A stretch of 64,000 nt of DNA, taken from the IMG/VR virus record IMGVR_UViG_3300027631_000011; one strand, 5' to 3'. The position numbers and the translations under genes were made by a program. This DNA comes from an uncultured virus (IMG/VR IMGVR_UViG_3300027631_000011) (Duplodnaviria > Heunggongvirae > Uroviricota > Caudoviricetes). Shown here piece by piece: positions 1-64,000 of this stretch. The notes under the pieces were generated by a model, which saw nothing but the letters and a program-made list of their open reading frames with translations, was not told where the DNA came from and did no database searches. Positions within the stretch are counted from its first letter, which is position 1, and each line of letters opens with the position of its first letter.

Positions 1-1
1 C

Positions 2-925
2 GAATCTAGATGTGAATCCTTTTGAATGAATATCTTGAAAATAGTTTACTTCTTTAAAATCTTTTCCTTCGTTCTCTAATTTATTTTTAAATGAAAAATC
101 ACTTGGTGTTGTTTCACCCAATCCGTTTTCACCATTTGGAATATTCATTGGAGTTGGTGTTGTTTCTCCTAAAAATTTAGAACTTCTATCTGATGATAGT
201 GGAGTAGTTTCACCTAAGAACTGAGATTGATTGTTTGCTTCAGTTGGTGTTGTTTCACCTAAGAACTGAGATTGATTGTTTGCTTCAGTTGGTGTTGTTT
301 CACCTAAGAAGTTACTTTGATTATTCATCTCAGTTGGTGTTGTTTCACCTAAGAACTTAGAACTCTTATCAGATTCATTCGGTGTTGTTTCACCTAAGAA
401 CTTAGAACTCTTATCAGATTCATTCGGTGTTGTTTCACCTAAGAACTTAGATTCATTATCTGCCTGTTTAGGAGTTGTTTCTCCTAAGAACTGTATTTTA
501 TTATTAGCTTGTTTAGGAGTTGTTTCACCTAAAAACTGAGATTGATTGTTCATTGATTTAGGAGTAGTTTCTCCTAAGAACTGTTCTGAGTTATTTGCTT
601 TTGTAGGGTCGGTTTGACCTAAATATCTTTCTTCTAAACTCATTGGTTTAGTAGTTGTTTCACCTAAGAACTTTTCTGAGTTATCCATAGGTTGAGGTGA
701 AGTTTCACCTTTAAACTTTTCTGATTGGTTTACTTTTTGAGGATTTACACCTTCTTTATTAACTGTAGTAGTAGAACGTGGAATCTTAGGAGCAGATTCA
801 GCCATTGAACTTAAAGGTGTTTTATTTAAGTTCTTATTAACATCAACTCTTTCTTTAGATTGTAAAGGTTCTTTCTTTGGCATTCTAAATTTGGACAAAT
901 CCGATTTCATATCTTTAAGTGCCAT
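2..925 (-). CDS. Repeat-containing putative tail/baseplate protein, truncated at the window edge (absent from the ORF track)
   Basis: ATG at 925 overlaps the TAA of the tape measure gene (TAATG). The frame is open to the edge: MALKDMKSDLSKFRMPKKEPLQSK... then about 14 FLGETTP-type 15-aa units. Confidence 0.8.
   Translation of the reverse strand, partial: MALKDMKSDLSKFRMPKKEPLQSKERVDVNKNLNKTPLSSMAESAPKIPRSTTTVNKEGVNPQKVNQSEKFKGETSPQPMDNSEKFLGETTTKPMSLEERYLGQTDPTKANNSEQFLGETTPKSMNNQSQFLGETTPKQANNKIQFLGETTPKQADNESKFLGETTPNESDKSSKFLGETTPNESDKSSKFLGETTPTEMNNQSNFLGETTPTEANNQSQFLGETTPTEANNQSQFLGETTPLSSDRSSKFLGETTPTPMNIPNGENGLGETTPSDFSFKNKLENEGKDFKEVNYFQDIHSKGFTSRF
105..735 (-). repeat. 45-bp in-frame tandem repeat, about 14 copies (consensus FLGETTPxxxNNxSx)
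   Basis: The plus-strand core gttgtttcacctaagaa recurs every 45 nt (near 201, 246, 291, 336, 381, 426, 471, 516, 561, 651), and some adjacent units are identical. Confidence 0.95.
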
Positions 926-3420
926 TATTTATTTCCCCCACTTTTTTGAGTATTACCAATCGATTGAGATTCTTCAATTTTTCTTCTTAGAACCTGTACT
1001 GTTTTATTATTAACCTGTAACACTATAGGTTGAGTTCTTACAGCTTCATCTAAAGATTTAATAGCACTAACTACTTCACTCATACCACCACCATCTGTAG
1101 TTTCCGATGAAGAGGATTCTGAATCACCACCACCGAATCCTAAAGCATCAGCGATTATAGGTAAGGCCATACTTAATGCCAATAATACAGGTAATGATAA
1201 ACCAACGGCGGCCAATCCATAACTCAATCCTACCAATCCTAAACCTAATGCTCCAAATGCAGTTGCCAGAGAAAATAAACCAGGAACTAAACTTATCAAC
1301 ATTCCTACGGATTGGGACATTCCATTTAATATATCCATTCCACCACTCATTGATGATAACGCCAATCCTACTAAAATTAAACCACCAGCAAATATTAATA
1401 AACCAGGAAGTGCAACTGCCATTAAACCCATAGCATATCCAAATGGAATTAATGCCACACCAAGTAAACCTAATCCTAAGGCCAATGATGGTAATTCACC
1501 AGCGATACTAGCTAACGATGTTAATCCTGCAACAAATACTGGTAAAAGAGCACCTATCACACTCATACCAACACCTAATCCAATTAATGCCAATCCAAAT
1601 GCTAAGAACCCAATTCCTGCAATTACAAGAAAAGGAGCGGAAGCGGCGGCCATTATGGAAAATGCCAATAGTGCCACTCCAATTGGAACTAAAGCAATTG
1701 CTACTAATAGTAAATCACCAAGACTTTCAGATAATCCGGCAAGTACTTCTAAACCTTTACCAATGGCCTGAAGTGCGAATCCAAATACTAACATTGCTGC
1801 TGAAATTGCTAACAACCCAACTCCACCATATATTAGAGCCACAGTTGCTGTAGAAAGTAAACTCCCAAATATGGCCATTGTAACACCGAATAATACTAAA
1901 CCAGCTACTACACTACCAATAGTGTCCATACTAATAACTTCACCAAATTTACCCATCGCCATTGCGAATATTAACATCGAACCAGCTATTAATACCATAG
2001 TGGCAGCACCAAAAAGTACATCTTTATCACCAAAATCCTTAATAAAACCTGTAACAGGATTACCTAATTTAAAGAAAGCAAATAATTTTGATATTCCCCA
2101 CAATGCTAACATTGCTACTCCTAATCCAGCAATGGCCAATAAAACAGTTCCTACTATATTACCCATACCATCAAACATTCCGTTTAACATTCCGGCCTCA
2201 GCTGTATTATCTTTCAGTCTATCACCCGCTTCACCTGTGGCATTTGCATAGTTTAACATTTGTTCTTTACTCATACCTGTGGCATCACCGATTAATCTTT
2301 GCATTTGAAGATTGGTAGCGAGAGATGGTCCTAAATCTTTTATTAACTTTGCCTGTTCTTCTGCTATTTTTGCAGAATCACCAGATACTTGAGCGGCTCT
2401 GAGGGCATTCATATTGATATCTTTACCGGTCATCATTCTGAGTTTCATCTCATTTTTAATAGATGATTCAATATCTAATGCCTCACTCGCAAGTTTGTTG
2501 ACGGCCTCCATATCAGCACCAATTTGCTTCATACGAATACCTTTTTCAATTTGAAGTTTTATATCATCCTCAGTCATATCGTTTAGAGCAAACTGATTCT
2601 GAGCTAAGAATTTCATACCATCAGCAGAAGTTCCACCAACTAGTTCGGCGTGTTCTTTTGCAAACGCCATCAATTCTTTTGTACTATGACCAGCATTATC
2701 TAATGAACGAGTTAAACTTACAGCATCAGTTGAACCGAGTTGTTCGGTTAACATAGCAACATCTTTAATCATTCGATTAGACATTCTTACATTACCTGTA
2801 GTTTTAACAAGATTCTGCATTGCTGAGTTTAGTTTTTCACCACCTAACATCATACCTTCGAAAGATAAGGAAGCTATTTTTGCTTGAGCAGAGAGTTTGG
2901 CAGCTTCACCATATCCAATACCTAATTCAGTACTAAGGCCTTTGGCGGCGGTAAAAGTTTGCAAAAAGTATGAAAGAACTTCTTTTATTAAAAGTAAAGC
3001 TGCTAATTTAAAACCCACATTCATAAGTGCATTCGTGACCTGACCTGATAACCCAACTACAGAACCTAAATCTTTGGCGAAATCTTGTCCTATATCTTTT
3101 ATGTTTCCTTCAATGGTTTCCATTTCAGCTTTTTTCTTTAAAAGTCGCTCTGTAAGGTCCAACCGCTCTAAAGCTGCTTTAGCTATTTTTCTACCTGCTT
3201 TTACTTCTGTTTCGATGAATTCTGCTCTTTTAGCTTGTAGAGCTTGTAAAGCACCAGCCGCAGAACCTTGTCCTTTCATAGAAGAAAGAATGTTTTCCAT
3301 CTTCTTTGAAGTAGATTTAGATAACCCATCAACGGCTTTCATATCGTCTACAACACCTTTGGTGTAGGATTGCATACCTTTCAAGTATGCCGCTTGTTCT
3401 TCTGGTGATTTTGTGGCCAT
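925..3420 (-). CDS. Probable tail tape measure protein
   Basis: 831 aa, helical Ala/Gly/Leu-rich with a long hydrophobic C-terminal half; lies downstream of sheath, tube and chaperone genes. Confidence 0.7.
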   Translation of the reverse strand: MATKSPEEQAAYLKGMQSYTKGVVDDMKAVDGLSKSTSKKMENILSSMKGQGSAAGALQALQAKRAEFIETEVKAGRKIAKAALERLDLTERLLKKKAEMETIEGNIKDIGQDFAKDLGSVVGLSGQVTNALMNVGFKLAALLLIKEVLSYFLQTFTAAKGLSTELGIGYGEAAKLSAQAKIASLSFEGMMLGGEKLNSAMQNLVKTTGNVRMSNRMIKDVAMLTEQLGSTDAVSLTRSLDNAGHSTKELMAFAKEHAELVGGTSADGMKFLAQNQFALNDMTEDDIKLQIEKGIRMKQIGADMEAVNKLASEALDIESSIKNEMKLRMMTGKDINMNALRAAQVSGDSAKIAEEQAKLIKDLGPSLATNLQMQRLIGDATGMSKEQMLNYANATGEAGDRLKDNTAEAGMLNGMFDGMGNIVGTVLLAIAGLGVAMLALWGISKLFAFFKLGNPVTGFIKDFGDKDVLFGAATMVLIAGSMLIFAMAMGKFGEVISMDTIGSVVAGLVLFGVTMAIFGSLLSTATVALIYGGVGLLAISAAMLVFGFALQAIGKGLEVLAGLSESLGDLLLVAIALVPIGVALLAFSIMAAASAPFLVIAGIGFLAFGLALIGLGVGMSVIGALLPVFVAGLTSLASIAGELPSLALGLGLLGVALIPFGYAMGLMAVALPGLLIFAGGLILVGLALSSMSGGMDILNGMSQSVGMLISLVPGLFSLATAFGALGLGLVGLSYGLAAVGLSLPVLLALSMALPIIADALGFGGGDSESSSSETTDGGGMSEVVSAIKSLDEAVRTQPIVLQVNNKTVQVLRRKIEESQSIGNTQKSGGNK

Positions 3421-3439
3421 TTAGTTTCCTTTTAAATCA

Positions 3440-3631
3440 TTAAAGATTCATAAAATCTTTTTGATATTGTGGAATTTTATCATCTGAACCATACTTTGCT
3501 TTAAGTATAGCTTGAAATTCACCCTTTTTGGCCTTTAGTTTACCTTTTAATATTTTTTTAATTATATTATCTAAAAGGCCCTCTCTGAGTTGAGGATTTT
3601 CTAATCTTTCTTTTATTGTAAATTTTGCCAT
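3440..3631 (-). CDS. Small basic hypothetical protein
   Basis: 63-aa ORF with an AAGGGA SD-like site and an ATATTTAT motif upstream. Confidence 0.7.
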   Translation of the reverse strand: MAKFTIKERLENPQLREGLLDNIIKKILKGKLKAKKGEFQAILKAKYGSDDKIPQYQKDFMNL

Positions 3632-3669
3632 TACATTCCCTTAATAGTTTTATTCGTTTATAAATATAG

Positions 3670-3696
3670 AAAAACCCAACAAATAGTTAGGTTCTT
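3670..3696 (-). terminator. Putative intrinsic terminator
   Basis: Minus strand AACCTAAC-TATTT-GTTGGGTT followed by T residues, just after the 3703 stop. Confidence 0.55.
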
Positions 3697-3702
3697 CAAT
3701 TC

Positions 3703-3909
3703 TTATCTTGATTTTGATTTAGCTTTTCTCATTTCTTTATCATTAGCCTTTTTTTCTTCCTGTTTAAATTCAATTATTTTACCGATGTAGAACTTACGAA
3801 CCCATATTGGCATATTGTAAACATCCGTAAAATTGAATCCACCATTTCCATGATAAATGAGGTCAAAAATGTGAGAGTGTAAATGCTTTCTATAACTTTG
3901 ATGAAGGCC
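3703..3909 (-). CDS. Tail assembly chaperone C-terminal extension (gpT/gp51-like), probably reached by +1 frameshift
   Basis: YRKHLHSHIFDLIYHGNGGFNFTDVYNMPIWVRKFYI resembles the small ORFs that follow gp26-like genes. It is in the +1 frame, overlaps the upstream gene at GGG TTT TTT TGG C, and has no well-placed start. Confidence 0.65.
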   Translation of the reverse strand, partial: GLHQSYRKHLHSHIFDLIYHGNGGFNFTDVYNMPIWVRKFYIGKIIEFKQEEKKANDKEMRKAKSKSR

Positions 3910-4777
3910 AAAAAAACCCCGCATCCATTGGCAGTAGCATTTCTCTCCTTTCCCCAGTCTCTTCAGATACAAATTCATATGTTAAATCAATGTCTGGAAT
4001 TATATCATTAATATACGCTCTGAGAGATTGTGAGTCTAACGCAAATAATTCATTGTCTACAAAGTTTTTAATAATTGTTTCATCAGATTCCCCATCTACT
4101 GAAAGAATCATATTCTTTAATCTTGTAGTTAGTTCTCTTGATGTTACATCTTTAGTTTTTCTACTTGCCTTTTCAATGGCCTTTATTTGATGTTTTACTT
4201 TTCTTTCTTTTGATTCAGTCATTGCTTGAAAAGTAATTTTTCTCTTAGACTTAGGTAATTCAAACTCAAACTCATTCTTATGTAATTCTGTTTGATTAGA
4301 ACCATCATATTCACTATTTTCGAATTGAGTTAAATCAATAACCTCTTCTTGCTTATTATCTGTAAATGGGTCTTGTATCTCTACTTTGTAATCTTTACCA
4401 TATCCTAATACTCTGGCAGCAATCATAATTGCGTTCTTATCACCTGTAGTTAAATCTATGTATTTGATTGGAGTTCCATCTCCATTACCTATGATTAGTG
4501 ATTGAAATAATCTATCTAATACTGTTCCATCTTTTATATATGATTGTGTAGTTAAGATATCTTCTTCTTTAGCTGTCATATACTTCATTTCCACTTTACC
4601 TGAAGATAATGGATTATCTTTAGGATAAATTAATCCTTTAGATGGTAAATCTACTAATTCAGTTGGAAATTTATAATCGGATACTTGCTTTGTTTCGTAT
4701 TGTTTCTTAGCAAGTTCCACCATTTCATCGTTGGAAAGATTACTCTGGTATTCATCTGTTAAATTTTCTTTACTCAT
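3890..4777 (-). CDS. T4 gp26-like baseplate hub assembly / tail assembly chaperone
   Basis: PTELVDLPSKG...VEMKYMTAKEEDIL and an internal repeat FELPKSKRKITF; ends near FFWP; sits between tube and tape measure. Confidence 0.7.
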   Translation of the reverse strand: MSKENLTDEYQSNLSNDEMVELAKKQYETKQVSDYKFPTELVDLPSKGLIYPKDNPLSSGKVEMKYMTAKEEDILTTQSYIKDGTVLDRLFQSLIIGNGDGTPIKYIDLTTGDKNAIMIAARVLGYGKDYKVEIQDPFTDNKQEEVIDLTQFENSEYDGSNQTELHKNEFEFELPKSKRKITFQAMTESKERKVKHQIKAIEKASRKTKDVTSRELTTRLKNMILSVDGESDETIIKNFVDNELFALDSQSLRAYINDIIPDIDLTYEFVSEETGERREMLLPMDAGFFWPSSKL

Positions 4778-4851
4778 AACGTTTCTCGTTTTAAAACTTT
4801 TTCTAATATTGGTTAACCATATATAAATATGTAAATATAATTAATTAAACG

Positions 4852-4882
4852 AAAAAACCCCTACATTTCTGTAAGGGTTTCT
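4852..4882 (-). terminator. Intrinsic terminator after the tail tube gene
   Basis: Minus strand AAACCCTTACA-GAAA-TGTAGGGGTTT followed by a T run. Confidence 0.85.
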
Positions 4883-4911
4883 CAATAGTCAATTTTTATT
4901 ACAATCCGTAT

Positions 4912-5400
4912 TTAGTATTGTAGTATTGCGTAATCGTATGTAAGTGTTAAATCTACAGTTGCCAAATCTTCACCAGTATAGTCCATATCTGAGAACTTTG
5001 CGGTTTGGATATATGCACCTTTAAGTGTCCACTCTTCTACTTTATCACCAACAGGACCCAAACTGTTAAATGTGATATCTTTTTTGTAGAAATCAGAGTA
5101 ACCATCTCGGCCCGTTACTGATTCGTGGTGTAATCTTACCCATTCCATAGCTGCTTGTGCTGCTGAAGGAACTACTGGGTCATATAGTGAAATCGTTAAA
5201 TCACTCCACTCACTTCTACCTTTAACATATCTTCTAACGTTAACGTGGTCAATTGTAACCTTTCCGTTTGTTATTTCTGGTCTGTTAGCGGCTTTTATTA
5301 AATACGCTGGGATACCCTCAATGTACATAATAAATCTGTTCGACATCTTCGGTTCGAATGATGTGAACATTACTTCTGTTGGGTCTAATAGTTGTGCCAT
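4912..5400 (-). CDS. gp19: Tail tube protein (T4 gp19-like)
   Basis: 162 aa with FEPKxxNRF, EWVRLHHESVTGRDGYSDFYKKDI, EEWTLKGAY and LTLTYDYA; directly downstream of the sheath gene. Confidence 0.9.
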   Translation of the reverse strand: MAQLLDPTEVMFTSFEPKMSNRFIMYIEGIPAYLIKAANRPEITNGKVTIDHVNVRRYVKGRSEWSDLTISLYDPVVPSAAQAAMEWVRLHHESVTGRDGYSDFYKKDITFNSLGPVGDKVEEWTLKGAYIQTAKFSDMDYTGEDLATVDLTLTYDYAILQY

Positions 5401-5449
5401 TTAGTTTTCTCCGTTATTCTTTCTTTAATATAAATATAGTTCTTTTTAA

Positions 5450-5486
5450 AAAATAACCAACTCCCCTAATTTATTTTAGGGGAGCT
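5450..5486 (-). terminator. Putative terminator/hairpin after the tail sheath gene
   Basis: CTCCCCTAA...TTAGGGGAG inverted repeat at 5461-5484, followed on the minus strand by TTGGTTATTTTTT. Confidence 0.7.
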
Positions 5487-5504
5487 GATATTATTAGTTA
5501 TATA

Positions 5505-7910
5505 CTATTCTGGAAATGCTGCCCCAGTTGGTAGTACGTTAAAGTCAAGAACTATGAATTCTGCTGTTTTTGCTGGTTGTAAGAAAATCTCACCAACCAT
5601 AATGTTTCTATCAATTACATCTGGAGTGTTGTTGGTTTCATCCATCACCACTTTAAATGCATATAAACCTTGTCTTTGTTGAATTGATTCTAAGTAAGGA
5701 TTAACGATTGATAAGAATCTGTTTCTAGTCGCCGCAGTGTTATTTTCGAACACTAAGTATCTAGTTGAAGAAGCAATAAACTTCTTAACAGCAATTAACA
5801 ATCTTCTTACATTGATTCTATCCAATGCAGATGGTTTAGCTTGTAATGTTTTCTGTCCAAATACAGTAACACCTTGTCCAGGGAACGTAGCGATAGGATT
5901 CAATCTACCTTCGTAAAGTGCATCTCTCTCAACTCTCGTTAATCTTGTCTTAGCTTCAATTACTGAAGTTAATCCACCTCTGTTCAATCCAGCAGGAGCG
6001 AACCATTCAGCGGCTACTTGGTCGTTAAATGCGATAACGCCAGGAAGTACAACCGATGGTGGCACCCAAACAGGTTTGTTTTTATCTGTATTAAGTATCT
6101 TAACCCAAGGATAGTAAGATGCAACATAGTTTGAATCAAATGCTTGAACAGCGTTAACTGCCGTAGATATTGAATCACTCCATGCTGAAGCATCCATAAT
6201 AAAGAATGCATCTTGTCTATCTTCACACATATCTTTAGCGAATACTGATACTGAAGAATGTAATCTGTGGATGATACCTGGTAATACTAACATATTGATA
6301 TCAAATTCATCAGGATTAGATACTGAGTTAATTGCTTTTCTGAATCCAACTGTACCAGTTGCGGTGTTAGAAGAACAATCATACCCTTGTGTATTTCCTG
6401 CAGTGATATCACTACCCATAGAAACTATTCTATTTGGTTTGTATCCATCAAATCCACCTTGAAATGGTACTACGAATTTTCTTGAATTAATAGATGTTTC
6501 TAAATCATTCAAGTTAATAGTACTACTATATGGTGATGCTGATGATGGGAAGTTAGCGTTTACGTTTTGTGAGTAATCACCTAAATAGAAAGCTGTTCCC
6601 ACTATTGCGGTTGAACTATCTGGTGTAGGTAATAAGAAGTTTCTATTATCAGTACTTGCAAAATCAAAATCAAATCCTAAGAATTTCTTTGGATTATATG
6701 ATTGATTGATTAACTGAGTACCTATGTAAGTTGGATTTGGTAATGAAACACCACTTCCAAATGGATTTTGTAATGCTGCGAATCCGAATGGTACTAATGA
6801 TTCATCAATAGCTCCATCTCTTACTGCAGCAGATACTTCTACTCTAATGTTTTCTGAATTGTTTGGATAATCTCCGTTAGTTGAAAGTTTCCCATCTGAA
6901 TCAACTGTAATGTACTTATCACCAATCACTCTTGCGATAAAGTTTGGTGAATCAGGATTTAAGTTAACTCCTTGAAATTGTTCAACAATATTTGGTCTAA
7001 TATCCGAATCCGTAACATTAACATATGGTGAACCAACAATCTTATCTTGGTCTACTCTTCTTACAACTACAGTAAATGAACCGTACTCAGAACCAGGAAC
7101 CGAACCAGCTGGTTTGATATCTTGTATTCCTACTTTGAATTCATAGTTAGTAGATGTACCATGTGATAATGTATGGAATTTAATTAAGTTTGATGTATTA
7201 CCACCAACTTTTTGTGATGTAACCCAAGGTGTGTTTGCTTCAGTATATGCTTTTGAGTAATCAATATCCTTAGCAACATCTATTGTTACTACAGGAATCT
7301 CACCATCATTAGCAAATGAAGCTGATTGGAATGTTTTAAAGTTTGCTAAAACATATCCTTTACCATCACCTTTTGGAGAAAATCCAAATGATTTTGTGTA
7401 ATAATCATCACTTGTTGGGTTTAATGAAGCACTAACATTAGTAGCTACTCCAGTGGATGAACCCGATACTTGCAATGTAAATTGGGATGCAGATACTTCT
7501 GTACTTCCAAAGTGGTCTGATATTGATGAAAAATTAAATACATCAACATCTGATGTAATTTGTGTTGTTGGGTGGATAATTGCAGCAACTTTTGTACCAT
7601 CTGATGATGATACTGTTAATACAATTGGATTCTCAAGAGTGTATCCATCTTGTCCTAATACTCTAACGATTGTTGCAGTTCCTGCATCTTCCAAATAAGC
7701 TTGAGCGGTATATGGTAGATATGAATCTTCTGTCAATCCACCGAATACTTGCTGAAACTTTTGAAATGAGTCTACTTGAGTTGGAACGAATGCTGGGCCT
7801 TTAACTGTTGACCCTACTAATGCTGCTCCAATTTCACCAATCCCTTGAGGTAGAAACGACAAATCCTTTTCTCTTGTAAATACTCCAGGACTTACTATTC
7901 TTTCTGCCAT
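5505..7910 (-). CDS. gp18: Contractile tail sheath protein (T4 gp18-like)
   Basis: N-terminal SPGVFTREKD; C-terminal WFAPAGLNRG, GQKTLQ...ALDRINVRRLL, FENN and LQPAKTAEFI. Confidence 0.95.
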   Translation of the reverse strand: MAERIVSPGVFTREKDLSFLPQGIGEIGAALVGSTVKGPAFVPTQVDSFQKFQQVFGGLTEDSYLPYTAQAYLEDAGTATIVRVLGQDGYTLENPIVLTVSSSDGTKVAAIIHPTTQITSDVDVFNFSSISDHFGSTEVSASQFTLQVSGSSTGVATNVSASLNPTSDDYYTKSFGFSPKGDGKGYVLANFKTFQSASFANDGEIPVVTIDVAKDIDYSKAYTEANTPWVTSQKVGGNTSNLIKFHTLSHGTSTNYEFKVGIQDIKPAGSVPGSEYGSFTVVVRRVDQDKIVGSPYVNVTDSDIRPNIVEQFQGVNLNPDSPNFIARVIGDKYITVDSDGKLSTNGDYPNNSENIRVEVSAAVRDGAIDESLVPFGFAALQNPFGSGVSLPNPTYIGTQLINQSYNPKKFLGFDFDFASTDNRNFLLPTPDSSTAIVGTAFYLGDYSQNVNANFPSSASPYSSTINLNDLETSINSRKFVVPFQGGFDGYKPNRIVSMGSDITAGNTQGYDCSSNTATGTVGFRKAINSVSNPDEFDINMLVLPGIIHRLHSSVSVFAKDMCEDRQDAFFIMDASAWSDSISTAVNAVQAFDSNYVASYYPWVKILNTDKNKPVWVPPSVVLPGVIAFNDQVAAEWFAPAGLNRGGLTSVIEAKTRLTRVERDALYEGRLNPIATFPGQGVTVFGQKTLQAKPSALDRINVRRLLIAVKKFIASSTRYLVFENNTAATRNRFLSIVNPYLESIQQRQGLYAFKVVMDETNNTPDVIDRNIMVGEIFLQPAKTAEFIVLDFNVLPTGAAFPE

Positions 7911-7980
7911 TTGATTCTCCTATTAATTTCTTTTGGTTTATTATACTAATAAATACTTAGAAAATTATGAAACGATATAT

Positions 7981-8280
7981 TTATTTGACCGGTGTGAAAA
8001 TACCTGTTTCTAAATCGAATTCACCATCTCCGTATTTTTCTTTTAATTCACCAGCCAATTTGATTTCTTCTTCTCTTAGTTTTACATATTTAGATTCTTC
8101 ATCTAATTTAAGTTTATCAAGAGTAGATTGTTGGGATTTTAAAATAATATTTTCTATTTCGATTTCACCTAATCTAGCTGTAATCTGTGAGAAATTATCT
8201 CTAAAACCTTTGATACTTGAAATTTCTTCTTCGGTAAATTTTATTACTTCTTGTTCTTTTACGTTTTTTACTTCTGCCAT
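7981..8280 (-). CDS. Hypothetical coiled-coil protein
   Basis: 99-aa ORF ending KYGDGEFDLETGIFTP; ATATTTAT motif upstream. Confidence 0.75.
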   Translation of the reverse strand: MAEVKNVKEQEVIKFTEEEISSIKGFRDNFSQITARLGEIEIENIILKSQQSTLDKLKLDEESKYVKLREEEIKLAGELKEKYGDGEFDLETGIFTPVK

Positions 8281-8323
8281 AACCTTAATTTATTATATTA
8301 TTATTGTATATAAATATTAAAAT

Positions 8324-9133
8324 TTATTTTGAAAGATTAGTTTTCCAAACAATTTTTGATAATCCAAAAGTTTTTTGTGTATTAATTGTCTTTTTACCCT
8401 TATCTTCTGGTACTAAATACGCTTTAACTGCAAGGGTTGCGTTACTTCTAACGATTCTTTCTTCACCTACTCCATTTGTAGTTTCAAATGAATAAGATTC
8501 CCCTTTGATTTGGAATTTATATCTATCACCAAATGCACCACCTTGGAAATAAACTATCTGTTCTACTAATTTATTCAAATCTTCCATATAATCACACCAT
8601 ACAATTAAATCATATGAGATATTTACATAATCAGGTACATCTATTAAGTATTGTTCCTTTTTTGGTGGTTGCATTCCTGTTAATTGAGAAAACGCATCGT
8701 ATCTATTATTTTTACTAAATGATTTTACGAATGGTCTAGTACTATCTTCATCTGTAAGTACTTTTAGTTTTGAATATTCTGTATTAATATCTAATGAATT
8801 TCTTTTAAATGAGATAAGAGGTGTTTGTACCTTACCATTACCATCTCTCATAAAACCATCTCTTTGTGCAGATGACCAATTTTCAGGTGATGCATACATT
8901 ACAGGTACAGGAATAAACTTTCCGTTTTCTTCAATAGTTGGTTTTACATTTATTTCTAAAAAATCTTTAAATGCCAAATCAATATCGTAAATACCAATAT
9001 ATGCATTTTTTACATCATCATTTCTACGAGAAATCTGTCTGGCTTTATTCAATTCAGGAGTATCTGAAAAAGAACTATCTATTTTTTTTAAATCTACCTT
9101 TTCATCTCTATTTGTTCTATACTTATATGCCAT
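8324..9133 (-). CDS. Tail terminator / sheath stabiliser (T4 gp15-like)
   Basis: VPVMYASPENW, PDYVNISYDLIVW and MEDLNKLVEQI; positioned between neck and sheath genes. Confidence 0.7.
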   Translation of the reverse strand: MAYKYRTNRDEKVDLKKIDSSFSDTPELNKARQISRRNDDVKNAYIGIYDIDLAFKDFLEINVKPTIEENGKFIPVPVMYASPENWSSAQRDGFMRDGNGKVQTPLISFKRNSLDINTEYSKLKVLTDEDSTRPFVKSFSKNNRYDAFSQLTGMQPPKKEQYLIDVPDYVNISYDLIVWCDYMEDLNKLVEQIVYFQGGAFGDRYKFQIKGESYSFETTNGVGEERIVRSNATLAVKAYLVPEDKGKKTINTQKTFGLSKIVWKTNLSK

Positions 9134-9134
9134 T

Positions 9135-9662
9135 TTAAATTCCTATCGGTAAATCGTTAGTATTACTATTAACTCCTACTCTAACATCATCTCTTAATTG
9201 TAATTGACTTTTCTTAGCAACATGAGTTTCACATATAATAGATAAATTATATCCTTGTGAATCACCACCATCCCAAGTATCAGGATTCTTACCTGCAAAG
9301 AATTGGTTTGTAAATGTTACATCTATAATATGTTGTTCATCATTCCACTCAATAACATCACCTACCTCTGGATATACATTTTTATCATTCAATGTATCTC
9401 TTAAAAAGTAAAAGTTTACATTTCTAGTATAAGATGAACCAAAATCATCAAATACCTGCTCAGCATTAGTTCTATCAACTAATGTAGGTATTTTTATAGG
9501 ATTATAATAAGTTTTATTCTTACCCTCACCATATAGGTTTGCTTTAGTTTCATCTATAATTAATTTGTAGTAATAAACTTCAGTATCAATAACATCGTTT
9601 ATTAACTCCTTATTAATCTTTCTGAAAAGTGCCGCATCTCTCTGTCCACCGAATAGTGCCAT
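9135..9662 (-). CDS. Neck / head-closure protein (T4 gp14-like)
   Basis: NLYGE and YPEVGDVIEW motifs; gp13-gp14-gp15 gene order. Confidence 0.65.
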   Translation of the reverse strand: MALFGGQRDAALFRKINKELINDVIDTEVYYYKLIIDETKANLYGEGKNKTYYNPIKIPTLVDRTNAEQVFDDFGSSYTRNVNFYFLRDTLNDKNVYPEVGDVIEWNDEQHIIDVTFTNQFFAGKNPDTWDGGDSQGYNLSIICETHVAKKSQLQLRDDVRVGVNSNTNDLPIGI

Positions 9663-9665
9663 TTG

Positions 9666-10826
9666 TTACCCTATATAAATTGCACGAGGAACTCTGTTAA
9701 GAGTTTGTTCCATCGCTTCTGATTCTTCTTGTTGTGCTTGTAATAATGCTTTTCTAGAAGTAGCTTCTAAGTTTTCTCTTAATTCTGTAATTAAGATTTC
9801 CTTTTCTGTGGCCGCTTCACTTCTTAAATCGGCACCATCTAAAGTTATTTCTGAGTTAGGTATTGGTACAGAACTAAACTTAGCTCTTACTGCACCTAAC
9901 ATTTCTTTAGCCAATGCTAATGTATATTTTTCAACCCACCTTCTACCTACGTGATTTATGTGTGTATATTCAATTCTATCATATTTAGCGTTTGAAAAAT
10001 CGGATACTACTGAATCTGATATTATGGAATTATTTCGTTCTGATTCTAAGACATAGTGAAAATGTATCTTATAAGTATGATTTGGTATTGGGAATAATCT
10101 AATTCTATTATTTTGAATATCAAACCCATATTGAGATTTACGAACTTTATCGTTAAATTCAATCGCCTGTAATCTTAATAAATCATCATAAAGTGGTTGC
10201 ATCATAAATGAAACACCAGGTGAGTAGTTACCCCATCCAAATGTATCCATCATTTGTTGTGAACCTAAACCAGTTCCTACGAATGGGTCAAAGTATCTAA
10301 CCATCGCAGGTGGAGCATTGTGTAACATTTTTTTTATTTCAAAATTATCTGTTCCAACTACCCCTGCTTCTAAAGATGAACTTGAATCAGTTATATCTTT
10401 TAAATCATAAATTTGTTTACCAGGTTGAGCTAAAAATGAACCTGTATAATATGTTAACGAACCACCACTACCAACTTCACTACCATAATCTTTAGATAAT
10501 GTTATTAACCCACCTAAATTTGCATTAAGTTGAGTTTGTGATAGATTAGATGATGTAGAATGTCCTTTTAAATTAAGTAAATTTTCTCTAATATTAAATT
10601 GATTTACTTGTGATGAGTATTCTGTTACCGCTTCTTCAAAACAAGCATAGAAGTTTATATCCTGTAGTTCTATATCAACTATAGGATAACCCAAACGTTT
10701 TGCACACCACCCAGCTGTTTTATCAACTGATGATTGAAACTCTGTATCGGTATCATAATGCCCAAAAGGTGTTTTACCAGCTGAGAAAGATGATGAGCCC
10801 GGCCATATTGGAATGTTTACTGCCAT
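9666..10826 (-). CDS. Neck protein / head-tail adaptor (T4 gp13-like)
   Basis: RLGYPIVDIEL and WVEKYTLALAKEMLGAVRAKFSSVPIP...LDG; AGGAG SD. Confidence 0.8.
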   Translation of the reverse strand: MAVNIPIWPGSSSFSAGKTPFGHYDTDTEFQSSVDKTAGWCAKRLGYPIVDIELQDINFYACFEEAVTEYSSQVNQFNIRENLLNLKGHSTSSNLSQTQLNANLGGLITLSKDYGSEVGSGGSLTYYTGSFLAQPGKQIYDLKDITDSSSSLEAGVVGTDNFEIKKMLHNAPPAMVRYFDPFVGTGLGSQQMMDTFGWGNYSPGVSFMMQPLYDDLLRLQAIEFNDKVRKSQYGFDIQNNRIRLFPIPNHTYKIHFHYVLESERNNSIISDSVVSDFSNAKYDRIEYTHINHVGRRWVEKYTLALAKEMLGAVRAKFSSVPIPNSEITLDGADLRSEAATEKEILITELRENLEATSRKALLQAQQEESEAMEQTLNRVPRAIYIG

Positions 10827-10872
10827 TTACTATCTCCTAATTCTTTTATATAAATATGAGAATCTTTAAGAA

Positions 10873-11466
10873 TCACTTATTTATGTACCATATCAATTCA
10901 TAAGATTTATAAATGTTTGATTTTGGTATTGTTTTTTTGTGTTTTTCCCACCCAAATGATTCTATAATTTCTTCTACTTTTTCTATTTTAGCAGAATTGT
11001 TGTTAAAATAAGAATATATTCCATTTGGATTTAATAATTTAGGAACTACTTTTGTGAATGGTGCCCATTGAGGATATTCTTTAAAGTTAAAAACATATGT
11101 GTCAAAATAAATACTATCAAAAGTTTTACCCTCTTTTATAAAATCTTTTATTATATCTTCCCACTTACCACAATACACATCAAACCCCATCTCTTTCGCC
11201 TTTTCACAAACTTGTGGATGAGCTTCTATTATATGATGTTCTTTTGGATTGTGATTTCTAATGTATGTATCTATGATTCCTAAACCAAATCCTACATTTA
11301 AAACAGAACCACTATTGGAACATAAAATATCCGCTGATTCCTTCATCAACTCAGATTCATTGGTTGACATAATTGGTTGATATCCATTAAAATGTTGAGT
11401 TTCTAATAGTTCAGTTTTTGTAAATACAACAGGACCTTCTAAATATTCTTTTAATCCATACATCAT
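10873..11466 (-). CDS. Class I SAM-dependent methyltransferase, Rmt2/guanidinoacetate methyltransferase-like
   Basis: VLNVGFGLGIID (motif I), HHIIEAHP, GKWED, FDSIYFDTY and LLNPNGIYSYFN. Confidence 0.8.
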   Translation of the reverse strand: MMYGLKEYLEGPVVFTKTELLETQHFNGYQPIMSTNESELMKESADILCSNSGSVLNVGFGLGIIDTYIRNHNPKEHHIIEAHPQVCEKAKEMGFDVYCGKWEDIIKDFIKEGKTFDSIYFDTYVFNFKEYPQWAPFTKVVPKLLNPNGIYSYFNNNSAKIEKVEEIIESFGWEKHKKTIPKSNIYKSYELIWYINK

Positions 11467-11532
11467 AACTTGTTCATTATCAATCAGTTACACTATCACT
11501 ATCATCACAATACGTTGATTATCAGATAGTTA
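11466..11532. promoter_or_regulatory. Cluster of IHF-consensus-like sites (two imperfect palindromes 42 bp apart)
   Basis: TATCAATCAGTTA (+, 11478-11490), TATCAGATAGTTA (+, 11520-11532) and AATCAACGTATTG (-, 11508-11520) fit WATCARNNNNTTR; a fourth minus-strand site has one mismatch. Confidence 0.45.
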
Positions 11533-11976
11533 CCTTCCACAACTGAAAGAATCTACAATCTCTCCATCTTCATTTACAACCCAACCACTATTTGAGAATA
11601 CATATTTGTAATATCCACCTGCGGCTGTTTCAGAACCCTCTTCATCAGCATAAAGTTGTAAATCTACATCAACTTCTTCTGTTTCATCATAGTAAACTGT
11701 TACACTAGATTCTGATTCACATTTACTTCCTTCATCTTCGGAATAGTAGAAAACAATACTTGTATATGATGTACCAGAAGTGGAATGATTGTATGAGTAC
11801 CATTCACTCATTTGATGAGGTGTTGATGAATTTGGTTTTGAAGTAGAGTTCGAATTAATAGAAACATGAGCTCCGGTATTTAAACTTGTTAGAGATGTAT
11901 TAGATGAAGTAGATGTTCTACCCAACTCCGTATTAATTTGACTTACTGATATTGTACCTGATGATGCTAATGCCAT
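11530..11976 (-). CDS. Tail fibre tip / adhesin-associated small protein
   Basis: MALASSGTISVSQINTELG...PHQMSEWYSY N-terminus typical of ORFs coupled to S74-domain fibre genes; TAATG overlap at 11976. Confidence 0.6.
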   Translation of the reverse strand: MALASSGTISVSQINTELGRTSTSSNTSLTSLNTGAHVSINSNSTSKPNSSTPHQMSEWYSYNHSTSGTSYTSIVFYYSEDEGSKCESESSVTVYYDETEEVDVDLQLYADEEGSETAAGGYYKYVFSNSGWVVNEDGEIVDSFSCGR

Positions 11977-14579
11977 TATTTACCTCTTTTTAATTCTTCA
12001 ATTTCTGATTTTAATTCTTTTATTGATTCAATCAATAATGGAACTAATTTTTCGTATTGTACCGTTAGATAATTTTCACCTGATATAGAACCATCTTCAC
12101 CATCGTTATCAAATGGTGCTCTTTTAACTGCTTCTGGTAATACACTTTCAACATCTTGTGCAAACACACCTACCATTGATTCTTCTTTATCAAATCCCGC
12201 AATTTTGTTTGCCGTTTCGTTCCAATTATAAGTGAAACCAGATAGTTTATCTAATTTATCTAAAGGAGTTTCAATTACTTTAATATTTTCTTTTAATCTT
12301 TTATCAGATGAGTATGCAACAATATCATTTGATGCATCAATTCTACCATTAGTAGTAGATGCGTTTACGTTCACACCCAATGCTCCACTATTAACTTTCA
12401 TACCATTCGAATTGATAGTTAATCGTTGAGTACCACCTGTTGTGGCAGCAATTGTATCTGTAGTGGAACAATAGAATCCTGTATTATTATCACCAACAAA
12501 ACTAAACGCTGGAGCTGATGATGAACCATCACCAGTTCTAACTCTACCACCTGTAGAACCATCCACCCCTGCCACTAAAGTTACTCCATCAAATGTTAAA
12601 TCGGATTGAGATGAAATATTTGTACTAGTCGACCATGTTGCGATTCTGTTCGATGAACCAGTTCCAGTTACAGTACCACTATTAGTTGTATATCCTGCAC
12701 CATTCGTTAATTGATTGTTATTGGTTACGTTGGTTGCTGATGTAGCGATACCATCTAATTTAGATTTTAGAGTAGTAGTGAAATTCTTTTGTGTTAATCC
12801 CCCATCACCTACTGAATATGTTGTGTTATTATCGGTTGATGTAATTGTAATTGCACCAGTTTCACCATCTTGTGTAAGAGTTACGTTAGTTCCACCTATG
12901 AAATCAACTTTTCCACCACTTGAAACTCCTAAAGCTTCACCACCATCAATTCCAACTCCAAATTCAAAGTTATTTGCAGATGCCGCAATACCATCTAATT
13001 TATTTTTTAGAGTTGTTGTGAAGTTCTTTTGTGTTAAACCACCATCTCCTACAGAGTAAGTGGTGTTGTTATCAGTAGATGAGATTGTTACTTTTTGAGT
13101 AGATGAATCAAATGCTACTGATGTTGCTCCACTACCAGCGAATCTAATTTCTTCATTTTCCGTTACTGTAAATTGGTCTGTTCCAGCAGAGTTAGCGATT
13201 TTAAATCCATCACCCATATCAACGGTATTTGTAAATGATGTTATGTACCCTGCACCATTTGTTAATTGGTTGTTATTAGTAACATTAGTTGCTGATGTAG
13301 CGATTCCATCTAACTTAGTTTTTAATGTTGATGTGAAGTTCTTTTGAGTTAAACCACCATCACCAACTGAATATGTTGTGTTATTATCGGTTGATGAAAT
13401 TGTTACTTTTTGAGTTTCTGCATCAAATGCTACAGAAGTAGCACCACTACCAGCGAATCTAACCTCTTCGTTTTCTGTTACTGTAAATTGGTCTTCACCA
13501 TCTGAATTGGCGATTATGAATCCATCACCCATATCAACAGTATTTGTATCAGTATATGAAGTGATATACCCAGCACCATTCGTTAGTTGGTTGTTATTAG
13601 TTGGGATTGTAGTTGAGTTATAAGCGTTACTTCCAAATATCTCAGAAAATCTTTTTCTTCTTTGAGCTCCATTATCTAAAAGAACTATTTCATCCACAGT
13701 TGCTGAAACACCAGCTGTCATATCAGTAAGTTCTGATAAATCTACGTTAAATGTAGTACCACTTAAATCTAAAAGTGAACCTGGTGAATAAGTTGTGTTT
13801 GTAAACGAAGTAATGTATCCTGCTCCGTTAGTTATTTGGTTATTATTCGTTACGTTAGTTGCAGATGCCGCAATTCCATCTAATTTATTTTTTAGAGTAG
13901 TAGTGAAATTCTTTTGTGTTAATCCCCCATCACCAACTGAATATGTTGTGTTATTATCGGTTGATGAAATTGTTACTTTTTGAGTTTCTGCATCAAATGC
14001 TACTGATGTTGCTCCACTACCAGCGAATCTAACCTCTTCATTTTCTGTTATTGTAAATTGGTCTTCACCATCTGAATTGGCGATTATGAATCCATCACCC
14101 ATATCGATAGTATTGGTATCAGTATATGATGTTATGTACCCTGCACCATTTGTTAATTGGTTGTTATTAGTAACATTAGTTGCTGATGCCGCAATTCCAT
14201 CTAATTTATTTTTTAAAGTAGTGGTAAAGTTCTTTTGTGTTAAACCACCATCACCTACAGAGTAAGTGGTGTTGTTATCTGTCCAAGGAACGTTAACAAA
14301 CATTTTCTCTGAGGATAATTCTACAGGATAGTTTTTACCTGATTCCGTAAATCCAATTTTAACACCACCTCTTGTACCTGATGCTGCTAACGGTAATGAA
14401 TAATTATTATATGTGTTTGAGTTAAATGCGTTTGAACCTAATTCTCTAGTTCCCACTACCCCACTACTATTAATCATTAGTGAAGTACCCTCAGAAGATT
14501 GTCCTGAAGTTCCTGTTAGTTTTAGTGTTGTTAGTTCTGCAGATGAACCACTAACTATTACTTTTTTCCAATTTGGCAT
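11976..14579 (-). CDS. Tail fibre protein with C-terminal intramolecular chaperone (peptidase S74-type) domain
   Basis: Thr/Gly/Asn-rich repeats; C-terminal SSDKRLKENI...GVFAQDVESVLPEAV...YEKLVPLLIESIKEL. Confidence 0.85.
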   Translation of the reverse strand: MPNWKKVIVSGSSAELTTLKLTGTSGQSSEGTSLMINSSGVVGTRELGSNAFNSNTYNNYSLPLAASGTRGGVKIGFTESGKNYPVELSSEKMFVNVPWTDNNTTYSVGDGGLTQKNFTTTLKNKLDGIAASATNVTNNNQLTNGAGYITSYTDTNTIDMGDGFIIANSDGEDQFTITENEEVRFAGSGATSVAFDAETQKVTISSTDNNTTYSVGDGGLTQKNFTTTLKNKLDGIAASATNVTNNNQITNGAGYITSFTNTTYSPGSLLDLSGTTFNVDLSELTDMTAGVSATVDEIVLLDNGAQRRKRFSEIFGSNAYNSTTIPTNNNQLTNGAGYITSYTDTNTVDMGDGFIIANSDGEDQFTVTENEEVRFAGSGATSVAFDAETQKVTISSTDNNTTYSVGDGGLTQKNFTSTLKTKLDGIATSATNVTNNNQLTNGAGYITSFTNTVDMGDGFKIANSAGTDQFTVTENEEIRFAGSGATSVAFDSSTQKVTISSTDNNTTYSVGDGGLTQKNFTTTLKNKLDGIAASANNFEFGVGIDGGEALGVSSGGKVDFIGGTNVTLTQDGETGAITITSTDNNTTYSVGDGGLTQKNFTTTLKSKLDGIATSATNVTNNNQLTNGAGYTTNSGTVTGTGSSNRIATWSTSTNISSQSDLTFDGVTLVAGVDGSTGGRVRTGDGSSSAPAFSFVGDNNTGFYCSTTDTIAATTGGTQRLTINSNGMKVNSGALGVNVNASTTNGRIDASNDIVAYSSDKRLKENIKVIETPLDKLDKLSGFTYNWNETANKIAGFDKEESMVGVFAQDVESVLPEAVKRAPFDNDGEDGSISGENYLTVQYEKLVPLLIESIKELKSEIEELKRGK
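12690..14285 (-). repeat. Internal fibre repeats: 5x TTYSVGDGGLTQKNFTxTLKxKLDGIA and 3x DMGDGF...QKVTISSTD
   Basis: Visible in the translation and as near-identical DNA blocks. Confidence 0.9.
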
Positions 14580-14594
14580 AATTTCTTTTCCTTT

Positions 14595-14660
14595 TAGTTA
14601 CGGTTGGTTACTTATATTTTATAAGCCCACTTCCCCAATGTGGGGCCAATATCCAAAGAT
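14595..14660 (-). ncRNA. Candidate structured cis-regulatory 5' leader RNA (family unassigned)
   Basis: GC-rich island TTGG-CCCCACATTGGGG-AAGTGGG-CTTATAAAATATAAG-TAA-CCAA between an ATATTTAT motif and the fibre ATG; folds by eye into a three-way junction. Confidence 0.45.
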
Positions 14661-14696
14661 ATGTATTAATAAATATGTAATTATTTTTTATTAAAC

Positions 14697-14727
14697 AAAA
14701 AACCCCCACATTTCTGTGAGGGTTTTT
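14697..14727 (-). terminator. Intrinsic terminator
   Basis: Minus strand AAACCCTCACA-GAAA-TGTGGGGGTTT followed by a T run; near-copy of the 4852 terminator. Confidence 0.85.
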
Positions 14728-14739
14728 AAAGTTTATTGA

Positions 14740-14931
14740 TTATGGTTTAAGAAGTTGTTGAAGTTTGACGGCCGTTTCATAAACTATCTGAACATCCTTT
14801 CCTTTAAAGTCAGAGTTGGCGATAAGATTTAAGAGGAACTCTACCTCTATCTTCGTTAATGATAATTCAATCTGTTTATCGTTACTTACCGTATTCTTTA
14901 TACTACTTCTTATTTTTTTAAATTCTGCCAT
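14740..14931 (-). CDS. Small hypothetical protein between two paralogous fibre genes (possible fibre chaperone)
   Basis: The ORF track starts at 14958; MAEFKK at 14931 is an equally plausible start. Helical EVEFLLNLIANSDFKGKDVQIVYETAVKLQ. Confidence 0.6.
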   Translation of the reverse strand: MAEFKKIRSSIKNTVSNDKQIELSLTKIEVEFLLNLIANSDFKGKDVQIVYETAVKLQQLLKP

Positions 14932-14968
14932 AATCTTTTTTAAAACTTTTTTAAACATTAATAATATA

Positions 14969-16702
14969 CTATGCGTAAATGTAAATTACATCATTTGTAG
15001 AATCTACAAATACATTACCAAGTTGTTGTTGACCTGTATTAACACCAGTTAAACCTTCATCAGAGTTATGTACTGTTACCGCAAAAGAATCAGATGTTAT
15101 TGATGTTTGTCCTTCAGTTGCTCCTGAGTAATCAAATGCCCATCTACCAGCTGAATTATCCCAACCAAAAGCTGCACCAGCACCTTCAACAACTAAACCA
15201 CCATCGGCAGCAGAACCACCATCGTTTAAGTTAATGAATTGGTCTGTTACATTTAAGTTTGCTGTATCAACAGTAGTAGTTGTACCACTTACAGTTAAGT
15301 TACCACTTACAGTTACACCACCAGTAAAGGTAGCAGTATCTGATGATTGATTACCAATTGTAAAGTTACCACCTAAATCAGAGTCTAATAACCCAATAAT
15401 CTCAGTAGCTGTTTGGTCTGCAGTTGCAGAAGATTCAATACCATTTAATTTACTATGGTCAGCATTTGTAAAGTTATTTTGAGTTAATCCACCATCACCA
15501 ACTGATAATCCATGTGCTGATGTAATTGTAACTGCACCACCTACTGCTTGTGAAAGAGATACATTAGTTCCACCTATCAAACTAACCGTTCCACCACTTG
15601 AAACTCCTATAGCTTCACCACCATCAATATCTACGCCGATTGAGAAGTTATTTGCTGAAGCAGCGATACCATCTAATTTAGATTTTAGAGTTGTAGTAAA
15701 GTTTTTCTGAGTTAAACCACCATCTCCAACAGATGGGTTAACTTCTGCACCTGTCGCAATACCATTTAATTTAGTATGGTCAGCATCTGTAAATACATTT
15801 GAATCAGTTGCCGCTTCTACTGCCGCTCTAATTTCTGCATCACTTTGGTCTGCAGTTGCAGAAGATTCAATACCATTTAATTTACTATGGTCGGCGTTTG
15901 TAAAGTTATTCTGAGATAAACCACCATCACCAACAGAATATTCTGTATTTGCGGATGCGATTGTAATTGCACCACCTACTGCTTGTGTAAGAGTTACGTT
16001 AGTTCCACCTATGAAATCTTGTGTTCCACCGCTTGAAACTCCTATAGCTTCACCACCATCAATTCCATTTCCAAATGAGAAGTTATTTGCTGAAGCAGCG
16101 ATGCCATCTAATTTAGTTTTTAGAGTTGTTGTGAAATTCTTTTGTGTTAATCCACCATCTCCAACAGATGGGTTAACCTCTGCACCTGCCGCAATACCAT
16201 CTAATTTAGTTTTATCACCATTAGCGAAAGCACCTTCTGATGGTTTAACTTGTAGTGTTGAGATTGTTACAGCCTTAATACCAGCTAAATCAGTTACTTC
16301 TGTATCCATTAATGCACCTGCTGAAGTTACATTTGTTGTATCTGTTACATCTGCACTTGCCTCTACACCATCTAATTTATTTTTTAGAGCTGTTGTGAAA
16401 TCATTAGCGGTTGTTTGTGATACAGATACCGTTCCGTCAGATACCGATAAACCAGTACCTACAATTACACCACCTAGTGTTGAATCTGTTGCATTACCTA
16501 AACTAAAGTTGTTTGCACTTGTTGCAATTCCATCTAATTTATTCTTTAAAGCGGTAGTGAAGTTATTATCTGAAACCCCACTAATACCCGTTATTCCAGA
16601 ACCATCACCCGCAAACGCATTTGCTGTGACTGTTCCGTCTACTGAAATTGCACTGAATTCAGGTGATGAACCAGATACAATTACTTTTTTCCATTCTGCC
16701 AT
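14969..16702 (-). CDS. Tail fibre-like structural protein
   Basis: N-terminus MAEWKKVIVSGSS is paralogous to MPNWKKVIVSGSS (14579); contains KLDGI and SVGDGGL repeats and GNLTVSGTTTTVDTANLNVTDQFINLN. Confidence 0.8.
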   Translation of the reverse strand: MAEWKKVIVSGSSPEFSAISVDGTVTANAFAGDGSGITGISGVSDNNFTTALKNKLDGIATSANNFSLGNATDSTLGGVIVGTGLSVSDGTVSVSQTTANDFTTALKNKLDGVEASADVTDTTNVTSAGALMDTEVTDLAGIKAVTISTLQVKPSEGAFANGDKTKLDGIAAGAEVNPSVGDGGLTQKNFTTTLKTKLDGIAASANNFSFGNGIDGGEAIGVSSGGTQDFIGGTNVTLTQAVGGAITIASANTEYSVGDGGLSQNNFTNADHSKLNGIESSATADQSDAEIRAAVEAATDSNVFTDADHTKLNGIATGAEVNPSVGDGGLTQKNFTTTLKSKLDGIAASANNFSIGVDIDGGEAIGVSSGGTVSLIGGTNVSLSQAVGGAVTITSAHGLSVGDGGLTQNNFTNADHSKLNGIESSATADQTATEIIGLLDSDLGGNFTIGNQSSDTATFTGGVTVSGNLTVSGTTTTVDTANLNVTDQFINLNDGGSAADGGLVVEGAGAAFGWDNSAGRWAFDYSGATEGQTSITSDSFAVTVHNSDEGLTGVNTGQQQLGNVFVDSTNDVIYIYA

Positions 16703-16825
16703 TTTTTTTCCTCTTTATTTTTGTTAAAATTTGAATGTTGAGTAGTTTTTACTCATTGTTAATATATGTTAATATAACTATGTTATCTTATTCTTTTTAT
16801 AAATATTATTTTTAAAAGTATTACA

Positions 16826-17218
16826 CTATAAATATATGAAAAAATTACTTCCACTTACTGCCAAAGAACCATCGACTCCTGATGGTAATGTAGCTGATGG
16901 TTTTATTATCAATGTTCCTTGATTATTTATATTTATCTTATCTACCCCACCTACTCTGACTGTTAATACATCTGCAGATGGAGATTGGTTTGAAATTAGA
17001 GATAGTGATGATGTCATAGCACCCACTAAGTTTACTGAACCTGTGATTTCTGAATTAGTAGTTACTATAGATTCTATAGAGGTAGAACCATCTACATCTT
17101 TTTTAAAGAATAACTTACCATCATATGTATTTACTGCCAATTCACCTAATGATAAACTACCTGCATCTGGTACACTCGATTGAGTACTACTTCGTTTTAA
17201 TCTTATTTTCTGAGCCAC
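16826..17218 (-). CDS. Small fibre-associated protein with an Mtd/hyaluronidase-type N-terminal attachment motif
   Basis: GTG start with GAGG SD; IRLKRS...VP...LSLGELAVNTYDGKLFFK. Confidence 0.65.
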   Translation of the reverse strand: MAQKIRLKRSSTQSSVPDAGSLSLGELAVNTYDGKLFFKKDVDGSTSIESIVTTNSEITGSVNLVGAMTSSLSLISNQSPSADVLTVRVGGVDKININNQGTLIIKPSATLPSGVDGSLAVSGSNFFIYL

Positions 17219-17251
17219 GTTATTATTCCTCTAATTTAATAATTATCTTTT

Positions 17252-18190
17252 TTAAAATGTTCCACCATCTAATTCACCTGTAAATGAGATAGAACCAGAT
17301 ATTACTAATGAACCTGTCATTTGATGTATATCTGTTATTTCATCACCAAATATAGTAGAACCTGTTGCAAATGCTATAGATTGAGATACTATATTAGTTA
17401 CCACTTCGTTTGCTGTTAATTTTCCAACTGTTATATCTTGTCCATCTAACCCACTAACTATTTGTGAAGAATTACTAATCAATGGAATCCAATTACCACT
17501 ATGTGCGAAATATCCCAAACCAGTCGCATGAACGTGAGCGAACATTCCATGATATGTTGATGCTGATGGTAAATCAGATAATTGAGAATAAACATTACCA
17601 AATAAAACTTTATTACCACCCATATCTAAATCAGCTGATGTAATGTGAGTTACAGATTGTGCCGAACCACTAACAGTTCCAGCAGGTACTGAAGTTAAAT
17701 AAGATTGTAAATCACTAATTTGTGATTCTGTAACCGTTACTTGTGATGAACCACTTACTAATCCACTTGGAACATTAGTAAGTTGTGTAAAATCAGATGT
17801 TCCACCACCACCACCACTACCAAACCCACTTGATGCGGCTGATGCTGATATGTATGAATCATTTATTACTGAAGTTATCTGTGCTGATGAACTTACAGTT
17901 CCACTTGGAACTGAACCACCACCACCACCAAATGAAAATGATGAAAAAGCTATAGTATCTTCAAATGTACTTACATAATCTGCGGCTGTTATTGTAGCTT
18001 GGTATAAAGAAGCACTATCTTGAACATATACAATTTGTTTATCTGTAAAATAATTAATTGATGTTGTGTTCATTGCATTTGCAGTAGCGTAAACTTTAAA
18101 AGCTCCTTTAACTCTATCTATTTCGGCCAGTACAATATTACTTGTTTTGGCAGTACTTGATAATTGTAATTGTGAACTAAAACTTGGCAT
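17252..18190 (-). CDS. Ser/Gly-rich virion fibre-like protein
   Basis: Shares SYISASAASSGFG, DFTQLTNVP and ESQISDLQSYLTS blocks with the 1626-aa neighbour; ends LDGGTF. Confidence 0.7.
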   Translation of the reverse strand: MPSFSSQLQLSSTAKTSNIVLAEIDRVKGAFKVYATANAMNTTSINYFTDKQIVYVQDSASLYQATITAADYVSTFEDTIAFSSFSFGGGGGSVPSGTVSSSAQITSVINDSYISASAASSGFGSGGGGGTSDFTQLTNVPSGLVSGSSQVTVTESQISDLQSYLTSVPAGTVSGSAQSVTHITSADLDMGGNKVLFGNVYSQLSDLPSASTYHGMFAHVHATGLGYFAHSGNWIPLISNSSQIVSGLDGQDITVGKLTANEVVTNIVSQSIAFATGSTIFGDEITDIHQMTGSLVISGSISFTGELDGGTF

Positions 18191-18220
18191 ACTCTATATC
18201 TTCCTTTTTTTCATTTATTA

Positions 18221-21200
18221 TTAACTTGGTATTGAACCAGAACTTTCAGTAAATCTTATATATACCGAACCAGCGGCATTATGTCCCGTTCTACCTATTA
18301 CTACATATTTATCATATCCATTTAAAGAACCTTCTATATCTAATTGATGTATATCAGTTGCTTCAATTCCATACCCACCACCATCGGCGTTTACACTCAT
18401 TACAAACTCTCCTGCAGTTGAACCACCAAATGAATCTCTTACAGATGTTGGTACTCCATACATATCTGAACCAGATGGTGTAATTACTATATATTGTTCG
18501 GCCGTACTACCCATTGTAAATGGCCCGGCATCGTTTAGTATTGTATCTAATTTACTACCACTTAATATTGCCACTCTAGTTGCGGTAGCTCCTCCAGACA
18601 TACTTAATGATGCATCTCCTAATGAGGAACTTATTAATCTCATAGGTGATGTACTGTTTGCTGTAAATGCTGTTACTTCTGGTGGTGTTCCACTATCTAC
18701 TGTACTAATTCCCATTACTCCGTTGTAGTTAGAACCAAGTCCAGCGGAAGAACCAAAGTTTGAACGATAAACATAAACTTTACCATAATCTGCAGATTGT
18801 GCAATTGTGAAAGTTCTACCATTATATGATTGAGATTTACCAAAATTATCAGTTACAGTTGCATTGTATGTGTAAGTACCTGCGGATAAACTGGTGTTTG
18901 ATTGTATTTCAATAGATGATGAATTTACATTTCCATATCTTAATTGTAAACTACTAGCATTAGTTCCACTAAGTGTAACTGAGTATGGTGTATCCGATTC
19001 CGTATCTGAAATACTCATACTAACTAAAGTTACATTATTTAACGCACTATCTGTGTTAAGTTTTGTTGTTTGATTTGTAAATGTAGCAGTTGGTGCTTGA
19101 TTAGCAAATACATTCACAGTTACAGTTCCACTTCCAGCGTTACCATATTGGTCTTCAAATCCAATTGTAGATACAAAGGTATCACCACTTGATGAAGGTG
19201 AACCACTTACATGAGCTGCTAATGATAATTGTCCACTTGTATTAATTGATATCGCAGGGTGTGATGAAGTCCACGATGAACCTTGTACTGATTGTGAACC
19301 ATAGTTTGGTGAATAAGATACACTCATTTGTGATTGGTTACCTGCACCAAATCCACTTGCATCTCTAATTGATTCATTATTCAATCCTGATTCGATTATA
19401 TATGAAGTAGTATCTCCACCTAAAGTTCCTGTATTAGATTGAGCAATTGTAATAGTTTTTGATTCAGTTGATGTACTAAACCCATGTTCATCCTTAATAG
19501 CTCCTGAAATTGTATAATTAGAAGCACTTAAATTATTTTTTGCCTGTATTAAATAACTATCTCCACTCTGAATCGAATTTAATTGTCCACTTGCATCTGT
19601 GAATACGAATGATGAGTGATTTATTGTATCACCTTCAGTATCACTCCACGCCAATGTTGTTATTAAACTACCAGAACGTCCTAAATTTGTATTTAGGTTA
19701 GCTGATGTATCGGTATAAGTTCCATTCGGAGAATTATTAGTAGCAACAGTAATAGTATAATCTACAAATTGTTTAGTTGTTTCAAATCCATGTTCCGATG
19801 CAGTAATTGCGAGGTTGATTGTTTGACCAGTAGTCACACCAGAACCACTAAGGTTTGATTTTAAGTATAATGGCCCATATGAACCTGTATCAGAACCAGC
19901 GTAATCAATCTTTATTAAATCATTCGTAGATGATACTTCCCATCTTTGAGCAACGGCCGAAGATAACATACCTACAGTTCCACTTCTACCCGCACTATCT
20001 AAATAAATACTACTATTTGTTAATGCAGATTCTATAATATATAAATTAGTCCAATTTTTACTAATAGAACTCTGAACATCATCATCTATACCAATTGTTA
20101 TGTTTGCAGTATCAGTAGTATTATTAAACGCATCTGTTACGGTTACCTGATATATGTATCGATTAGCAACATCAGAATTTAAGTAAACTCCGTTCTTTCT
20201 TGTTACAACACCAGCCGAACTACATTGGAATGGGTCTGAATGTGGGTCGTACAACGAATTACCACCTAAAGTTCCTTTGATATCAGAACCACCATCTAAA
20301 TTAGCATTTTGTAATGTAAAATTAGAGAAGATTATAGTATCACTTTCTGGGTCTGTTGCGGTTATTGAACCAACAGTTGTTCCATCGGATGAATTTTCAT
20401 TTATTGAACTTAATGTTTGGTCATTTACAGATGGACCAGTATTATCTGTTACTGCTATTTGAAATGGTAAGTACGATATTGAATCGGTATCATCGCCACT
20501 TACATAGTGCTCATCACTTGCAGTTAAAACTAACTCATATTTTGGTGTAGTTTCATAATCTAATGAAGCTGTTGTTTGGTTTAACTGAACATATGTACTT
20601 CCTTTAGTAATTGTAAATCCAGTTGGAACTGAACCACTACCTATTGTTATAGTATCACTTTCATCATCAGTAAAATATACTCTAACTTTGTTATTTGCCG
20701 CAGTTGAGTTTTCATTTAGTGATTGTGTAAATGATGTTACTACTGAACCACCTGTTGATGTTTGTCTCCATTTTGGAGCAGTGTTAGGAGTTACCCTAAT
20801 GTATATTGTTTTAGAACCAACACCACTAAATGTATCTACTGCCTCTACTAAGAAAGGATGTGAACCACTACCTGGTGTATTATCAGTATTCATTGAAGAT
20901 GTTGATTTAGTATTTAATGTTATAGCACCTGCCGATGATATTCTAAAGAAATCAGAAGTATATGAACTTGCTGTTCTATATGTAAACGATTGTCCTTCTG
21001 CATCTGTTCCACTAACAGTTCCAACAGAAGAACCACTTACTACAAATTCACCTAGTGTGAATCCCGTTGTACTAATTGTTGGTGATGTATTAGGGAAAAA
21101 TATTTTTTCTATAAAGTTTGATACAGAACCACTCGTTCCAAAGTTAACATTATATATGTTTGATGGTAAATCTGTGTTAGATATAATTCTATTACCATCA

Positions 21201-23101
21201 AATGATGATACATTACCACCTACAAATGATGCAGTTGCTACAGATGTAATTTGGTTTGAACTACTTACTAATCCAGTTGGTACATTTGTTAGTTGTGTAA
21301 AATCAGATACACCACCACCAGCACCAAACCCACTACTTGCGGCTGATGCCGAAATGTATGAATCAGTTACTACTGATGTGATTTGAGTTGAACCACTAAC
21401 AGTTCCAGAAGGTACTGAAGTTAGATATGTTCCTAAATCACTAATCTGAGATTCTGTTATGGTTATCTGAGATGAACCTGAAACAGTTCCACTTGGAAGT
21501 GATGTAGTTGGTAATGTAATTGTATTACCAGAACTTATACTAAGGTCATTTCCACTAATAGATAATTCTTGTGAATCAGAATCAGAAGTTGAATAACCCA
21601 ATGCCGTAATTTGTGCTGAGGAACTTATAGTTCCAGCAGGTACAGATGTTAAGTAAGATTGTAAATTACTAATCTGAGATTCTGTTATGGTTATCTGAGA
21701 TGAACCACTAACAGTTCCACTTGGAAGTGAAGTTAAATATGATTGTAAATCAGAAATTTGTGATTCTGTAATCGTTACTTGTGATGAACCTGAAACAGTT
21801 CCACTTGGAAGTGAAGTTAAGTAAGATTGTAAGTCACTAATTTGTGATTCATTAATTGTAATTTGAGATGAACCACTAATAGTTCCATTTGGAAGAACAT
21901 TACCTGCAATCGCTTGTGCTACAGATGCGGATACATTTGGAATACCACTTATACCAAACGAACCTGTTACTTGTAAATCAGCTGATACCTTATAGTATGA
22001 AGAACCAGTAGTCCATATAGATGAACCACCAGCACCACCACCACCACCAGCGAGTGTTGATAAATCTACCGAGTTTCCAGATGAAATAGATAGGGTTTTA
22101 CTTACAGAATTAAATGTAAGTGTTTGGTCATCACTATCAGTAGTTGAATAACCCAATGCTGTAATTTGTGCTGATGAACTTATAGTTCCTGCGGGAATTT
22201 CAGTTTTAGAACCACTTAGAACTCCAGTCCCATCTAAAGTTCTTAATACAGAACCACTTATAACACCTGTTCCATCTAAAGTTCTTAATACAGAACCACT
22301 TATAACACCTGTTCCATCTAAAGTTCTTAATACACTTCCACTAACCAAACCATCAGGTAAATCAGAACCAGTTGGTATAGTAACAACATTACCACCACTT
22401 ATTGTTAACTGATTTCCACTTATTGATAATGTTTGAGAATCTGTTTCAGATGTTAAATATGATTGTAAATCACTAATTTGTGATTCGGTTATTGTTATTT
22501 GAGCAGATGATGATACAACCCCATCAGGAAGTTCCGATGATGGTAGTGATACTGAATTACCATTTGATATAGTAAGAGTATTTCCACTCAAAGAAAGAGT
22601 TTGAGAATCTGTTTCAGATGTTAAATATGATTGTAAATCAGAAATCTGAGATTCTGTAATTGTAACCTGAGCTGAAGATGATATTGTTCCACTTGGAAGT
22701 GAAGTTAAGTAAGATTGTAAGTCACTAATTTGTGATTCGGTTATGGTTACTTGTGATGAACTACTTACAATACCACTTGGTACGTTTGATAGCCCCGCAT
22801 AAGAAACTTGTGATGAACCACTAACTAAATTATCATTTAACTCATTACCGTATCTAGAATCAAATTCGGTAGTTAATTGAGCTGATGAACTTATTACATT
22901 CTCAGCATCTAATCTTGTCTTTACGTTTGTATTAAAATTGCTTCTAAATGCATTATTCGCTAATATAGAATTTCCTTGAAATGGTTGAATTGTAGAAGGT
23001 TTATTTGCGAGAGTATTATAGTTTACATTTGTTAAACTACCACCATCACCTATAAAACTACCACTAAAACTTCCAGTAAATGTTCCTGTATAATCTGGCA
23101 C
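18221..23101 (-). CDS. Large virion structural protein with Ser-rich repeats and cadherin-like domains
   Basis: GTG start with AGGAG SD; cadherin-type motifs LDYETTPKYELVLTASD, INENSSDGTTVGSITATDPESD and GTDAEGQ. Confidence 0.75.
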   Translation of the reverse strand: MPDYTGTFTGSFSGSFIGDGGSLTNVNYNTLANKPSTIQPFQGNSILANNAFRSNFNTNVKTRLDAENVISSSAQLTTEFDSRYGNELNDNLVSGSSQVSYAGLSNVPSGIVSSSSQVTITESQISDLQSYLTSLPSGTISSSAQVTITESQISDLQSYLTSETDSQTLSLSGNTLTISNGNSVSLPSSELPDGVVSSSAQITITESQISDLQSYLTSETDSQTLSISGNQLTISGGNVVTIPTGSDLPDGLVSGSVLRTLDGTGVISGSVLRTLDGTGVISGSVLRTLDGTGVLSGSKTEIPAGTISSSAQITALGYSTTDSDDQTLTFNSVSKTLSISSGNSVDLSTLAGGGGGAGGSSIWTTGSSYYKVSADLQVTGSFGISGIPNVSASVAQAIAGNVLPNGTISGSSQITINESQISDLQSYLTSLPSGTVSGSSQVTITESQISDLQSYLTSLPSGTVSGSSQITITESQISNLQSYLTSVPAGTISSSAQITALGYSTSDSDSQELSISGNDLSISSGNTITLPTTSLPSGTVSGSSQITITESQISDLGTYLTSVPSGTVSGSTQITSVVTDSYISASAASSGFGAGGGVSDFTQLTNVPTGLVSSSNQITSVATASFVGGNVSSFDGNRIISNTDLPSNIYNVNFGTSGSVSNFIEKIFFPNTSPTISTTGFTLGEFVVSGSSVGTVSGTDAEGQSFTYRTASSYTSDFFRISSAGAITLNTKSTSSMNTDNTPGSGSHPFLVEAVDTFSGVGSKTIYIRVTPNTAPKWRQTSTGGSVVTSFTQSLNENSTAANNKVRVYFTDDESDTITIGSGSVPTGFTITKGSTYVQLNQTTASLDYETTPKYELVLTASDEHYVSGDDTDSISYLPFQIAVTDNTGPSVNDQTLSSINENSSDGTTVGSITATDPESDTIIFSNFTLQNANLDGGSDIKGTLGGNSLYDPHSDPFQCSSAGVVTRKNGVYLNSDVANRYIYQVTVTDAFNNTTDTANITIGIDDDVQSSISKNWTNLYIIESALTNSSIYLDSAGRSGTVGMLSSAVAQRWEVSSTNDLIKIDYAGSDTGSYGPLYLKSNLSGSGVTTGQTINLAITASEHGFETTKQFVDYTITVATNNSPNGTYTDTSANLNTNLGRSGSLITTLAWSDTEGDTINHSSFVFTDASGQLNSIQSGDSYLIQAKNNLSASNYTISGAIKDEHGFSTSTESKTITIAQSNTGTLGGDTTSYIIESGLNNESIRDASGFGAGNQSQMSVSYSPNYGSQSVQGSSWTSSHPAISINTSGQLSLAAHVSGSPSSSGDTFVSTIGFEDQYGNAGSGTVTVNVFANQAPTATFTNQTTKLNTDSALNNVTLVSMSISDTESDTPYSVTLSGTNASSLQLRYGNVNSSSIEIQSNTSLSAGTYTYNATVTDNFGKSQSYNGRTFTIAQSADYGKVYVYRSNFGSSAGLGSNYNGVMGISTVDSGTPPEVTAFTANSTSPMRLISSSLGDASLSMSGGATATRVAILSGSKLDTILNDAGPFTMGSTAEQYIVITPSGSDMYGVPTSVRDSFGGSTAGEFVMSVNADGGGYGIEATDIHQLDIEGSLNGYDKYVVIGRTGHNAAGSVYIRFTESSGSIPS
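21380..22770 (-). repeat. SQ(I/V)TITESQISDLQSYLTS repeats, plus a 42-bp tandem repeat (3x SGSVLRTLDGTGV) at about 22208-22340
   Basis: catctaaagt recurs at 22231, 22273 and 22315; about 7 ESQISxL units in the translation. Confidence 0.9.
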
Positions 23102-23147
23102 CGAATTCTCCTCTTTTTTTAATCTTCTTCAATAAATATATGATTAA

Positions 23148-23807
23148 TTAGTAATCAATCAGTAATTTTAAAATTTCATCTAAAGATTCGTGTCTATGAT
23201 TATCTTTTAATTCAACATCATATACAAAATCTGAATTTTTTAACTTAGGAACTTCATGTATAGCTGAATCATTCCTGTGTTTTAAGTCTATTTGTTGCTT
23301 ATCTCCACATAATATCATTGTAGAGCCTTTTCCCAATCTACCTAAAACCATTAGTAACTGTTGTTTTGTTAAGTTTTGAAACTCATCTACTATAACTATT
23401 GAATTATCAAAAGTTCTTCCTCTAAAATGTGATAAAGATACTAATTCAATATTTTCATCACTTTCCATCTTCTGTAATATGGCTGGTTTATTATAAACTT
23501 TTCTCATATTAGAACGAATTGGAACTAACCAAGGTTCCATCTTCTCTTCTAATGAGCCAGGAAGAAATCCATTATCCTCATTTGATACTGTTGGCCTTGT
23601 TATAACAATTTTGTTTACTTTTCTTTTAAAAAACATATCTAATGATATTTGAACTGCTAATAAAGTTTTCCCACTACCCGCTTTACCTATAATAAAGTTA
23701 TATGGGTGATTTAATATTTCTGATTTTGCCAACTTCTGCTCATCTGATAATGAGATTGAAAATCTAACACTACCTTTTGGTGGAGTTTTTTTTATGTTTT
23801 CTGCCAT
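23148..23807 (-). CDS. phoH: PhoH-like ATPase
   Basis: Walker A GKAGSGKT, ITRP, GFLPGSLEEKMEPW, RGRTF, VDEFQN and GDKQQID. Confidence 0.93.
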   Translation of the reverse strand: MAENIKKTPPKGSVRFSISLSDEQKLAKSEILNHPYNFIIGKAGSGKTLLAVQISLDMFFKRKVNKIVITRPTVSNEDNGFLPGSLEEKMEPWLVPIRSNMRKVYNKPAILQKMESDENIELVSLSHFRGRTFDNSIVIVDEFQNLTKQQLLMVLGRLGKGSTMILCGDKQQIDLKHRNDSAIHEVPKLKNSDFVYDVELKDNHRHESLDEILKLLIDY

Positions 23808-23854
23808 CCGATACCCTTTCGTAATTTCTTTAATATAAATATGGGAATACGCAT

Positions 23855-23880
23855 AAAAAAAGGGGGAATTTCTTCCCCCT
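23855..23880 (-). terminator. Intrinsic terminator after the major capsid gene
   Basis: Minus strand AGGGGGAA-GAAA-TTCCCCCT followed by a T run. Confidence 0.9.
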
Positions 23881-23909
23881 TAATTTAATGTTTAAAATTT
23901 AGTAATTAA

Positions 23910-25544
23910 TTACTGAATTTTGTGTAAACCATCTACATAAATCTTACCGTAGAACTCACCTCTTAACATTTTCTTAGCGTAACGTGTCATTACACCTTTT
24001 CTTGGAGTGAAGTTTTTCGGGTCATATACTAGTGGAGTCATAATTAATGGAATGTAAGGTGCATATACTGCTCCTGTTTCAAGGAATTGTGTTCCTCTGT
24101 ATCCCATTAGGATTACGTTCTCTTTCATATAAGGATTCTTATAAACTTGGAATCTACTGTTCAAAGCACCAACTTTAGTTACACCAAATGCGAATTGAGC
24201 ATCACCGTTATCCGCTGAAGAAGCGTATCCTGGGATAGATTCGATTATAGTTGCAACATCTGGAGATACTACTAAGAAATTAGCACCACCTCTTAAAGTT
24301 TTCTGGTGAATTTTGTTAGATACACCTGCAATCACAGTTCCTAAAGTCTGGAACCATGCTTGTTGGTTGAATGCAGAAGCTTGAGCACCTGTTGTAGAAT
24401 AGTTAGCGAATGCAGAACCGTTCCACTCTCTACCTACTTGTGATGACCAGTATCCAGTTGATTTAGCATCAGAAATTAACATATCTAAAATCTCAAAATC
24501 AATTTCTTGTGAGATATACTCAGATAACATTGAAGTTAATTCAGCTTCAGCATCAATTGAGTGATATGCGTTTAAATCTTGTGCGAATTCTGGAGTCCAT
24601 TGTGCTTTTAACTTTCTAGTCTTAGCAACAATTGGTAAACTCTTCATTTCAACATTCAATTCAGGAATATCGATATCTACTTCTGGGTTTCCACTTAGGG
24701 AAGTTCCAGATGCTTCGAAATCACCTCTTGATACATCAGTTGGTTGTGCGTGATACTTAACTACAAGTGTAGAAGCATCTAAAGCACCTTTAGCGATAAA
24801 TACTATATCATCACCACTCTCTACAGTAAACTGTGGATATTGGTCATCAATATCAGCACTCTCTACTCTAAATCCTCTGATACCTTTTTCATCGTATCCT
24901 GCGATAGATGCTTTAGGTACAGCAACTTTATAGATAAGTCCACTAGCGATAGCAGCACCGTTAGATGAAGTAAACTGAGTATCATAATTTACATCTGAAA
25001 TTGCTACAGATGAAGTTACGAATTTGTTTGCTCCAACAGTACCTAATGTTTGTACCGCAGATGTTTTATCATTGATTGAGTATCCAAATCTACCAGCACC
25101 ATATAAACCACCTGATGGGTCACCTGATGTTTCAGTAATACCGAATACAGAATCAGCTTGTGAATCTTTACCAGACCCAGTTGCGAAACCTACTTGGTTA
25201 GTACCATATTTGAAATCTAGATAGAATACAAGACCAGATGGTAAGTTCATTGGTTGAACTGACACAAAGTCTTTTGCTACGATTTCACTAAAAATTCTTC
25301 TTACTAATGGTAGAGCTACACCAGCCCACTCTTCTGAATTTGCAGAAGTACCAGTAGAAGAAGCTTCTTTTACTAATTGTCTTGCTTGGTTTTCTAAAAG
25401 AGATGCAACGCCAGCTTTTTCAACGTCGTTGTCAATACCTTCTAAAAGACCGGTTTTTTCCCACTTTGATGCAAGAGCTCTTGTCGTTTCTGACAATCTT
25501 GCTTGGTGAGAAGAACCTTCATTAAGGATGTTTTTTAAATCCAT
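23910..25544 (-). CDS. gp23: Major capsid protein (T4 gp23-like)
   Basis: LPLVRR, VSVQPMNLPSGLVFYL, AKTRKLKAQWTPEFAQDLNAYHSIDAEAEL, YAPYIPL and PRKGVMTRY. Confidence 0.97.
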   Translation of the reverse strand: MDLKNILNEGSSHQARLSETTRALASKWEKTGLLEGIDNDVEKAGVASLLENQARQLVKEASSTGTSANSEEWAGVALPLVRRIFSEIVAKDFVSVQPMNLPSGLVFYLDFKYGTNQVGFATGSGKDSQADSVFGITETSGDPSGGLYGAGRFGYSINDKTSAVQTLGTVGANKFVTSSVAISDVNYDTQFTSSNGAAIASGLIYKVAVPKASIAGYDEKGIRGFRVESADIDDQYPQFTVESGDDIVFIAKGALDASTLVVKYHAQPTDVSRGDFEASGTSLSGNPEVDIDIPELNVEMKSLPIVAKTRKLKAQWTPEFAQDLNAYHSIDAEAELTSMLSEYISQEIDFEILDMLISDAKSTGYWSSQVGREWNGSAFANYSTTGAQASAFNQQAWFQTLGTVIAGVSNKIHQKTLRGGANFLVVSPDVATIIESIPGYASSADNGDAQFAFGVTKVGALNSRFQVYKNPYMKENVILMGYRGTQFLETGAVYAPYIPLIMTPLVYDPKNFTPRKGVMTRYAKKMLRGEFYGKIYVDGLHKIQ

Positions 25545-25570
25545 TTTTTTCTCCTATTAATCTTAATTAA

Positions 25571-26626
25571 TTATTTTAAACCTGCTAGTTTTTTCCATCT
25601 AGCGGCCATGTCATTACCCTCAGAAATTATTTTCTTCGGTGCAGAACTTTTTGTTGGTTTTGAAGCCATTCCTTCTTTTACAACAGTTCTTTTCTTTTTA
25701 GAAACATTTAAGTTTTCAGCGATAGTAGAGAATACTAATTTCACTTCTCTTACAGATGATGTTCTATCGAAGTTTTCAAGTACTTTTACTTTCTGTCCTT
25801 CGTTTAAATCAAATGTTCTGAATAGTTTGTTAGTGTAAAGTAGTTTAGCGTTTAGCAAATTCACTTCATTGATAGTTCCTCTTAAACTTTCAATAGTAGC
25901 ATAAGCTTCTTCTAATTCTTCTCTTACAGAATCATCTTTTTTAGAATCTTCTTCTTCTTCTAACTCTTTCTCTTTAGATTTTTTTTCATCGTCTTCCATT
26001 TCTTTTAATGTAGCGATTACTTCATCTAAGTCAAATTCTGGGTCATCGGAATCATCTTCTTCAGCTTCAGCTTCTTCTTCACCATCATCAGACATACCGT
26101 CTTCTTCTGATTCGTAAGTTTCATCAGTTGGTTCGTCTGGTTCAGCACCATCCATACCATCCATTTCAGCTTCTAATTCACCAATAACTTTTGCTAAATC
26201 TAACTCATCGTCATCTTCTTCACCTTCCATAGTGTCATCAGTTGGGTCAGACATTTCTTCACCTTCTTCTTCAGCTACGTTTGGTTCTGTTTCTGTTTCT
26301 TCTTCACCTTCTTCTTCATCTTCGTACAAGTCATCATCATTTTCGATATCAGATGAATCGTTAGAATCATCAGATGGTTCAGCGTTGTCGCCAGAACCTA
26401 AATCAGTTGAATCTAAATCTTCATTTTCTTTATCGTTATGATAATCATCATTGATATTATCTTCTTCATCTTCTTCAGATTCTTCAGATAATTTCGCAGA
26501 AATCATTGATTGAAGTTGAGGAGTAAAGGCTTCTTCCAAAGCGAGTTTTGCATTTGCAAGAGCAGTTTCTTTAACGGCCTTAGCATCAGCAATAGCTTCA
26601 GATAACAAATCTTTTCTATTTGCCAT
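25571..26626 (-). CDS. Prohead core scaffold protein (gp22-like position)
   Basis: Highly acidic middle region, coiled-coil ends, C-terminal RWKKLAGL; immediately upstream of the capsid gene; AGGAG SD. Confidence 0.75.
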   Translation of the reverse strand: MANRKDLLSEAIADAKAVKETALANAKLALEEAFTPQLQSMISAKLSEESEEDEEDNINDDYHNDKENEDLDSTDLGSGDNAEPSDDSNDSSDIENDDDLYEDEEEGEEETETEPNVAEEEGEEMSDPTDDTMEGEEDDDELDLAKVIGELEAEMDGMDGAEPDEPTDETYESEEDGMSDDGEEEAEAEEDDSDDPEFDLDEVIATLKEMEDDEKKSKEKELEEEEDSKKDDSVREELEEAYATIESLRGTINEVNLLNAKLLYTNKLFRTFDLNEGQKVKVLENFDRTSSVREVKLVFSTIAENLNVSKKKRTVVKEGMASKPTKSSAPKKIISEGNDMAARWKKLAGLK

Positions 26627-26778
26627 AATTGTTCTCCTAAATTGTTTTTTGGAAATAAGATTATTCGGAATCTTAATAGATATTATTATTTATAATAAAT
26701 TTAACCACACATTGGGGAGTGGTATATTTTCTCTACAATAAGTATGTAGTATTATTGGAAACACTAAAAAAGTGTTTA

Positions 26779-27036
26779 CTAATAATTTTCGAATTGATTT
26801 CGTCGCCATTCGGCTCTAATCGCATCTGCTTTTTGTTTTCTTTTAATGACTGATGGTTTGAGGTATTCTTTACGAGCTTTCACTTCATCCATCTTACCAC
26901 TATCTTTAATTTTTCTTTTAAATGTTTTGAGAGCTAACTCAATGTTACCATTCACAACTTTAACTGCTAATGAGTTACCTGGTATTTCCATATCTTCTTT
27001 TCTAATTCGTTTGTAATTCTTTGGTTTTTCTTGCAT
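26779..27036 (-). CDS. rpsU: Phage-encoded ribosomal protein bS21
   Basis: VKVVNGNIELALKTFKRKIKDSGKMDEVKARKEYLKPSVIKRK matches the bS21 pattern, with an N-terminal extension of about 20 aa. Confidence 0.9.
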   Translation of the reverse strand: MQEKPKNYKRIRKEDMEIPGNSLAVKVVNGNIELALKTFKRKIKDSGKMDEVKARKEYLKPSVIKRKQKADAIRAEWRRNQFENY

Positions 27037-27048
27037 GTAATATTATAT

Positions 27049-27087
27049 AAAAAAAATACACCTATCACATTATTGTGGTTAGGTGTA
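27049..27087 (-). terminator. Terminator-like hairpin directly upstream of bS21
   Basis: Minus strand TACACCTA-ACCACAATAATGTGA-TAGGTGTA followed by a run of about 8 T. Confidence 0.7.
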
Positions 27088-27120
27088 TATAAATATCAAA
27101 AATATTTTAGTAAACTTAAA

Positions 27121-27534
27121 TTAACTTGCGTATTTCATTAGTTCTTTTACTTTCTTTTCCATAGCTGGTACTTTTAATCCATAGGTATTAGCCATTAAGG
27201 TTTTCATATACCCACTATCAAGAAAGTTTTGTAATTCTTTTTTGGTTGCAACTGATGATTTAAAATCTTCTTTTGATATTCTATCCAACTCTTTTGCAGA
27301 AATCTTACCGTTCATATAAGCGTCCATAGCATCTTGTTTGTAGTTGTACTTTGCTTCGTTTACTGATTCAGTTACTCCTTCAGATAAATCATCAATACCA
27401 TCTTTCATATCTGAAAATAGTTTTCCAAATTGTCTTTGTTGTTTGGAATTTAATTTTTTAATATTCTTTAGATGTTTCTTTACCATATAAGATAAATCAA
27501 CTGAAATGTCTTGTAATATATCTGAGTAATCCAT
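27121..27534 (-). CDS. Two-module hypothetical head-associated protein with an internal ESVNEA linker
   Basis: 137 aa; LSEGVTESVNEAK joins the two halves. Confidence 0.7.
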   Translation of the reverse strand: MDYSDILQDISVDLSYMVKKHLKNIKKLNSKQQRQFGKLFSDMKDGIDDLSEGVTESVNEAKYNYKQDAMDAYMNGKISAKELDRISKEDFKSSVATKKELQNFLDSGYMKTLMANTYGLKVPAMEKKVKELMKYAS

Positions 27535-27539
27535 TGTGG

Positions 27540-30317
27540 TTATCCTATTTTCTTTAGTGAATGAGTTTCAGTTGCAATCCAATTCTTTTCAACACCAGCC
27601 ATTTTAGCTGCTTTCTTAATAGCTTCAACTGTATTTCTTGCTTTTACTTTATATACATTTTTCTTAGATAGTTTAACACCACCAAGATTCATATCTGAAA
27701 ATCTCATTTCCCAAGTTGAAAAACCCTCATTGATTTTTTCTTCTTCTACTACTTCGGATTCGTTTACTTTTTTATTCTTAACTGAATTCATCATCTCTTT
27801 TGCTGATACTTTCATCTTCATTAATTTAGATGATGGTAGTTCACCATATCCGAATGATTCATTTAACATAGAAGTAAGTTTCATTGATTTAGATTCATTA
27901 GTAAATTCTTTCGCATTTTCCTTATCATCCTTATCAACACCCTTTACAGGATACTTTTTACCATCTACTTCAAATTCACTATCACCATTTGCGATTGCTT
28001 TTGCTCTAGCGGCTCCGAACTCATTTCCTTCGGTTGATAAATCAGCAATTTCATAATACTTCTGTAATGTTTCACCGATATCATCATATGATGAGGTTAG
28101 TCTTTGTTCTAATGTAACAACATCTCTTAAAGTTTTTTCAAATACTTTAAATGATTCATTCATTCTCTTTACGTGTCTTCCAACTGTAATTCCATCAAAT
28201 GAACCTTCAGTTTCTTTAACCATATGTTTACTAGCATTTTCTACTACACTTCTGATTGATTCATATACTTCAGCTAATCCGTCTTTTCTGTAGATTGATT
28301 CACCAAATTTTCTGTATGATTTAACCGCTTCTAAGAAAGCCATCTTTTCTTCATTTGTCATTTCGTTTTTATCTTTTGAAAAATCTTCTTTTACAAATGA
28401 AGTGTGAAATGGGTTTGAATAAACTTTACCACTTTTAAATGATTCTTTTAATAAGTCTTTTAATTTCATAGAAACGTTTTCATTTTTGGTAGATTTTATT
28501 GCAGCTGCTAAAGCAGTATCTACCTTTTCTAGACCGGCATCAGGATTACTCATGTTCATATCGTCTATTGTATCTCTCATAGCATCTACTCGTTGTATAT
28601 CCTCTTCAGTAGCATGACCTGATTGTAAAAGTTTAACCATATCACCAATATTGTAAAGTAAACGTGGATTATCTGATAACTCTCCAGCATACCTCAATTC
28701 TTCTAAATCTTCTTCCGCCTGGTCATAATCTAAATGAGTCAGGTTTGGTTTTTCACCTTTAGGTTCATCCTTTTTAGGTTCATCCTTTTTAGGTTCTTCC
28801 TTTGAAGGTTCTCTGTTTGGTTCATCATTTGCATCTGATTTAGCTTTTTCTACTTCACCTTTAGATGGTGGTTCATGTTTTGATGGGTCAGCAGTTTTTA
28901 CAGCATATGTATTTCCCGTCTTTTTATTTTTAACATAAACATCTTCGGATAGTAAGTCTTTTAATTTCATTGTGTTTCCCTTTGATTCTTTTATTTTTCT
29001 TTTAGATGATTCGTTTGCAGGTTTAGTCCACTCTCCATCATCACCTTTTTCCCAACCCCTAGATTCCATTTCATCATTATAAGCTTTTTGCATATCTCCA
29101 TAACTAAGTGCTTTGAAAGCGGCCGGGCCCATTTTCTTTTCTACTGCAGTTTTGATATAATAGCTATCATTTTTATCTAAAGGTACTCGCTTTGGTTCAC
29201 TTTTAGGTTCATCTTTTTTTGGTTCACTTTTAGGTTCTTCTTTTGGAGTACCATTGGCTTGTCTAATCATGTCTTTTATATCACTTGCCATCTTTTCGAT
29301 TTCTTCTTTTGGTCTTACATCTAACCCATCTTCTTCTGCTTCTTCTGGAGAATCATAATTGTCAGCTTCTTCAGCATCCTGCTGTACCATACTTAAATCC
29401 TCTACCTGGCTCATAATTTTTTTATAATCTTCATCAGATATTTTACCTTCAAGGTTTTGAACATCACTTTCAATATCATCAGCATAATATAAACTATCGA
29501 AATCTTTGGATAATTCAATTTTAGGCCCATTCTTTTTAGGTTCTCTGTTTGGTTCATCATTTGCATCTGATTTAGCTTTTGCTATATCATCTTTGGATGG
29601 TGGTTCGTGTTTTGATGGGTTTGCATTTTTTACTTTATAAGTGTTCCCAGTCTTTTTGTTTTTAACATAAACATCTTCGTTTAATAGGTCTGTTAATTTC
29701 ATAGTTCCCTCAATTTTTATTTCCATCATCTTCTTAGCCTCAGCTTCGATTTGTTTCTTAATCTTAGATGGAACTTTTTTATCGTAATATTTTACTTTAC
29801 CTTTTGAATCAATGTGAGCTACATTTTTATAATCACCATTTTCTTCTTCTGCTTTATTGTAAACAGTTAATCCGTTTCCTTTACGAGCCATTCCGATATC
29901 GTACTTAGCTTCATTCACCTTCATTGATTCATTAAAACCTCTTCCTTTTCTATCATCACCTGTAATATTTTTGATATCAGATTTGGCCATCATTCTTTTT
30001 AATCTTCCACCTTTTAAAGCTTCTATTGCCGCCTCATAATCTTTTATGTCTGATTTGTTTTTTAGATGTGGTAATATATTTTCTTCACCATACTTAACGA
30101 ATTCATCGGCCGACATATTTTTTAAATTATCTTTAATATCATCCATTGATGGTTTCTTACTACTAGGTTCTTCCTTTGAATCTTCTTTAGCTTTTTTAAC
30201 TTCACCTTTAGATGGTGGTTCGTGTTTTGCTGGGTTTGCATTTTTTACTTGATAAACATTACCTGTTTCTTTGTTCTTAACGTAAACACTTTCGTTTAAT
30301 ATATCAGTTAATTTCAT
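27540..30317 (-). CDS. Modular putative internal head protein (polyprotein-like)
   Basis: 925 aa; five MKLx(D/S)xLxE motifs and three VYVKNKxTGNxYxVKxAxPxKHEPPSK units; AGGAG SD; adjacent to the prohead protease. Confidence 0.75.
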   Translation of the reverse strand: MKLTDILNESVYVKNKETGNVYQVKNANPAKHEPPSKGEVKKAKEDSKEEPSSKKPSMDDIKDNLKNMSADEFVKYGEENILPHLKNKSDIKDYEAAIEALKGGRLKRMMAKSDIKNITGDDRKGRGFNESMKVNEAKYDIGMARKGNGLTVYNKAEEENGDYKNVAHIDSKGKVKYYDKKVPSKIKKQIEAEAKKMMEIKIEGTMKLTDLLNEDVYVKNKKTGNTYKVKNANPSKHEPPSKDDIAKAKSDANDEPNREPKKNGPKIELSKDFDSLYYADDIESDVQNLEGKISDEDYKKIMSQVEDLSMVQQDAEEADNYDSPEEAEEDGLDVRPKEEIEKMASDIKDMIRQANGTPKEEPKSEPKKDEPKSEPKRVPLDKNDSYYIKTAVEKKMGPAAFKALSYGDMQKAYNDEMESRGWEKGDDGEWTKPANESSKRKIKESKGNTMKLKDLLSEDVYVKNKKTGNTYAVKTADPSKHEPPSKGEVEKAKSDANDEPNREPSKEEPKKDEPKKDEPKGEKPNLTHLDYDQAEEDLEELRYAGELSDNPRLLYNIGDMVKLLQSGHATEEDIQRVDAMRDTIDDMNMSNPDAGLEKVDTALAAAIKSTKNENVSMKLKDLLKESFKSGKVYSNPFHTSFVKEDFSKDKNEMTNEEKMAFLEAVKSYRKFGESIYRKDGLAEVYESIRSVVENASKHMVKETEGSFDGITVGRHVKRMNESFKVFEKTLRDVVTLEQRLTSSYDDIGETLQKYYEIADLSTEGNEFGAARAKAIANGDSEFEVDGKKYPVKGVDKDDKENAKEFTNESKSMKLTSMLNESFGYGELPSSKLMKMKVSAKEMMNSVKNKKVNESEVVEEEKINEGFSTWEMRFSDMNLGGVKLSKKNVYKVKARNTVEAIKKAAKMAGVEKNWIATETHSLKKIG

Positions 30318-30327
30318 TTATTATCTC

Positions 30328-30945
30328 CTAAATAGCACAAATACCATCAATTTCACAGATGATATCTCTAACTAAAGTATTAATTTTCTTATATGATGGG
30401 GTTTTACTCTTTCCAACTACTGATTCGTTTACAGGTCTCATAAATGCACCATGTGTTGATGGGTTTGAAACAAAATCCCAACAAATTAAATCAAAATCAT
30501 CTTCTACAGTAACAGATTTACCATTAGTAGCCTCTTTTACAGAACCCATACCTCTTGAAGAGATACCAACAGTACAACCTGCCTCTAAAAGTTCTTTAAG
30601 GATGTTCCCTGCTGGAGTTTTAAGTACTTCTACCTTACCCATTACATCATCACCCTTCCAATATACTTCTCTGATGATATGTGAAGTGTTTTTTAGTTCA
30701 ACTACAGAAGATTCAGGATGGTCTAACTCACCAAACGCTCTATTTTCTTTAATTTCTCTACCTTTGTATTTTTCCACTTCTCTTTCTAAGATTGAACGTG
30801 GATAAACTCTACCATTTTGGTTTTCAGCTTCAGCACGTTGGAGTACACCATTAACAATCAATCTACCATTGTTATCTTCCAATGATTCATTGATTTGACT
30901 CTTAGTCATAGTAAAAGGAATTGTATCTATAAGTAATCTGCCCAT
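30328..30945 (-). CDS. gp21: Prohead core protease (T4 gp21-like)
   Basis: NQNGRVYP, AFGELDHP, SHII, GISSRGMGS and DFVSNPST. The ATG at 30945 is more plausible than the ORF-track start at 30957. Confidence 0.92.
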   Translation of the reverse strand: MGRLLIDTIPFTMTKSQINESLEDNNGRLIVNGVLQRAEAENQNGRVYPRSILEREVEKYKGREIKENRAFGELDHPESSVVELKNTSHIIREVYWKGDDVMGKVEVLKTPAGNILKELLEAGCTVGISSRGMGSVKEATNGKSVTVEDDFDLICWDFVSNPSTHGAFMRPVNESVVGKSKTPSYKKINTLVRDIICEIDGICAI

Positions 30946-31079
30946 TATGCTCCCCAAACTTTACGTTTTCTATATAAATCAAACATGATTTGTGCTACTT
31001 CATATCTTATAAGTAGACGAATGTTTTCCAAATCCTTATTTGAAAGTTCTTCTTTTAATATTTTTTTGTCTGAACTCAC
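30945..31079 (-). CDS. 44-aa hypothetical protein (below the ORF track cutoff)
   Basis: MSSDKKILKEELSNKDLENIRLLIRYEVAQIMFDLYRKRKVWGA; GTGA overlap upstream and TAATG overlap downstream fill the gap exactly. Confidence 0.7.
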   Translation of the reverse strand: MSSDKKILKEELSNKDLENIRLLIRYEVAQIMFDLYRKRKVWGA

Positions 31080-31564
31080 GATGATAACTCTTTTAAGTTT
31101 CTAGCTACTTTTAACATACGTTCTGAAATCTTACCGAATCTTTTTTGAGTTGATTTCCAATATTGTCCATTATGAACACCAGCTTCAGTTTTCAATTTAG
31201 CGTTTTGATTAACGATTCTTTCTAACTTAAACATCATACTATTGATTTCTTTAATCGAATGATTAATCTTCTGATGTTGTTTTAGATTTTCATCTCTTTT
31301 GAAATCTTTATAAGATATTTCGTTGATTTTATTCTCTAACTTACGTTCTAATGATTCTAATTTAGCAGTGTTCATCTTTTTTTCTTTTGATTTCTTATAC
31401 CCTAATACTTCAATATGGTCATCATCCAAATCATCCTCATCTTTACTCTTTGAAAATGCATTAGGAGTTTTAATCGGTCCTTCACCACCATCTAAATTAC
31501 CAGTTACGTTTGCTTCTTCGATTTCTTCAAACTTTTCTTCTATTTCTTTTATAAAACTTTTCAT
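31076..31564 (-). CDS. Hypothetical head-module protein
   Basis: 162 aa; ATGA-coupled to the upstream gene; lies between portal and protease. Confidence 0.75.
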   Translation of the reverse strand: MKSFIKEIEEKFEEIEEANVTGNLDGGEGPIKTPNAFSKSKDEDDLDDDHIEVLGYKKSKEKKMNTAKLESLERKLENKINEISYKDFKRDENLKQHQKINHSIKEINSMMFKLERIVNQNAKLKTEAGVHNGQYWKSTQKRFGKISERMLKVARNLKELSS

Positions 31565-32409
31565 TTGAATACCCTTTTCAATTCATTATGTAGTTCTGTA
31601 TATCTCAGTAATGATAAAATTTGAGATTCGGTAATTACTTTAGATGTTTTTACTTTGGTGATTAGTTTTAATACTTCGTTTACTTTAATTTTAGTAACTT
31701 TATCAGTAACTTTAATTAAATTAATATTTTTTGATAATGAGTTACATTCTCTTACTACAAATTTCTTTAATTTTTCAGAATTATCAACTGAGTTTATGTA
31801 TTCTCTAAGAATATCTTGTTGTTTATCAGTTAATGTAGTGTATTTGTTGTTAAAATTCTCAACCAACATTTTCCAAGCAAGTAATCTTACTTCTTTTGGC
31901 TGTTTAGAATACTCTTCGTTAATAGTAGATACAACTTTATCAGTATTTTGTGATTTACCTGTTAAAGATTCCATTAGTGTGGATTTACATTCTACATATT
32001 CTTTAGGATTATCCGATGTAGTGTGTTCGAATAACTTATATATAGATGCATTCTCTTTATAGTTATTAACTCTATACTTAAAGAAATCTTCTATTACAAA
32101 ATTCTTTTTGATTGCTTTAATCAAATTGTATTTTTGTCTACTTAATGAAGATTCGTTTAATTTTGTTCTCTGATTTAGGATAATGTTTACAAATTCAGAG
32201 GCCTTATATTCAGACGTGAAATTTTCTTCAATAAATGACTTATATAATCTAAGTTCTTTAGCTAACTCTGTATTGTTACTGAAATGTTCTTTAATGATTT
32301 TAGTAGCTACAGAATCTCTGTTGTTTAAAGTATCAGTAGCTATCTGTCTAACCAATAGTTCGAACAGAATTCCTGTATTTTTGTATTTACTGTGTTTTAA
32401 TTTCTTCAT
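31561..32409 (-). CDS. Hypothetical head-module protein
   Basis: 282 aa helical protein starting MKKLKHSKYKNTGILFELLVRQI; GAGGTGA SD; directly downstream of the portal gene. Confidence 0.8.
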   Translation of the reverse strand: MKKLKHSKYKNTGILFELLVRQIATDTLNNRDSVATKIIKEHFSNNTELAKELRLYKSFIEENFTSEYKASEFVNIILNQRTKLNESSLSRQKYNLIKAIKKNFVIEDFFKYRVNNYKENASIYKLFEHTTSDNPKEYVECKSTLMESLTGKSQNTDKVVSTINEEYSKQPKEVRLLAWKMLVENFNNKYTTLTDKQQDILREYINSVDNSEKLKKFVVRECNSLSKNINLIKVTDKVTKIKVNEVLKLITKVKTSKVITESQILSLLRYTELHNELKRVFK

Positions 32410-32460
32410 TATTCACCTCTAATTATGGTAGAGTAACCTATATATTTGTTAATAAATATC

Positions 32461-34344
32461 CTAATTATTAGAATTCAGTATATTTTTCTCATCTAATAAT
32501 GAAGAAGTTTCATTTGTACCGTCTTCTTTTAACGATTCTACTATAATATTTCTACTTTTTATTTTAGTTTTCATATTACCTAAGAATGTATCAACTTCTT
32601 TTTTATTACGAACCGTATATGATTCTTTCTGTGATAAGGCCTTTCTACCAATTGGGTCTCTACCAAATGGATTCTCATCCGTTTGATAATTACCACTTTC
32701 TTTAGGTCTACCCGCTCCTTCAAATCCACCCTCTGGTGCTCCACCTGTGTCTTCAACGGTTGGGAATCCAGCATTTGCTCCACTATCATCACCACCTTCT
32801 TCACCACTTTGTTGTAATGTTGCTAAATCATGTGGAGTACCAAACGATTCACCAGTTTTAATTGGGTCATTACCTTCTTCGGCAAGTTGGTCATGTCTAA
32901 ATCCTAATTTAATATCATTAAGAACCTTATACTGTTCTTTTTTCCACTCATCATCACTCATATTGAATATATTTTTATACATCCATTCTTGTGATAACAT
33001 TTTTAAATCTTTCATATCAGAAACTAAAGATACTTTTTCCGACCAAAGGTTTGCTTTTTCTTGTTCATATATAATAGATGGGTTAGTAAGTTCTAATTCG
33101 AAGTTTACTAATTCTTCATCTGTATATCCTTGTGAATACAAGTGTACTACTGCAATCTTAGTTAATTCTGAAAGTACAATCTTTTGGATTCTTTCTACAG
33201 AACGAGCAAATCTAATATCTTCTTGTGCAAGAGTTGCTTTACCTTCAACACCTTCTTCGTATCCAATAAATGCTTTTGGAACTTTAAGTGCCGCTAACAT
33301 TCTATTCTTTAGATACTCAATATCATCAATACCACCAAATTCCATTCCACTTAATGTATCAATCTCAGTACCACTAGCACCACCTCTCACAGGTAGATAG
33401 TAATCTTCTAACATATTCTGCATATTGAATTTAAGATTGTAATCACCAGTAGTTTCATTTACATATGGTATTTTCTTCATCTGGTCTATGATGTTTGCCA
33501 TATAAGAATCAACCTCTGCAGGTGGAATATTTCCAATATCAATTTTAAATACTCTTTTTTCAGGTGCTCTCATAATTCTATGAATCATCATAGCATCTTC
33601 CATAAGAGTTAATTGTTTCCAAGTCTTTCTTGCACCTTCTAATAGTGAACGACCATAAGGAAGGAAGTTAGTATCTGTTAGTAATCTAAAATGACCTACC
33701 TGAAATGATTCTAAAAACTTAGTATTGTTTCTTTGTGAAATAGCGTTTGTGTTTTGTTCTTCCACTTCGAATCTTACTGAGTAAGGATTATCTAAATCAT
33801 ACCCTTCTTCTCTTCTAGTTTCATATACAGATAGTGGTTGTGCATTTACAACACCTAACTCATCATCAATATCTAAGTAAACATAATAATCACCATATTT
33901 GTTCATACCCCTTACCCAAGACCAAAGGTTGAACTCAATGTTTAATACATCATAGAATAAGTTGTGTAATGTTTTCTTTATCTTCTCATCTGTTGATTTG
34001 ATACGAAGTACATCACCCATATCATTTTTAAGTGTACATTCATCTGAGTATATATCTAAGATAGATGATATAATGGAATCTTTATCCATTGCTTCATAAT
34101 CTGTATATAGTTCTAATTTGTTTGAATGGTAATTAAACCTTTCATTGTATGTTTGCCAATTCTTTCTTGAGTTAGAACCATGCAATCTTCCATACCTATC
34201 ATAGTAAGCTGAACCTCTACGATTACCATCACCTTGTAATCTAGAAGAATCTACTACCTTTAATTTATCTTTACCGACTCTCCTAACAACTACCTGAGTT
34301 GAGAATAATCTCTTTAATCTACCGAATAACGAAGTATCTGCCAT
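32461..34344 (-). CDS. gp20: Portal protein (T4 gp20-like)
   Basis: EDAMMIHRIMRAPEKRVFKIDIGNIP, MLEDYYLPVRGG, EIDTLSG, ALKVP and EDIRFAR. Confidence 0.95.
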   Translation of the reverse strand: MADTSLFGRLKRLFSTQVVVRRVGKDKLKVVDSSRLQGDGNRRGSAYYDRYGRLHGSNSRKNWQTYNERFNYHSNKLELYTDYEAMDKDSIISSILDIYSDECTLKNDMGDVLRIKSTDEKIKKTLHNLFYDVLNIEFNLWSWVRGMNKYGDYYVYLDIDDELGVVNAQPLSVYETRREEGYDLDNPYSVRFEVEEQNTNAISQRNNTKFLESFQVGHFRLLTDTNFLPYGRSLLEGARKTWKQLTLMEDAMMIHRIMRAPEKRVFKIDIGNIPPAEVDSYMANIIDQMKKIPYVNETTGDYNLKFNMQNMLEDYYLPVRGGASGTEIDTLSGMEFGGIDDIEYLKNRMLAALKVPKAFIGYEEGVEGKATLAQEDIRFARSVERIQKIVLSELTKIAVVHLYSQGYTDEELVNFELELTNPSIIYEQEKANLWSEKVSLVSDMKDLKMLSQEWMYKNIFNMSDDEWKKEQYKVLNDIKLGFRHDQLAEEGNDPIKTGESFGTPHDLATLQQSGEEGGDDSGANAGFPTVEDTGGAPEGGFEGAGRPKESGNYQTDENPFGRDPIGRKALSQKESYTVRNKKEVDTFLGNMKTKIKSRNIIVESLKEDGTNETSSLLDEKNILNSNN

Positions 34345-34409
34345 AATTTTTTCTTTATTATCTACTTATAATCTATAAATATACAAAAAATATTTTTAAT
34401 ATCCAAATT

Positions 34410-35981
34410 TTAGAGTAACCAACTTATATCTTCATCACCTCTACCTGTTTTCATTGACCAGGATTGTTTGGCGACCTGTGGGGTTGTTTTAAATACTCCA
34501 CTATTTTTTGATGTAAGTTGTAATGCTCTTTTATTTAATTCAATACCTTGTTGTCTTAATTTCAACGCCGTATCTCGTACCCACAATGATGTTGAAAATG
34601 ATATTGTTAAATCATCATTATAACCTTGTTGAGCTTCGGCCCTACTACCGTTCCATATAAATGTAAAAAGTTCATCAATTAATCGTTTAGACCGAATAAT
34701 AGGAACTCTTTCTCTCATATAAGTATCTAATTTTGAGATAACCAATGGACGTGTTCTACTTGTCATTGAGAATCCAGGTACCATTTGTGATTTATCTTTT
34801 AAATCGTAACCTTTTTGTAAATGTATATCACCATCTGTATATCCAAATTCTTTGTATGAATAATATAGATTTGAATAATTTCTATCTATTGCCTCTTGAA
34901 TAGATGCCCAACCAATGTTAGCGTTTTCAATAACTAAGAGTGCATCATTCCATTCGGTGGCAACATTCACTAACATATTACCATACTCCTTAGTTCCTAT
35001 CTTACCTTTGTACTCAGCAACTTGCTCTACACTCTCTACATCAATAACGTGAAATGCTGAGTAATCTGCACCATCACCTCTCGCAACATCGGCCACTACT
35101 ATATAATCTCTTGTATAGTTTGGTTGTGACCATAACCAATAATTTCCATCAAACCCTCTTTTCTCAACAGGTTCTTGTACATGAGTTTCTTCATACCATT
35201 TTAGAAGTTGTCCATCTACTACTGTATAACCAGAACTGATAAAATCACAATCACATTCCTGTGCTGCCATCTTCTCACCTAATAGTTGAGTTTGTTCTGC
35301 TCTCCACTTTTCATTTCTTTCAGGATGTACAGTCCAATGTAATTTGATTGGATTCCAACCATCATTAGCCTCACCCTTTAACCAAGTTTTATGAAAGAAG
35401 TTACCAACACCATTTGGAGTTGATAGTACGATTGCCTTTCCACCAGTTGATAATGTAGATTGAGCTGATGCCCATATCTCATCAATACCTTTAATGAATG
35501 CACCCTCATCTATAATCAACATTGATAATGCTTCAGAACGACCAGCATCACCACTAGCTGATGTTGCTTTGATTGTTGAACCATTTCGTAATCGTAAGGA
35601 TAGTTTGTTATCTTCTTCGGTATCACCTCTTAACCAACTCGGTAAGTTCTCATGCATATACCTAACTTTAGTAACTAAGTTTTTAGCTACCTCTTGTTTG
35701 GTTGCAATTACCAATATGTTTTTATCTTCGTGAAATAACATCATCCATAAAGAATAACCTGCGGATAATGTTGAGATACCTAACTGACGTGATTTGAGGA
35801 TTACATTGTATCGATGGTCATTAAACTCACCCATAACATCTTCTTGAAAAGGATACAAATCAAAAAGAATTTTACCTCTTTTTGGATGTTGTATATAACA
35901 GTACTTTTTGAAAAAGTAAACTGGGTCTTTAGCACACTTAACGTACTCTTCCCTAATAAGTTCTTTTATGTTCTTACTCAT
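34410..35981 (-). CDS. gp17: Terminase large subunit (T4 gp17-like)
   Basis: KCAKDPVYF, KSRQLGIST, LIIDEGAFI, STPNG, ADVARGDGADYS and NDDL. The ATG at 35981 (ATGA overlap) is preferred over 35999. Confidence 0.95.
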   Translation of the reverse strand: MSKNIKELIREEYVKCAKDPVYFFKKYCYIQHPKRGKILFDLYPFQEDVMGEFNDHRYNVILKSRQLGISTLSAGYSLWMMLFHEDKNILVIATKQEVAKNLVTKVRYMHENLPSWLRGDTEEDNKLSLRLRNGSTIKATSASGDAGRSEALSMLIIDEGAFIKGIDEIWASAQSTLSTGGKAIVLSTPNGVGNFFHKTWLKGEANDGWNPIKLHWTVHPERNEKWRAEQTQLLGEKMAAQECDCDFISSGYTVVDGQLLKWYEETHVQEPVEKRGFDGNYWLWSQPNYTRDYIVVADVARGDGADYSAFHVIDVESVEQVAEYKGKIGTKEYGNMLVNVATEWNDALLVIENANIGWASIQEAIDRNYSNLYYSYKEFGYTDGDIHLQKGYDLKDKSQMVPGFSMTSRTRPLVISKLDTYMRERVPIIRSKRLIDELFTFIWNGSRAEAQQGYNDDLTISFSTSLWVRDTALKLRQQGIELNKRALQLTSKNSGVFKTTPQVAKQSWSMKTGRGDEDISWLL

Positions 35982-36577
35982 TTCTTTCCCAATTTCCAAA
36001 GAAACTGAGTAGATAAGATTGGTTGAAATTGGTCATTCAATCCGATTCCTAATCCAAACGCCTGTTTCTTCTTTGTTCTGTACAATATCGAACCACCAAT
36101 ATAATTAAATTGTTTTGATGTTCCATTTAACCCGAATCCTACATAGAATTCTCTTTGGTTAATGTACTTTGTTTCCGTTACAGTTGTTGTAGGATAGATT
36201 AAATCGTAGAATATTTTTCTTGATAAAATTTTGTTTTGAGAGATTGTATCTTTAATTGTTAAGTTTAAAGAATCTAGTTGTTGAAAATCTTCATAAACAT
36301 ATTTTGCGAAGTAATCCTCTAAAATAGATAGAGTATCAATTTTCTGAGTTAACCTAATGGTATCAATCTCAGTTTTGATTCTGGTAACTATTTTAGGAAC
36401 GTATTTTGTAACTTCTTTAGTAATGGTGTCGTATTTCGTTTCTACCTTTGTGATAATAGTAGGCTCGGATGGAGTATCACTTACTCCACCTGTACCACTA
36501 CACTGTCTTAGAAAAATTATTACTATAATTAATACTAAGATTATCAGATTCTTAAAATTTCCGAAATACTTTTCCAT
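35978..36577 (-). CDS. Membrane-anchored hypothetical protein (possible spanin-like)
   Basis: N-terminal hydrophobic helix followed by Cys; DT-rich stalk; C-terminal amphipathic beta strands. Confidence 0.6.
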   Translation of the reverse strand: MEKYFGNFKNLIILVLIIVIIFLRQCSGTGGVSDTPSEPTIITKVETKYDTITKEVTKYVPKIVTRIKTEIDTIRLTQKIDTLSILEDYFAKYVYEDFQQLDSLNLTIKDTISQNKILSRKIFYDLIYPTTTVTETKYINQREFYVGFGLNGTSKQFNYIGGSILYRTKKKQAFGLGIGLNDQFQPILSTQFLWKLGKK

Positions 36578-36585
36578 CTACTACC

Positions 36586-36918
36586 TTACTTTTTAGTAGC
36601 TGGTTTTCTTTTTTTGTTTGCAGGTTTTCTACCTTTACGTTTTCCACCTTTTACCGCATCAACTACATCTTTAGATTGTTTTGCTAAGTTCTTACCAGCA
36701 GCTTTAACGTCTTTAAGTTCTTCTTTAACTCTTTTAACTCTACGCTTAACTTCTGATTTTACTTCAGCTACATCTTCTTTGATATCTTCTACAGTATCCT
36801 CTACTACATCAGGAATAAAATCCCCATCTCTATCTTTGATTTTTCCAGTGTATAATAATACTAAATAAGTTGCTACTGCAACACCGATAACTAATGCTAT
36901 GATTAATAATGTACTCAT
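36586..36918 (-). CDS. Small single-TM membrane protein
   Basis: Hydrophobic residues about 3-24, DRDGDFIPD motif, coiled coil, and Lys-rich tail. Confidence 0.7.
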   Translation of the reverse strand: MSTLLIIALVIGVAVATYLVLLYTGKIKDRDGDFIPDVVEDTVEDIKEDVAEVKSEVKRRVKRVKEELKDVKAAGKNLAKQSKDVVDAVKGGKRKGRKPANKKRKPATKK

Positions 36919-36979
36919 AATTTGCCTTTTTAAAATTAAACTTCTATAATAAATATGGTAATATAATTAATAAACCTAT

Positions 36980-39484
36980 CTACCACTTTCTACAAGACCA
37001 ATATCTTGCCTTCCATCGTGGTCCAGGTGAATCACAATTCATTCGTGCTCTAAATGATTTACGAGCTCCAGGATTTCCCTTTTTGATAGTCATTCCTTTT
37101 TGGCCAAAGTTTACTTTTACTACGTTACCTTTAGCGTTTTTTACATACACTTTAAACTTCTTAACATCGCCTTGTGAAATTTTACCAAGTTCAACTTTTC
37201 TACCTTGATACTCCGCTTCATTTATATCAACTTTGTATGATTCAATAAATTCTACGAATTCTCTTATATCTTGTCCGTTTTCTACATCATACTCAGTTAT
37301 ATTTTCTTTCTTCATAAGTTTGTATGATGTGTGTCCCATCATTACGATACCACTCTTAACAAACTTATCTTTATTAGATTGTTTTTTAAGTGCATCATAT
37401 ACTTGAACCATTAGGTTTGCTGAATTCATATCAACTCTTACCTTCTTACCACTCTTAGTATCTTTAATCAAATCGTTTTGTTTATCTTTTACGATTTTTC
37501 TTAATTGAGTAATTACTTCAGGTTCTTTAGCTTCGTTTACCGATTCATCTATTGCTTTTGGATATGGAGTATTTTTTGCTAAATCTAAAAGAGCTTTTAA
37601 ATCAGATGCTTTATTTCTATTGTACTTATCTGCATTCTTTTTGTTTTTGAATATTGCTGATACTTTCTTTCCGTTATCATCAATCATAATAATGATACCC
37701 TTTTTACCAAAGTGTCTTTCATCAGTTACAGATAATCCTTCATTTACTGATTCTTTTAAGGGTTTCATATTTTTATCAGTAATAATATACGCTGTCATCT
37801 GTCCACCCATAGAACCACCCCTTTGGCGTTTCTCTACTTCTTTTTGAGCATCTTTATATGATTTAAACTCTATTGGGTTATCGGTAGTTTGATTCTTTTT
37901 TTTATCGTAATGTTTAACTAACGCCTTACCTTGTCCTCTACCTAAGTTACGAGTAATGTAATATCTAGCTTCGTTAACCGATTCGTGCATATCTTCGATA
38001 GAAGCTGCCATATCACCAATTGCCATAGTTACGTTTCCGTTTCTCTGATATAGATAATACTTAACACCTTTTGGGTTTGCTACATTTTGTAGAATGATTC
38101 TTTCTACTTTTTGTTTACCAACTACAGTCTTACCTTTAGTTACTTTAAACTTACCTTCTCTACCACTACTCATTGATGAACCATACTTAATTGTAATCTC
38201 ATCACCTTTTTTGAGTTTATCGTAAACTTTTAATCTTTTTTTTGTATCCATTGATTTGGCTTCGTTTACCGATTCTTTGAGTACCATTAATATAGTATCA
38301 TCAGCAGTTCCACTTTTTCCTTTTGGTGTTAAGAACTTAACTTTCATCTTTCCGTTTTTACCCGTCTTAACATCTTTACCAACAAGTATTCTACCACCCG
38401 CACTCCAAGGGTCAATGTAATCTACTTTGAAATGTTTATTTCTACCTGTTACTATTACATCACCATCTTCAATATCTTTAATATTCTTTTTAATTACTTT
38501 GGCTTCGTTTACTGATTCCTTTGTAGTTCTCCAACTACCACCTTTATCTTTATACCACTTTGATGCGAATGCGTTTGCATATGCTGATGGATATACATCG
38601 TATTTTGCTCGTGCGGCGGCAAGAGCTCTACTCCAAAGTTCTGGATTAGTTGGTTTGTTTTCTTCTGTAAGTTCGATTATTCTTTCTTCTAACTTTTTAC
38701 CTTCAACTGATTTTATGATTGTATCAACGTGTCCTTGTATATAAGAGTGTTCTTTTTCCAATCCCATCATCTTACCCATCTTCATAATGTTCTTTGCTAT
38801 ATTCTTAGCAACCATTACATAATCTTTATCAGGACTATAACCATCTCTACCAACGTGTTCTTCTATAAAGAAAAGTGCATCTTGTAATCTTACACTTCTT
38901 TCAGCCATATCCATATCAACACCCTTAGATTCTATATCACCATATAGTGATGATGCACCAGGACAGACGTGAAAATATTTAGTTTGATATTCACCTATCT
39001 TAATTTCTTCTTTATCATTTTCATCTTCGTTTGACATATTTTCTCTTGTACCACTCATATCTTCATAATCGTAAGAATGAGTTACTTCTTTAATATATTG
39101 ATTTACAAAGTTTCTAAGATTTTCATTTATACCTTCTTTAAGTGAAGATACTTTAGCACCTACAGGCCCGCCAATAAACATTGATACCCAATATGAGATA
39201 GCATCTATGATATCGTGTCCATCCCATTTTGCTGATTTAGCAATTGGTACACCATGATTCTGTTCAAGTGAATTTTCCCAATCTTTTCTACCGGCATATT
39301 TGGATTGATTTGCTTTAGGGAACATATTTGATACCTTCTTAGCTTCACTATGAAAGTTTGCATCTCTTAATGCACCTATTAGAATATGTTTTATTCCATG
39401 ATGTACTGCTGGGTCTGAACCTTTAAGCCCTTTGAAATATGCATCTAAATCTTTTTTAACTTTTTTATTTAATCTGGTATTCAT
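36980..39484 (-). CDS. Multi-module polyprotein-like protein with five ESVNE linkers
   Basis: 834 aa of unrelated small domains (for example PSAYAN...KGGSW and C-terminal ARKSFRARMNC...YWSCRKW) joined by ESVNE(A/G). Confidence 0.8.
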   Translation of the reverse strand: MNTRLNKKVKKDLDAYFKGLKGSDPAVHHGIKHILIGALRDANFHSEAKKVSNMFPKANQSKYAGRKDWENSLEQNHGVPIAKSAKWDGHDIIDAISYWVSMFIGGPVGAKVSSLKEGINENLRNFVNQYIKEVTHSYDYEDMSGTRENMSNEDENDKEEIKIGEYQTKYFHVCPGASSLYGDIESKGVDMDMAERSVRLQDALFFIEEHVGRDGYSPDKDYVMVAKNIAKNIMKMGKMMGLEKEHSYIQGHVDTIIKSVEGKKLEERIIELTEENKPTNPELWSRALAAARAKYDVYPSAYANAFASKWYKDKGGSWRTTKESVNEAKVIKKNIKDIEDGDVIVTGRNKHFKVDYIDPWSAGGRILVGKDVKTGKNGKMKVKFLTPKGKSGTADDTILMVLKESVNEAKSMDTKKRLKVYDKLKKGDEITIKYGSSMSSGREGKFKVTKGKTVVGKQKVERIILQNVANPKGVKYYLYQRNGNVTMAIGDMAASIEDMHESVNEARYYITRNLGRGQGKALVKHYDKKKNQTTDNPIEFKSYKDAQKEVEKRQRGGSMGGQMTAYIITDKNMKPLKESVNEGLSVTDERHFGKKGIIIMIDDNGKKVSAIFKNKKNADKYNRNKASDLKALLDLAKNTPYPKAIDESVNEAKEPEVITQLRKIVKDKQNDLIKDTKSGKKVRVDMNSANLMVQVYDALKKQSNKDKFVKSGIVMMGHTSYKLMKKENITEYDVENGQDIREFVEFIESYKVDINEAEYQGRKVELGKISQGDVKKFKVYVKNAKGNVVKVNFGQKGMTIKKGNPGARKSFRARMNCDSPGPRWKARYWSCRKW

Positions 39485-39486
39485 TA

Positions 39487-39912
39487 TTATGCCCCTGTCT
39501 TACTATTAGTTGGTTTTTTACCTTTAGTTCGGTTTCCACCTTTTTTAGAATCTCCTGCCTTCTTTTGGTCTGCTCTTTTCTTCTTTACAAATGTAGCTCT
39601 ACCTTTAGGTCCTAACTTATTGGCCTTTTCTTTTGATAAACAAGCGGCATATGCACCACCTTCTTTACCATCACCACACTTACCTAACTTCTGGCCATCA
39701 CTTCCATATCTATCCCATCCACCACCTGAGGTAGTGCCTTTTTTTCCTTTACCAAACCACTGTCTTAAATCCTCATTCATAAGATTTTTAGTACAAAGAT
39801 GTTCGTATAAATCAGACACACAAAACTCAACACATAGTGATGAGTCTGTTCCATTAGAAGAATAAGATTCAAATCTTTTTTGTAAATATTCTTTAATCTG
39901 TTGTTTGTTCAT
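39487..39912 (-). CDS. Basic Gly/Lys-rich hypothetical protein
   Basis: 141 aa; LMNE followed by DLRQWFGKG...GGWDRY...GKCG. Confidence 0.7.
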   Translation of the reverse strand: MNKQQIKEYLQKRFESYSSNGTDSSLCVEFCVSDLYEHLCTKNLMNEDLRQWFGKGKKGTTSGGGWDRYGSDGQKLGKCGDGKEGGAYAACLSKEKANKLGPKGRATFVKKKRADQKKAGDSKKGGNRTKGKKPTNSKTGA

Positions 39913-40483
39913 TTTTAAGTTTTCCTATAAAATCAGTTTTAAACTTTTTAAAGTCTTTATCAATTTTTTCTTCTAACTCAACTTCACTCATTCCTTCGGC
40001 CCATTCTTCAATAGAACCATCTTCATTTACGAATGATGCTTTCAACGTTGTTTTTAAAACTTCTTTTTCTAACTCAGCTTGTTTTAACCAAGCTTCAGCA
40101 TTAGATAACATCTTTTTTCTCTCATACTCTTCGTATTCACCACTTTGTTTTAAATCATATTCCATTAAGGTAACACAATCTAAACACATACCATGTATAG
40201 CTTTCATTTTTAAGTCGGCCGTACCTGGTTCGGTCATAGTACAAGTTTCTTTGTTACAATTAGGAAATGATTTTAACTCTTGTCTGAGTTTAGCCATTTT
40301 CCCAACTTTAACTTTATAACCTTTTCGTTGTTCCCACTTCTGACCTTTATTATCTGTCCAAGTTTCACCAACTTCTCTTTTTACAAATACTTTATCAGTA
40401 AATGAGATTGTTTTCTTTGTTTGGGTTTTGTGTTCCCCACCTAACATCTCTTTTACTGCTTTAATATTTTTTAACTTTGCCAT
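39893..40483 (-). CDS. Hypothetical protein with a Cys/His cluster
   Basis: 196 aa; CNKETC...HGMCLDC; ATATTTAT motif upstream. Confidence 0.75.
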   Translation of the reverse strand: MAKLKNIKAVKEMLGGEHKTQTKKTISFTDKVFVKREVGETWTDNKGQKWEQRKGYKVKVGKMAKLRQELKSFPNCNKETCTMTEPGTADLKMKAIHGMCLDCVTLMEYDLKQSGEYEEYERKKMLSNAEAWLKQAELEKEVLKTTLKASFVNEDGSIEEWAEGMSEVELEEKIDKDFKKFKTDFIGKLKNEQTTD

Positions 40484-40516
40484 AACTTTATTTTTATATA
40501 AATATGAGAATTTTAT

Positions 40517-42823
40517 TTAAAAGTACATTAATCCTAATATCTGATTCAATGATGCGAATGTACCAGTTAATTTATATGTTCCACCTTTATATGTGAATAC
40601 GATTCCTTCGTTTGGTACAATCTTATCTTTACCACCAACTGCGGCTAATCTTTCTAATTCCATTCTTAGTTTTTCAATCTTTTTAACATCACCACTTTTC
40701 TGAACTGCCTTTACAGTTTTATCTAATTCAGATTTCATAGTTCTAAGTGCTTTATCAGGATTAACTGTAAGTGCTGAACTCATAAATGAAAGTACATCTG
40801 CACCAACTCCTAAGAATATATCTTCAAACTTTCTAAGATTTTGTTTAGATATCTTTGCTTTATCCTGTTTATCTGTTTTGTTTGCCCAAGCTAATACTTT
40901 AGAATCTGAAATATTCTTTTTGTTTAATCTAAATGAGTTATCAAAGAATGCCCATCGTTTAACTAATCCCATTTTGGTTTTGTTATCTAATGTAGCTGGT
41001 GAATTCTTATCAACATAGTCTTCCCACCATGCTTGATGGTAATCAGCTACACCATTAGAATCTTTTAGTTTAAATTCTTTTTGGATTTTGTTTAATGCTG
41101 AGTGATATTTACTTTGTTTTTTTGAGAGTTCTTCTGATTGTGGTAACTTAACTACAGGTGGTCCTTGTATTGTGTAATTATCTTGTACATCTTGATTTAT
41201 TTGTTTAATCATACCAGCTAATATTCTTGCTGCTGATGTATCAGCTCCAATTGCCTTCCCATCCATATTATATTGCATTGTTCCATGAAAGACCAATAGT
41301 GGTTGTCCATAAGGAATTACATTTACTGATGTTGGGAATATAACTTCTATATTCATAAAGGATGAACCTTGATTAAATACTTTATCTCTTTGTGCTTTTG
41401 ATAATGATTTGATTGCTTTAGATAAATCTTTCATAGCGAAGTTGTATGCATCAGTTAATCCACCTCTACCTTGAAACTTAGAAGCCACTCCACTAATATC
41501 CAATGCGTTTTCACCACTATTCTTTAGGTGTCCACCATTACGAGCGGCGATTAAACCTTTATCATCTCTATAACTAATAGCAAGTGCTTGTCCATCTGTT
41601 TTTTCTCTAGCAAATTCTAACTTACCATTTAATGCGTTTGATATGATTGTTTTTAAATCACCAAAAGTTAAATTCATTTGTGTATCGAATGGATGAGCCA
41701 TATGTCCATATGCCCCACCTTCAGTAATCAATCCTTCTTGAATCTTAGTTGTTTTATCATCACCATCTTTTAATCTTTCTTCTGGTGATGGTGTTTTTAC
41801 AGCTGCATCTTTCGTATCCTCAATAGATTCTTCTGCATCTAAGAAATCAATTAACTTATATCCTACTGTTGTTGCTACGTTTGTGATATGTTTTGCCCAA
41901 GTCTTGTATGCCTGTGAACCTTTTAAATCAATATATCTTTGTGATTGTGCATCTAACCCATCGATACCTGCTGGAAAAAATGATACTGGGTATTTATCTC
42001 CTAAACTTCTTTCATTATCCGCATATATAGAATCACTATCATCATCTAATATATAATCAACTACTTGCCATCCCAATCTTTTAGCAGTTTCTTCACCAAC
42101 CGCTTTATATGATTTAGAATTACCATAAGAAAAACCAGGCCCATCATCTACACCAACTATAGTTGAGGTGGATTCGGATAATAGTTTATTAAAATTAAAT
42201 GTAGATAGAAAACTTTCCATTTGATTAGTTATTTTACCTAACTTAGTAGTTATAAACTTATATATTTTTGGATTAAATTTACCATCGTATGCTTTTTTGA
42301 AACCTTTCTTTTTAGAATCATCATTACCTAACGATAATAATTTTCTAACCTCAGTCCCACTAATACCACCACTTTGAGCTGGTGCTACATAAACATATCC
42401 TTTATCTTCGTATCCTTTTTCAATTCTATCAGGATGATATGGTTCAAAATATTTACCTTTTAATCTGTATCTATCTTTTTCACCAACAACAGTTACAAAT
42501 GCTGTAGTATCTTTATTAAATTTACCTATAATTTCTTTAGGAGCGTATGGGTTTTTTATTTGAACGATTTTAGATGATGATATTCCAAACATCTTCATCA
42601 TAATCATTTTCTTTTCGTTAAACTTAAATGGTGATTTAAGATTATCTGTTTTATTGGATGTACCAATGTAAACATTATCTCTACCAAACTGTTTTACCAA
42701 ATGTTCGTAAGTGGCATTATGTCCTTTATGAAAGGGTTGGAATCTACCAGCGTAAACTACTACCTTTTTTTCTATTCCTTCAGCTAAGATTCCCTTAACC
42801 CACTCTTTAATTAGTTTTCCCAT
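40517..42823 (-). CDS. Multidomain protein: HxGH cytidylyltransferase-like domain plus a C-terminal ligase-like (KxDG) domain
   Basis: YAGRFQPFHKGH and ISGTEVR in the N-terminal part; EKTDG, NIEV, EGIVF and YKLTG in the C-terminal part. Confidence 0.75.
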   Translation of the reverse strand: MGKLIKEWVKGILAEGIEKKVVVYAGRFQPFHKGHNATYEHLVKQFGRDNVYIGTSNKTDNLKSPFKFNEKKMIMMKMFGISSSKIVQIKNPYAPKEIIGKFNKDTTAFVTVVGEKDRYRLKGKYFEPYHPDRIEKGYEDKGYVYVAPAQSGGISGTEVRKLLSLGNDDSKKKGFKKAYDGKFNPKIYKFITTKLGKITNQMESFLSTFNFNKLLSESTSTIVGVDDGPGFSYGNSKSYKAVGEETAKRLGWQVVDYILDDDSDSIYADNERSLGDKYPVSFFPAGIDGLDAQSQRYIDLKGSQAYKTWAKHITNVATTVGYKLIDFLDAEESIEDTKDAAVKTPSPEERLKDGDDKTTKIQEGLITEGGAYGHMAHPFDTQMNLTFGDLKTIISNALNGKLEFAREKTDGQALAISYRDDKGLIAARNGGHLKNSGENALDISGVASKFQGRGGLTDAYNFAMKDLSKAIKSLSKAQRDKVFNQGSSFMNIEVIFPTSVNVIPYGQPLLVFHGTMQYNMDGKAIGADTSAARILAGMIKQINQDVQDNYTIQGPPVVKLPQSEELSKKQSKYHSALNKIQKEFKLKDSNGVADYHQAWWEDYVDKNSPATLDNKTKMGLVKRWAFFDNSFRLNKKNISDSKVLAWANKTDKQDKAKISKQNLRKFEDIFLGVGADVLSFMSSALTVNPDKALRTMKSELDKTVKAVQKSGDVKKIEKLRMELERLAAVGGKDKIVPNEGIVFTYKGGTYKLTGTFASLNQILGLMYF

Positions 42824-42842
42824 AGTAATAAATATAGTTTAA

Positions 42843-45800
42843 TTAATTATTAGAACCTTTTTCTAATTTATTAATTCTTTCAGTTAATTTTTCAATCGTA
42901 TCTGATTGTTCTTTTATAGCTTCAATTAGTAGTGGAACTATCTTTTCGTACTTAACGGCTTTGTATCCGTTTTCTCTTTCAGTAACCACCTCTGGTAGTA
43001 CTTTTTCTATCTCTTGTGCGATAACCCCTACATCATGTCCTTCGTTTCCATGTATAGTTTTCTTTTCTTCTTCTGTAAGTTCTTTCCAATCAAATTCAAC
43101 ACCTCTGATTTGTAAAACTTTAGATAAAGAACTATCAATGGTTTTAACATTTTCTTTTAATCTCTCATCTGAAGTAGAGTATGCAACAATATCGTTACCA
43201 GCATCAATTCTACCATCGGTTGAAGAAGCTGCAACATTTACACCAATCGCATCATCAATTCTAAGTCCGTTAGCATTTAATTGCATTCTCGTAACACCAC
43301 CGACTGAAAACCTCAAATCAGCTGCTCCACCCAACCACATACCTGTATCCGTATCTCCAGCAAATGCATATGTTGGTGAAGAATAAGTTCCATCTCCAAA
43401 CCTAAGTCTACCACCTGTAGGGCCAGATGAAGTTACTAAATTAGTACCATCAAAAGTTAGGTTTGTTTCCACATCAATGTTATCAGTTCCACCATAAGTT
43501 ATTAACCCATTAGCAGTACTACCATCCATTGAAATATCACTACTTCCACCACCACCACCGCCAGATGGTATTGCTTGTGTTGATAATTCACCATTAGCAT
43601 TTGCAATAACCATTCTGTTTCCAGTTCCACTTAGAATTGCCGCCTGTATAGAACTTTTAACATATAACCTACCATCGGTTGTTAATGACATCGCCCCAGT
43701 TGATTTAGTTTGGTCTTTATAACCCCACCACCAACCTCTATCTGCATCATTGTTCATAACGAAGGTTGTAGCGTAATCGTTTAGGTAACCTAATGTAACT
43801 GCGGAAACCATACCGATTCCGTATGTAGTACCACTCCAAACTGAGAACTTAACATCTGCTTGAGTAGCTGCAGTTATAACTTGATTTCCGCTCGCTGTTA
43901 AATCACCACTAAGTGATAGATTTCCATTAATATCGGCACCTGTACTGGTGATACTCATTCTTCGAGTGTCATCAAATACAAATTGTAAGTTACCCGCAGA
44001 GTTTGTTGTTAAATCATCTGGTGATTCAACTATTTTTGTATTACCACCATTCCAACTTATACCTTCAGTTGGACCAGGGTCGTTTATAACAAGATTATTA
44101 ATACCTGTAATGTTCTGATTACCCATCGCAATAGCACCAGTCATAGTACCACCAGATAGTGGTAGACCAACATTAGCACCATCTGCTACATTTAGTGCAG
44201 TTCTTGCTTGAGCAGGTGTCCATGAACGACCATAATTATCACTTCCATTTGTGCCTGTAAAGAAGCTCAATGTACCAGTTGCACCAGAGTTTGCAAATGT
44301 TCCAGTCATATTTAAGAAGTTACCAAATATGTAACCACTACTATTTCTTTGAACTACCGTACTATTACCGGCCGCGGCTGAAACTGTGTAAGGGAAACTA
44401 TAGTTGTTTGCATTTGTGGCAATACCATCCAACTTAGTTTTTAATGTTGAGGTAAAATTCTTTTGAGTTAACCCACCATCTCCAACAGAATACGTTGTGT
44501 CATTATCAGTTGCAGATAAAACACCATTTGAAATACTTAAATTAGTTCCTACCTTTATACCACCTAATGTACTAGCTGTCGCCGTTGGTAAAGAGTATGA
44601 ACTTCCACCACCACCACCACTACCTACAGATGCAGATGTAAATGTTAGTTTACCTGTATGTGTGTTTATTCTTACAAATTTATTTGATTGAGAAACATCA
44701 CCTACAAGTGTTTCAACAGGATATTGATTATCTTCTTTTAAATCTAAATATATCGATTCCCACTTCTCCGTTGGAGCACCTAATGCAAAACTAGAAGTTG
44801 TTGCAGATGAAGTAAATTCAGGAACAAAGTTTCCATAATGACCAGTAGTTGCAGGATTATCATGCCAAGTCATATAAGTATCTTTAAAGTGAACTGTTTG
44901 AGTATCAATAGAAGTAGCTCTAACAGGTTCTACCATTCTCATTTCAGTAAGTGCGAATCCTAAAGTAAATGATTCATTTGCGGTATTTTTTCCACCGAAT
45001 CTAGTACCCTCAGTTATTCTTTGGCTCATCAAACGTGAACCACTATATCTCATATTTATTTTTACTTTCAGACCAGATGATTGTGGATTGCCCAAATAAG
45101 TTCCTTCATCAAATGAACCTGTAGATTTGTTGAATTCTATATTTTGTTTATAGAATGTTGCAATATCTGTCATTGGTACATCAAACACTGCCCAATTTTT
45201 ATGAGTTGCTTTTGTATCTTTATAAGTTTTTTCCCAAACTACGTTAGAACCAGATGTATCTAAAACTTGTACTTGGTATTCAGGATTGTATCCATTAAAT
45301 GAACCTGTAGATGGGTGAGCTGTTCCTCTAACCGCAAATTGTAAGTGTACATTCCTTCTATCTTCTTTTAAAACATCAAATAAGTTAATAGTATCCGTTG
45401 TCATTGATTGGAAACTATTTGATGATGATTGGAATAATAATGCAGAAGAAGTAGCTTCGTTAAATACTAACTGATTTCCAATTAGATTTGCAGATAAAGA
45501 TGCGGATGCATCGGCGGCCGTTCTTGCGGAAGTATTTGAAACAAATACATAATCATTATTTACACCACTAATATCTTTCCAACTCTTAAATTCTTCAGGA
45601 TACCCAACACCATCAGCAGTTATTGGTGTTAAAAATTGTGGAGTACTTTGTAAGTTAGAAGATAAAGTAAATCTAACGTGGTTACCTTGAATCCTAGAAC
45701 CTGTTTGACTCAATATAGTAGATGAACCACTCATTATAAATCCACTTTCAACTGTAGACCCGGTTAACCTCGTGTCATTAGAATCTTGTGAATAAGCTTC

Positions 45801-48800
45801 GACAAATGGTAAATTATATTTTACAGTAATACTATTTGGGTTTATTACACCTGTATTAACTACCTTACCAGCTAAGAATGTATCTTGCCCATAAACCTGT
45901 TCTGCCTGTATATTACCTTTTACATCTAATGATGTTGGTTTTAAATTAAATAATGAAGAACTAATTTCAAATGTAGTTTTATTACCTTTTATAATTCCAT
46001 TATTGTTATCATCTTTAAATTCAAACTCATTTGCGAATATAGACATATCAGAACCAGATATTTTACCACCTGTAAAGTTAATTTTAGAACCCGTTACTTG
46101 TCCATCTGGTTTTTGAATATAATTTGATGATGATATCTCACCACTACTACTAATAGATAATACAGTAGAATTTCTTAGTGAACCAGATGTAGTTCCCATT
46201 CTAATAGTACCTTCACCAAATTTACTTTCCTCTGCGAATGATAGTTTTACAAAGAACTCTTCAGATGAACCATCTATACCACCATCTGATTGTAATACAC
46301 TTAGTAACTCACTAGTCGCATTTGTTTGTACTACATTATCGGAAATTCTTTCTGTTATATCGAAGGTATCATCACCAGTTTCCCCTAAAAGGTTATTTAT
46401 ACTTTGCTCAATTCCTTCAATAACTCTACTTCGTAAACCTTCAGCATTAATCTCACCTCTAACCGCTATATTTTCTGGATAGATTGCATTTTTCAATATC
46501 ATCTTAGTACTTCTAGAGACAGAACCAGTTACATATGTATGTGATACTTCAAATGGAATTCCAAATCTTCTTGAATTTGAGGTATCATTATACGTTCCAC
46601 TTGCATCAATTCTATACTTATCCCAAGTAAATAAAGTATCGTTTTGTTCTTCACCTTCACCTGTACTCTGACCGTTAAAACCTGTAGTAGGTGAGTTTGG
46701 TAAGAGTTTGTTTAAGTTTGATATTGCAAGATTTACCAATGGGTTTAAAATATACCCTTTATCTAACACCAACATATGCTTACCACTACCTGGATTACGC
46801 ATAGTGTAACTTATGTTACTACCACCCTCACTTTCAGCAGAAGTAATGAAATTTGGAAAAGAATACTCTGGTGCACCATAATAAGGTAAAAATCCATCTT
46901 GTCCTGATATGAATCCAGTTGACTGTTTATCAAATTGGTCAATATCATAGTATGGCATAAAATGCATTGATGCAGAACCAACCATCTCAAAACCACCGTT
47001 ACCAGCTTCTTCAAATTGAGATGCTAAATTGGTATTTGTATAATTTCCAGCAATAGTTACAGCAGCACTTTGTAATGCTGCATAATCTCTATCGGTTATT
47101 CCATTATTGGCCAAGTTTGGATTATATAAAAATGGTGATTCTTTTATTAATTCTTCAAGAGTTATTCCATCAGAAGATGAACGACCCCAATAGTTAGCAA
47201 CACTATTACCGGCATAAATTGATGATGCCGTTGTTTGGTTAATAATTTGTTGAATATATTTACCATCTATTGTAAGTTTTGTTACTAAATCTACAGTTGC
47301 AACTGGTAATCCTTTTTCTATTGCTTGTGATTCATAGAAGTTAGCTTTTGATTCATTTGTAACAAATGAAACAAACTGAGAGGAATGGTAAGAACTTGCA
47401 AGTGAAGAAGTTGTTGCCAGCTGACTCATCTTCGAACCACCACCGTCTATCAAAAGAGCTTGAGCGTAAAACCCCTCTGATGGTAATTCCTCACCAATTG
47501 GTGAAGCATTTGTAGATACAAATTGTAAACTTAAAGCACCTTCATGTTCATCTCTATCTGAATAATTTCCAACAACAGAAGCTGTTTGAGCAAATACAGT
47601 AAATTTGTTAAATGTATTGGTGATAGATTCTGATAAGAATGTTACTCTAGCGTTAATGAAATCATCTGTATCACCTGATTGTAATGTAGTAGTATCAAAA
47701 TATTTAAGATACCAATTTTCATTTTGTCCTAAACGATTAGTAGTAGGTGGGATATAAGAAAAACCTCTATGGTCTAAAAGTGTTGTACTACCACCAGAAG
47801 TTCCACCTCTTGGCCAACCACTAATATTTTGTCCAGATTGAGCGGCCGCCGAACCTGTAAACATTCCTAATCCATTTAGTTGTGATTGGTCATAAACTAA
47901 ATTACTTGAACTTCTAGCGGATGAAGATATTGCTAAATAATAACCATATCCTTCATTCGTAGAACCATTTTCACCAACATTTGTTATAGTTGAAATATCC
48001 CAAAACTCATCACCAATATAAAGTTGCAACGGTGTACCGTTATTTGTATCAGCTCTAGGAGCGGATAGAGCGGCGTTTGGTAAAGTTTCTGAAACATATA
48101 CTCTAAAGTCATAAATCGGCTCTCTATCTAAAACATCATCGGTAACAACTACATTACTACCTGTTATTGTAAAACTACCAATTTTACCTATTTCTGATTT
48201 AATTTCTGCAGATGAACTTAATATTAATTTAGTTGTTACTTTATCATCTAAAGTTAAGTTTTTAGTTTCATTTAATTTATTAAATGCAGTATAATTACTT
48301 GTTGAAGCTCCACCATCATTAGTTCCGTCTGTATATTGTGCATTAAACCCTACACCTTGTACTACATGAACTCTTGTTGTTCCAGGACCACCACTAAATA
48401 CACTATAGTATCCAAGTCTGTAATTATGTCCCAATTTCATAAATCCAGACTTAGGGTCAAATGATTCAACAACTACAAATTTAGTTTCATTTTGATAATT
48501 TGTACCGTATTGGAAAAGACCTTGTGGTGCACTACCAAAATTAGAAGATGATAAAATAGAACCTGATTTTATAAGTTCTCCCAAATACTCAGTAGGACAA
48601 TTTGTTTCTAAATCATCTATATAGAAGTTTTGACTTGCGAATTTAATTGAATATTCAAACGGTGGAACATTACCGTAATCGCCAAATGATTGTTTTAATT
48701 GAAAACTAGCACTTAATAAAGGTAATGCGGTTGGATTTTGATATAATGAACTATTTTCTAATTGGAATCCACCGATGTTACCACCACTAAATAATACAGA

Positions 48801-51800
48801 TGAACCTGTGATTTGACCTGATTGTTTTAGTTTAAGAACTTCACCTACTGCAATTTCATCTGAACTAACTGGCATTCCTGCAACAGTACCACCAGTCAAT
48901 AATAAAGTAGATGCTGTAACTTGTCCTGATGCCTTTAGTATTAAATTATTATTTGATGAATTAATTTGTGTATCACTTAATGTAAACCCACCAATAGTTC
49001 CATCCTCTGCAGTAACCTTTTTTACAATAATATCACCATCAGGTTTAATATGGAATTTAGAAGATGATATCTCTATATTACCATTTGAACCACTAATGAA
49101 TTGTGTAGTTTTAGTACCTACGAAAAATTTATCTACATCTATTGTTGCTTTAGAACCACTAATCAATAATGATTTATCGGTATTGTTCCATGCGAAATAA
49201 CCATCTGTTGGATTACTCGCTCCACTAGCATTCCCACCTAAATAAAAATTACCACTACTATCTAAGAATGATGTAAAATCTGTTAGTGCTCCATTTGTTC
49301 CACTTATTCCATTGTGGAATCCAAATACATTTGAAGTCATTAATAAACCTGCTGAACCAATTGGTCCAATTCCAGTTAAACTCGCACCTAAGAATGAGAA
49401 ATCTTGATTGTTTGCTCCAGGATTACCTTGTGGTCCTGTTGCTCCAACTTTTGATTTTGTTAATGATTGTGTTTTTGTGAAAGTTGTAAAATTTGAACCG
49501 TTTAATGTTTTACCACTAATCGTATATGTAATTACATATTGGTCTGTACCATCGGCAGCTCCACTATGATTTCCAATTGTACAGAATGTTCCACTATCTG
49601 TTATACTTCCTTCTGTGATGTTTGCAGTGTTACCTACTGATACTCCGAATTCTCCAGTACCTGGTGTACCTGTAACGAATGTTAATGCGGTTGCTCCTTC
49701 AAAACATCTTATTGTAGTTCCACTATTTGCGTATGATGATACAGCACCTGCCGCACTTGCTGGAAGTACGTGAGCTTCATTATCTAATATCGCAGTTATG
49801 TTACCACTACCTTCATCTAATTCATTTAATGTTACACTATCGGTTATACTACCATCAGCTCCTGCAGCTGTGTAAGTTACAACCATTCCGTTTGAGAAGT
49901 TTCCACTTGTTACAGTAGTTGAACCACCAGAGGTTGATACCGATGTTGATGATAACGTACCACCCGTATTACTAAATGCACCATTTGCGGTTAAGTTTTG
50001 TCCGTTCGCTGTTATTGTAATTGATGATGGAGAAAGAGTACCATCCTGTGCTTTTACAAATATGTTAGATGATGCTCCTACAGTAACAGTTTTTGCATTT
50101 GAACCAGCGGCTCCTGTATCTCCAGTATCACCTTGTTTTGATTTACCAATTGAATATGTTTTGGAAATTTGTACTTGTCCAACATTACCACTTGCAGAAG
50201 TTGCAGTAAGTATTACAGAACCACTATCTGGTGTTAATGCCGTTATTGTTAGTACTCTCGTACTTAGTGTTGATGAAAGACCTGTAGAGTTTGTTCTAGT
50301 TACTGTATAATCTGAAGATACATCAGTAGCTCCTTGAAAGATTATCATTTCAGTTCCACTACCAACAAACGATGATACTGTACCATCACTTGCAGCTGGA
50401 ACTATATCTCCATCGGATGTTAGGAATGCGGTAATGGCAGATGTTCCATCACTTCCTGCCGTACCATCTAATCCAGATTTTACACCAAATATGGATACAC
50501 TATCTTCTGCTATAACAGTTCCACTTGTCCCACCTTCTCTTGTCTTTACTACATACGATACGTTTCCAGTAGATGTAGGTTTTTCAGCAGTTGTGTTAAT
50601 CGTAAATGTGGCCGTTGTTGAATTTTGTTGTGATGAACCATCTTTTAAGAATTCGTAATATACCGTACCACTATGATTTTGGTCTGTAGCGGTTAATGTA
50701 ATATTTTGAGATGATGGAGTTTCAACATCAGAACCATTATATGTAATTACGGATTTATTGGCAAGTAATGATACTACCTTTGCATTAGTTCCGGCAGCTC
50801 CTGTTGCTCCTGTTGCCCCAACACCACCTTGTCTGGATTTTACAACACTCATTGTTTTACTAAGTGATGTAGCTCCTTTAGTTGCAGTAACTACTACTGA
50901 CCCGCTATCATGTCCCATAGAGGTTATAGTAACTGTATTAGAACTAATAGAAGAACTTACTGAAGTGGTTGATGTTCTGGTGAATGTGTATTCGGAAGTT
51001 TTATTAGTAACTCCCTCAAACACTTCCATATCCGTTGAACCACCCACAAAGGATGCAATACTACCACTAAAGTCAGCTGCAAATGTATGAGATTCGTTAG
51101 TAAGGAATGCTGTTACTGCATCTGTTCCAGCAGAACCATCAGAACCAGTATCACCACCTACAATTTTAAATATCTTAGCTGAATCACTTAGTGAATCTTT
51201 AGATACCGAAATACTAAGTGGTAAATCAGATTTACTAAATGATGAGAATGGTAATGTGAATGTTCTTGTACCACTTCCATCAGTTACAGAACCACCTAAT
51301 GTTGGAGTTGTAAATGCAGAACCACCAGCTTTTGTAATTGTGATATCTGATGTTGCAATCGTACCACTTAAATTTTGTTGATTAACTACAAAGTTTACAG
51401 ATGATGGAGTTGCTGTTGTATCAACAGAGTTATCAAATGCGAATGTTTGAGAATCAGCTATTAATGAAACTGATTTAGCATCAGCTCCAGCCAAACCTGC
51501 AGTTCCTTGTTTGGATTTAACTAAACTCATTGTTTTAGTTAATGATGTACTCCCACTTGTTGCCGTAATATCAACAGAACCACTATCGTGAGTCATCGCA
51601 GTAATAGTAATAGTGTTTGTTGAGATTGTTGAACTTACACCAGTCCCATTTGTTCGTGTAAATGTATAATTATCAGTTGAGTTAGTTACACCTTCGAATA
51701 CTTCCATATCCGTAGTTGCCCCAACAAACGATACAATTGTTCCATTATTTTGAGCGGCAAATGTATGAGCTTCATTCGTAAGGAATGTGGTTACTGCATC

Positions 51801-54800
51801 CGAACCTGCGGCACCAGCGGCCCCATCTGAACCTGTATCACCACCAACTACTTTAAATATCTTCGTTGAATCAGATAAATTATTTGCGTTATTTGATACC
51901 GATACCGTTAATGGTAAATCGGATTTTGTTAAAGATGAGAATGGAACTGTAAATGTTTGTTGTCCTGTTCCACCACTAACTGTACCACTTAAAGATGGAG
52001 TAGTAAGTGTACTACTACCAGCTTTTGTAATTGTAATATCACCTGTATCTATTGTATGAGCTAAATTTTGTTGAGCTACTGTAAATACAATTGATGATGG
52101 AGTTGCGGTTGTATCAACCGAATTATCAAATCCGAATACTTGAGAATCGGATGTGATTGTTAATATTTTTGCAGATGTTCCGTTTACACCATTAGAACCA
52201 TCTTGACCATCCGTTCCATCATCACCCTGTCTTGCAACAGAGATTGACATTGTTTTTGCCAAACTTACAGATGCGGAAGTTGCAGTTAATACAATAGAAC
52301 CTGTATGTGGAAATGAACCACTTGTAATTGTTAATTCATTACCACTCAATGTAGTTGTAAAGTGAGATGGTGTATTTTGAGTAACGGTATATAATGAAGT
52401 TTTGTTTGATGTTCCTTCAAATACTTCTATCTCAGTACTTGCTCCTGTAAGTGATATAATTGTATTAGATGAACTTAATGGTAAAGTATGAGAATCATTT
52501 GTTAGGAATGCGGTAACGGCCGAAACACCATCAGCACCAGGAGTACCATCTGTTCCAGATGCCCCACCCTCAACCTTAAATATTTTTACAGCATCACTTA
52601 ATCCATCTTTAGTTGCTGTAATTGTAACAGGTAAATTAGATTTAGTAGAGTTTAATCCACCACTATTCAATGCACCAGCAAATGAGATACTACCACTAAC
52701 AACACCAGTACCACTACTAACATCATTGTTATCAAAATCAAAGTTAGTAACATTACCACCAGCGGTTGAGATTGTAATATCACCACTACCTATTGTACCA
52801 TTAAGGTTCTGTTGATTAAATGTAAATATAATTTCTGATGGGTCTGAAGTATTATCACTTGCACTTAGGAATGAGAACACTTGTGATTCTAACGAACCTG
52901 CTAATAACTTAGCCGATGTACCATCATCACCATCTGCACCTTGTCGTGCTTTGGTTAAACTCATCGTTTTAGAAAGTGATACACTCGCAGAAGTAGCGGT
53001 GATTGTTAATGAACCACTATCGTGTCCTAAAGCACTTACAGTAACGGTATTACCACTATCTGTTGCAACAACTCCCAATCCTCTTGAGGATGAAATTGTA
53101 TATAGAGATGTTTTGTTTGTTACTCCTTCGAAAACTTCCATTTCAGTACTACCACCCACAAAGGATGCGATAGCACCAGTCGAATCAGCAGGGAAGGTAT
53201 GAGATTCATTGGTTAAGAAAGCAGTTACTGCATCAGAACCATCAGTTCCATCCGTTCCGGATGTCCCACCCTCAACCTTAAATATTTTTAAACTATCCTC
53301 TAATCCATCTTTAGTGACTTCAATTGTTAAAGGAAGTTTTGTTTTTACACCACCAACAGTTGAACCCATTCCACTAAATGTAATTGAACCACTTACCTGC
53401 CCAGTTCCATCTGTTACACTTGCAACAAATGTTGGGTCTGTTAATGTGTTTCCACCTGAATCTTTAATTGTTATATCACTACCACCTATAGTACCACTTA
53501 GGTTTTGTTGGTTAATAATAAGTAAGATATCATTATCTTCAGGAGTTGATGAAGATGCTGATGGGAATGCAAATACTTGAGAATCCGAAGTAATAGTTAA
53601 TAACTTAGCATCAGCTCCAGCCAAACCAGCAGTTCCTTGTTTAGATTTAACTAAACTCATTGTTTTACTTAATGATGTACTTGCAGATACAGCTGTAATA
53701 GTTACGGAACCTGAATCATGTGTCATTCCACTAACAGTAACCGTCTTACCAGTTATGGATGAAGTAACTCCTAATCCATCTGATTTTGAAAAAGTATATA
53801 CAGATGTTTTATTCGTAACCCCTTCAAATACTTCCATATCTGTTTGAGCACCTGAGAATGATACAATTGTACCATCGTTTTGTGATGCAAACGTATGAGC
53901 TTCATTTGTTAAGAATGTTGTAACCGCATCAGAACCATCTGTTCCATCTGTTCCAGATGTTCCACCTTCTACTTTAAATACTTTTATAGAATCTGTTAAA
54001 GAATCATTAGTAACAGATATAGTTACAGGTAATTTAGTTTTATCTGAATTTAAACCACCAGCAGATGTACCACTACTAAATGAAATACTACCACTTGCGA
54101 TACCCGTTCCATCGGTAACCGAATTGTTATCAAATCCAAATCCAGTAATATTAGTACCATCACCTGCGGTTATTGTAACATCCGAACTTCCAATTGAATC
54201 ATTTAAATTTTGTTGGTTAAATGAGAATATGATTGATGTTGGTTCTGCCGTAGAATCACTCGCACTTAGGAATGAGAATACTTGAGAATCTGTACTCGCT
54301 ACTAATGATTTAGCACTTACACCACTAACACCTTGTGGGCCAGCAGTTCCACCCAAATTTAATGTCCATGCTGTTTGAGTAGAAGTACCAACTATAGAAT
54401 CAACATTTATACTCATTGAACCGTTGGATGAGTTGTATGAGTTTACTGTACCTGTAATAGAGTTACTACCATCATATGCAACCACTGCAGTTAAACCAGC
54501 CGTCCAAGCTAATCCAGTATCTGCCGTAAATGTTATTGTATCATCTATATTTAATGTTGATAAATTTATTGTAGTTGAAATAGATGTATCGGCAAACTTA
54601 TCACCAGATGCCCCATCTTCACCATCAGCACCTTGTTTAGCTTTTGTTAATGAAAATAACTTTTGTAAGTTAACACTTGCCGAAGTGGCGGTTACAACAA
54701 CAGAACCACTATCATGTCCCATAGAGGTTACTGTAACCGTATTTGAACTAACAGATGAACTAACAGATGTTGTAGATGCCGCACTTATAGAATAATCAGA

Positions 54801-57800
54801 TGTTGTGTTTGATGTACCTGTAAAAACTTCTACATCTGTATCACCACCTGTGAATGAAATTATTGTTCCATTTGGTTGAGCGGCGAATGTATGAGATTCG
54901 TTTGTAAGAATCATTGTTCTTGCAGATTCTCCATCTGTACCATCAGAACCACCCTCTACCTTAAATACCCTAACTGAATCTTGTAATCCATCTTTGGTAG
55001 CAGATACAGTTATTGGTAAGTTTGATTTAGTTCCAGCCACACCACCATTATTTAATGCTTGTGAGAATACAATAGAACCACTTACGATACCTGTTCCACT
55101 ACTAATATCAGAATTATTAAAATCAAAGTTAGTAATATTAGAACCACCAGCGGTTGTAATTGTTAAATCACCTGCTACAATTGCTGCTGATAAATTTTGT
55201 TGTTGATAACTAAAGAATACTTTTTCTGGTTCGGATGTTGTATCTGTAGAATCAGTAAATGCGAATACCTGAGAATCTAAACTACCAATTAATAATTTAG
55301 CAGATGTTCCATCAGAACCATCAGAACCCTGTCGTGCTTTTGTTAAAGACATTATCTTAGATAAACTAACACTTGCAGATGTTGCAGTGATTGTTACACT
55401 TCCACTATCATGATTCATCCCACCAATAGTAACAGTATTACTATTATCTGTTGCAGTAACACCTAAACTAACAGATGATGAAATTGTATATAGAGATGTT
55501 TTGTTTGTTATACCCTCAAAAATTTCCATATTAGTACTACCACCTACAAAAGATGCTATACTTCCACTTGAGTCTGCAGGGAATGTATGAGATTCATTAG
55601 TTAAGAAAGTAGTTACCGCATCAGCACCAGCAGCACCATCTTGTCCTTCATTACCACCATCAATACCAAATATTTTTATTGAATCTTCTAAAGAATCCTT
55701 AGATACTGTAATTGTTAAAGGAAGTTTTGTTTTATCTCCACTAGCAGTTCCACTAAATGTAATAGTACCAGTAACTTGTCCACTTCCATCTGTTACACTT
55801 GCGGAGAGTGTTGGGTCTGATAGAGTACTACCATTCGCATCTACGATTGTAAAATCACCACCACCTACAGTGCCACTTAAATTTTGTTGATTAATTGTGA
55901 TTAAAATATCATTATCAATCGCAGTTGATGAAGATGCCGATGGGAATGAGAATACCTGTGAATCAGATGAAACTGTAAGAATCTTAGCATCAGAACCTGC
56001 TAAACCAGCAGTTCCTTGTTTAGATTTAGTTAATGACATCGATTTAGAAAGTGATACACTTGCAGATGTTGCGGTTATTGTAACCGAACCGCTATCATGT
56101 GTCATACCACTTATAGTTACGGTTTTACCACTATCTGTGGCGGTTACACCCAATCCTCTTGATGAGGATATTGTATAATTGGCCGTTGAGTTTGTTACTC
56201 CCTCAAATACTTCCATATCGGTTGAACCACCAATGAAAGAAATAATAGTACCATCACTTTCTGCAGTAAAGGTATGGGATTCGTTAGTAAGGAATGTTGT
56301 TACGGCATCAGTACCATCTGCACCAGCTGTACCATCTGCTCCACCTTCTACTTTAAAGAGTTTGATTGAATCACTCAACCCATCTTTAGTTATCGAAATG
56401 GCTACTGGGAAGTTAGATTTAGTAGAATTTAATCCACCACTATTTAATGCACCTGTAAATGATATACTACCTGATGATATACCACTATGTTTACCACTAC
56501 TATTTGTTACACTATTATTATCGAATCCAAAATTTGTTACATTACCACCAGCAGTTGAGATTGTGATATCAGAACTACCAATAGCAGCGTTTAGGTTTTG
56601 TTGGTTAAATGAGAATACAACTTCAGTTGGTGTTGCCGAAGTATCTGATGAATCATCAAATGCCATTACTTGTGAATCAATACTAGCAACTAAAGTTTTT
56701 GCCGAAGTACCATCTAACCCATCAGTACCATCTGTACCATCAGAACCAGTCTGTCCAGCGATTGCTTTGGATAAAGACATTGTTTTTGATAACGATGTAC
56801 TTGCCGAAGTTGCTGTGATTATAATAGAACCACTATCGTGGGCCATCGATGTTACTGTAACTGTGTTAGAACTTATAGAAGAACTAACCGAAGTTGATGA
56901 ACTTCTACTATATGAGTACGATGTTGTTTTATCAGTTATCCCTTCAAACACAATCATATCTGTTGAACCACCAGTTAAAGATACGATACTCTTATCAGGA
57001 TTAGCGGCAAATGTATGAGCTTCATTAGTTAAGAAAGCAGTTACTGCATCTACCCCATCTTGTCCTGATGTTCCATCACTTCCACTTGCTCCTGCCTGAA
57101 CACCAAATAATGTTAATGTATCACTTGCGATTTGAGAACCACCAGATGCCACTTCGAATGTTTTTACTTCGTATGTAACAGGTGTTGTTGCAGATGGTTG
57201 TTCGGAAGATTGGTCTGCTACAAATGTATTAGATGTACCTCTAGCACCTTGTAAAGAACCACCTTTACGGAATTCGTAATATACAGTTCCAACGTGATTT
57301 TGTTCGGTTGCGGTTAAAGTTATACTCTGTCCCGCTGGGTCTTGGTTACCTAATGAGTTAAACGTAATAACATAACTACTAGCACCCAATGATACTGTTT
57401 TAGAAGTATTAGATGAAGTTGCCTCTGCGAGAGCAGAACCTACATCACTACCATCTGATAATTGTAATTGTCCTCTAATTACTAAGGCCTCTGTTGTTGG
57501 ATTCCAAACTAATTTATTACCCAATGAAAATTGAGAATCGGAATCAACATAAAATCCTGTATTTGAATTTCCATATGAACCGTTGCCTGTAAATAACTTA
57601 CCATCGGTCATTTTAATACCAGCAATAGAACCTGTGTTAGCGATTATACCACCTTGTAAGAATACATTATCTGTTGCTAAACCAAAACCTGGATTTGGAT
57701 TTCCAAATACATAATCGGAATTAGCCAATCCACTTAAATCACCTAATCTTACTTTTAATTGTGCATCAAATAATCCACTACCTGTTCTCTCAACAATATC

Positions 57801-60386
57801 CATATAAGGAGTTGCAGTATCTTTTGGGTTAGCGTTCATTTTAATATAACCACTACCACTTAGACCTGTTGATACAATAACTTGTCCTTCATCATATGTT
57901 TGAGCTGATGATGCTAAATCACCTACAAACTCACCTTGTTGACCACTACCATATGCTCTTTGAACATATATCCTACCATGTACTTCTTCGGCTCCCGAAT
58001 TATCACCATCAATAGATGCTGATTCGATTAGTAGATATTCTGTTTGAAATCCAGTTCCATCTACTTTTTTAGCTAATAAGATTTCACCTACAGCAAAACC
58101 ACTCGCATTCTTAACAGACATTGTAGTTTGAGTTGATGTGATATTTGAACCTGTTAGGGTTGTAGCATTAGTAACCCATAATTGTCCACCAACGGCGTTT
58201 ACGGATTCTTTTTCAAAGGTAGTTGTTCTTAATGTACCTCTGATTCTAATATTCTCAAACTCCGCCGTTCCATTTCCTTCAGATGAAATCTTCCATCCCT
58301 TTACACCACTTGCGAAATCTCTTGTCTGTAAGATACCTGCCGGTCTCATTACTAAATTACTACCTTGTATAGTATTTGGTGTAATATCCCATCCACCTAT
58401 AGATGCTGATTTAAACGAAGCAAACCCTTGGTCTGTGATAGATGAACTGGCATTTCCTACTGTTGATGGATTACCACCAATTGTTGCTGGAGTTTGGATA
58501 CTGTTAGCAGATACTGAACCTAATATAGTTACATTATCAGTAATAGTACCACCTTGTAATAATACTTTTGATGCTGTTATGTTACCATCGGCCTTTAATC
58601 TTAATGATTCATCGGCTGATTTAATTTCTGATTCGTTTACCGTAAACCCTGCTATAGAAGCGGATGTAAACTTAGCAAAACCATCTTGTGTTATAGATGA
58701 GGATGCATTATTTATGTTTGATGGAGCTCCATCAATGATTGCAGGAGTAAATATTCTATCGGCAGATAATCCCGCTTTAATTACGGCATCGGCCCCAATT
58801 GTTAATAAATTGTTCTTAGGGTCTAAGTGAAATAATGATGAACTAATTTCTATGTTAGAATCAGAACCACTTATAAATTGTGAGTTTTCTGTACCAATGA
58901 AAAACTTATCTGTTTTAACATCTAACAAACCACCATTTGCGGTTGTGAATATAAGGTGTCTTTCATCGTTATCACCGATGAATTGCATACCAACACCTTC
59001 TAAGGTATCCGCACCCATTTGTAGATTACCAGAACCACTATAGATTACAAATCCACCTGGAGCTTTTCCTAAAGATGCTGATGTTTGTCCTTCAAATCCC
59101 ACAGAACGCATAAACCCACTACTCGCACCACCAAGTTCTATACCAGTTCCTACAGTATTAGATACGAAGATAGAACCACTAATTAAGTTTTGTGAACCAC
59201 CAATATAGGAATTACCACCTTGAAATACAAATGGGCCTATATTAGTTTCTGTTCTTGATATCTCACCAATTGAGTTAAGATATTGTATTTTTAATAATTT
59301 AGGGTCTTGTAAGTTTTCAGATGGCATTGGTATCTTCACACTAAATGAAGAACTAAATGGTACTGCCACTTCGTTTAATAATTCAAACTCACCCGGTAAC
59401 CCATCTGATTTTTGAAGTACTTTTATTTTATCAACCACACCAACTATCGGGTCTACATTGTTAAACGAAATGTTTACAAAAGAACGTTGATTTTCCGTAG
59501 ATACGTTTGAGCTAGTTCTAAAATACTCTATCTTATAGTCAGACTCTTCTACAGAATCATAAGTATGTTTTAACCCTTCTCTATTTTGAAAAGAAGCAGT
59601 GTATGGGTTATTTAACTGAATCGTTGTTGTGTTAGTTACTCTCTTAATAGAACCACTAAAGAAATTTAAATTAGTAGGTTCTTCTTTTGATTTAGGAGTA
59701 GCTGGAGTTGTAAAGTTTGATAAAAGAATAGAACTATCTTGCATCTCTTGATTAAAAGTAGTACCATCTGTTATCTGTACAATTGGAGTCTTACCTTTAA
59801 ATATGTATCTAACTTTACCTTCTTGAACGGTTAAATCTAAATCATTACCACTCTGTGGTTGATTTTGATAACTTTCAATACTTTCAGATAATATTAGTGA
59901 TGGAGTTATCCCATTTGAATTAAAGATAATAGGAGTTGTACTACTTCTATCTCTATCAACGTTTACTTTAGTCTGCCATCTTACATTAAGTTTGTTTTTG
60001 TAAGAAGCTGGTACTGGTAATCCATCTACATCATTATTAGCCACACCAACTAATGTAATAGTAGCCTCACCGTTTGGAGTATTATCATCACCTTTATCAT
60101 GATATACCCAAATGGAAATTACCCTACTCTTATCATCTTCGATATAATCGGGTATTTCATAATATATAGGGTTTCCGTTAGAATCCCTAACATCTATAAA
60201 TATTTGTGTGTCTTCTTTTAGGTTAGTAGGGTGACCTGAAATCTTAATAAGGTTCTTACCCTTTGTAAGTATTTGTGGTACATCTGATACTCTAAAATAA
60301 TTAGGCGATGATGATGTCTTATCATCAACTAATACTGTTATGTTATCAACTCTATCTCTAAAAGATTTTTTAAAAACTAAAGGCAT
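42843..60386 (-). CDS. Giant (5847 aa) tail fibre/adhesin with a C-terminal S74 chaperone domain
   Basis: Single uninterrupted ORF with GGAG SD and Ser/Thr/Gly-rich repeats; C-terminal TSDERLKENV...GVIAQEIEKVLPEVV...YEKIVPLLIEAIKE. Confidence 0.85.
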   Translation of the reverse strand: MPLVFKKSFRDRVDNITVLVDDKTSSSPNYFRVSDVPQILTKGKNLIKISGHPTNLKEDTQIFIDVRDSNGNPIYYEIPDYIEDDKSRVISIWVYHDKGDDNTPNGEATITLVGVANNDVDGLPVPASYKNKLNVRWQTKVNVDRDRSSTTPIIFNSNGITPSLILSESIESYQNQPQSGNDLDLTVQEGKVRYIFKGKTPIVQITDGTTFNQEMQDSSILLSNFTTPATPKSKEEPTNLNFFSGSIKRVTNTTTIQLNNPYTASFQNREGLKHTYDSVEESDYKIEYFRTSSNVSTENQRSFVNISFNNVDPIVGVVDKIKVLQKSDGLPGEFELLNEVAVPFSSSFSVKIPMPSENLQDPKLLKIQYLNSIGEISRTETNIGPFVFQGGNSYIGGSQNLISGSIFVSNTVGTGIELGGASSGFMRSVGFEGQTSASLGKAPGGFVIYSGSGNLQMGADTLEGVGMQFIGDNDERHLIFTTANGGLLDVKTDKFFIGTENSQFISGSDSNIEISSSLFHLDPKNNLLTIGADAVIKAGLSADRIFTPAIIDGAPSNINNASSSITQDGFAKFTSASIAGFTVNESEIKSADESLRLKADGNITASKVLLQGGTITDNVTILGSVSANSIQTPATIGGNPSTVGNASSSITDQGFASFKSASIGGWDITPNTIQGSNLVMRPAGILQTRDFASGVKGWKISSEGNGTAEFENIRIRGTLRTTTFEKESVNAVGGQLWVTNATTLTGSNITSTQTTMSVKNASGFAVGEILLAKKVDGTGFQTEYLLIESASIDGDNSGAEEVHGRIYVQRAYGSGQQGEFVGDLASSAQTYDEGQVIVSTGLSGSGYIKMNANPKDTATPYMDIVERTGSGLFDAQLKVRLGDLSGLANSDYVFGNPNPGFGLATDNVFLQGGIIANTGSIAGIKMTDGKLFTGNGSYGNSNTGFYVDSDSQFSLGNKLVWNPTTEALVIRGQLQLSDGSDVGSALAEATSSNTSKTVSLGASSYVITFNSLGNQDPAGQSITLTATEQNHVGTVYYEFRKGGSLQGARGTSNTFVADQSSEQPSATTPVTYEVKTFEVASGGSQIASDTLTLFGVQAGASGSDGTSGQDGVDAVTAFLTNEAHTFAANPDKSIVSLTGGSTDMIVFEGITDKTTSYSYSRSSSTSVSSSISSNTVTVTSMAHDSGSIIITATSASTSLSKTMSLSKAIAGQTGSDGTDGTDGLDGTSAKTLVASIDSQVMAFDDSSDTSATPTEVVFSFNQQNLNAAIGSSDITISTAGGNVTNFGFDNNSVTNSSGKHSGISSGSISFTGALNSGGLNSTKSNFPVAISITKDGLSDSIKLFKVEGGADGTAGADGTDAVTTFLTNESHTFTAESDGTIISFIGGSTDMEVFEGVTNSTANYTISSSRGLGVTATDSGKTVTISGMTHDSGSVTITATSASVSLSKSMSLTKSKQGTAGLAGSDAKILTVSSDSQVFSFPSASSSTAIDNDILITINQQNLSGTVGGGDFTIVDANGSTLSDPTLSASVTDGSGQVTGTITFSGTASGDKTKLPLTITVSKDSLEDSIKIFGIDGGNEGQDGAAGADAVTTFLTNESHTFPADSSGSIASFVGGSTNMEIFEGITNKTSLYTISSSVSLGVTATDNSNTVTIGGMNHDSGSVTITATSASVSLSKIMSLTKARQGSDGSDGTSAKLLIGSLDSQVFAFTDSTDTTSEPEKVFFSYQQQNLSAAIVAGDLTITTAGGSNITNFDFNNSDISSGTGIVSGSIVFSQALNNGGVAGTKSNLPITVSATKDGLQDSVRVFKVEGGSDGTDGESARTMILTNESHTFAAQPNGTIISFTGGDTDVEVFTGTSNTTSDYSISAASTTSVSSSVSSNTVTVTSMGHDSGSVVVTATSASVNLQKLFSLTKAKQGADGEDGASGDKFADTSISTTINLSTLNIDDTITFTADTGLAWTAGLTAVVAYDGSNSITGTVNSYNSSNGSMSINVDSIVGTSTQTAWTLNLGGTAGPQGVSGVSAKSLVASTDSQVFSFLSASDSTAEPTSIIFSFNQQNLNDSIGSSDVTITAGDGTNITGFGFDNNSVTDGTGIASGSISFSSGTSAGGLNSDKTKLPVTISVTNDSLTDSIKVFKVEGGTSGTDGTDGSDAVTTFLTNEAHTFASQNDGTIVSFSGAQTDMEVFEGVTNKTSVYTFSKSDGLGVTSSITGKTVTVSGMTHDSGSVTITAVSASTSLSKTMSLVKSKQGTAGLAGADAKLLTITSDSQVFAFPSASSSTPEDNDILLIINQQNLSGTIGGSDITIKDSGGNTLTDPTFVASVTDGTGQVSGSITFSGMGSTVGGVKTKLPLTIEVTKDGLEDSLKIFKVEGGTSGTDGTDGSDAVTAFLTNESHTFPADSTGAIASFVGGSTEMEVFEGVTNKTSLYTISSSRGLGVVATDSGNTVTVSALGHDSGSLTITATSASVSLSKTMSLTKARQGADGDDGTSAKLLAGSLESQVFSFLSASDNTSDPSEIIFTFNQQNLNGTIGSGDITISTAGGNVTNFDFDNNDVSSGTGVVSGSISFAGALNSGGLNSTKSNLPVTITATKDGLSDAVKIFKVEGGASGTDGTPGADGVSAVTAFLTNDSHTLPLSSSNTIISLTGASTEIEVFEGTSNKTSLYTVTQNTPSHFTTTLSGNELTITSGSFPHTGSIVLTATSASVSLAKTMSISVARQGDDGTDGQDGSNGVNGTSAKILTITSDSQVFGFDNSVDTTATPSSIVFTVAQQNLAHTIDTGDITITKAGSSTLTTPSLSGTVSGGTGQQTFTVPFSSLTKSDLPLTVSVSNNANNLSDSTKIFKVVGGDTGSDGAAGAAGSDAVTTFLTNEAHTFAAQNNGTIVSFVGATTDMEVFEGVTNSTDNYTFTRTNGTGVSSTISTNTITITAMTHDSGSVDITATSGSTSLTKTMSLVKSKQGTAGLAGADAKSVSLIADSQTFAFDNSVDTTATPSSVNFVVNQQNLSGTIATSDITITKAGGSAFTTPTLGGSVTDGSGTRTFTLPFSSFSKSDLPLSISVSKDSLSDSAKIFKIVGGDTGSDGSAGTDAVTAFLTNESHTFAADFSGSIASFVGGSTDMEVFEGVTNKTSEYTFTRTSTTSVSSSISSNTVTITSMGHDSGSVVVTATKGATSLSKTMSVVKSRQGGVGATGATGAAGTNAKVVSLLANKSVITYNGSDVETPSSQNITLTATDQNHSGTVYYEFLKDGSSQQNSTTATFTINTTAEKPTSTGNVSYVVKTREGGTSGTVIAEDSVSIFGVKSGLDGTAGSDGTSAITAFLTSDGDIVPAASDGTVSSFVGSGTEMIIFQGATDVSSDYTVTRTNSTGLSSTLSTRVLTITALTPDSGSVILTATSASGNVGQVQISKTYSIGKSKQGDTGDTGAAGSNAKTVTVGASSNIFVKAQDGTLSPSSITITANGQNLTANGAFSNTGGTLSSTSVSTSGGSTTVTSGNFSNGMVVTYTAAGADGSITDSVTLNELDEGSGNITAILDNEAHVLPASAAGAVSSYANSGTTIRCFEGATALTFVTGTPGTGEFGVSVGNTANITEGSITDSGTFCTIGNHSGAADGTDQYVITYTISGKTLNGSNFTTFTKTQSLTKSKVGATGPQGNPGANNQDFSFLGASLTGIGPIGSAGLLMTSNVFGFHNGISGTNGALTDFTSFLDSSGNFYLGGNASGASNPTDGYFAWNNTDKSLLISGSKATIDVDKFFVGTKTTQFISGSNGNIEISSSKFHIKPDGDIIVKKVTAEDGTIGGFTLSDTQINSSNNNLILKASGQVTASTLLLTGGTVAGMPVSSDEIAVGEVLKLKQSGQITGSSVLFSGGNIGGFQLENSSLYQNPTALPLLSASFQLKQSFGDYGNVPPFEYSIKFASQNFYIDDLETNCPTEYLGELIKSGSILSSSNFGSAPQGLFQYGTNYQNETKFVVVESFDPKSGFMKLGHNYRLGYYSVFSGGPGTTRVHVVQGVGFNAQYTDGTNDGGASTSNYTAFNKLNETKNLTLDDKVTTKLILSSSAEIKSEIGKIGSFTITGSNVVVTDDVLDREPIYDFRVYVSETLPNAALSAPRADTNNGTPLQLYIGDEFWDISTITNVGENGSTNEGYGYYLAISSSARSSSNLVYDQSQLNGLGMFTGSAAAQSGQNISGWPRGGTSGGSTTLLDHRGFSYIPPTTNRLGQNENWYLKYFDTTTLQSGDTDDFINARVTFLSESITNTFNKFTVFAQTASVVGNYSDRDEHEGALSLQFVSTNASPIGEELPSEGFYAQALLIDGGGSKMSQLATTSSLASSYHSSQFVSFVTNESKANFYESQAIEKGLPVATVDLVTKLTIDGKYIQQIINQTTASSIYAGNSVANYWGRSSSDGITLEELIKESPFLYNPNLANNGITDRDYAALQSAAVTIAGNYTNTNLASQFEEAGNGGFEMVGSASMHFMPYYDIDQFDKQSTGFISGQDGFLPYYGAPEYSFPNFITSAESEGGSNISYTMRNPGSGKHMLVLDKGYILNPLVNLAISNLNKLLPNSPTTGFNGQSTGEGEEQNDTLFTWDKYRIDASGTYNDTSNSRRFGIPFEVSHTYVTGSVSRSTKMILKNAIYPENIAVRGEINAEGLRSRVIEGIEQSINNLLGETGDDTFDITERISDNVVQTNATSELLSVLQSDGGIDGSSEEFFVKLSFAEESKFGEGTIRMGTTSGSLRNSTVLSISSSGEISSSNYIQKPDGQVTGSKINFTGGKISGSDMSIFANEFEFKDDNNNGIIKGNKTTFEISSSLFNLKPTSLDVKGNIQAEQVYGQDTFLAGKVVNTGVINPNSITVKYNLPFVEAYSQDSNDTRLTGSTVESGFIMSGSSTILSQTGSRIQGNHVRFTLSSNLQSTPQFLTPITADGVGYPEEFKSWKDISGVNNDYVFVSNTSARTAADASASLSANLIGNQLVFNEATSSALLFQSSSNSFQSMTTDTINLFDVLKEDRRNVHLQFAVRGTAHPSTGSFNGYNPEYQVQVLDTSGSNVVWEKTYKDTKATHKNWAVFDVPMTDIATFYKQNIEFNKSTGSFDEGTYLGNPQSSGLKVKINMRYSGSRLMSQRITEGTRFGGKNTANESFTLGFALTEMRMVEPVRATSIDTQTVHFKDTYMTWHDNPATTGHYGNFVPEFTSSATTSSFALGAPTEKWESIYLDLKEDNQYPVETLVGDVSQSNKFVRINTHTGKLTFTSASVGSGGGGGSSYSLPTATASTLGGIKVGTNLSISNGVLSATDNDTTYSVGDGGLTQKNFTSTLKTKLDGIATNANNYSFPYTVSAAAGNSTVVQRNSSGYIFGNFLNMTGTFANSGATGTLSFFTGTNGSDNYGRSWTPAQARTALNVADGANVGLPLSGGTMTGAIAMGNQNITGINNLVINDPGPTEGISWNGGNTKIVESPDDLTTNSAGNLQFVFDDTRRMSITSTGADINGNLSLSGDLTASGNQVITAATQADVKFSVWSGTTYGIGMVSAVTLGYLNDYATTFVMNNDADRGWWWGYKDQTKSTGAMSLTTDGRLYVKSSIQAAILSGTGNRMVIANANGELSTQAIPSGGGGGGSSDISMDGSTANGLITYGGTDNIDVETNLTFDGTNLVTSSGPTGGRLRFGDGTYSSPTYAFAGDTDTGMWLGGAADLRFSVGGVTRMQLNANGLRIDDAIGVNVAASSTDGRIDAGNDIVAYSTSDERLKENVKTIDSSLSKVLQIRGVEFDWKELTEEEKKTIHGNEGHDVGVIAQEIEKVLPEVVTERENGYKAVKYEKIVPLLIEAIKEQSDTIEKLTERINKLEKGSNN
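49430..57430 (-). repeat. About 11 two-domain repeat units with Gly-X-Y linkers inside the giant fibre
   Basis: AVT(A/T)FLTNE(S/A)HTF-type starts recur 11 times, alternating with AKxL...DSQVFxF domains and GSDGTDG-type linkers. Confidence 0.9.
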
Positions 60387-60412
60387 TCAATCTCCATCTA
60401 TTCTTTTTATAA

Positions 60413-63400
60413 CTATAAATATCTAATTGATGAAAATCCATCAACTTTTGTGATATCAATAATTTGGTCTACCATATCTCTTGTTTTATCGATATGGGAA
60501 ATTGTAACTATAAAATCAAATTGATTCTTTAGGTAATCGAATAATAAATATAGAGAATTAAAGTTATCCGTATCTAAAGAACCAAATCCTTCATCAATTG
60601 CTATGAAGTTTGGACGTGGTAAATTTGATACATTTACTAATGCGGTTCTGATAGCCACAGATGAAATAAATTTCTCCATACCACTTGTTAACTCTAATGG
60701 CCAAAACTCATCCGTTCCGTATGCGATAGATGAATTTATATTTCTACCATCTGTACTTAGTATGATTTGAAAATCTACAATAGGTTGTAATATATTATTT
60801 ATCTCTACTTCTAACTTAGGAAGTATGTCTGAAATCAACTGATATGGTATCCCATCTCTCTTTACACATTGCAGATAATATTCATATCCTTCATATTTTT
60901 TTTCCATACCTTCCAACTTATCAATAGAATCATTTACAGTTTGAATAGTATTTTCAGCAATTCGTATATTACCATTAATATCAATTATTTCATCATTTAT
61001 TTCAAATATTACAGAATCAATTTCATCTAAATCTTCTTTATATTTAATAATTTGATTTTGTATTTTTTCATTATGCTCTACAGATTCCTTCTGTTCTAAA
61101 GATTTATCTATATCATCTACAACGGATTTTAGTTTTGTTTTTAACTCAGTATGTTCTAAATTACAAGATTTATTAGTTAGTTCTAACTTATCTTTTTTAA
61201 TCTGTAGTGAGTCTTTTTTTGTTTTTAAATCCTGTATAGTATTTAATACACTGGTAACATCATATTTAAATTTATCTAAATTTAATTTTTTTATTTCGTT
61301 ATTTTTAGATATAATTGAGTTTTTCAAAGTAATTATTTCTGATTCTAAAGATTGGGCCTTTTTTGCAAATGGTGTATTTTGATTCTTTACACAATGTTCA
61401 CAGTCATCATCAAATGATAACGAACCAATTCCATCTAAATGCTCTGTAGCGTGTTCTAAATCAGAATTAAGTACCTTTATCTCAGAATCTATCACCTCTA
61501 CTCTATTTACAATAGTCTCATACTGTAAGTGTTTTGTTTTCAATTCCAACAAATCATACGAATTATATTTAAATTCTACTTCGCTGAGTTCATCGGTTAA
61601 ATTACTTAACTCACCCGCATATCCAACACATTCTTCTGATTTTTCTGATATCTTAGTGGCTAATTCATTTTGTAATTGTATTAGAGATTCTGTATCTATT
61701 ACTGTATTATCTACCGATTTTAACTTTGATGTTAAGTCATAAATATTAGAACGAGTTTTAACTCTTTTATCGTTATATTCCTCAAATCTACGTTTTGTAG
61801 ATTTTAGTATAATAGTATTCTCTTTTAATTCTTTCTTAGCATCTACCAACTTATCAGTAAAGTTTTGGTTCTTATAATCTTTTAGTAGAGCACTTAACTC
61901 TCTAATCTCTTCGTTGGCTATTTGATACAGTTCTTCAAATATATTCATATCTAAGAATTGGGCAAGTAGTTCTTTTTTTTCTTTCTGTGATTTCTCAATG
62001 AACCCACTACTGTTAGATTGGTTAGACATTGCGGTTAGTATAAAATCTTCATATGAACCAACATATTGTCTAATGATAGAGTTGGTATCTCTCCTCTCTT
62101 CACCATTCAATGAATGAGTAACACCATCTATAATACAATAAAAATCAACATCAACCTTTACAGTTCCCCTCTTAGGTGATTTCTTACCAATCCTTTCAAT
62201 AAAGTAATCAACACCGTTTATTTCAAAATTTATCTTACAATTAAACTTTGATTTAGAATAGTTTAGTACATCCAATGCTTTGTTTGTACGAGAACATTTA
62301 TCAAATAAACAGAATGATAGAGCATCCCATAGTGATGATTTACCACTAGCGTTTGGAGCGAAGATTCCATAAGCACCTTTCATTTGTGAGAAATCAACTA
62401 CATTGTTTGTACCATATGAAAACATATTAGAAAACTCAAATGTTTTTGGTTTCCATATAATATTCTTCAGACCCGGTCGAGCTCCTAACTTATTGTTGAT
62501 ATCTTGATTAATACCACCAATAATCTCTAATTCTTCTTTACCAACCACATATCTATCCGATAGATAACCTTCTATAAGTTGGTTTTGAAATGCGATATCT
62601 CTTACATTCTGAAGAACTATAGATGATGTTTGAGAACCATCCTTTGTATCAGCTAATACCTTCTGTATTGATACTTCTTGTACTTTTGTTTTAGATTTTA
62701 ACTCAGATAATATTTTTTTTAATTGAGATTGAGATGTATCTTTTGCTCTAATTCTCATTCGAGATTTGTTTGGTATCTTTGGATTACCAATTACCTTACC
62801 ATCCTCAACATCAATGGTCACATACCCATAATCGTTGTGAATTGGAACGAATTCCGATTCTTTGGTTTGAACATCCCATACTAAGATTCCATGCTCAGGA
62901 TACTTAGCTTCAGCATGATTCTGCATAATTGTAGAACCACAATACTTAATCGTACCCTCATCGTTTAGTGATTGATTTGGTACGTGAATATCACCTAATA
63001 GTACTAAATCGTATCCATCAAATGAATCTACTTTTACGTTTTTATTCTCTAATTGGAATCCGTATTCTGTTTTTACCTTATCGACAGGAGCGTGATATAA
63101 AGCAATCTTATAATCACCATGTACCTCTTCAGATGGAATAATCTCCTTAGATTCCCCAAAAACCGATGAGTGTGAAAAGGAAATTCCACCCATCTTCCAA
63201 ACTCCATCATCCTTCAGATAATGTAGATTTGAATGGTTTAGTGCATTTACTATTGGTGATAACGCATCTAATCGAGATGGGTTATTTAGGTTAGCATCGT
63301 GGTTACCTGGTATCAAAATGGTTGGTAACATATCTGATAAGTTCTTTAGAAATGTTTGTGTCATCTCTATAACTTCAGGAGTCATATCCGTTTTTGCGTG

Positions 63401-63583
63401 AACAATATCCCCACAAAGAACGATAACACTATCATCAGTTTTGGTGGTTTTTATGTACTCATAAAGGTTTTCGAATACTTCTCTATACTCTTTATGTCTT
63501 TTTAAATTTCTTATATGTACATCTGCTATGTGGTAAATCTTTTTGATTGTACCATCATACTTAATTCTTTTTGATTTTCTCAT
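60413..63583 (-). CDS. Fused Mre11/SbcD nuclease and Rad50/SbcC ATPase (T4 gp47+gp46-like)
   Basis: ADVH, GDIVH, PGNHD and GDIH phosphoesterase motifs; Walker A APNASGKS; CEHC zinc hook within a coiled coil; TSGMEK; IDEGFGSLD; ISH. Confidence 0.9.
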   Translation of the reverse strand: MRKSKRIKYDGTIKKIYHIADVHIRNLKRHKEYREVFENLYEYIKTTKTDDSVIVLCGDIVHAKTDMTPEVIEMTQTFLKNLSDMLPTILIPGNHDANLNNPSRLDALSPIVNALNHSNLHYLKDDGVWKMGGISFSHSSVFGESKEIIPSEEVHGDYKIALYHAPVDKVKTEYGFQLENKNVKVDSFDGYDLVLLGDIHVPNQSLNDEGTIKYCGSTIMQNHAEAKYPEHGILVWDVQTKESEFVPIHNDYGYVTIDVEDGKVIGNPKIPNKSRMRIRAKDTSQSQLKKILSELKSKTKVQEVSIQKVLADTKDGSQTSSIVLQNVRDIAFQNQLIEGYLSDRYVVGKEELEIIGGINQDINNKLGARPGLKNIIWKPKTFEFSNMFSYGTNNVVDFSQMKGAYGIFAPNASGKSSLWDALSFCLFDKCSRTNKALDVLNYSKSKFNCKINFEINGVDYFIERIGKKSPKRGTVKVDVDFYCIIDGVTHSLNGEERRDTNSIIRQYVGSYEDFILTAMSNQSNSSGFIEKSQKEKKELLAQFLDMNIFEELYQIANEEIRELSALLKDYKNQNFTDKLVDAKKELKENTIILKSTKRRFEEYNDKRVKTRSNIYDLTSKLKSVDNTVIDTESLIQLQNELATKISEKSEECVGYAGELSNLTDELSEVEFKYNSYDLLELKTKHLQYETIVNRVEVIDSEIKVLNSDLEHATEHLDGIGSLSFDDDCEHCVKNQNTPFAKKAQSLESEIITLKNSIISKNNEIKKLNLDKFKYDVTSVLNTIQDLKTKKDSLQIKKDKLELTNKSCNLEHTELKTKLKSVVDDIDKSLEQKESVEHNEKIQNQIIKYKEDLDEIDSVIFEINDEIIDINGNIRIAENTIQTVNDSIDKLEGMEKKYEGYEYYLQCVKRDGIPYQLISDILPKLEVEINNILQPIVDFQIILSTDGRNINSSIAYGTDEFWPLELTSGMEKFISSVAIRTALVNVSNLPRPNFIAIDEGFGSLDTDNFNSLYLLFDYLKNQFDFIVTISHIDKTRDMVDQIIDITKVDGFSSIRYL

Positions 63584-63999
63584 ACACCTAATAACTTATA
63601 CTCCATTAACTTTCTTAGTGAAAGTAATTCAGTATTTTTTATTTTTTCATTAATAGTTTTAAAACCCATATCTGATGGGTCTGAATCTTTTAGTTCAACG
63701 ATGTGAACTCCCACTCCATTATTCATAAGGGATTCTGCGAATCGGAGTGAGTTCTTAAAAGCATCTGAATCTAATGCTAGATATACACTTTTAACACCCT
63801 TACTAATTATTTTCTTTTGTAGTTCCGATTGTGGTGATTTACCGAACAATGGAATACTATTCATTCTAACTGCTATAGCATCAAACACTCCCTCACAAAT
63901 TACAATTGGCATATCCCAATTAACAAACATCTCAAACCCAACTACATCTTTAGATACATCTGGATTCTTATGTTTAAATGTTGTATCATAAAAACTTCT
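63580..63999 (-). CDS. DNA primase, C-terminal TOPRIM part (5' truncated by the window edge)
   Basis: The frame is open to the edge (RSFYDTTFKHKNPDVSKDVVGFEM...); ICEGVFDA, YLALDSDA and DPSDMG motifs. Confidence 0.85.
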   Translation of the reverse strand, partial: RSFYDTTFKHKNPDVSKDVVGFEMFVNWDMPIVICEGVFDAIAVRMNSIPLFGKSPQSELQKKIISKGVKSVYLALDSDAFKNSLRFAESLMNNGVGVHIVELKDSDPSDMGFKTINEKIKNTELLSLRKLMEYKLLGV

Positions 64000-64000
64000 A

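What the first reader, a model, noticed from the sequence alone, without database searches (positions are those of the whole stretch)
14580..14676. Riboswitch-like structured leader in front of the MPNWKKVIVSGS fibre gene
Seen (minus strand): a terminator, then ATATTTAT, then about 85 nt containing TTGG CCCCACATTGGGG AAGTGGG CTTATAAAATATAAG TAA CCAA, then AAGGA and the ATG. By eye, P1 is TTGG/CCAA, P2 is CCCC/GGGG and P3 is CTTAT(A)/(T)ATAAG, with purine-rich junctions AAGTGGG and TAA. A mutually exclusive CCCAC/GTGGG pairing also exists. It has no T tail and is far more GC-rich than the other leaders. I cannot match it to a riboswitch or ribozyme class I know. Inference: a cis-regulatory RNA (protein- or ligand-binding) controlling fibre stoichiometry, possibly undescribed.
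Basis: partly seen in the sequence, partly recalled or inferred. Interest (0 to 1): 0.7.

Follow-up and report, generated by a model that had tools for sequence, protein, structure and literature searches.

The report
Three-armed RNA gating phage fibre gene
The folded stretch is real: it is one copy of a widespread three-armed RNA, absent from the Rfam catalogue, that sits in front of one class of tail-fibre genes in aquatic phages related to a cultured Flavobacterium phage, and it most likely limits how often the fibre message is translated.

Summary
It belongs to a family of at least 282 distinct copies. No Rfam family matched. Covariation gives a three-way junction: an AU-rich P1, one bulged base, GG/CC, P2, the strand AAGU, P3 with a two-base bulge, and AA. 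On an alignment not fitted to structure, 94.8% of cells pair and 12 of 18 pairs change on both sides. TTGG/CCAA fails. The RNA occurs once per genome, including cultured Flavobacterium phage immuto. It precedes 290 of 304 Met-Pro-x-Trp fibre genes and 0 of 53 paralogues. P1 ends 6-21 nt before the AUG. Two subtypes carry loops complementary to AUGCC. In this window's clade an extra 5' hairpin makes open and closed folds nearly equal in energy. Best reading: a translational OFF operator closed by an unknown protein (about 0.5). It resembles the glutamine-I riboswitch scaffold but lacks its ligand bases. It may be the unnamed candidate DNAVirus_1847 of Fremin 2023 (unverifiable). Earlier notes of this scan describe what seems the same family on other DNA.

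The parts
14969..16702 (-). Upstream paralogous fibre gene (starts MAEWKK, 577 aa); its own leader lacks the RNA
   Evidence: ORF; PHROG tail-fibre hits; single model hit in window
14740..14958 (-). 72-aa helical-hairpin protein (E-x-G-x-K family) between the two fibre genes; candidate chaperone of the upstream fibre, weaker candidate regulator
   Evidence: ORF; family profile found upstream in 108 of 120 representatives; model; no fold or family match
14698..14727 (-). Intrinsic-terminator-like hairpin closing the upstream unit
14669..14676 (-). ATATTTAT late-promoter-like motif (start site not mapped)
   Evidence: enrichment; upstream of many genes; spacing in homologues
14649..14662 (-). 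P0, a clade-specific 5' hairpin (ATATC/GATAT) that takes the 5' strand of P1 and so competes with junction closure
   Evidence: kept with varied loops in 13 of 13 close copies; open and closed folds within 1.2 kcal/mol at 37 C in 13 of 13; no family-wide enrichment
14593..14657 (-). Three-way-junction RNA, closed form: P1 (14651-14649 with 14601-14599, extended by 14657-14653 with 14597-14593), bulged U14648, GG 14647-14646 with CC 14603-14602
   Evidence: covariation; model hit 62.2 bits (window is in the training set); fold
14633..14645 (-). P2 hairpin; two basal C-G pairs nearly fixed, apex variable, often a GNRA loop in homologues
14629..14632 (-). Junction strand AAGU (U14629 can pair with A14605)
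   Evidence: present in 107 of 108 gene-anchored leaders that hold the RNA; U-A pair in 47 of 49 rows
14604..14628 (-). P3 arm: GG/CC, two-base bulge 14609-14608, G-U, C-G, variable hairpin; then the AA junction strand 14605-14604
14589..14593 (-). Shine-Dalgarno-like AAGGA, abutting or overlapping the end of the extended P1
   Evidence: closed folds
11976..14579 (-). Downstream fibre gene (starts MPNWKK, 867 aa, C-terminal Peptidase_S74 chaperone)

Best explanation
A cis-acting translational OFF operator at the 5' end of a late fibre mRNA. Shown: the fold, the fixed junction bases, the strict link to one fibre gene, the position of P1 next to the start. Inferred: P2 and P3 fold on their own, while the AU-rich P1 is marginal; a trans factor, most likely a protein, binds the conserved junction and closes P1 over the ribosome landing region, lowering fibre translation. 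Lineages add their own reinforcement: P1 pairs into the Shine-Dalgarno word in some, a GGC loop can pair with AUGCC in two subtypes, and in this window's clade an extra hairpin P0 holds the RNA open until the junction is stabilised. The factor is not identified; candidates are a phage late protein (the fibre itself or an assembly factor in excess) or a host or phage ribosomal protein.
For: Structure: 94.8% of 867 cells paired, 12 of 18 pairs with two-sided change, slid controls 30-52%; RNAalifold gives the same fold unprompted; on a tree from flanking proteins, both sides of P1 pair 2 change together (16 and 17 changes, 17 jointly). RNA and sense strand: 54 of 83 four-base P2 loops are GNRA and 0 on the other strand; first P1 pair is U-G in 58 of 120. 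Cis link: 108 of 114 gene-anchored leaders hold it and the other 6 look like the upstream paralogue; 290 of 304 Pro-2 starts against 0 of 53 others; one copy per genome in 3 of 3 carriers. Position: junction ends 12-27 nt before the AUG; 6-21 free nt after P1. Stems vary while junction bases stay fixed, as at a binding site. P1 is weak: predicted pair probability median 0.16 against 0.75 for P2 and 0.89 for P3b. P1 overlaps an SD-like word in 19 of the 43 representatives that have one. Loops: in 52 long-P2 copies the base 5' of GG can pair with the third base of the Pro codon in 51; 34 long-P3 copies carry GGCAUA-like loops and longer spacers. Precedent: T4 gp32, RegA and hairpin operators (PMC3014915, passages).
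Against: No binding, probing or expression data; RNA runs were contigs only and cannot show starts, strand or level. In 7 of 282 copies no AUGCC lies within 45 nt, and in several the fibre start is 57-128 nt away behind an insert, which a pure landing-site block does not explain. The 5' strand UUGGC can pair with GCCAA at the start, but the bulged base and the Pro third base do not covary (A bulge with CCT 0 of 30; 25 and 14 changes, 34 jointly). Loop-to-start pairing has no clear compensatory change: C in the long-P3 loop faces A in 22 of 34; Fisher p 0.03-0.06 without correction for kinship; 188 of 274 copies, this window's among them, have no such loop. Anti-P1 hairpins are not enriched family-wide (65 of 120 against 70.7 in shuffles). 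Family-wide the closed fold is already favoured by a median 2.4 kcal/mol at 37 C, so a ligand may not be needed. The adjacent small protein is kept in Mel-JY01, which lacks the RNA and the gene. Flavobacterium ribosomes ignore SD words (PMC7797042 abstract), which weakens the SD argument unless phage bS21 changes that.
Confidence: 0.5

Rival explanations
1. A small-molecule riboswitch: the junction is an aptamer on a glutamine-I-like scaffold with changed specificity, and ligand binding closes P1 (or, in this clade, flips P0 to P1).
For: Size, weak P1 and fixed junction are aptamer-like. By eye, the junction words line up base for base with the published glutamine-I aptamer (GUUGGCCC; GAAGU; AA opposite; PMC5393176 passages). 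Two near-equal folds in 13 of 13 close copies.
Against: RF01739 scores nothing in 5 phage records, 3 of them model-confirmed carriers, and nothing in 20 diverse copies at E 10. The glutamine contacts C1:G59 and G2:C58 are missing (C at position 1 in 4 of 120, C58 in 0 of 120) and the loop E A-G pair is Watson-Crick in 120 of 120. Tied to one structural gene, not to metabolic genes; not found in 151 Flavobacteriaceae-level genomes apart from one unpaired chance hit.
Confidence: 0.15
2. A ligand-free structural dampener or timer: the junction folds by itself through non-canonical contacts and sets a fixed low, or temperature- or kinetics-dependent, translation rate, like T4 hairpins over initiation regions.
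For: Closed fold favoured by a median 2.4 kcal/mol at 37 C and 4.4 at 15 C without any ligand. T4 gene e and I-TevI hairpins work this way (PMC3014915 passages). Inserted HNH genes sit directly behind it.
Against: A plain hairpin would do the same job; it does not explain fixed unpaired bases (AAGU 107 of 108) and a fixed junction geometry across lineages whose stems have turned over many times.
Confidence: 0.14
3. It acts on the transcript rather than the ribosome: a polymerase-modifying or antitermination signal, an RNase processing or protection site, or a new self-cleaving ribozyme cutting at the bulged base.
For: Lies at the predicted 5' end of a late transcript. Kept intact where the start codon is 57-128 nt away. 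A single variable bulged base (T 83, A 30, C 7 of 120) next to a fixed core.
Against: Spacing to the AUG is tight in 274 of 282 copies. 14 of 15 long-P2 representatives have no promoter motif nearby. One copy, one gene context; no match to any Rfam ribozyme.
Confidence: 0.12
4. A translational enhancer: the fold recruits ribosomes, perhaps those carrying the phage bS21, and raises fibre output.
For: The window encodes bS21; phage bS21 is proposed to favour late phage mRNAs (PMC9723584 part 1). Most copies (77 of 120) have no SD-like word.
Against: Other late genes, including capsid and sheath, have short unstructured leaders. P1 pairs into the SD word in 19 copies, and two subtypes have loops complementary to the start codon.
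Confidence: 0.06
5. A DNA-level site (recombination or exchange point for swapping fibre genes) whose symmetry only looks like RNA structure.
For: Downstream proteins share only their N-terminal stretch and range from 67 to over 1600 aa; mobile endonuclease genes insert at this start codon.
Against: GNRA loops on the sense strand only, many U-G pairs, three covarying helices, one copy per genome.
Confidence: 0.03

Closest known systems
Fremin, Bhatt and Kyrpides 2023 candidates DNAVirus_1847 and DNAVirus_1846 (PMC10690425)
   Same: From IMG/VR; DNAVirus_1847 is 85 nt, 366 sequences, all aquatic (333 marine, 32 freshwater), mostly Caudovirales, with Peptidase_S74 genes within 25 bp in 130 cases; DNAVirus_1846 is 45 nt, 465 sequences. 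In my sample 7 of 33 downstream proteins have S74.
   Different: Identity cannot be checked: the DNA-virus alignment and figure files were too large to read. The parts of the text I read (1-3 of 5) do not discuss them; only 1 and 2 covarying pairs were reported and no mechanism.
Glutamine-I riboswitch (glnA RNA, RF01739)
   Same: About 60 nt, three-way junction in 5' leaders (PMC6698751 passages); similar junction words by eye.
   Different: No model score; ligand bases absent; P1 shifted by a bulged base; loop E A-G pair replaced by a Watson-Crick pair; phage fibre gene, not nitrogen genes.
T4 translational operators (gene 32 pseudoknot, RegA sites, gene e and I-TevI hairpins)
   Same: Phage mRNA leader elements that block initiation, with or without a protein (PMC3014915 passages).
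   Different: Those are a pseudoknot, unstructured A+U tracts or single hairpins; this is a three-way junction before a virion fibre gene, and no cognate protein is known.
Flavobacterium phage vB_FspM_immuto_2-6A (Immutovirus), gp052 leader
   Same: Holds a full copy (74.1 bits) before its putative tail fibre-like gene; capsid 55% identical to the window's.
   Different: The record lists no RNA feature in that stretch; it has the GA/UC variant and lacks the window clade's P0 hairpin.

Membership tests
Any Rfam 15 family | Score at or above the gathering threshold, or at least a weak hit over the junction | tested here: not met
   0 hits in the window; 23 weak hits at E up to 10 in 14500-14800, all far below gathering and mostly on the terminator; 5 unrelated weak hits in 20 homologue loci
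Glutamine-I riboswitch (RF01739) | Three-way junction of about 60 nt in a 5' leader | tested here: met
   definition from PMC6698751 passages
Glutamine-I riboswitch (RF01739) | Scores on the family model | tested here: not met
   0 of 5 phage records at E 10, while the control rang over the cut-off in 1 of 14 genomes
Glutamine-I riboswitch (RF01739) | Ligand bases C1:G59 and G22 on G2:C58 | tested here: not met
   C1 equivalent is C in 4 of 120, C58 equivalent is C in 0 of 120; CGTT 1 of 120, AACG 1 of 120; mapping made by eye, contacts
Glutamine-I riboswitch (RF01739) | Loop E motif at the junction | tested here: not met
   AAGU and AA are kept, but the A-G pair position is G-C 98 or A-U 22 of 120; that loop E needs a sheared A-G there is recalled
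Glutamine-I riboswitch (RF01739) | Binds glutamine | not testable with these tools
   needs in-line probing
Protein-bound translational operator (T4 gene 32, RegA type) | Cis element in or next to the initiation region of one gene | tested here: met
Protein-bound translational operator (T4 gene 32, RegA type) | A cognate repressor protein encoded by phage or host | tested here: inconclusive
   adjacent small protein has no RNA-binding fold match and is kept in a genome without the RNA
Protein-bound translational operator (T4 gene 32, RegA type) | Binding lowers initiation | not testable with these tools
   needs toeprint or reporter
Known small self-cleaving ribozymes | Catalytic core of a catalogued class | tested here: not met
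   no Rfam ribozyme hit
Known small self-cleaving ribozymes | Self-cleavage | not testable with these tools
   needs an in vitro assay
Fremin 2023 DNAVirus_1847 | Sequence and structure match to that alignment | not testable with these tools
   files mmc1, mmc2, mmc3 too large; two zip files not searched
Fremin 2023 DNAVirus_1847 | Aquatic tailed phages, directly before Peptidase_S74 genes | tested here: inconclusive
   130 of 366 there against 7 of 33 here: compatible, not proof

The most novel reading that the evidence does not exclude
A phage-encoded riboswitch class: a glutamine-I-like junction with altered specificity that reads a host metabolite or ion and gates synthesis of a virion fibre, so that the make-up of progeny particles depends on host state, with several independently evolved expression platforms (SD in P1, loop-to-AUG pseudoknot from either arm, anti-P1 hairpin).
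Probability: 0.13. Interest if true: 0.9.

Novelty: new variant of a known kind. Interest (0 to 1): 0.62.

Why it matters
It is a large, strongly covarying RNA family absent from Rfam, tied almost one-to-one to a single virion fibre gene in a widespread group of T4-like aquatic phages, and present in a cultured phage with a cultured host (immuto on Flavobacterium LMO8), so it can be tested directly. The phage operators I could read about control replication, lysis, endonuclease and a few tail genes through pseudoknots, single hairpins or unstructured tracts; a conserved junction dedicated to a fibre would point to a feedback on virion assembly or host recognition. It would also show how mRNA structure controls initiation in Bacteroidota, whose ribosomes ignore Shine-Dalgarno words. 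If a metabolite binds, it would be a new riboswitch class in phages.

Tried and rejected
Strand swap of the 5' UUGGC onto the start codon: predicted in the window's minimum-energy fold when coding sequence is included, but no covariation. Family-wide anti-P1 hairpin: not above shuffles, though above a swap control (56.6 on average, maximum 70), so at best weak. Cellular copies: the genome contigs pattern was too loose; the model found 0 hits in 100 of its 120 loci, 0 in 5 Bacteroidota-labelled genomes and 1 in 151 genomes of one family, which lacks the pairs; only 32-150 first-look candidates were scored per genome, so this is 'not found', not 'absent'. Small upstream protein as regulator: no Pfam, PHROG, Atlas, PDB or BFVD name; kept without the RNA in Mel-JY01; a locus scan with its alignment could not be run. 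RNA evidence: 18 RNA runs hold part of the region, but the four laid were contigs and show no start, strand or level; a homologous copy appears as a loose end in one RNA library (X4), which is weak. Sigma-70 promoter scan: none. blastn of the leader against named phages found only the start-codon region of immuto, and of the immuto leader only immuto. NCBIfam did not recover the DNAVirus_1847 domain list in 19 proteins. Paper searches that returned no description of this RNA. Look-up of earlier findings by sequence returned nothing.

Full report
Observation. ATATTTAT is enriched (24 against 13.35 expected) and stands before many genes; I read it as the late promoter by analogy with the T4 TATAAATA box (PMC3014915), but no start site is mapped. 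Alone, the leader folds no better than shuffles and its GC content is only just the highest of 18 such leaders. Rfam gives nothing.

The phage. The window is the structural module of a T4-like myovirus (capsid, portal, terminase, sheath) that encodes bS21. The closest named capsids are Microcystis phage Mel-JY01 (60%) and Flavobacterium phage immuto (55%). A Bacteroidota host is an inference from immuto and from PMC9723584 (part 1 of 6), whose clades differ in having bS21 on the opposite strand.

The family. Pooling the loci gives 282 distinct copies by a structural pattern, one of them probably chance; 274 have ATGCC within 45 nt. The least biased test anchored only on the gene start: of 114 distinct leaders (124 matches; 1 too short and 9 duplicates dropped), 105 hold the RNA within 35 nt, 2 at 118 nt, 1 (L301) holds a GAGU variant further up by eye, and the other 6 follow a different upstream gene and look like the paralogue. 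Over all loci, 290 of 304 Met-Pro-x-Trp starts have it within 220 nt and 0 of 53 starts without Pro do (many loci were fetched by the RNA pattern, which inflates the first figure, not the second). In a gene-blind scan the model scored 40 hits in 100 of 121 loci, all at 43 bits or more with nothing between; of the 39 distinct ones, 37 start a Met-Pro fibre gene within 35 nt, one at 118 nt, one an HNH gene. Whole records hold one copy (immuto, G003, G004) or none (Mel-JY01, G002), and the latter two gave no match to the Met-Pro N-terminus. It was not found in the cellular genomes searched.

The fold. In 120 representatives (under 88% identity, chosen by a core pattern, so the fixed core in this set is by construction) the pairs are: P1 119, 118, 117, 107, 109 of 120 at five positions; a bulged base (T 83, A 30, C 7); GG/CC 116 and GA/TC 4; P2 basal pairs 120 and 120; GG/CC 98 and AG/CT 22 after AAGU; a variable two-base bulge; then G-U, C-G and a free hairpin. 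On a MAFFT alignment of 49 hand-picked short copies, not fitted to structure, 94.8% of cells pair, 12 of 18 pairs change on both sides, and slid partners give 30-52%; RNAalifold returns the same fold plus one U-A pair. That tree has 86 columns and many open forks, so counts are upper bounds; the GA/TC change is a single event. GNRA loops occur on the sense strand only (54 of 83 against 0), which points to RNA.

Clues to mechanism. The junction ends 12-27 nt before the AUG, leaving 6-21 free bases after P1, inside the 30S footprint (recalled, about -20 to +15). P1 is AU-rich and poorly populated in predictions (median 0.16; the energy model ignores non-canonical junction contacts). Of 43 representatives with an SD-like word, P1 overlaps it in 19. 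Two subtypes with long arms keep a GGC loop, one on P2 (52 copies), one on P3 (34 copies); both are complementary to AUGCC and the long-P3 type has longer spacers (21.9 against 15.9 nt). The support is consistency, not compensation (p 0.03-0.06, kinship uncorrected), and my loop classes required GG by definition. This window has no such loop. Instead its clade (13 distinct copies) has an extra 5' hairpin, P0, with a fixed stem and varied loop, that takes the 5' strand of P1; open and closed folds differ by at most 1.2 kcal/mol at 37 C and 2.3 at 15 C in 13 of 13. It is not a family trait, and the 13 copies are close kin.

Against a simple picture. Seven real copies have no AUGCC close by: inserts of 57-128 nt, short open frames, or a GIY-YIG-like gene (label recalled from the sequence, no call) follow the RNA. 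HNH genes inserted at the start codon keep the first codons. The small helical protein upstream, found in 108 of 120 representatives, is an obvious candidate ligand, but it has no named relative and Mel-JY01 keeps it after the upstream fibre while lacking both RNA and downstream fibre. RNA-library contigs cover parts of the region but cannot show transcription.

Comparison. By eye the junction words align with the glutamine-I aptamer printed in PMC5393176 (passages), but the family model scores nothing and the contact bases named in PMC6698751 (passages) are absent: a likeness of scaffold, not membership. In function it is closest to T4 operators (PMC3014915, passages). Fremin et al. 2023 (PMC10690425; parts 1-3 of 5, supplement list and tables) list DNAVirus_1847, aquatic and before S74 genes, which may be this motif; the alignment files could not be read, and they bear directly on novelty. 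PMC7797042 was seen as abstract and outline only. Searches that found no description of this RNA; subscription journals are not covered. Earlier notes of this scan describe what appears to be the same family on other genomes; they show no sequence, the look-up by sequence found nothing, and they are not independent evidence.

Verdict. A real, widespread, uncatalogued three-way-junction leader RNA; structure well supported, function inferred. Translational OFF operator with an unknown protein 0.5, riboswitch 0.15, ligand-free dampener 0.14, transcript-level role 0.12, enhancer 0.06, DNA site 0.03. Interest 0.62.

Noticed in passing
window 26779-27036 (-): Phage-encoded ribosomal protein bS21 (Pfam PF01165) on the same strand as the structural genes, unlike the clades of PMC9723584; its leader also holds a hairpin.
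   Followed up: partly
L004/L467, L051, L638, L607, L024/L105, directly behind the RNA: HNH genes (Pfam hit for L467) and a GIY-YIG-like gene (label recalled) inserted at the fibre start codon, several keeping the first codons Met-Pro-Asn; the fibre gene follows in L004 and L051.
   Followed up: partly
L030, L214/L486, L301, L307, L037/L642, L602, L672: Inserts of 57-128 nt between the RNA and the fibre start; L602 and L672 carry a short open frame overlapping the start, L037 uses a GTG start. Possibly decayed mobile genes or a second element.
   Followed up: partly
window 14740-14958 (-) and homologues: One or two paralogous 45-100 aa helical-hairpin proteins (E-x-G-x-K) between the two fibre genes in nearly all loci; no named family or fold.
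   Followed up: partly
window 42843-60386 (-): A 5847-aa open reading frame, not examined.
   Followed up: no
L456-L533 downstream genes: Proteins behind the RNA share only the N-terminal stretch and range from 67 to over 1600 aa, with S74, collagen, cement or tail-tip domains: a hypervariable slot with a fixed start.
   Followed up: partly
window 12876-14486, run X2: A contig joins 13073 to 14387 with 107 other letters, suggesting a strain with a shorter repeat region in the fibre gene; one contig at low depth.
   Followed up: no
window 40517-42823 (-): 768-aa protein with a cytidylyltransferase-like domain inside the structural module.
   Followed up: no
long-P2 subtype, e.g. L014, L136, L206: 14 of 15 representatives lack the promoter motif near the RNA and all 15 carry an SD-like word, unlike most of the family: possibly a lineage with another host or transcription layout.
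   Followed up: partly
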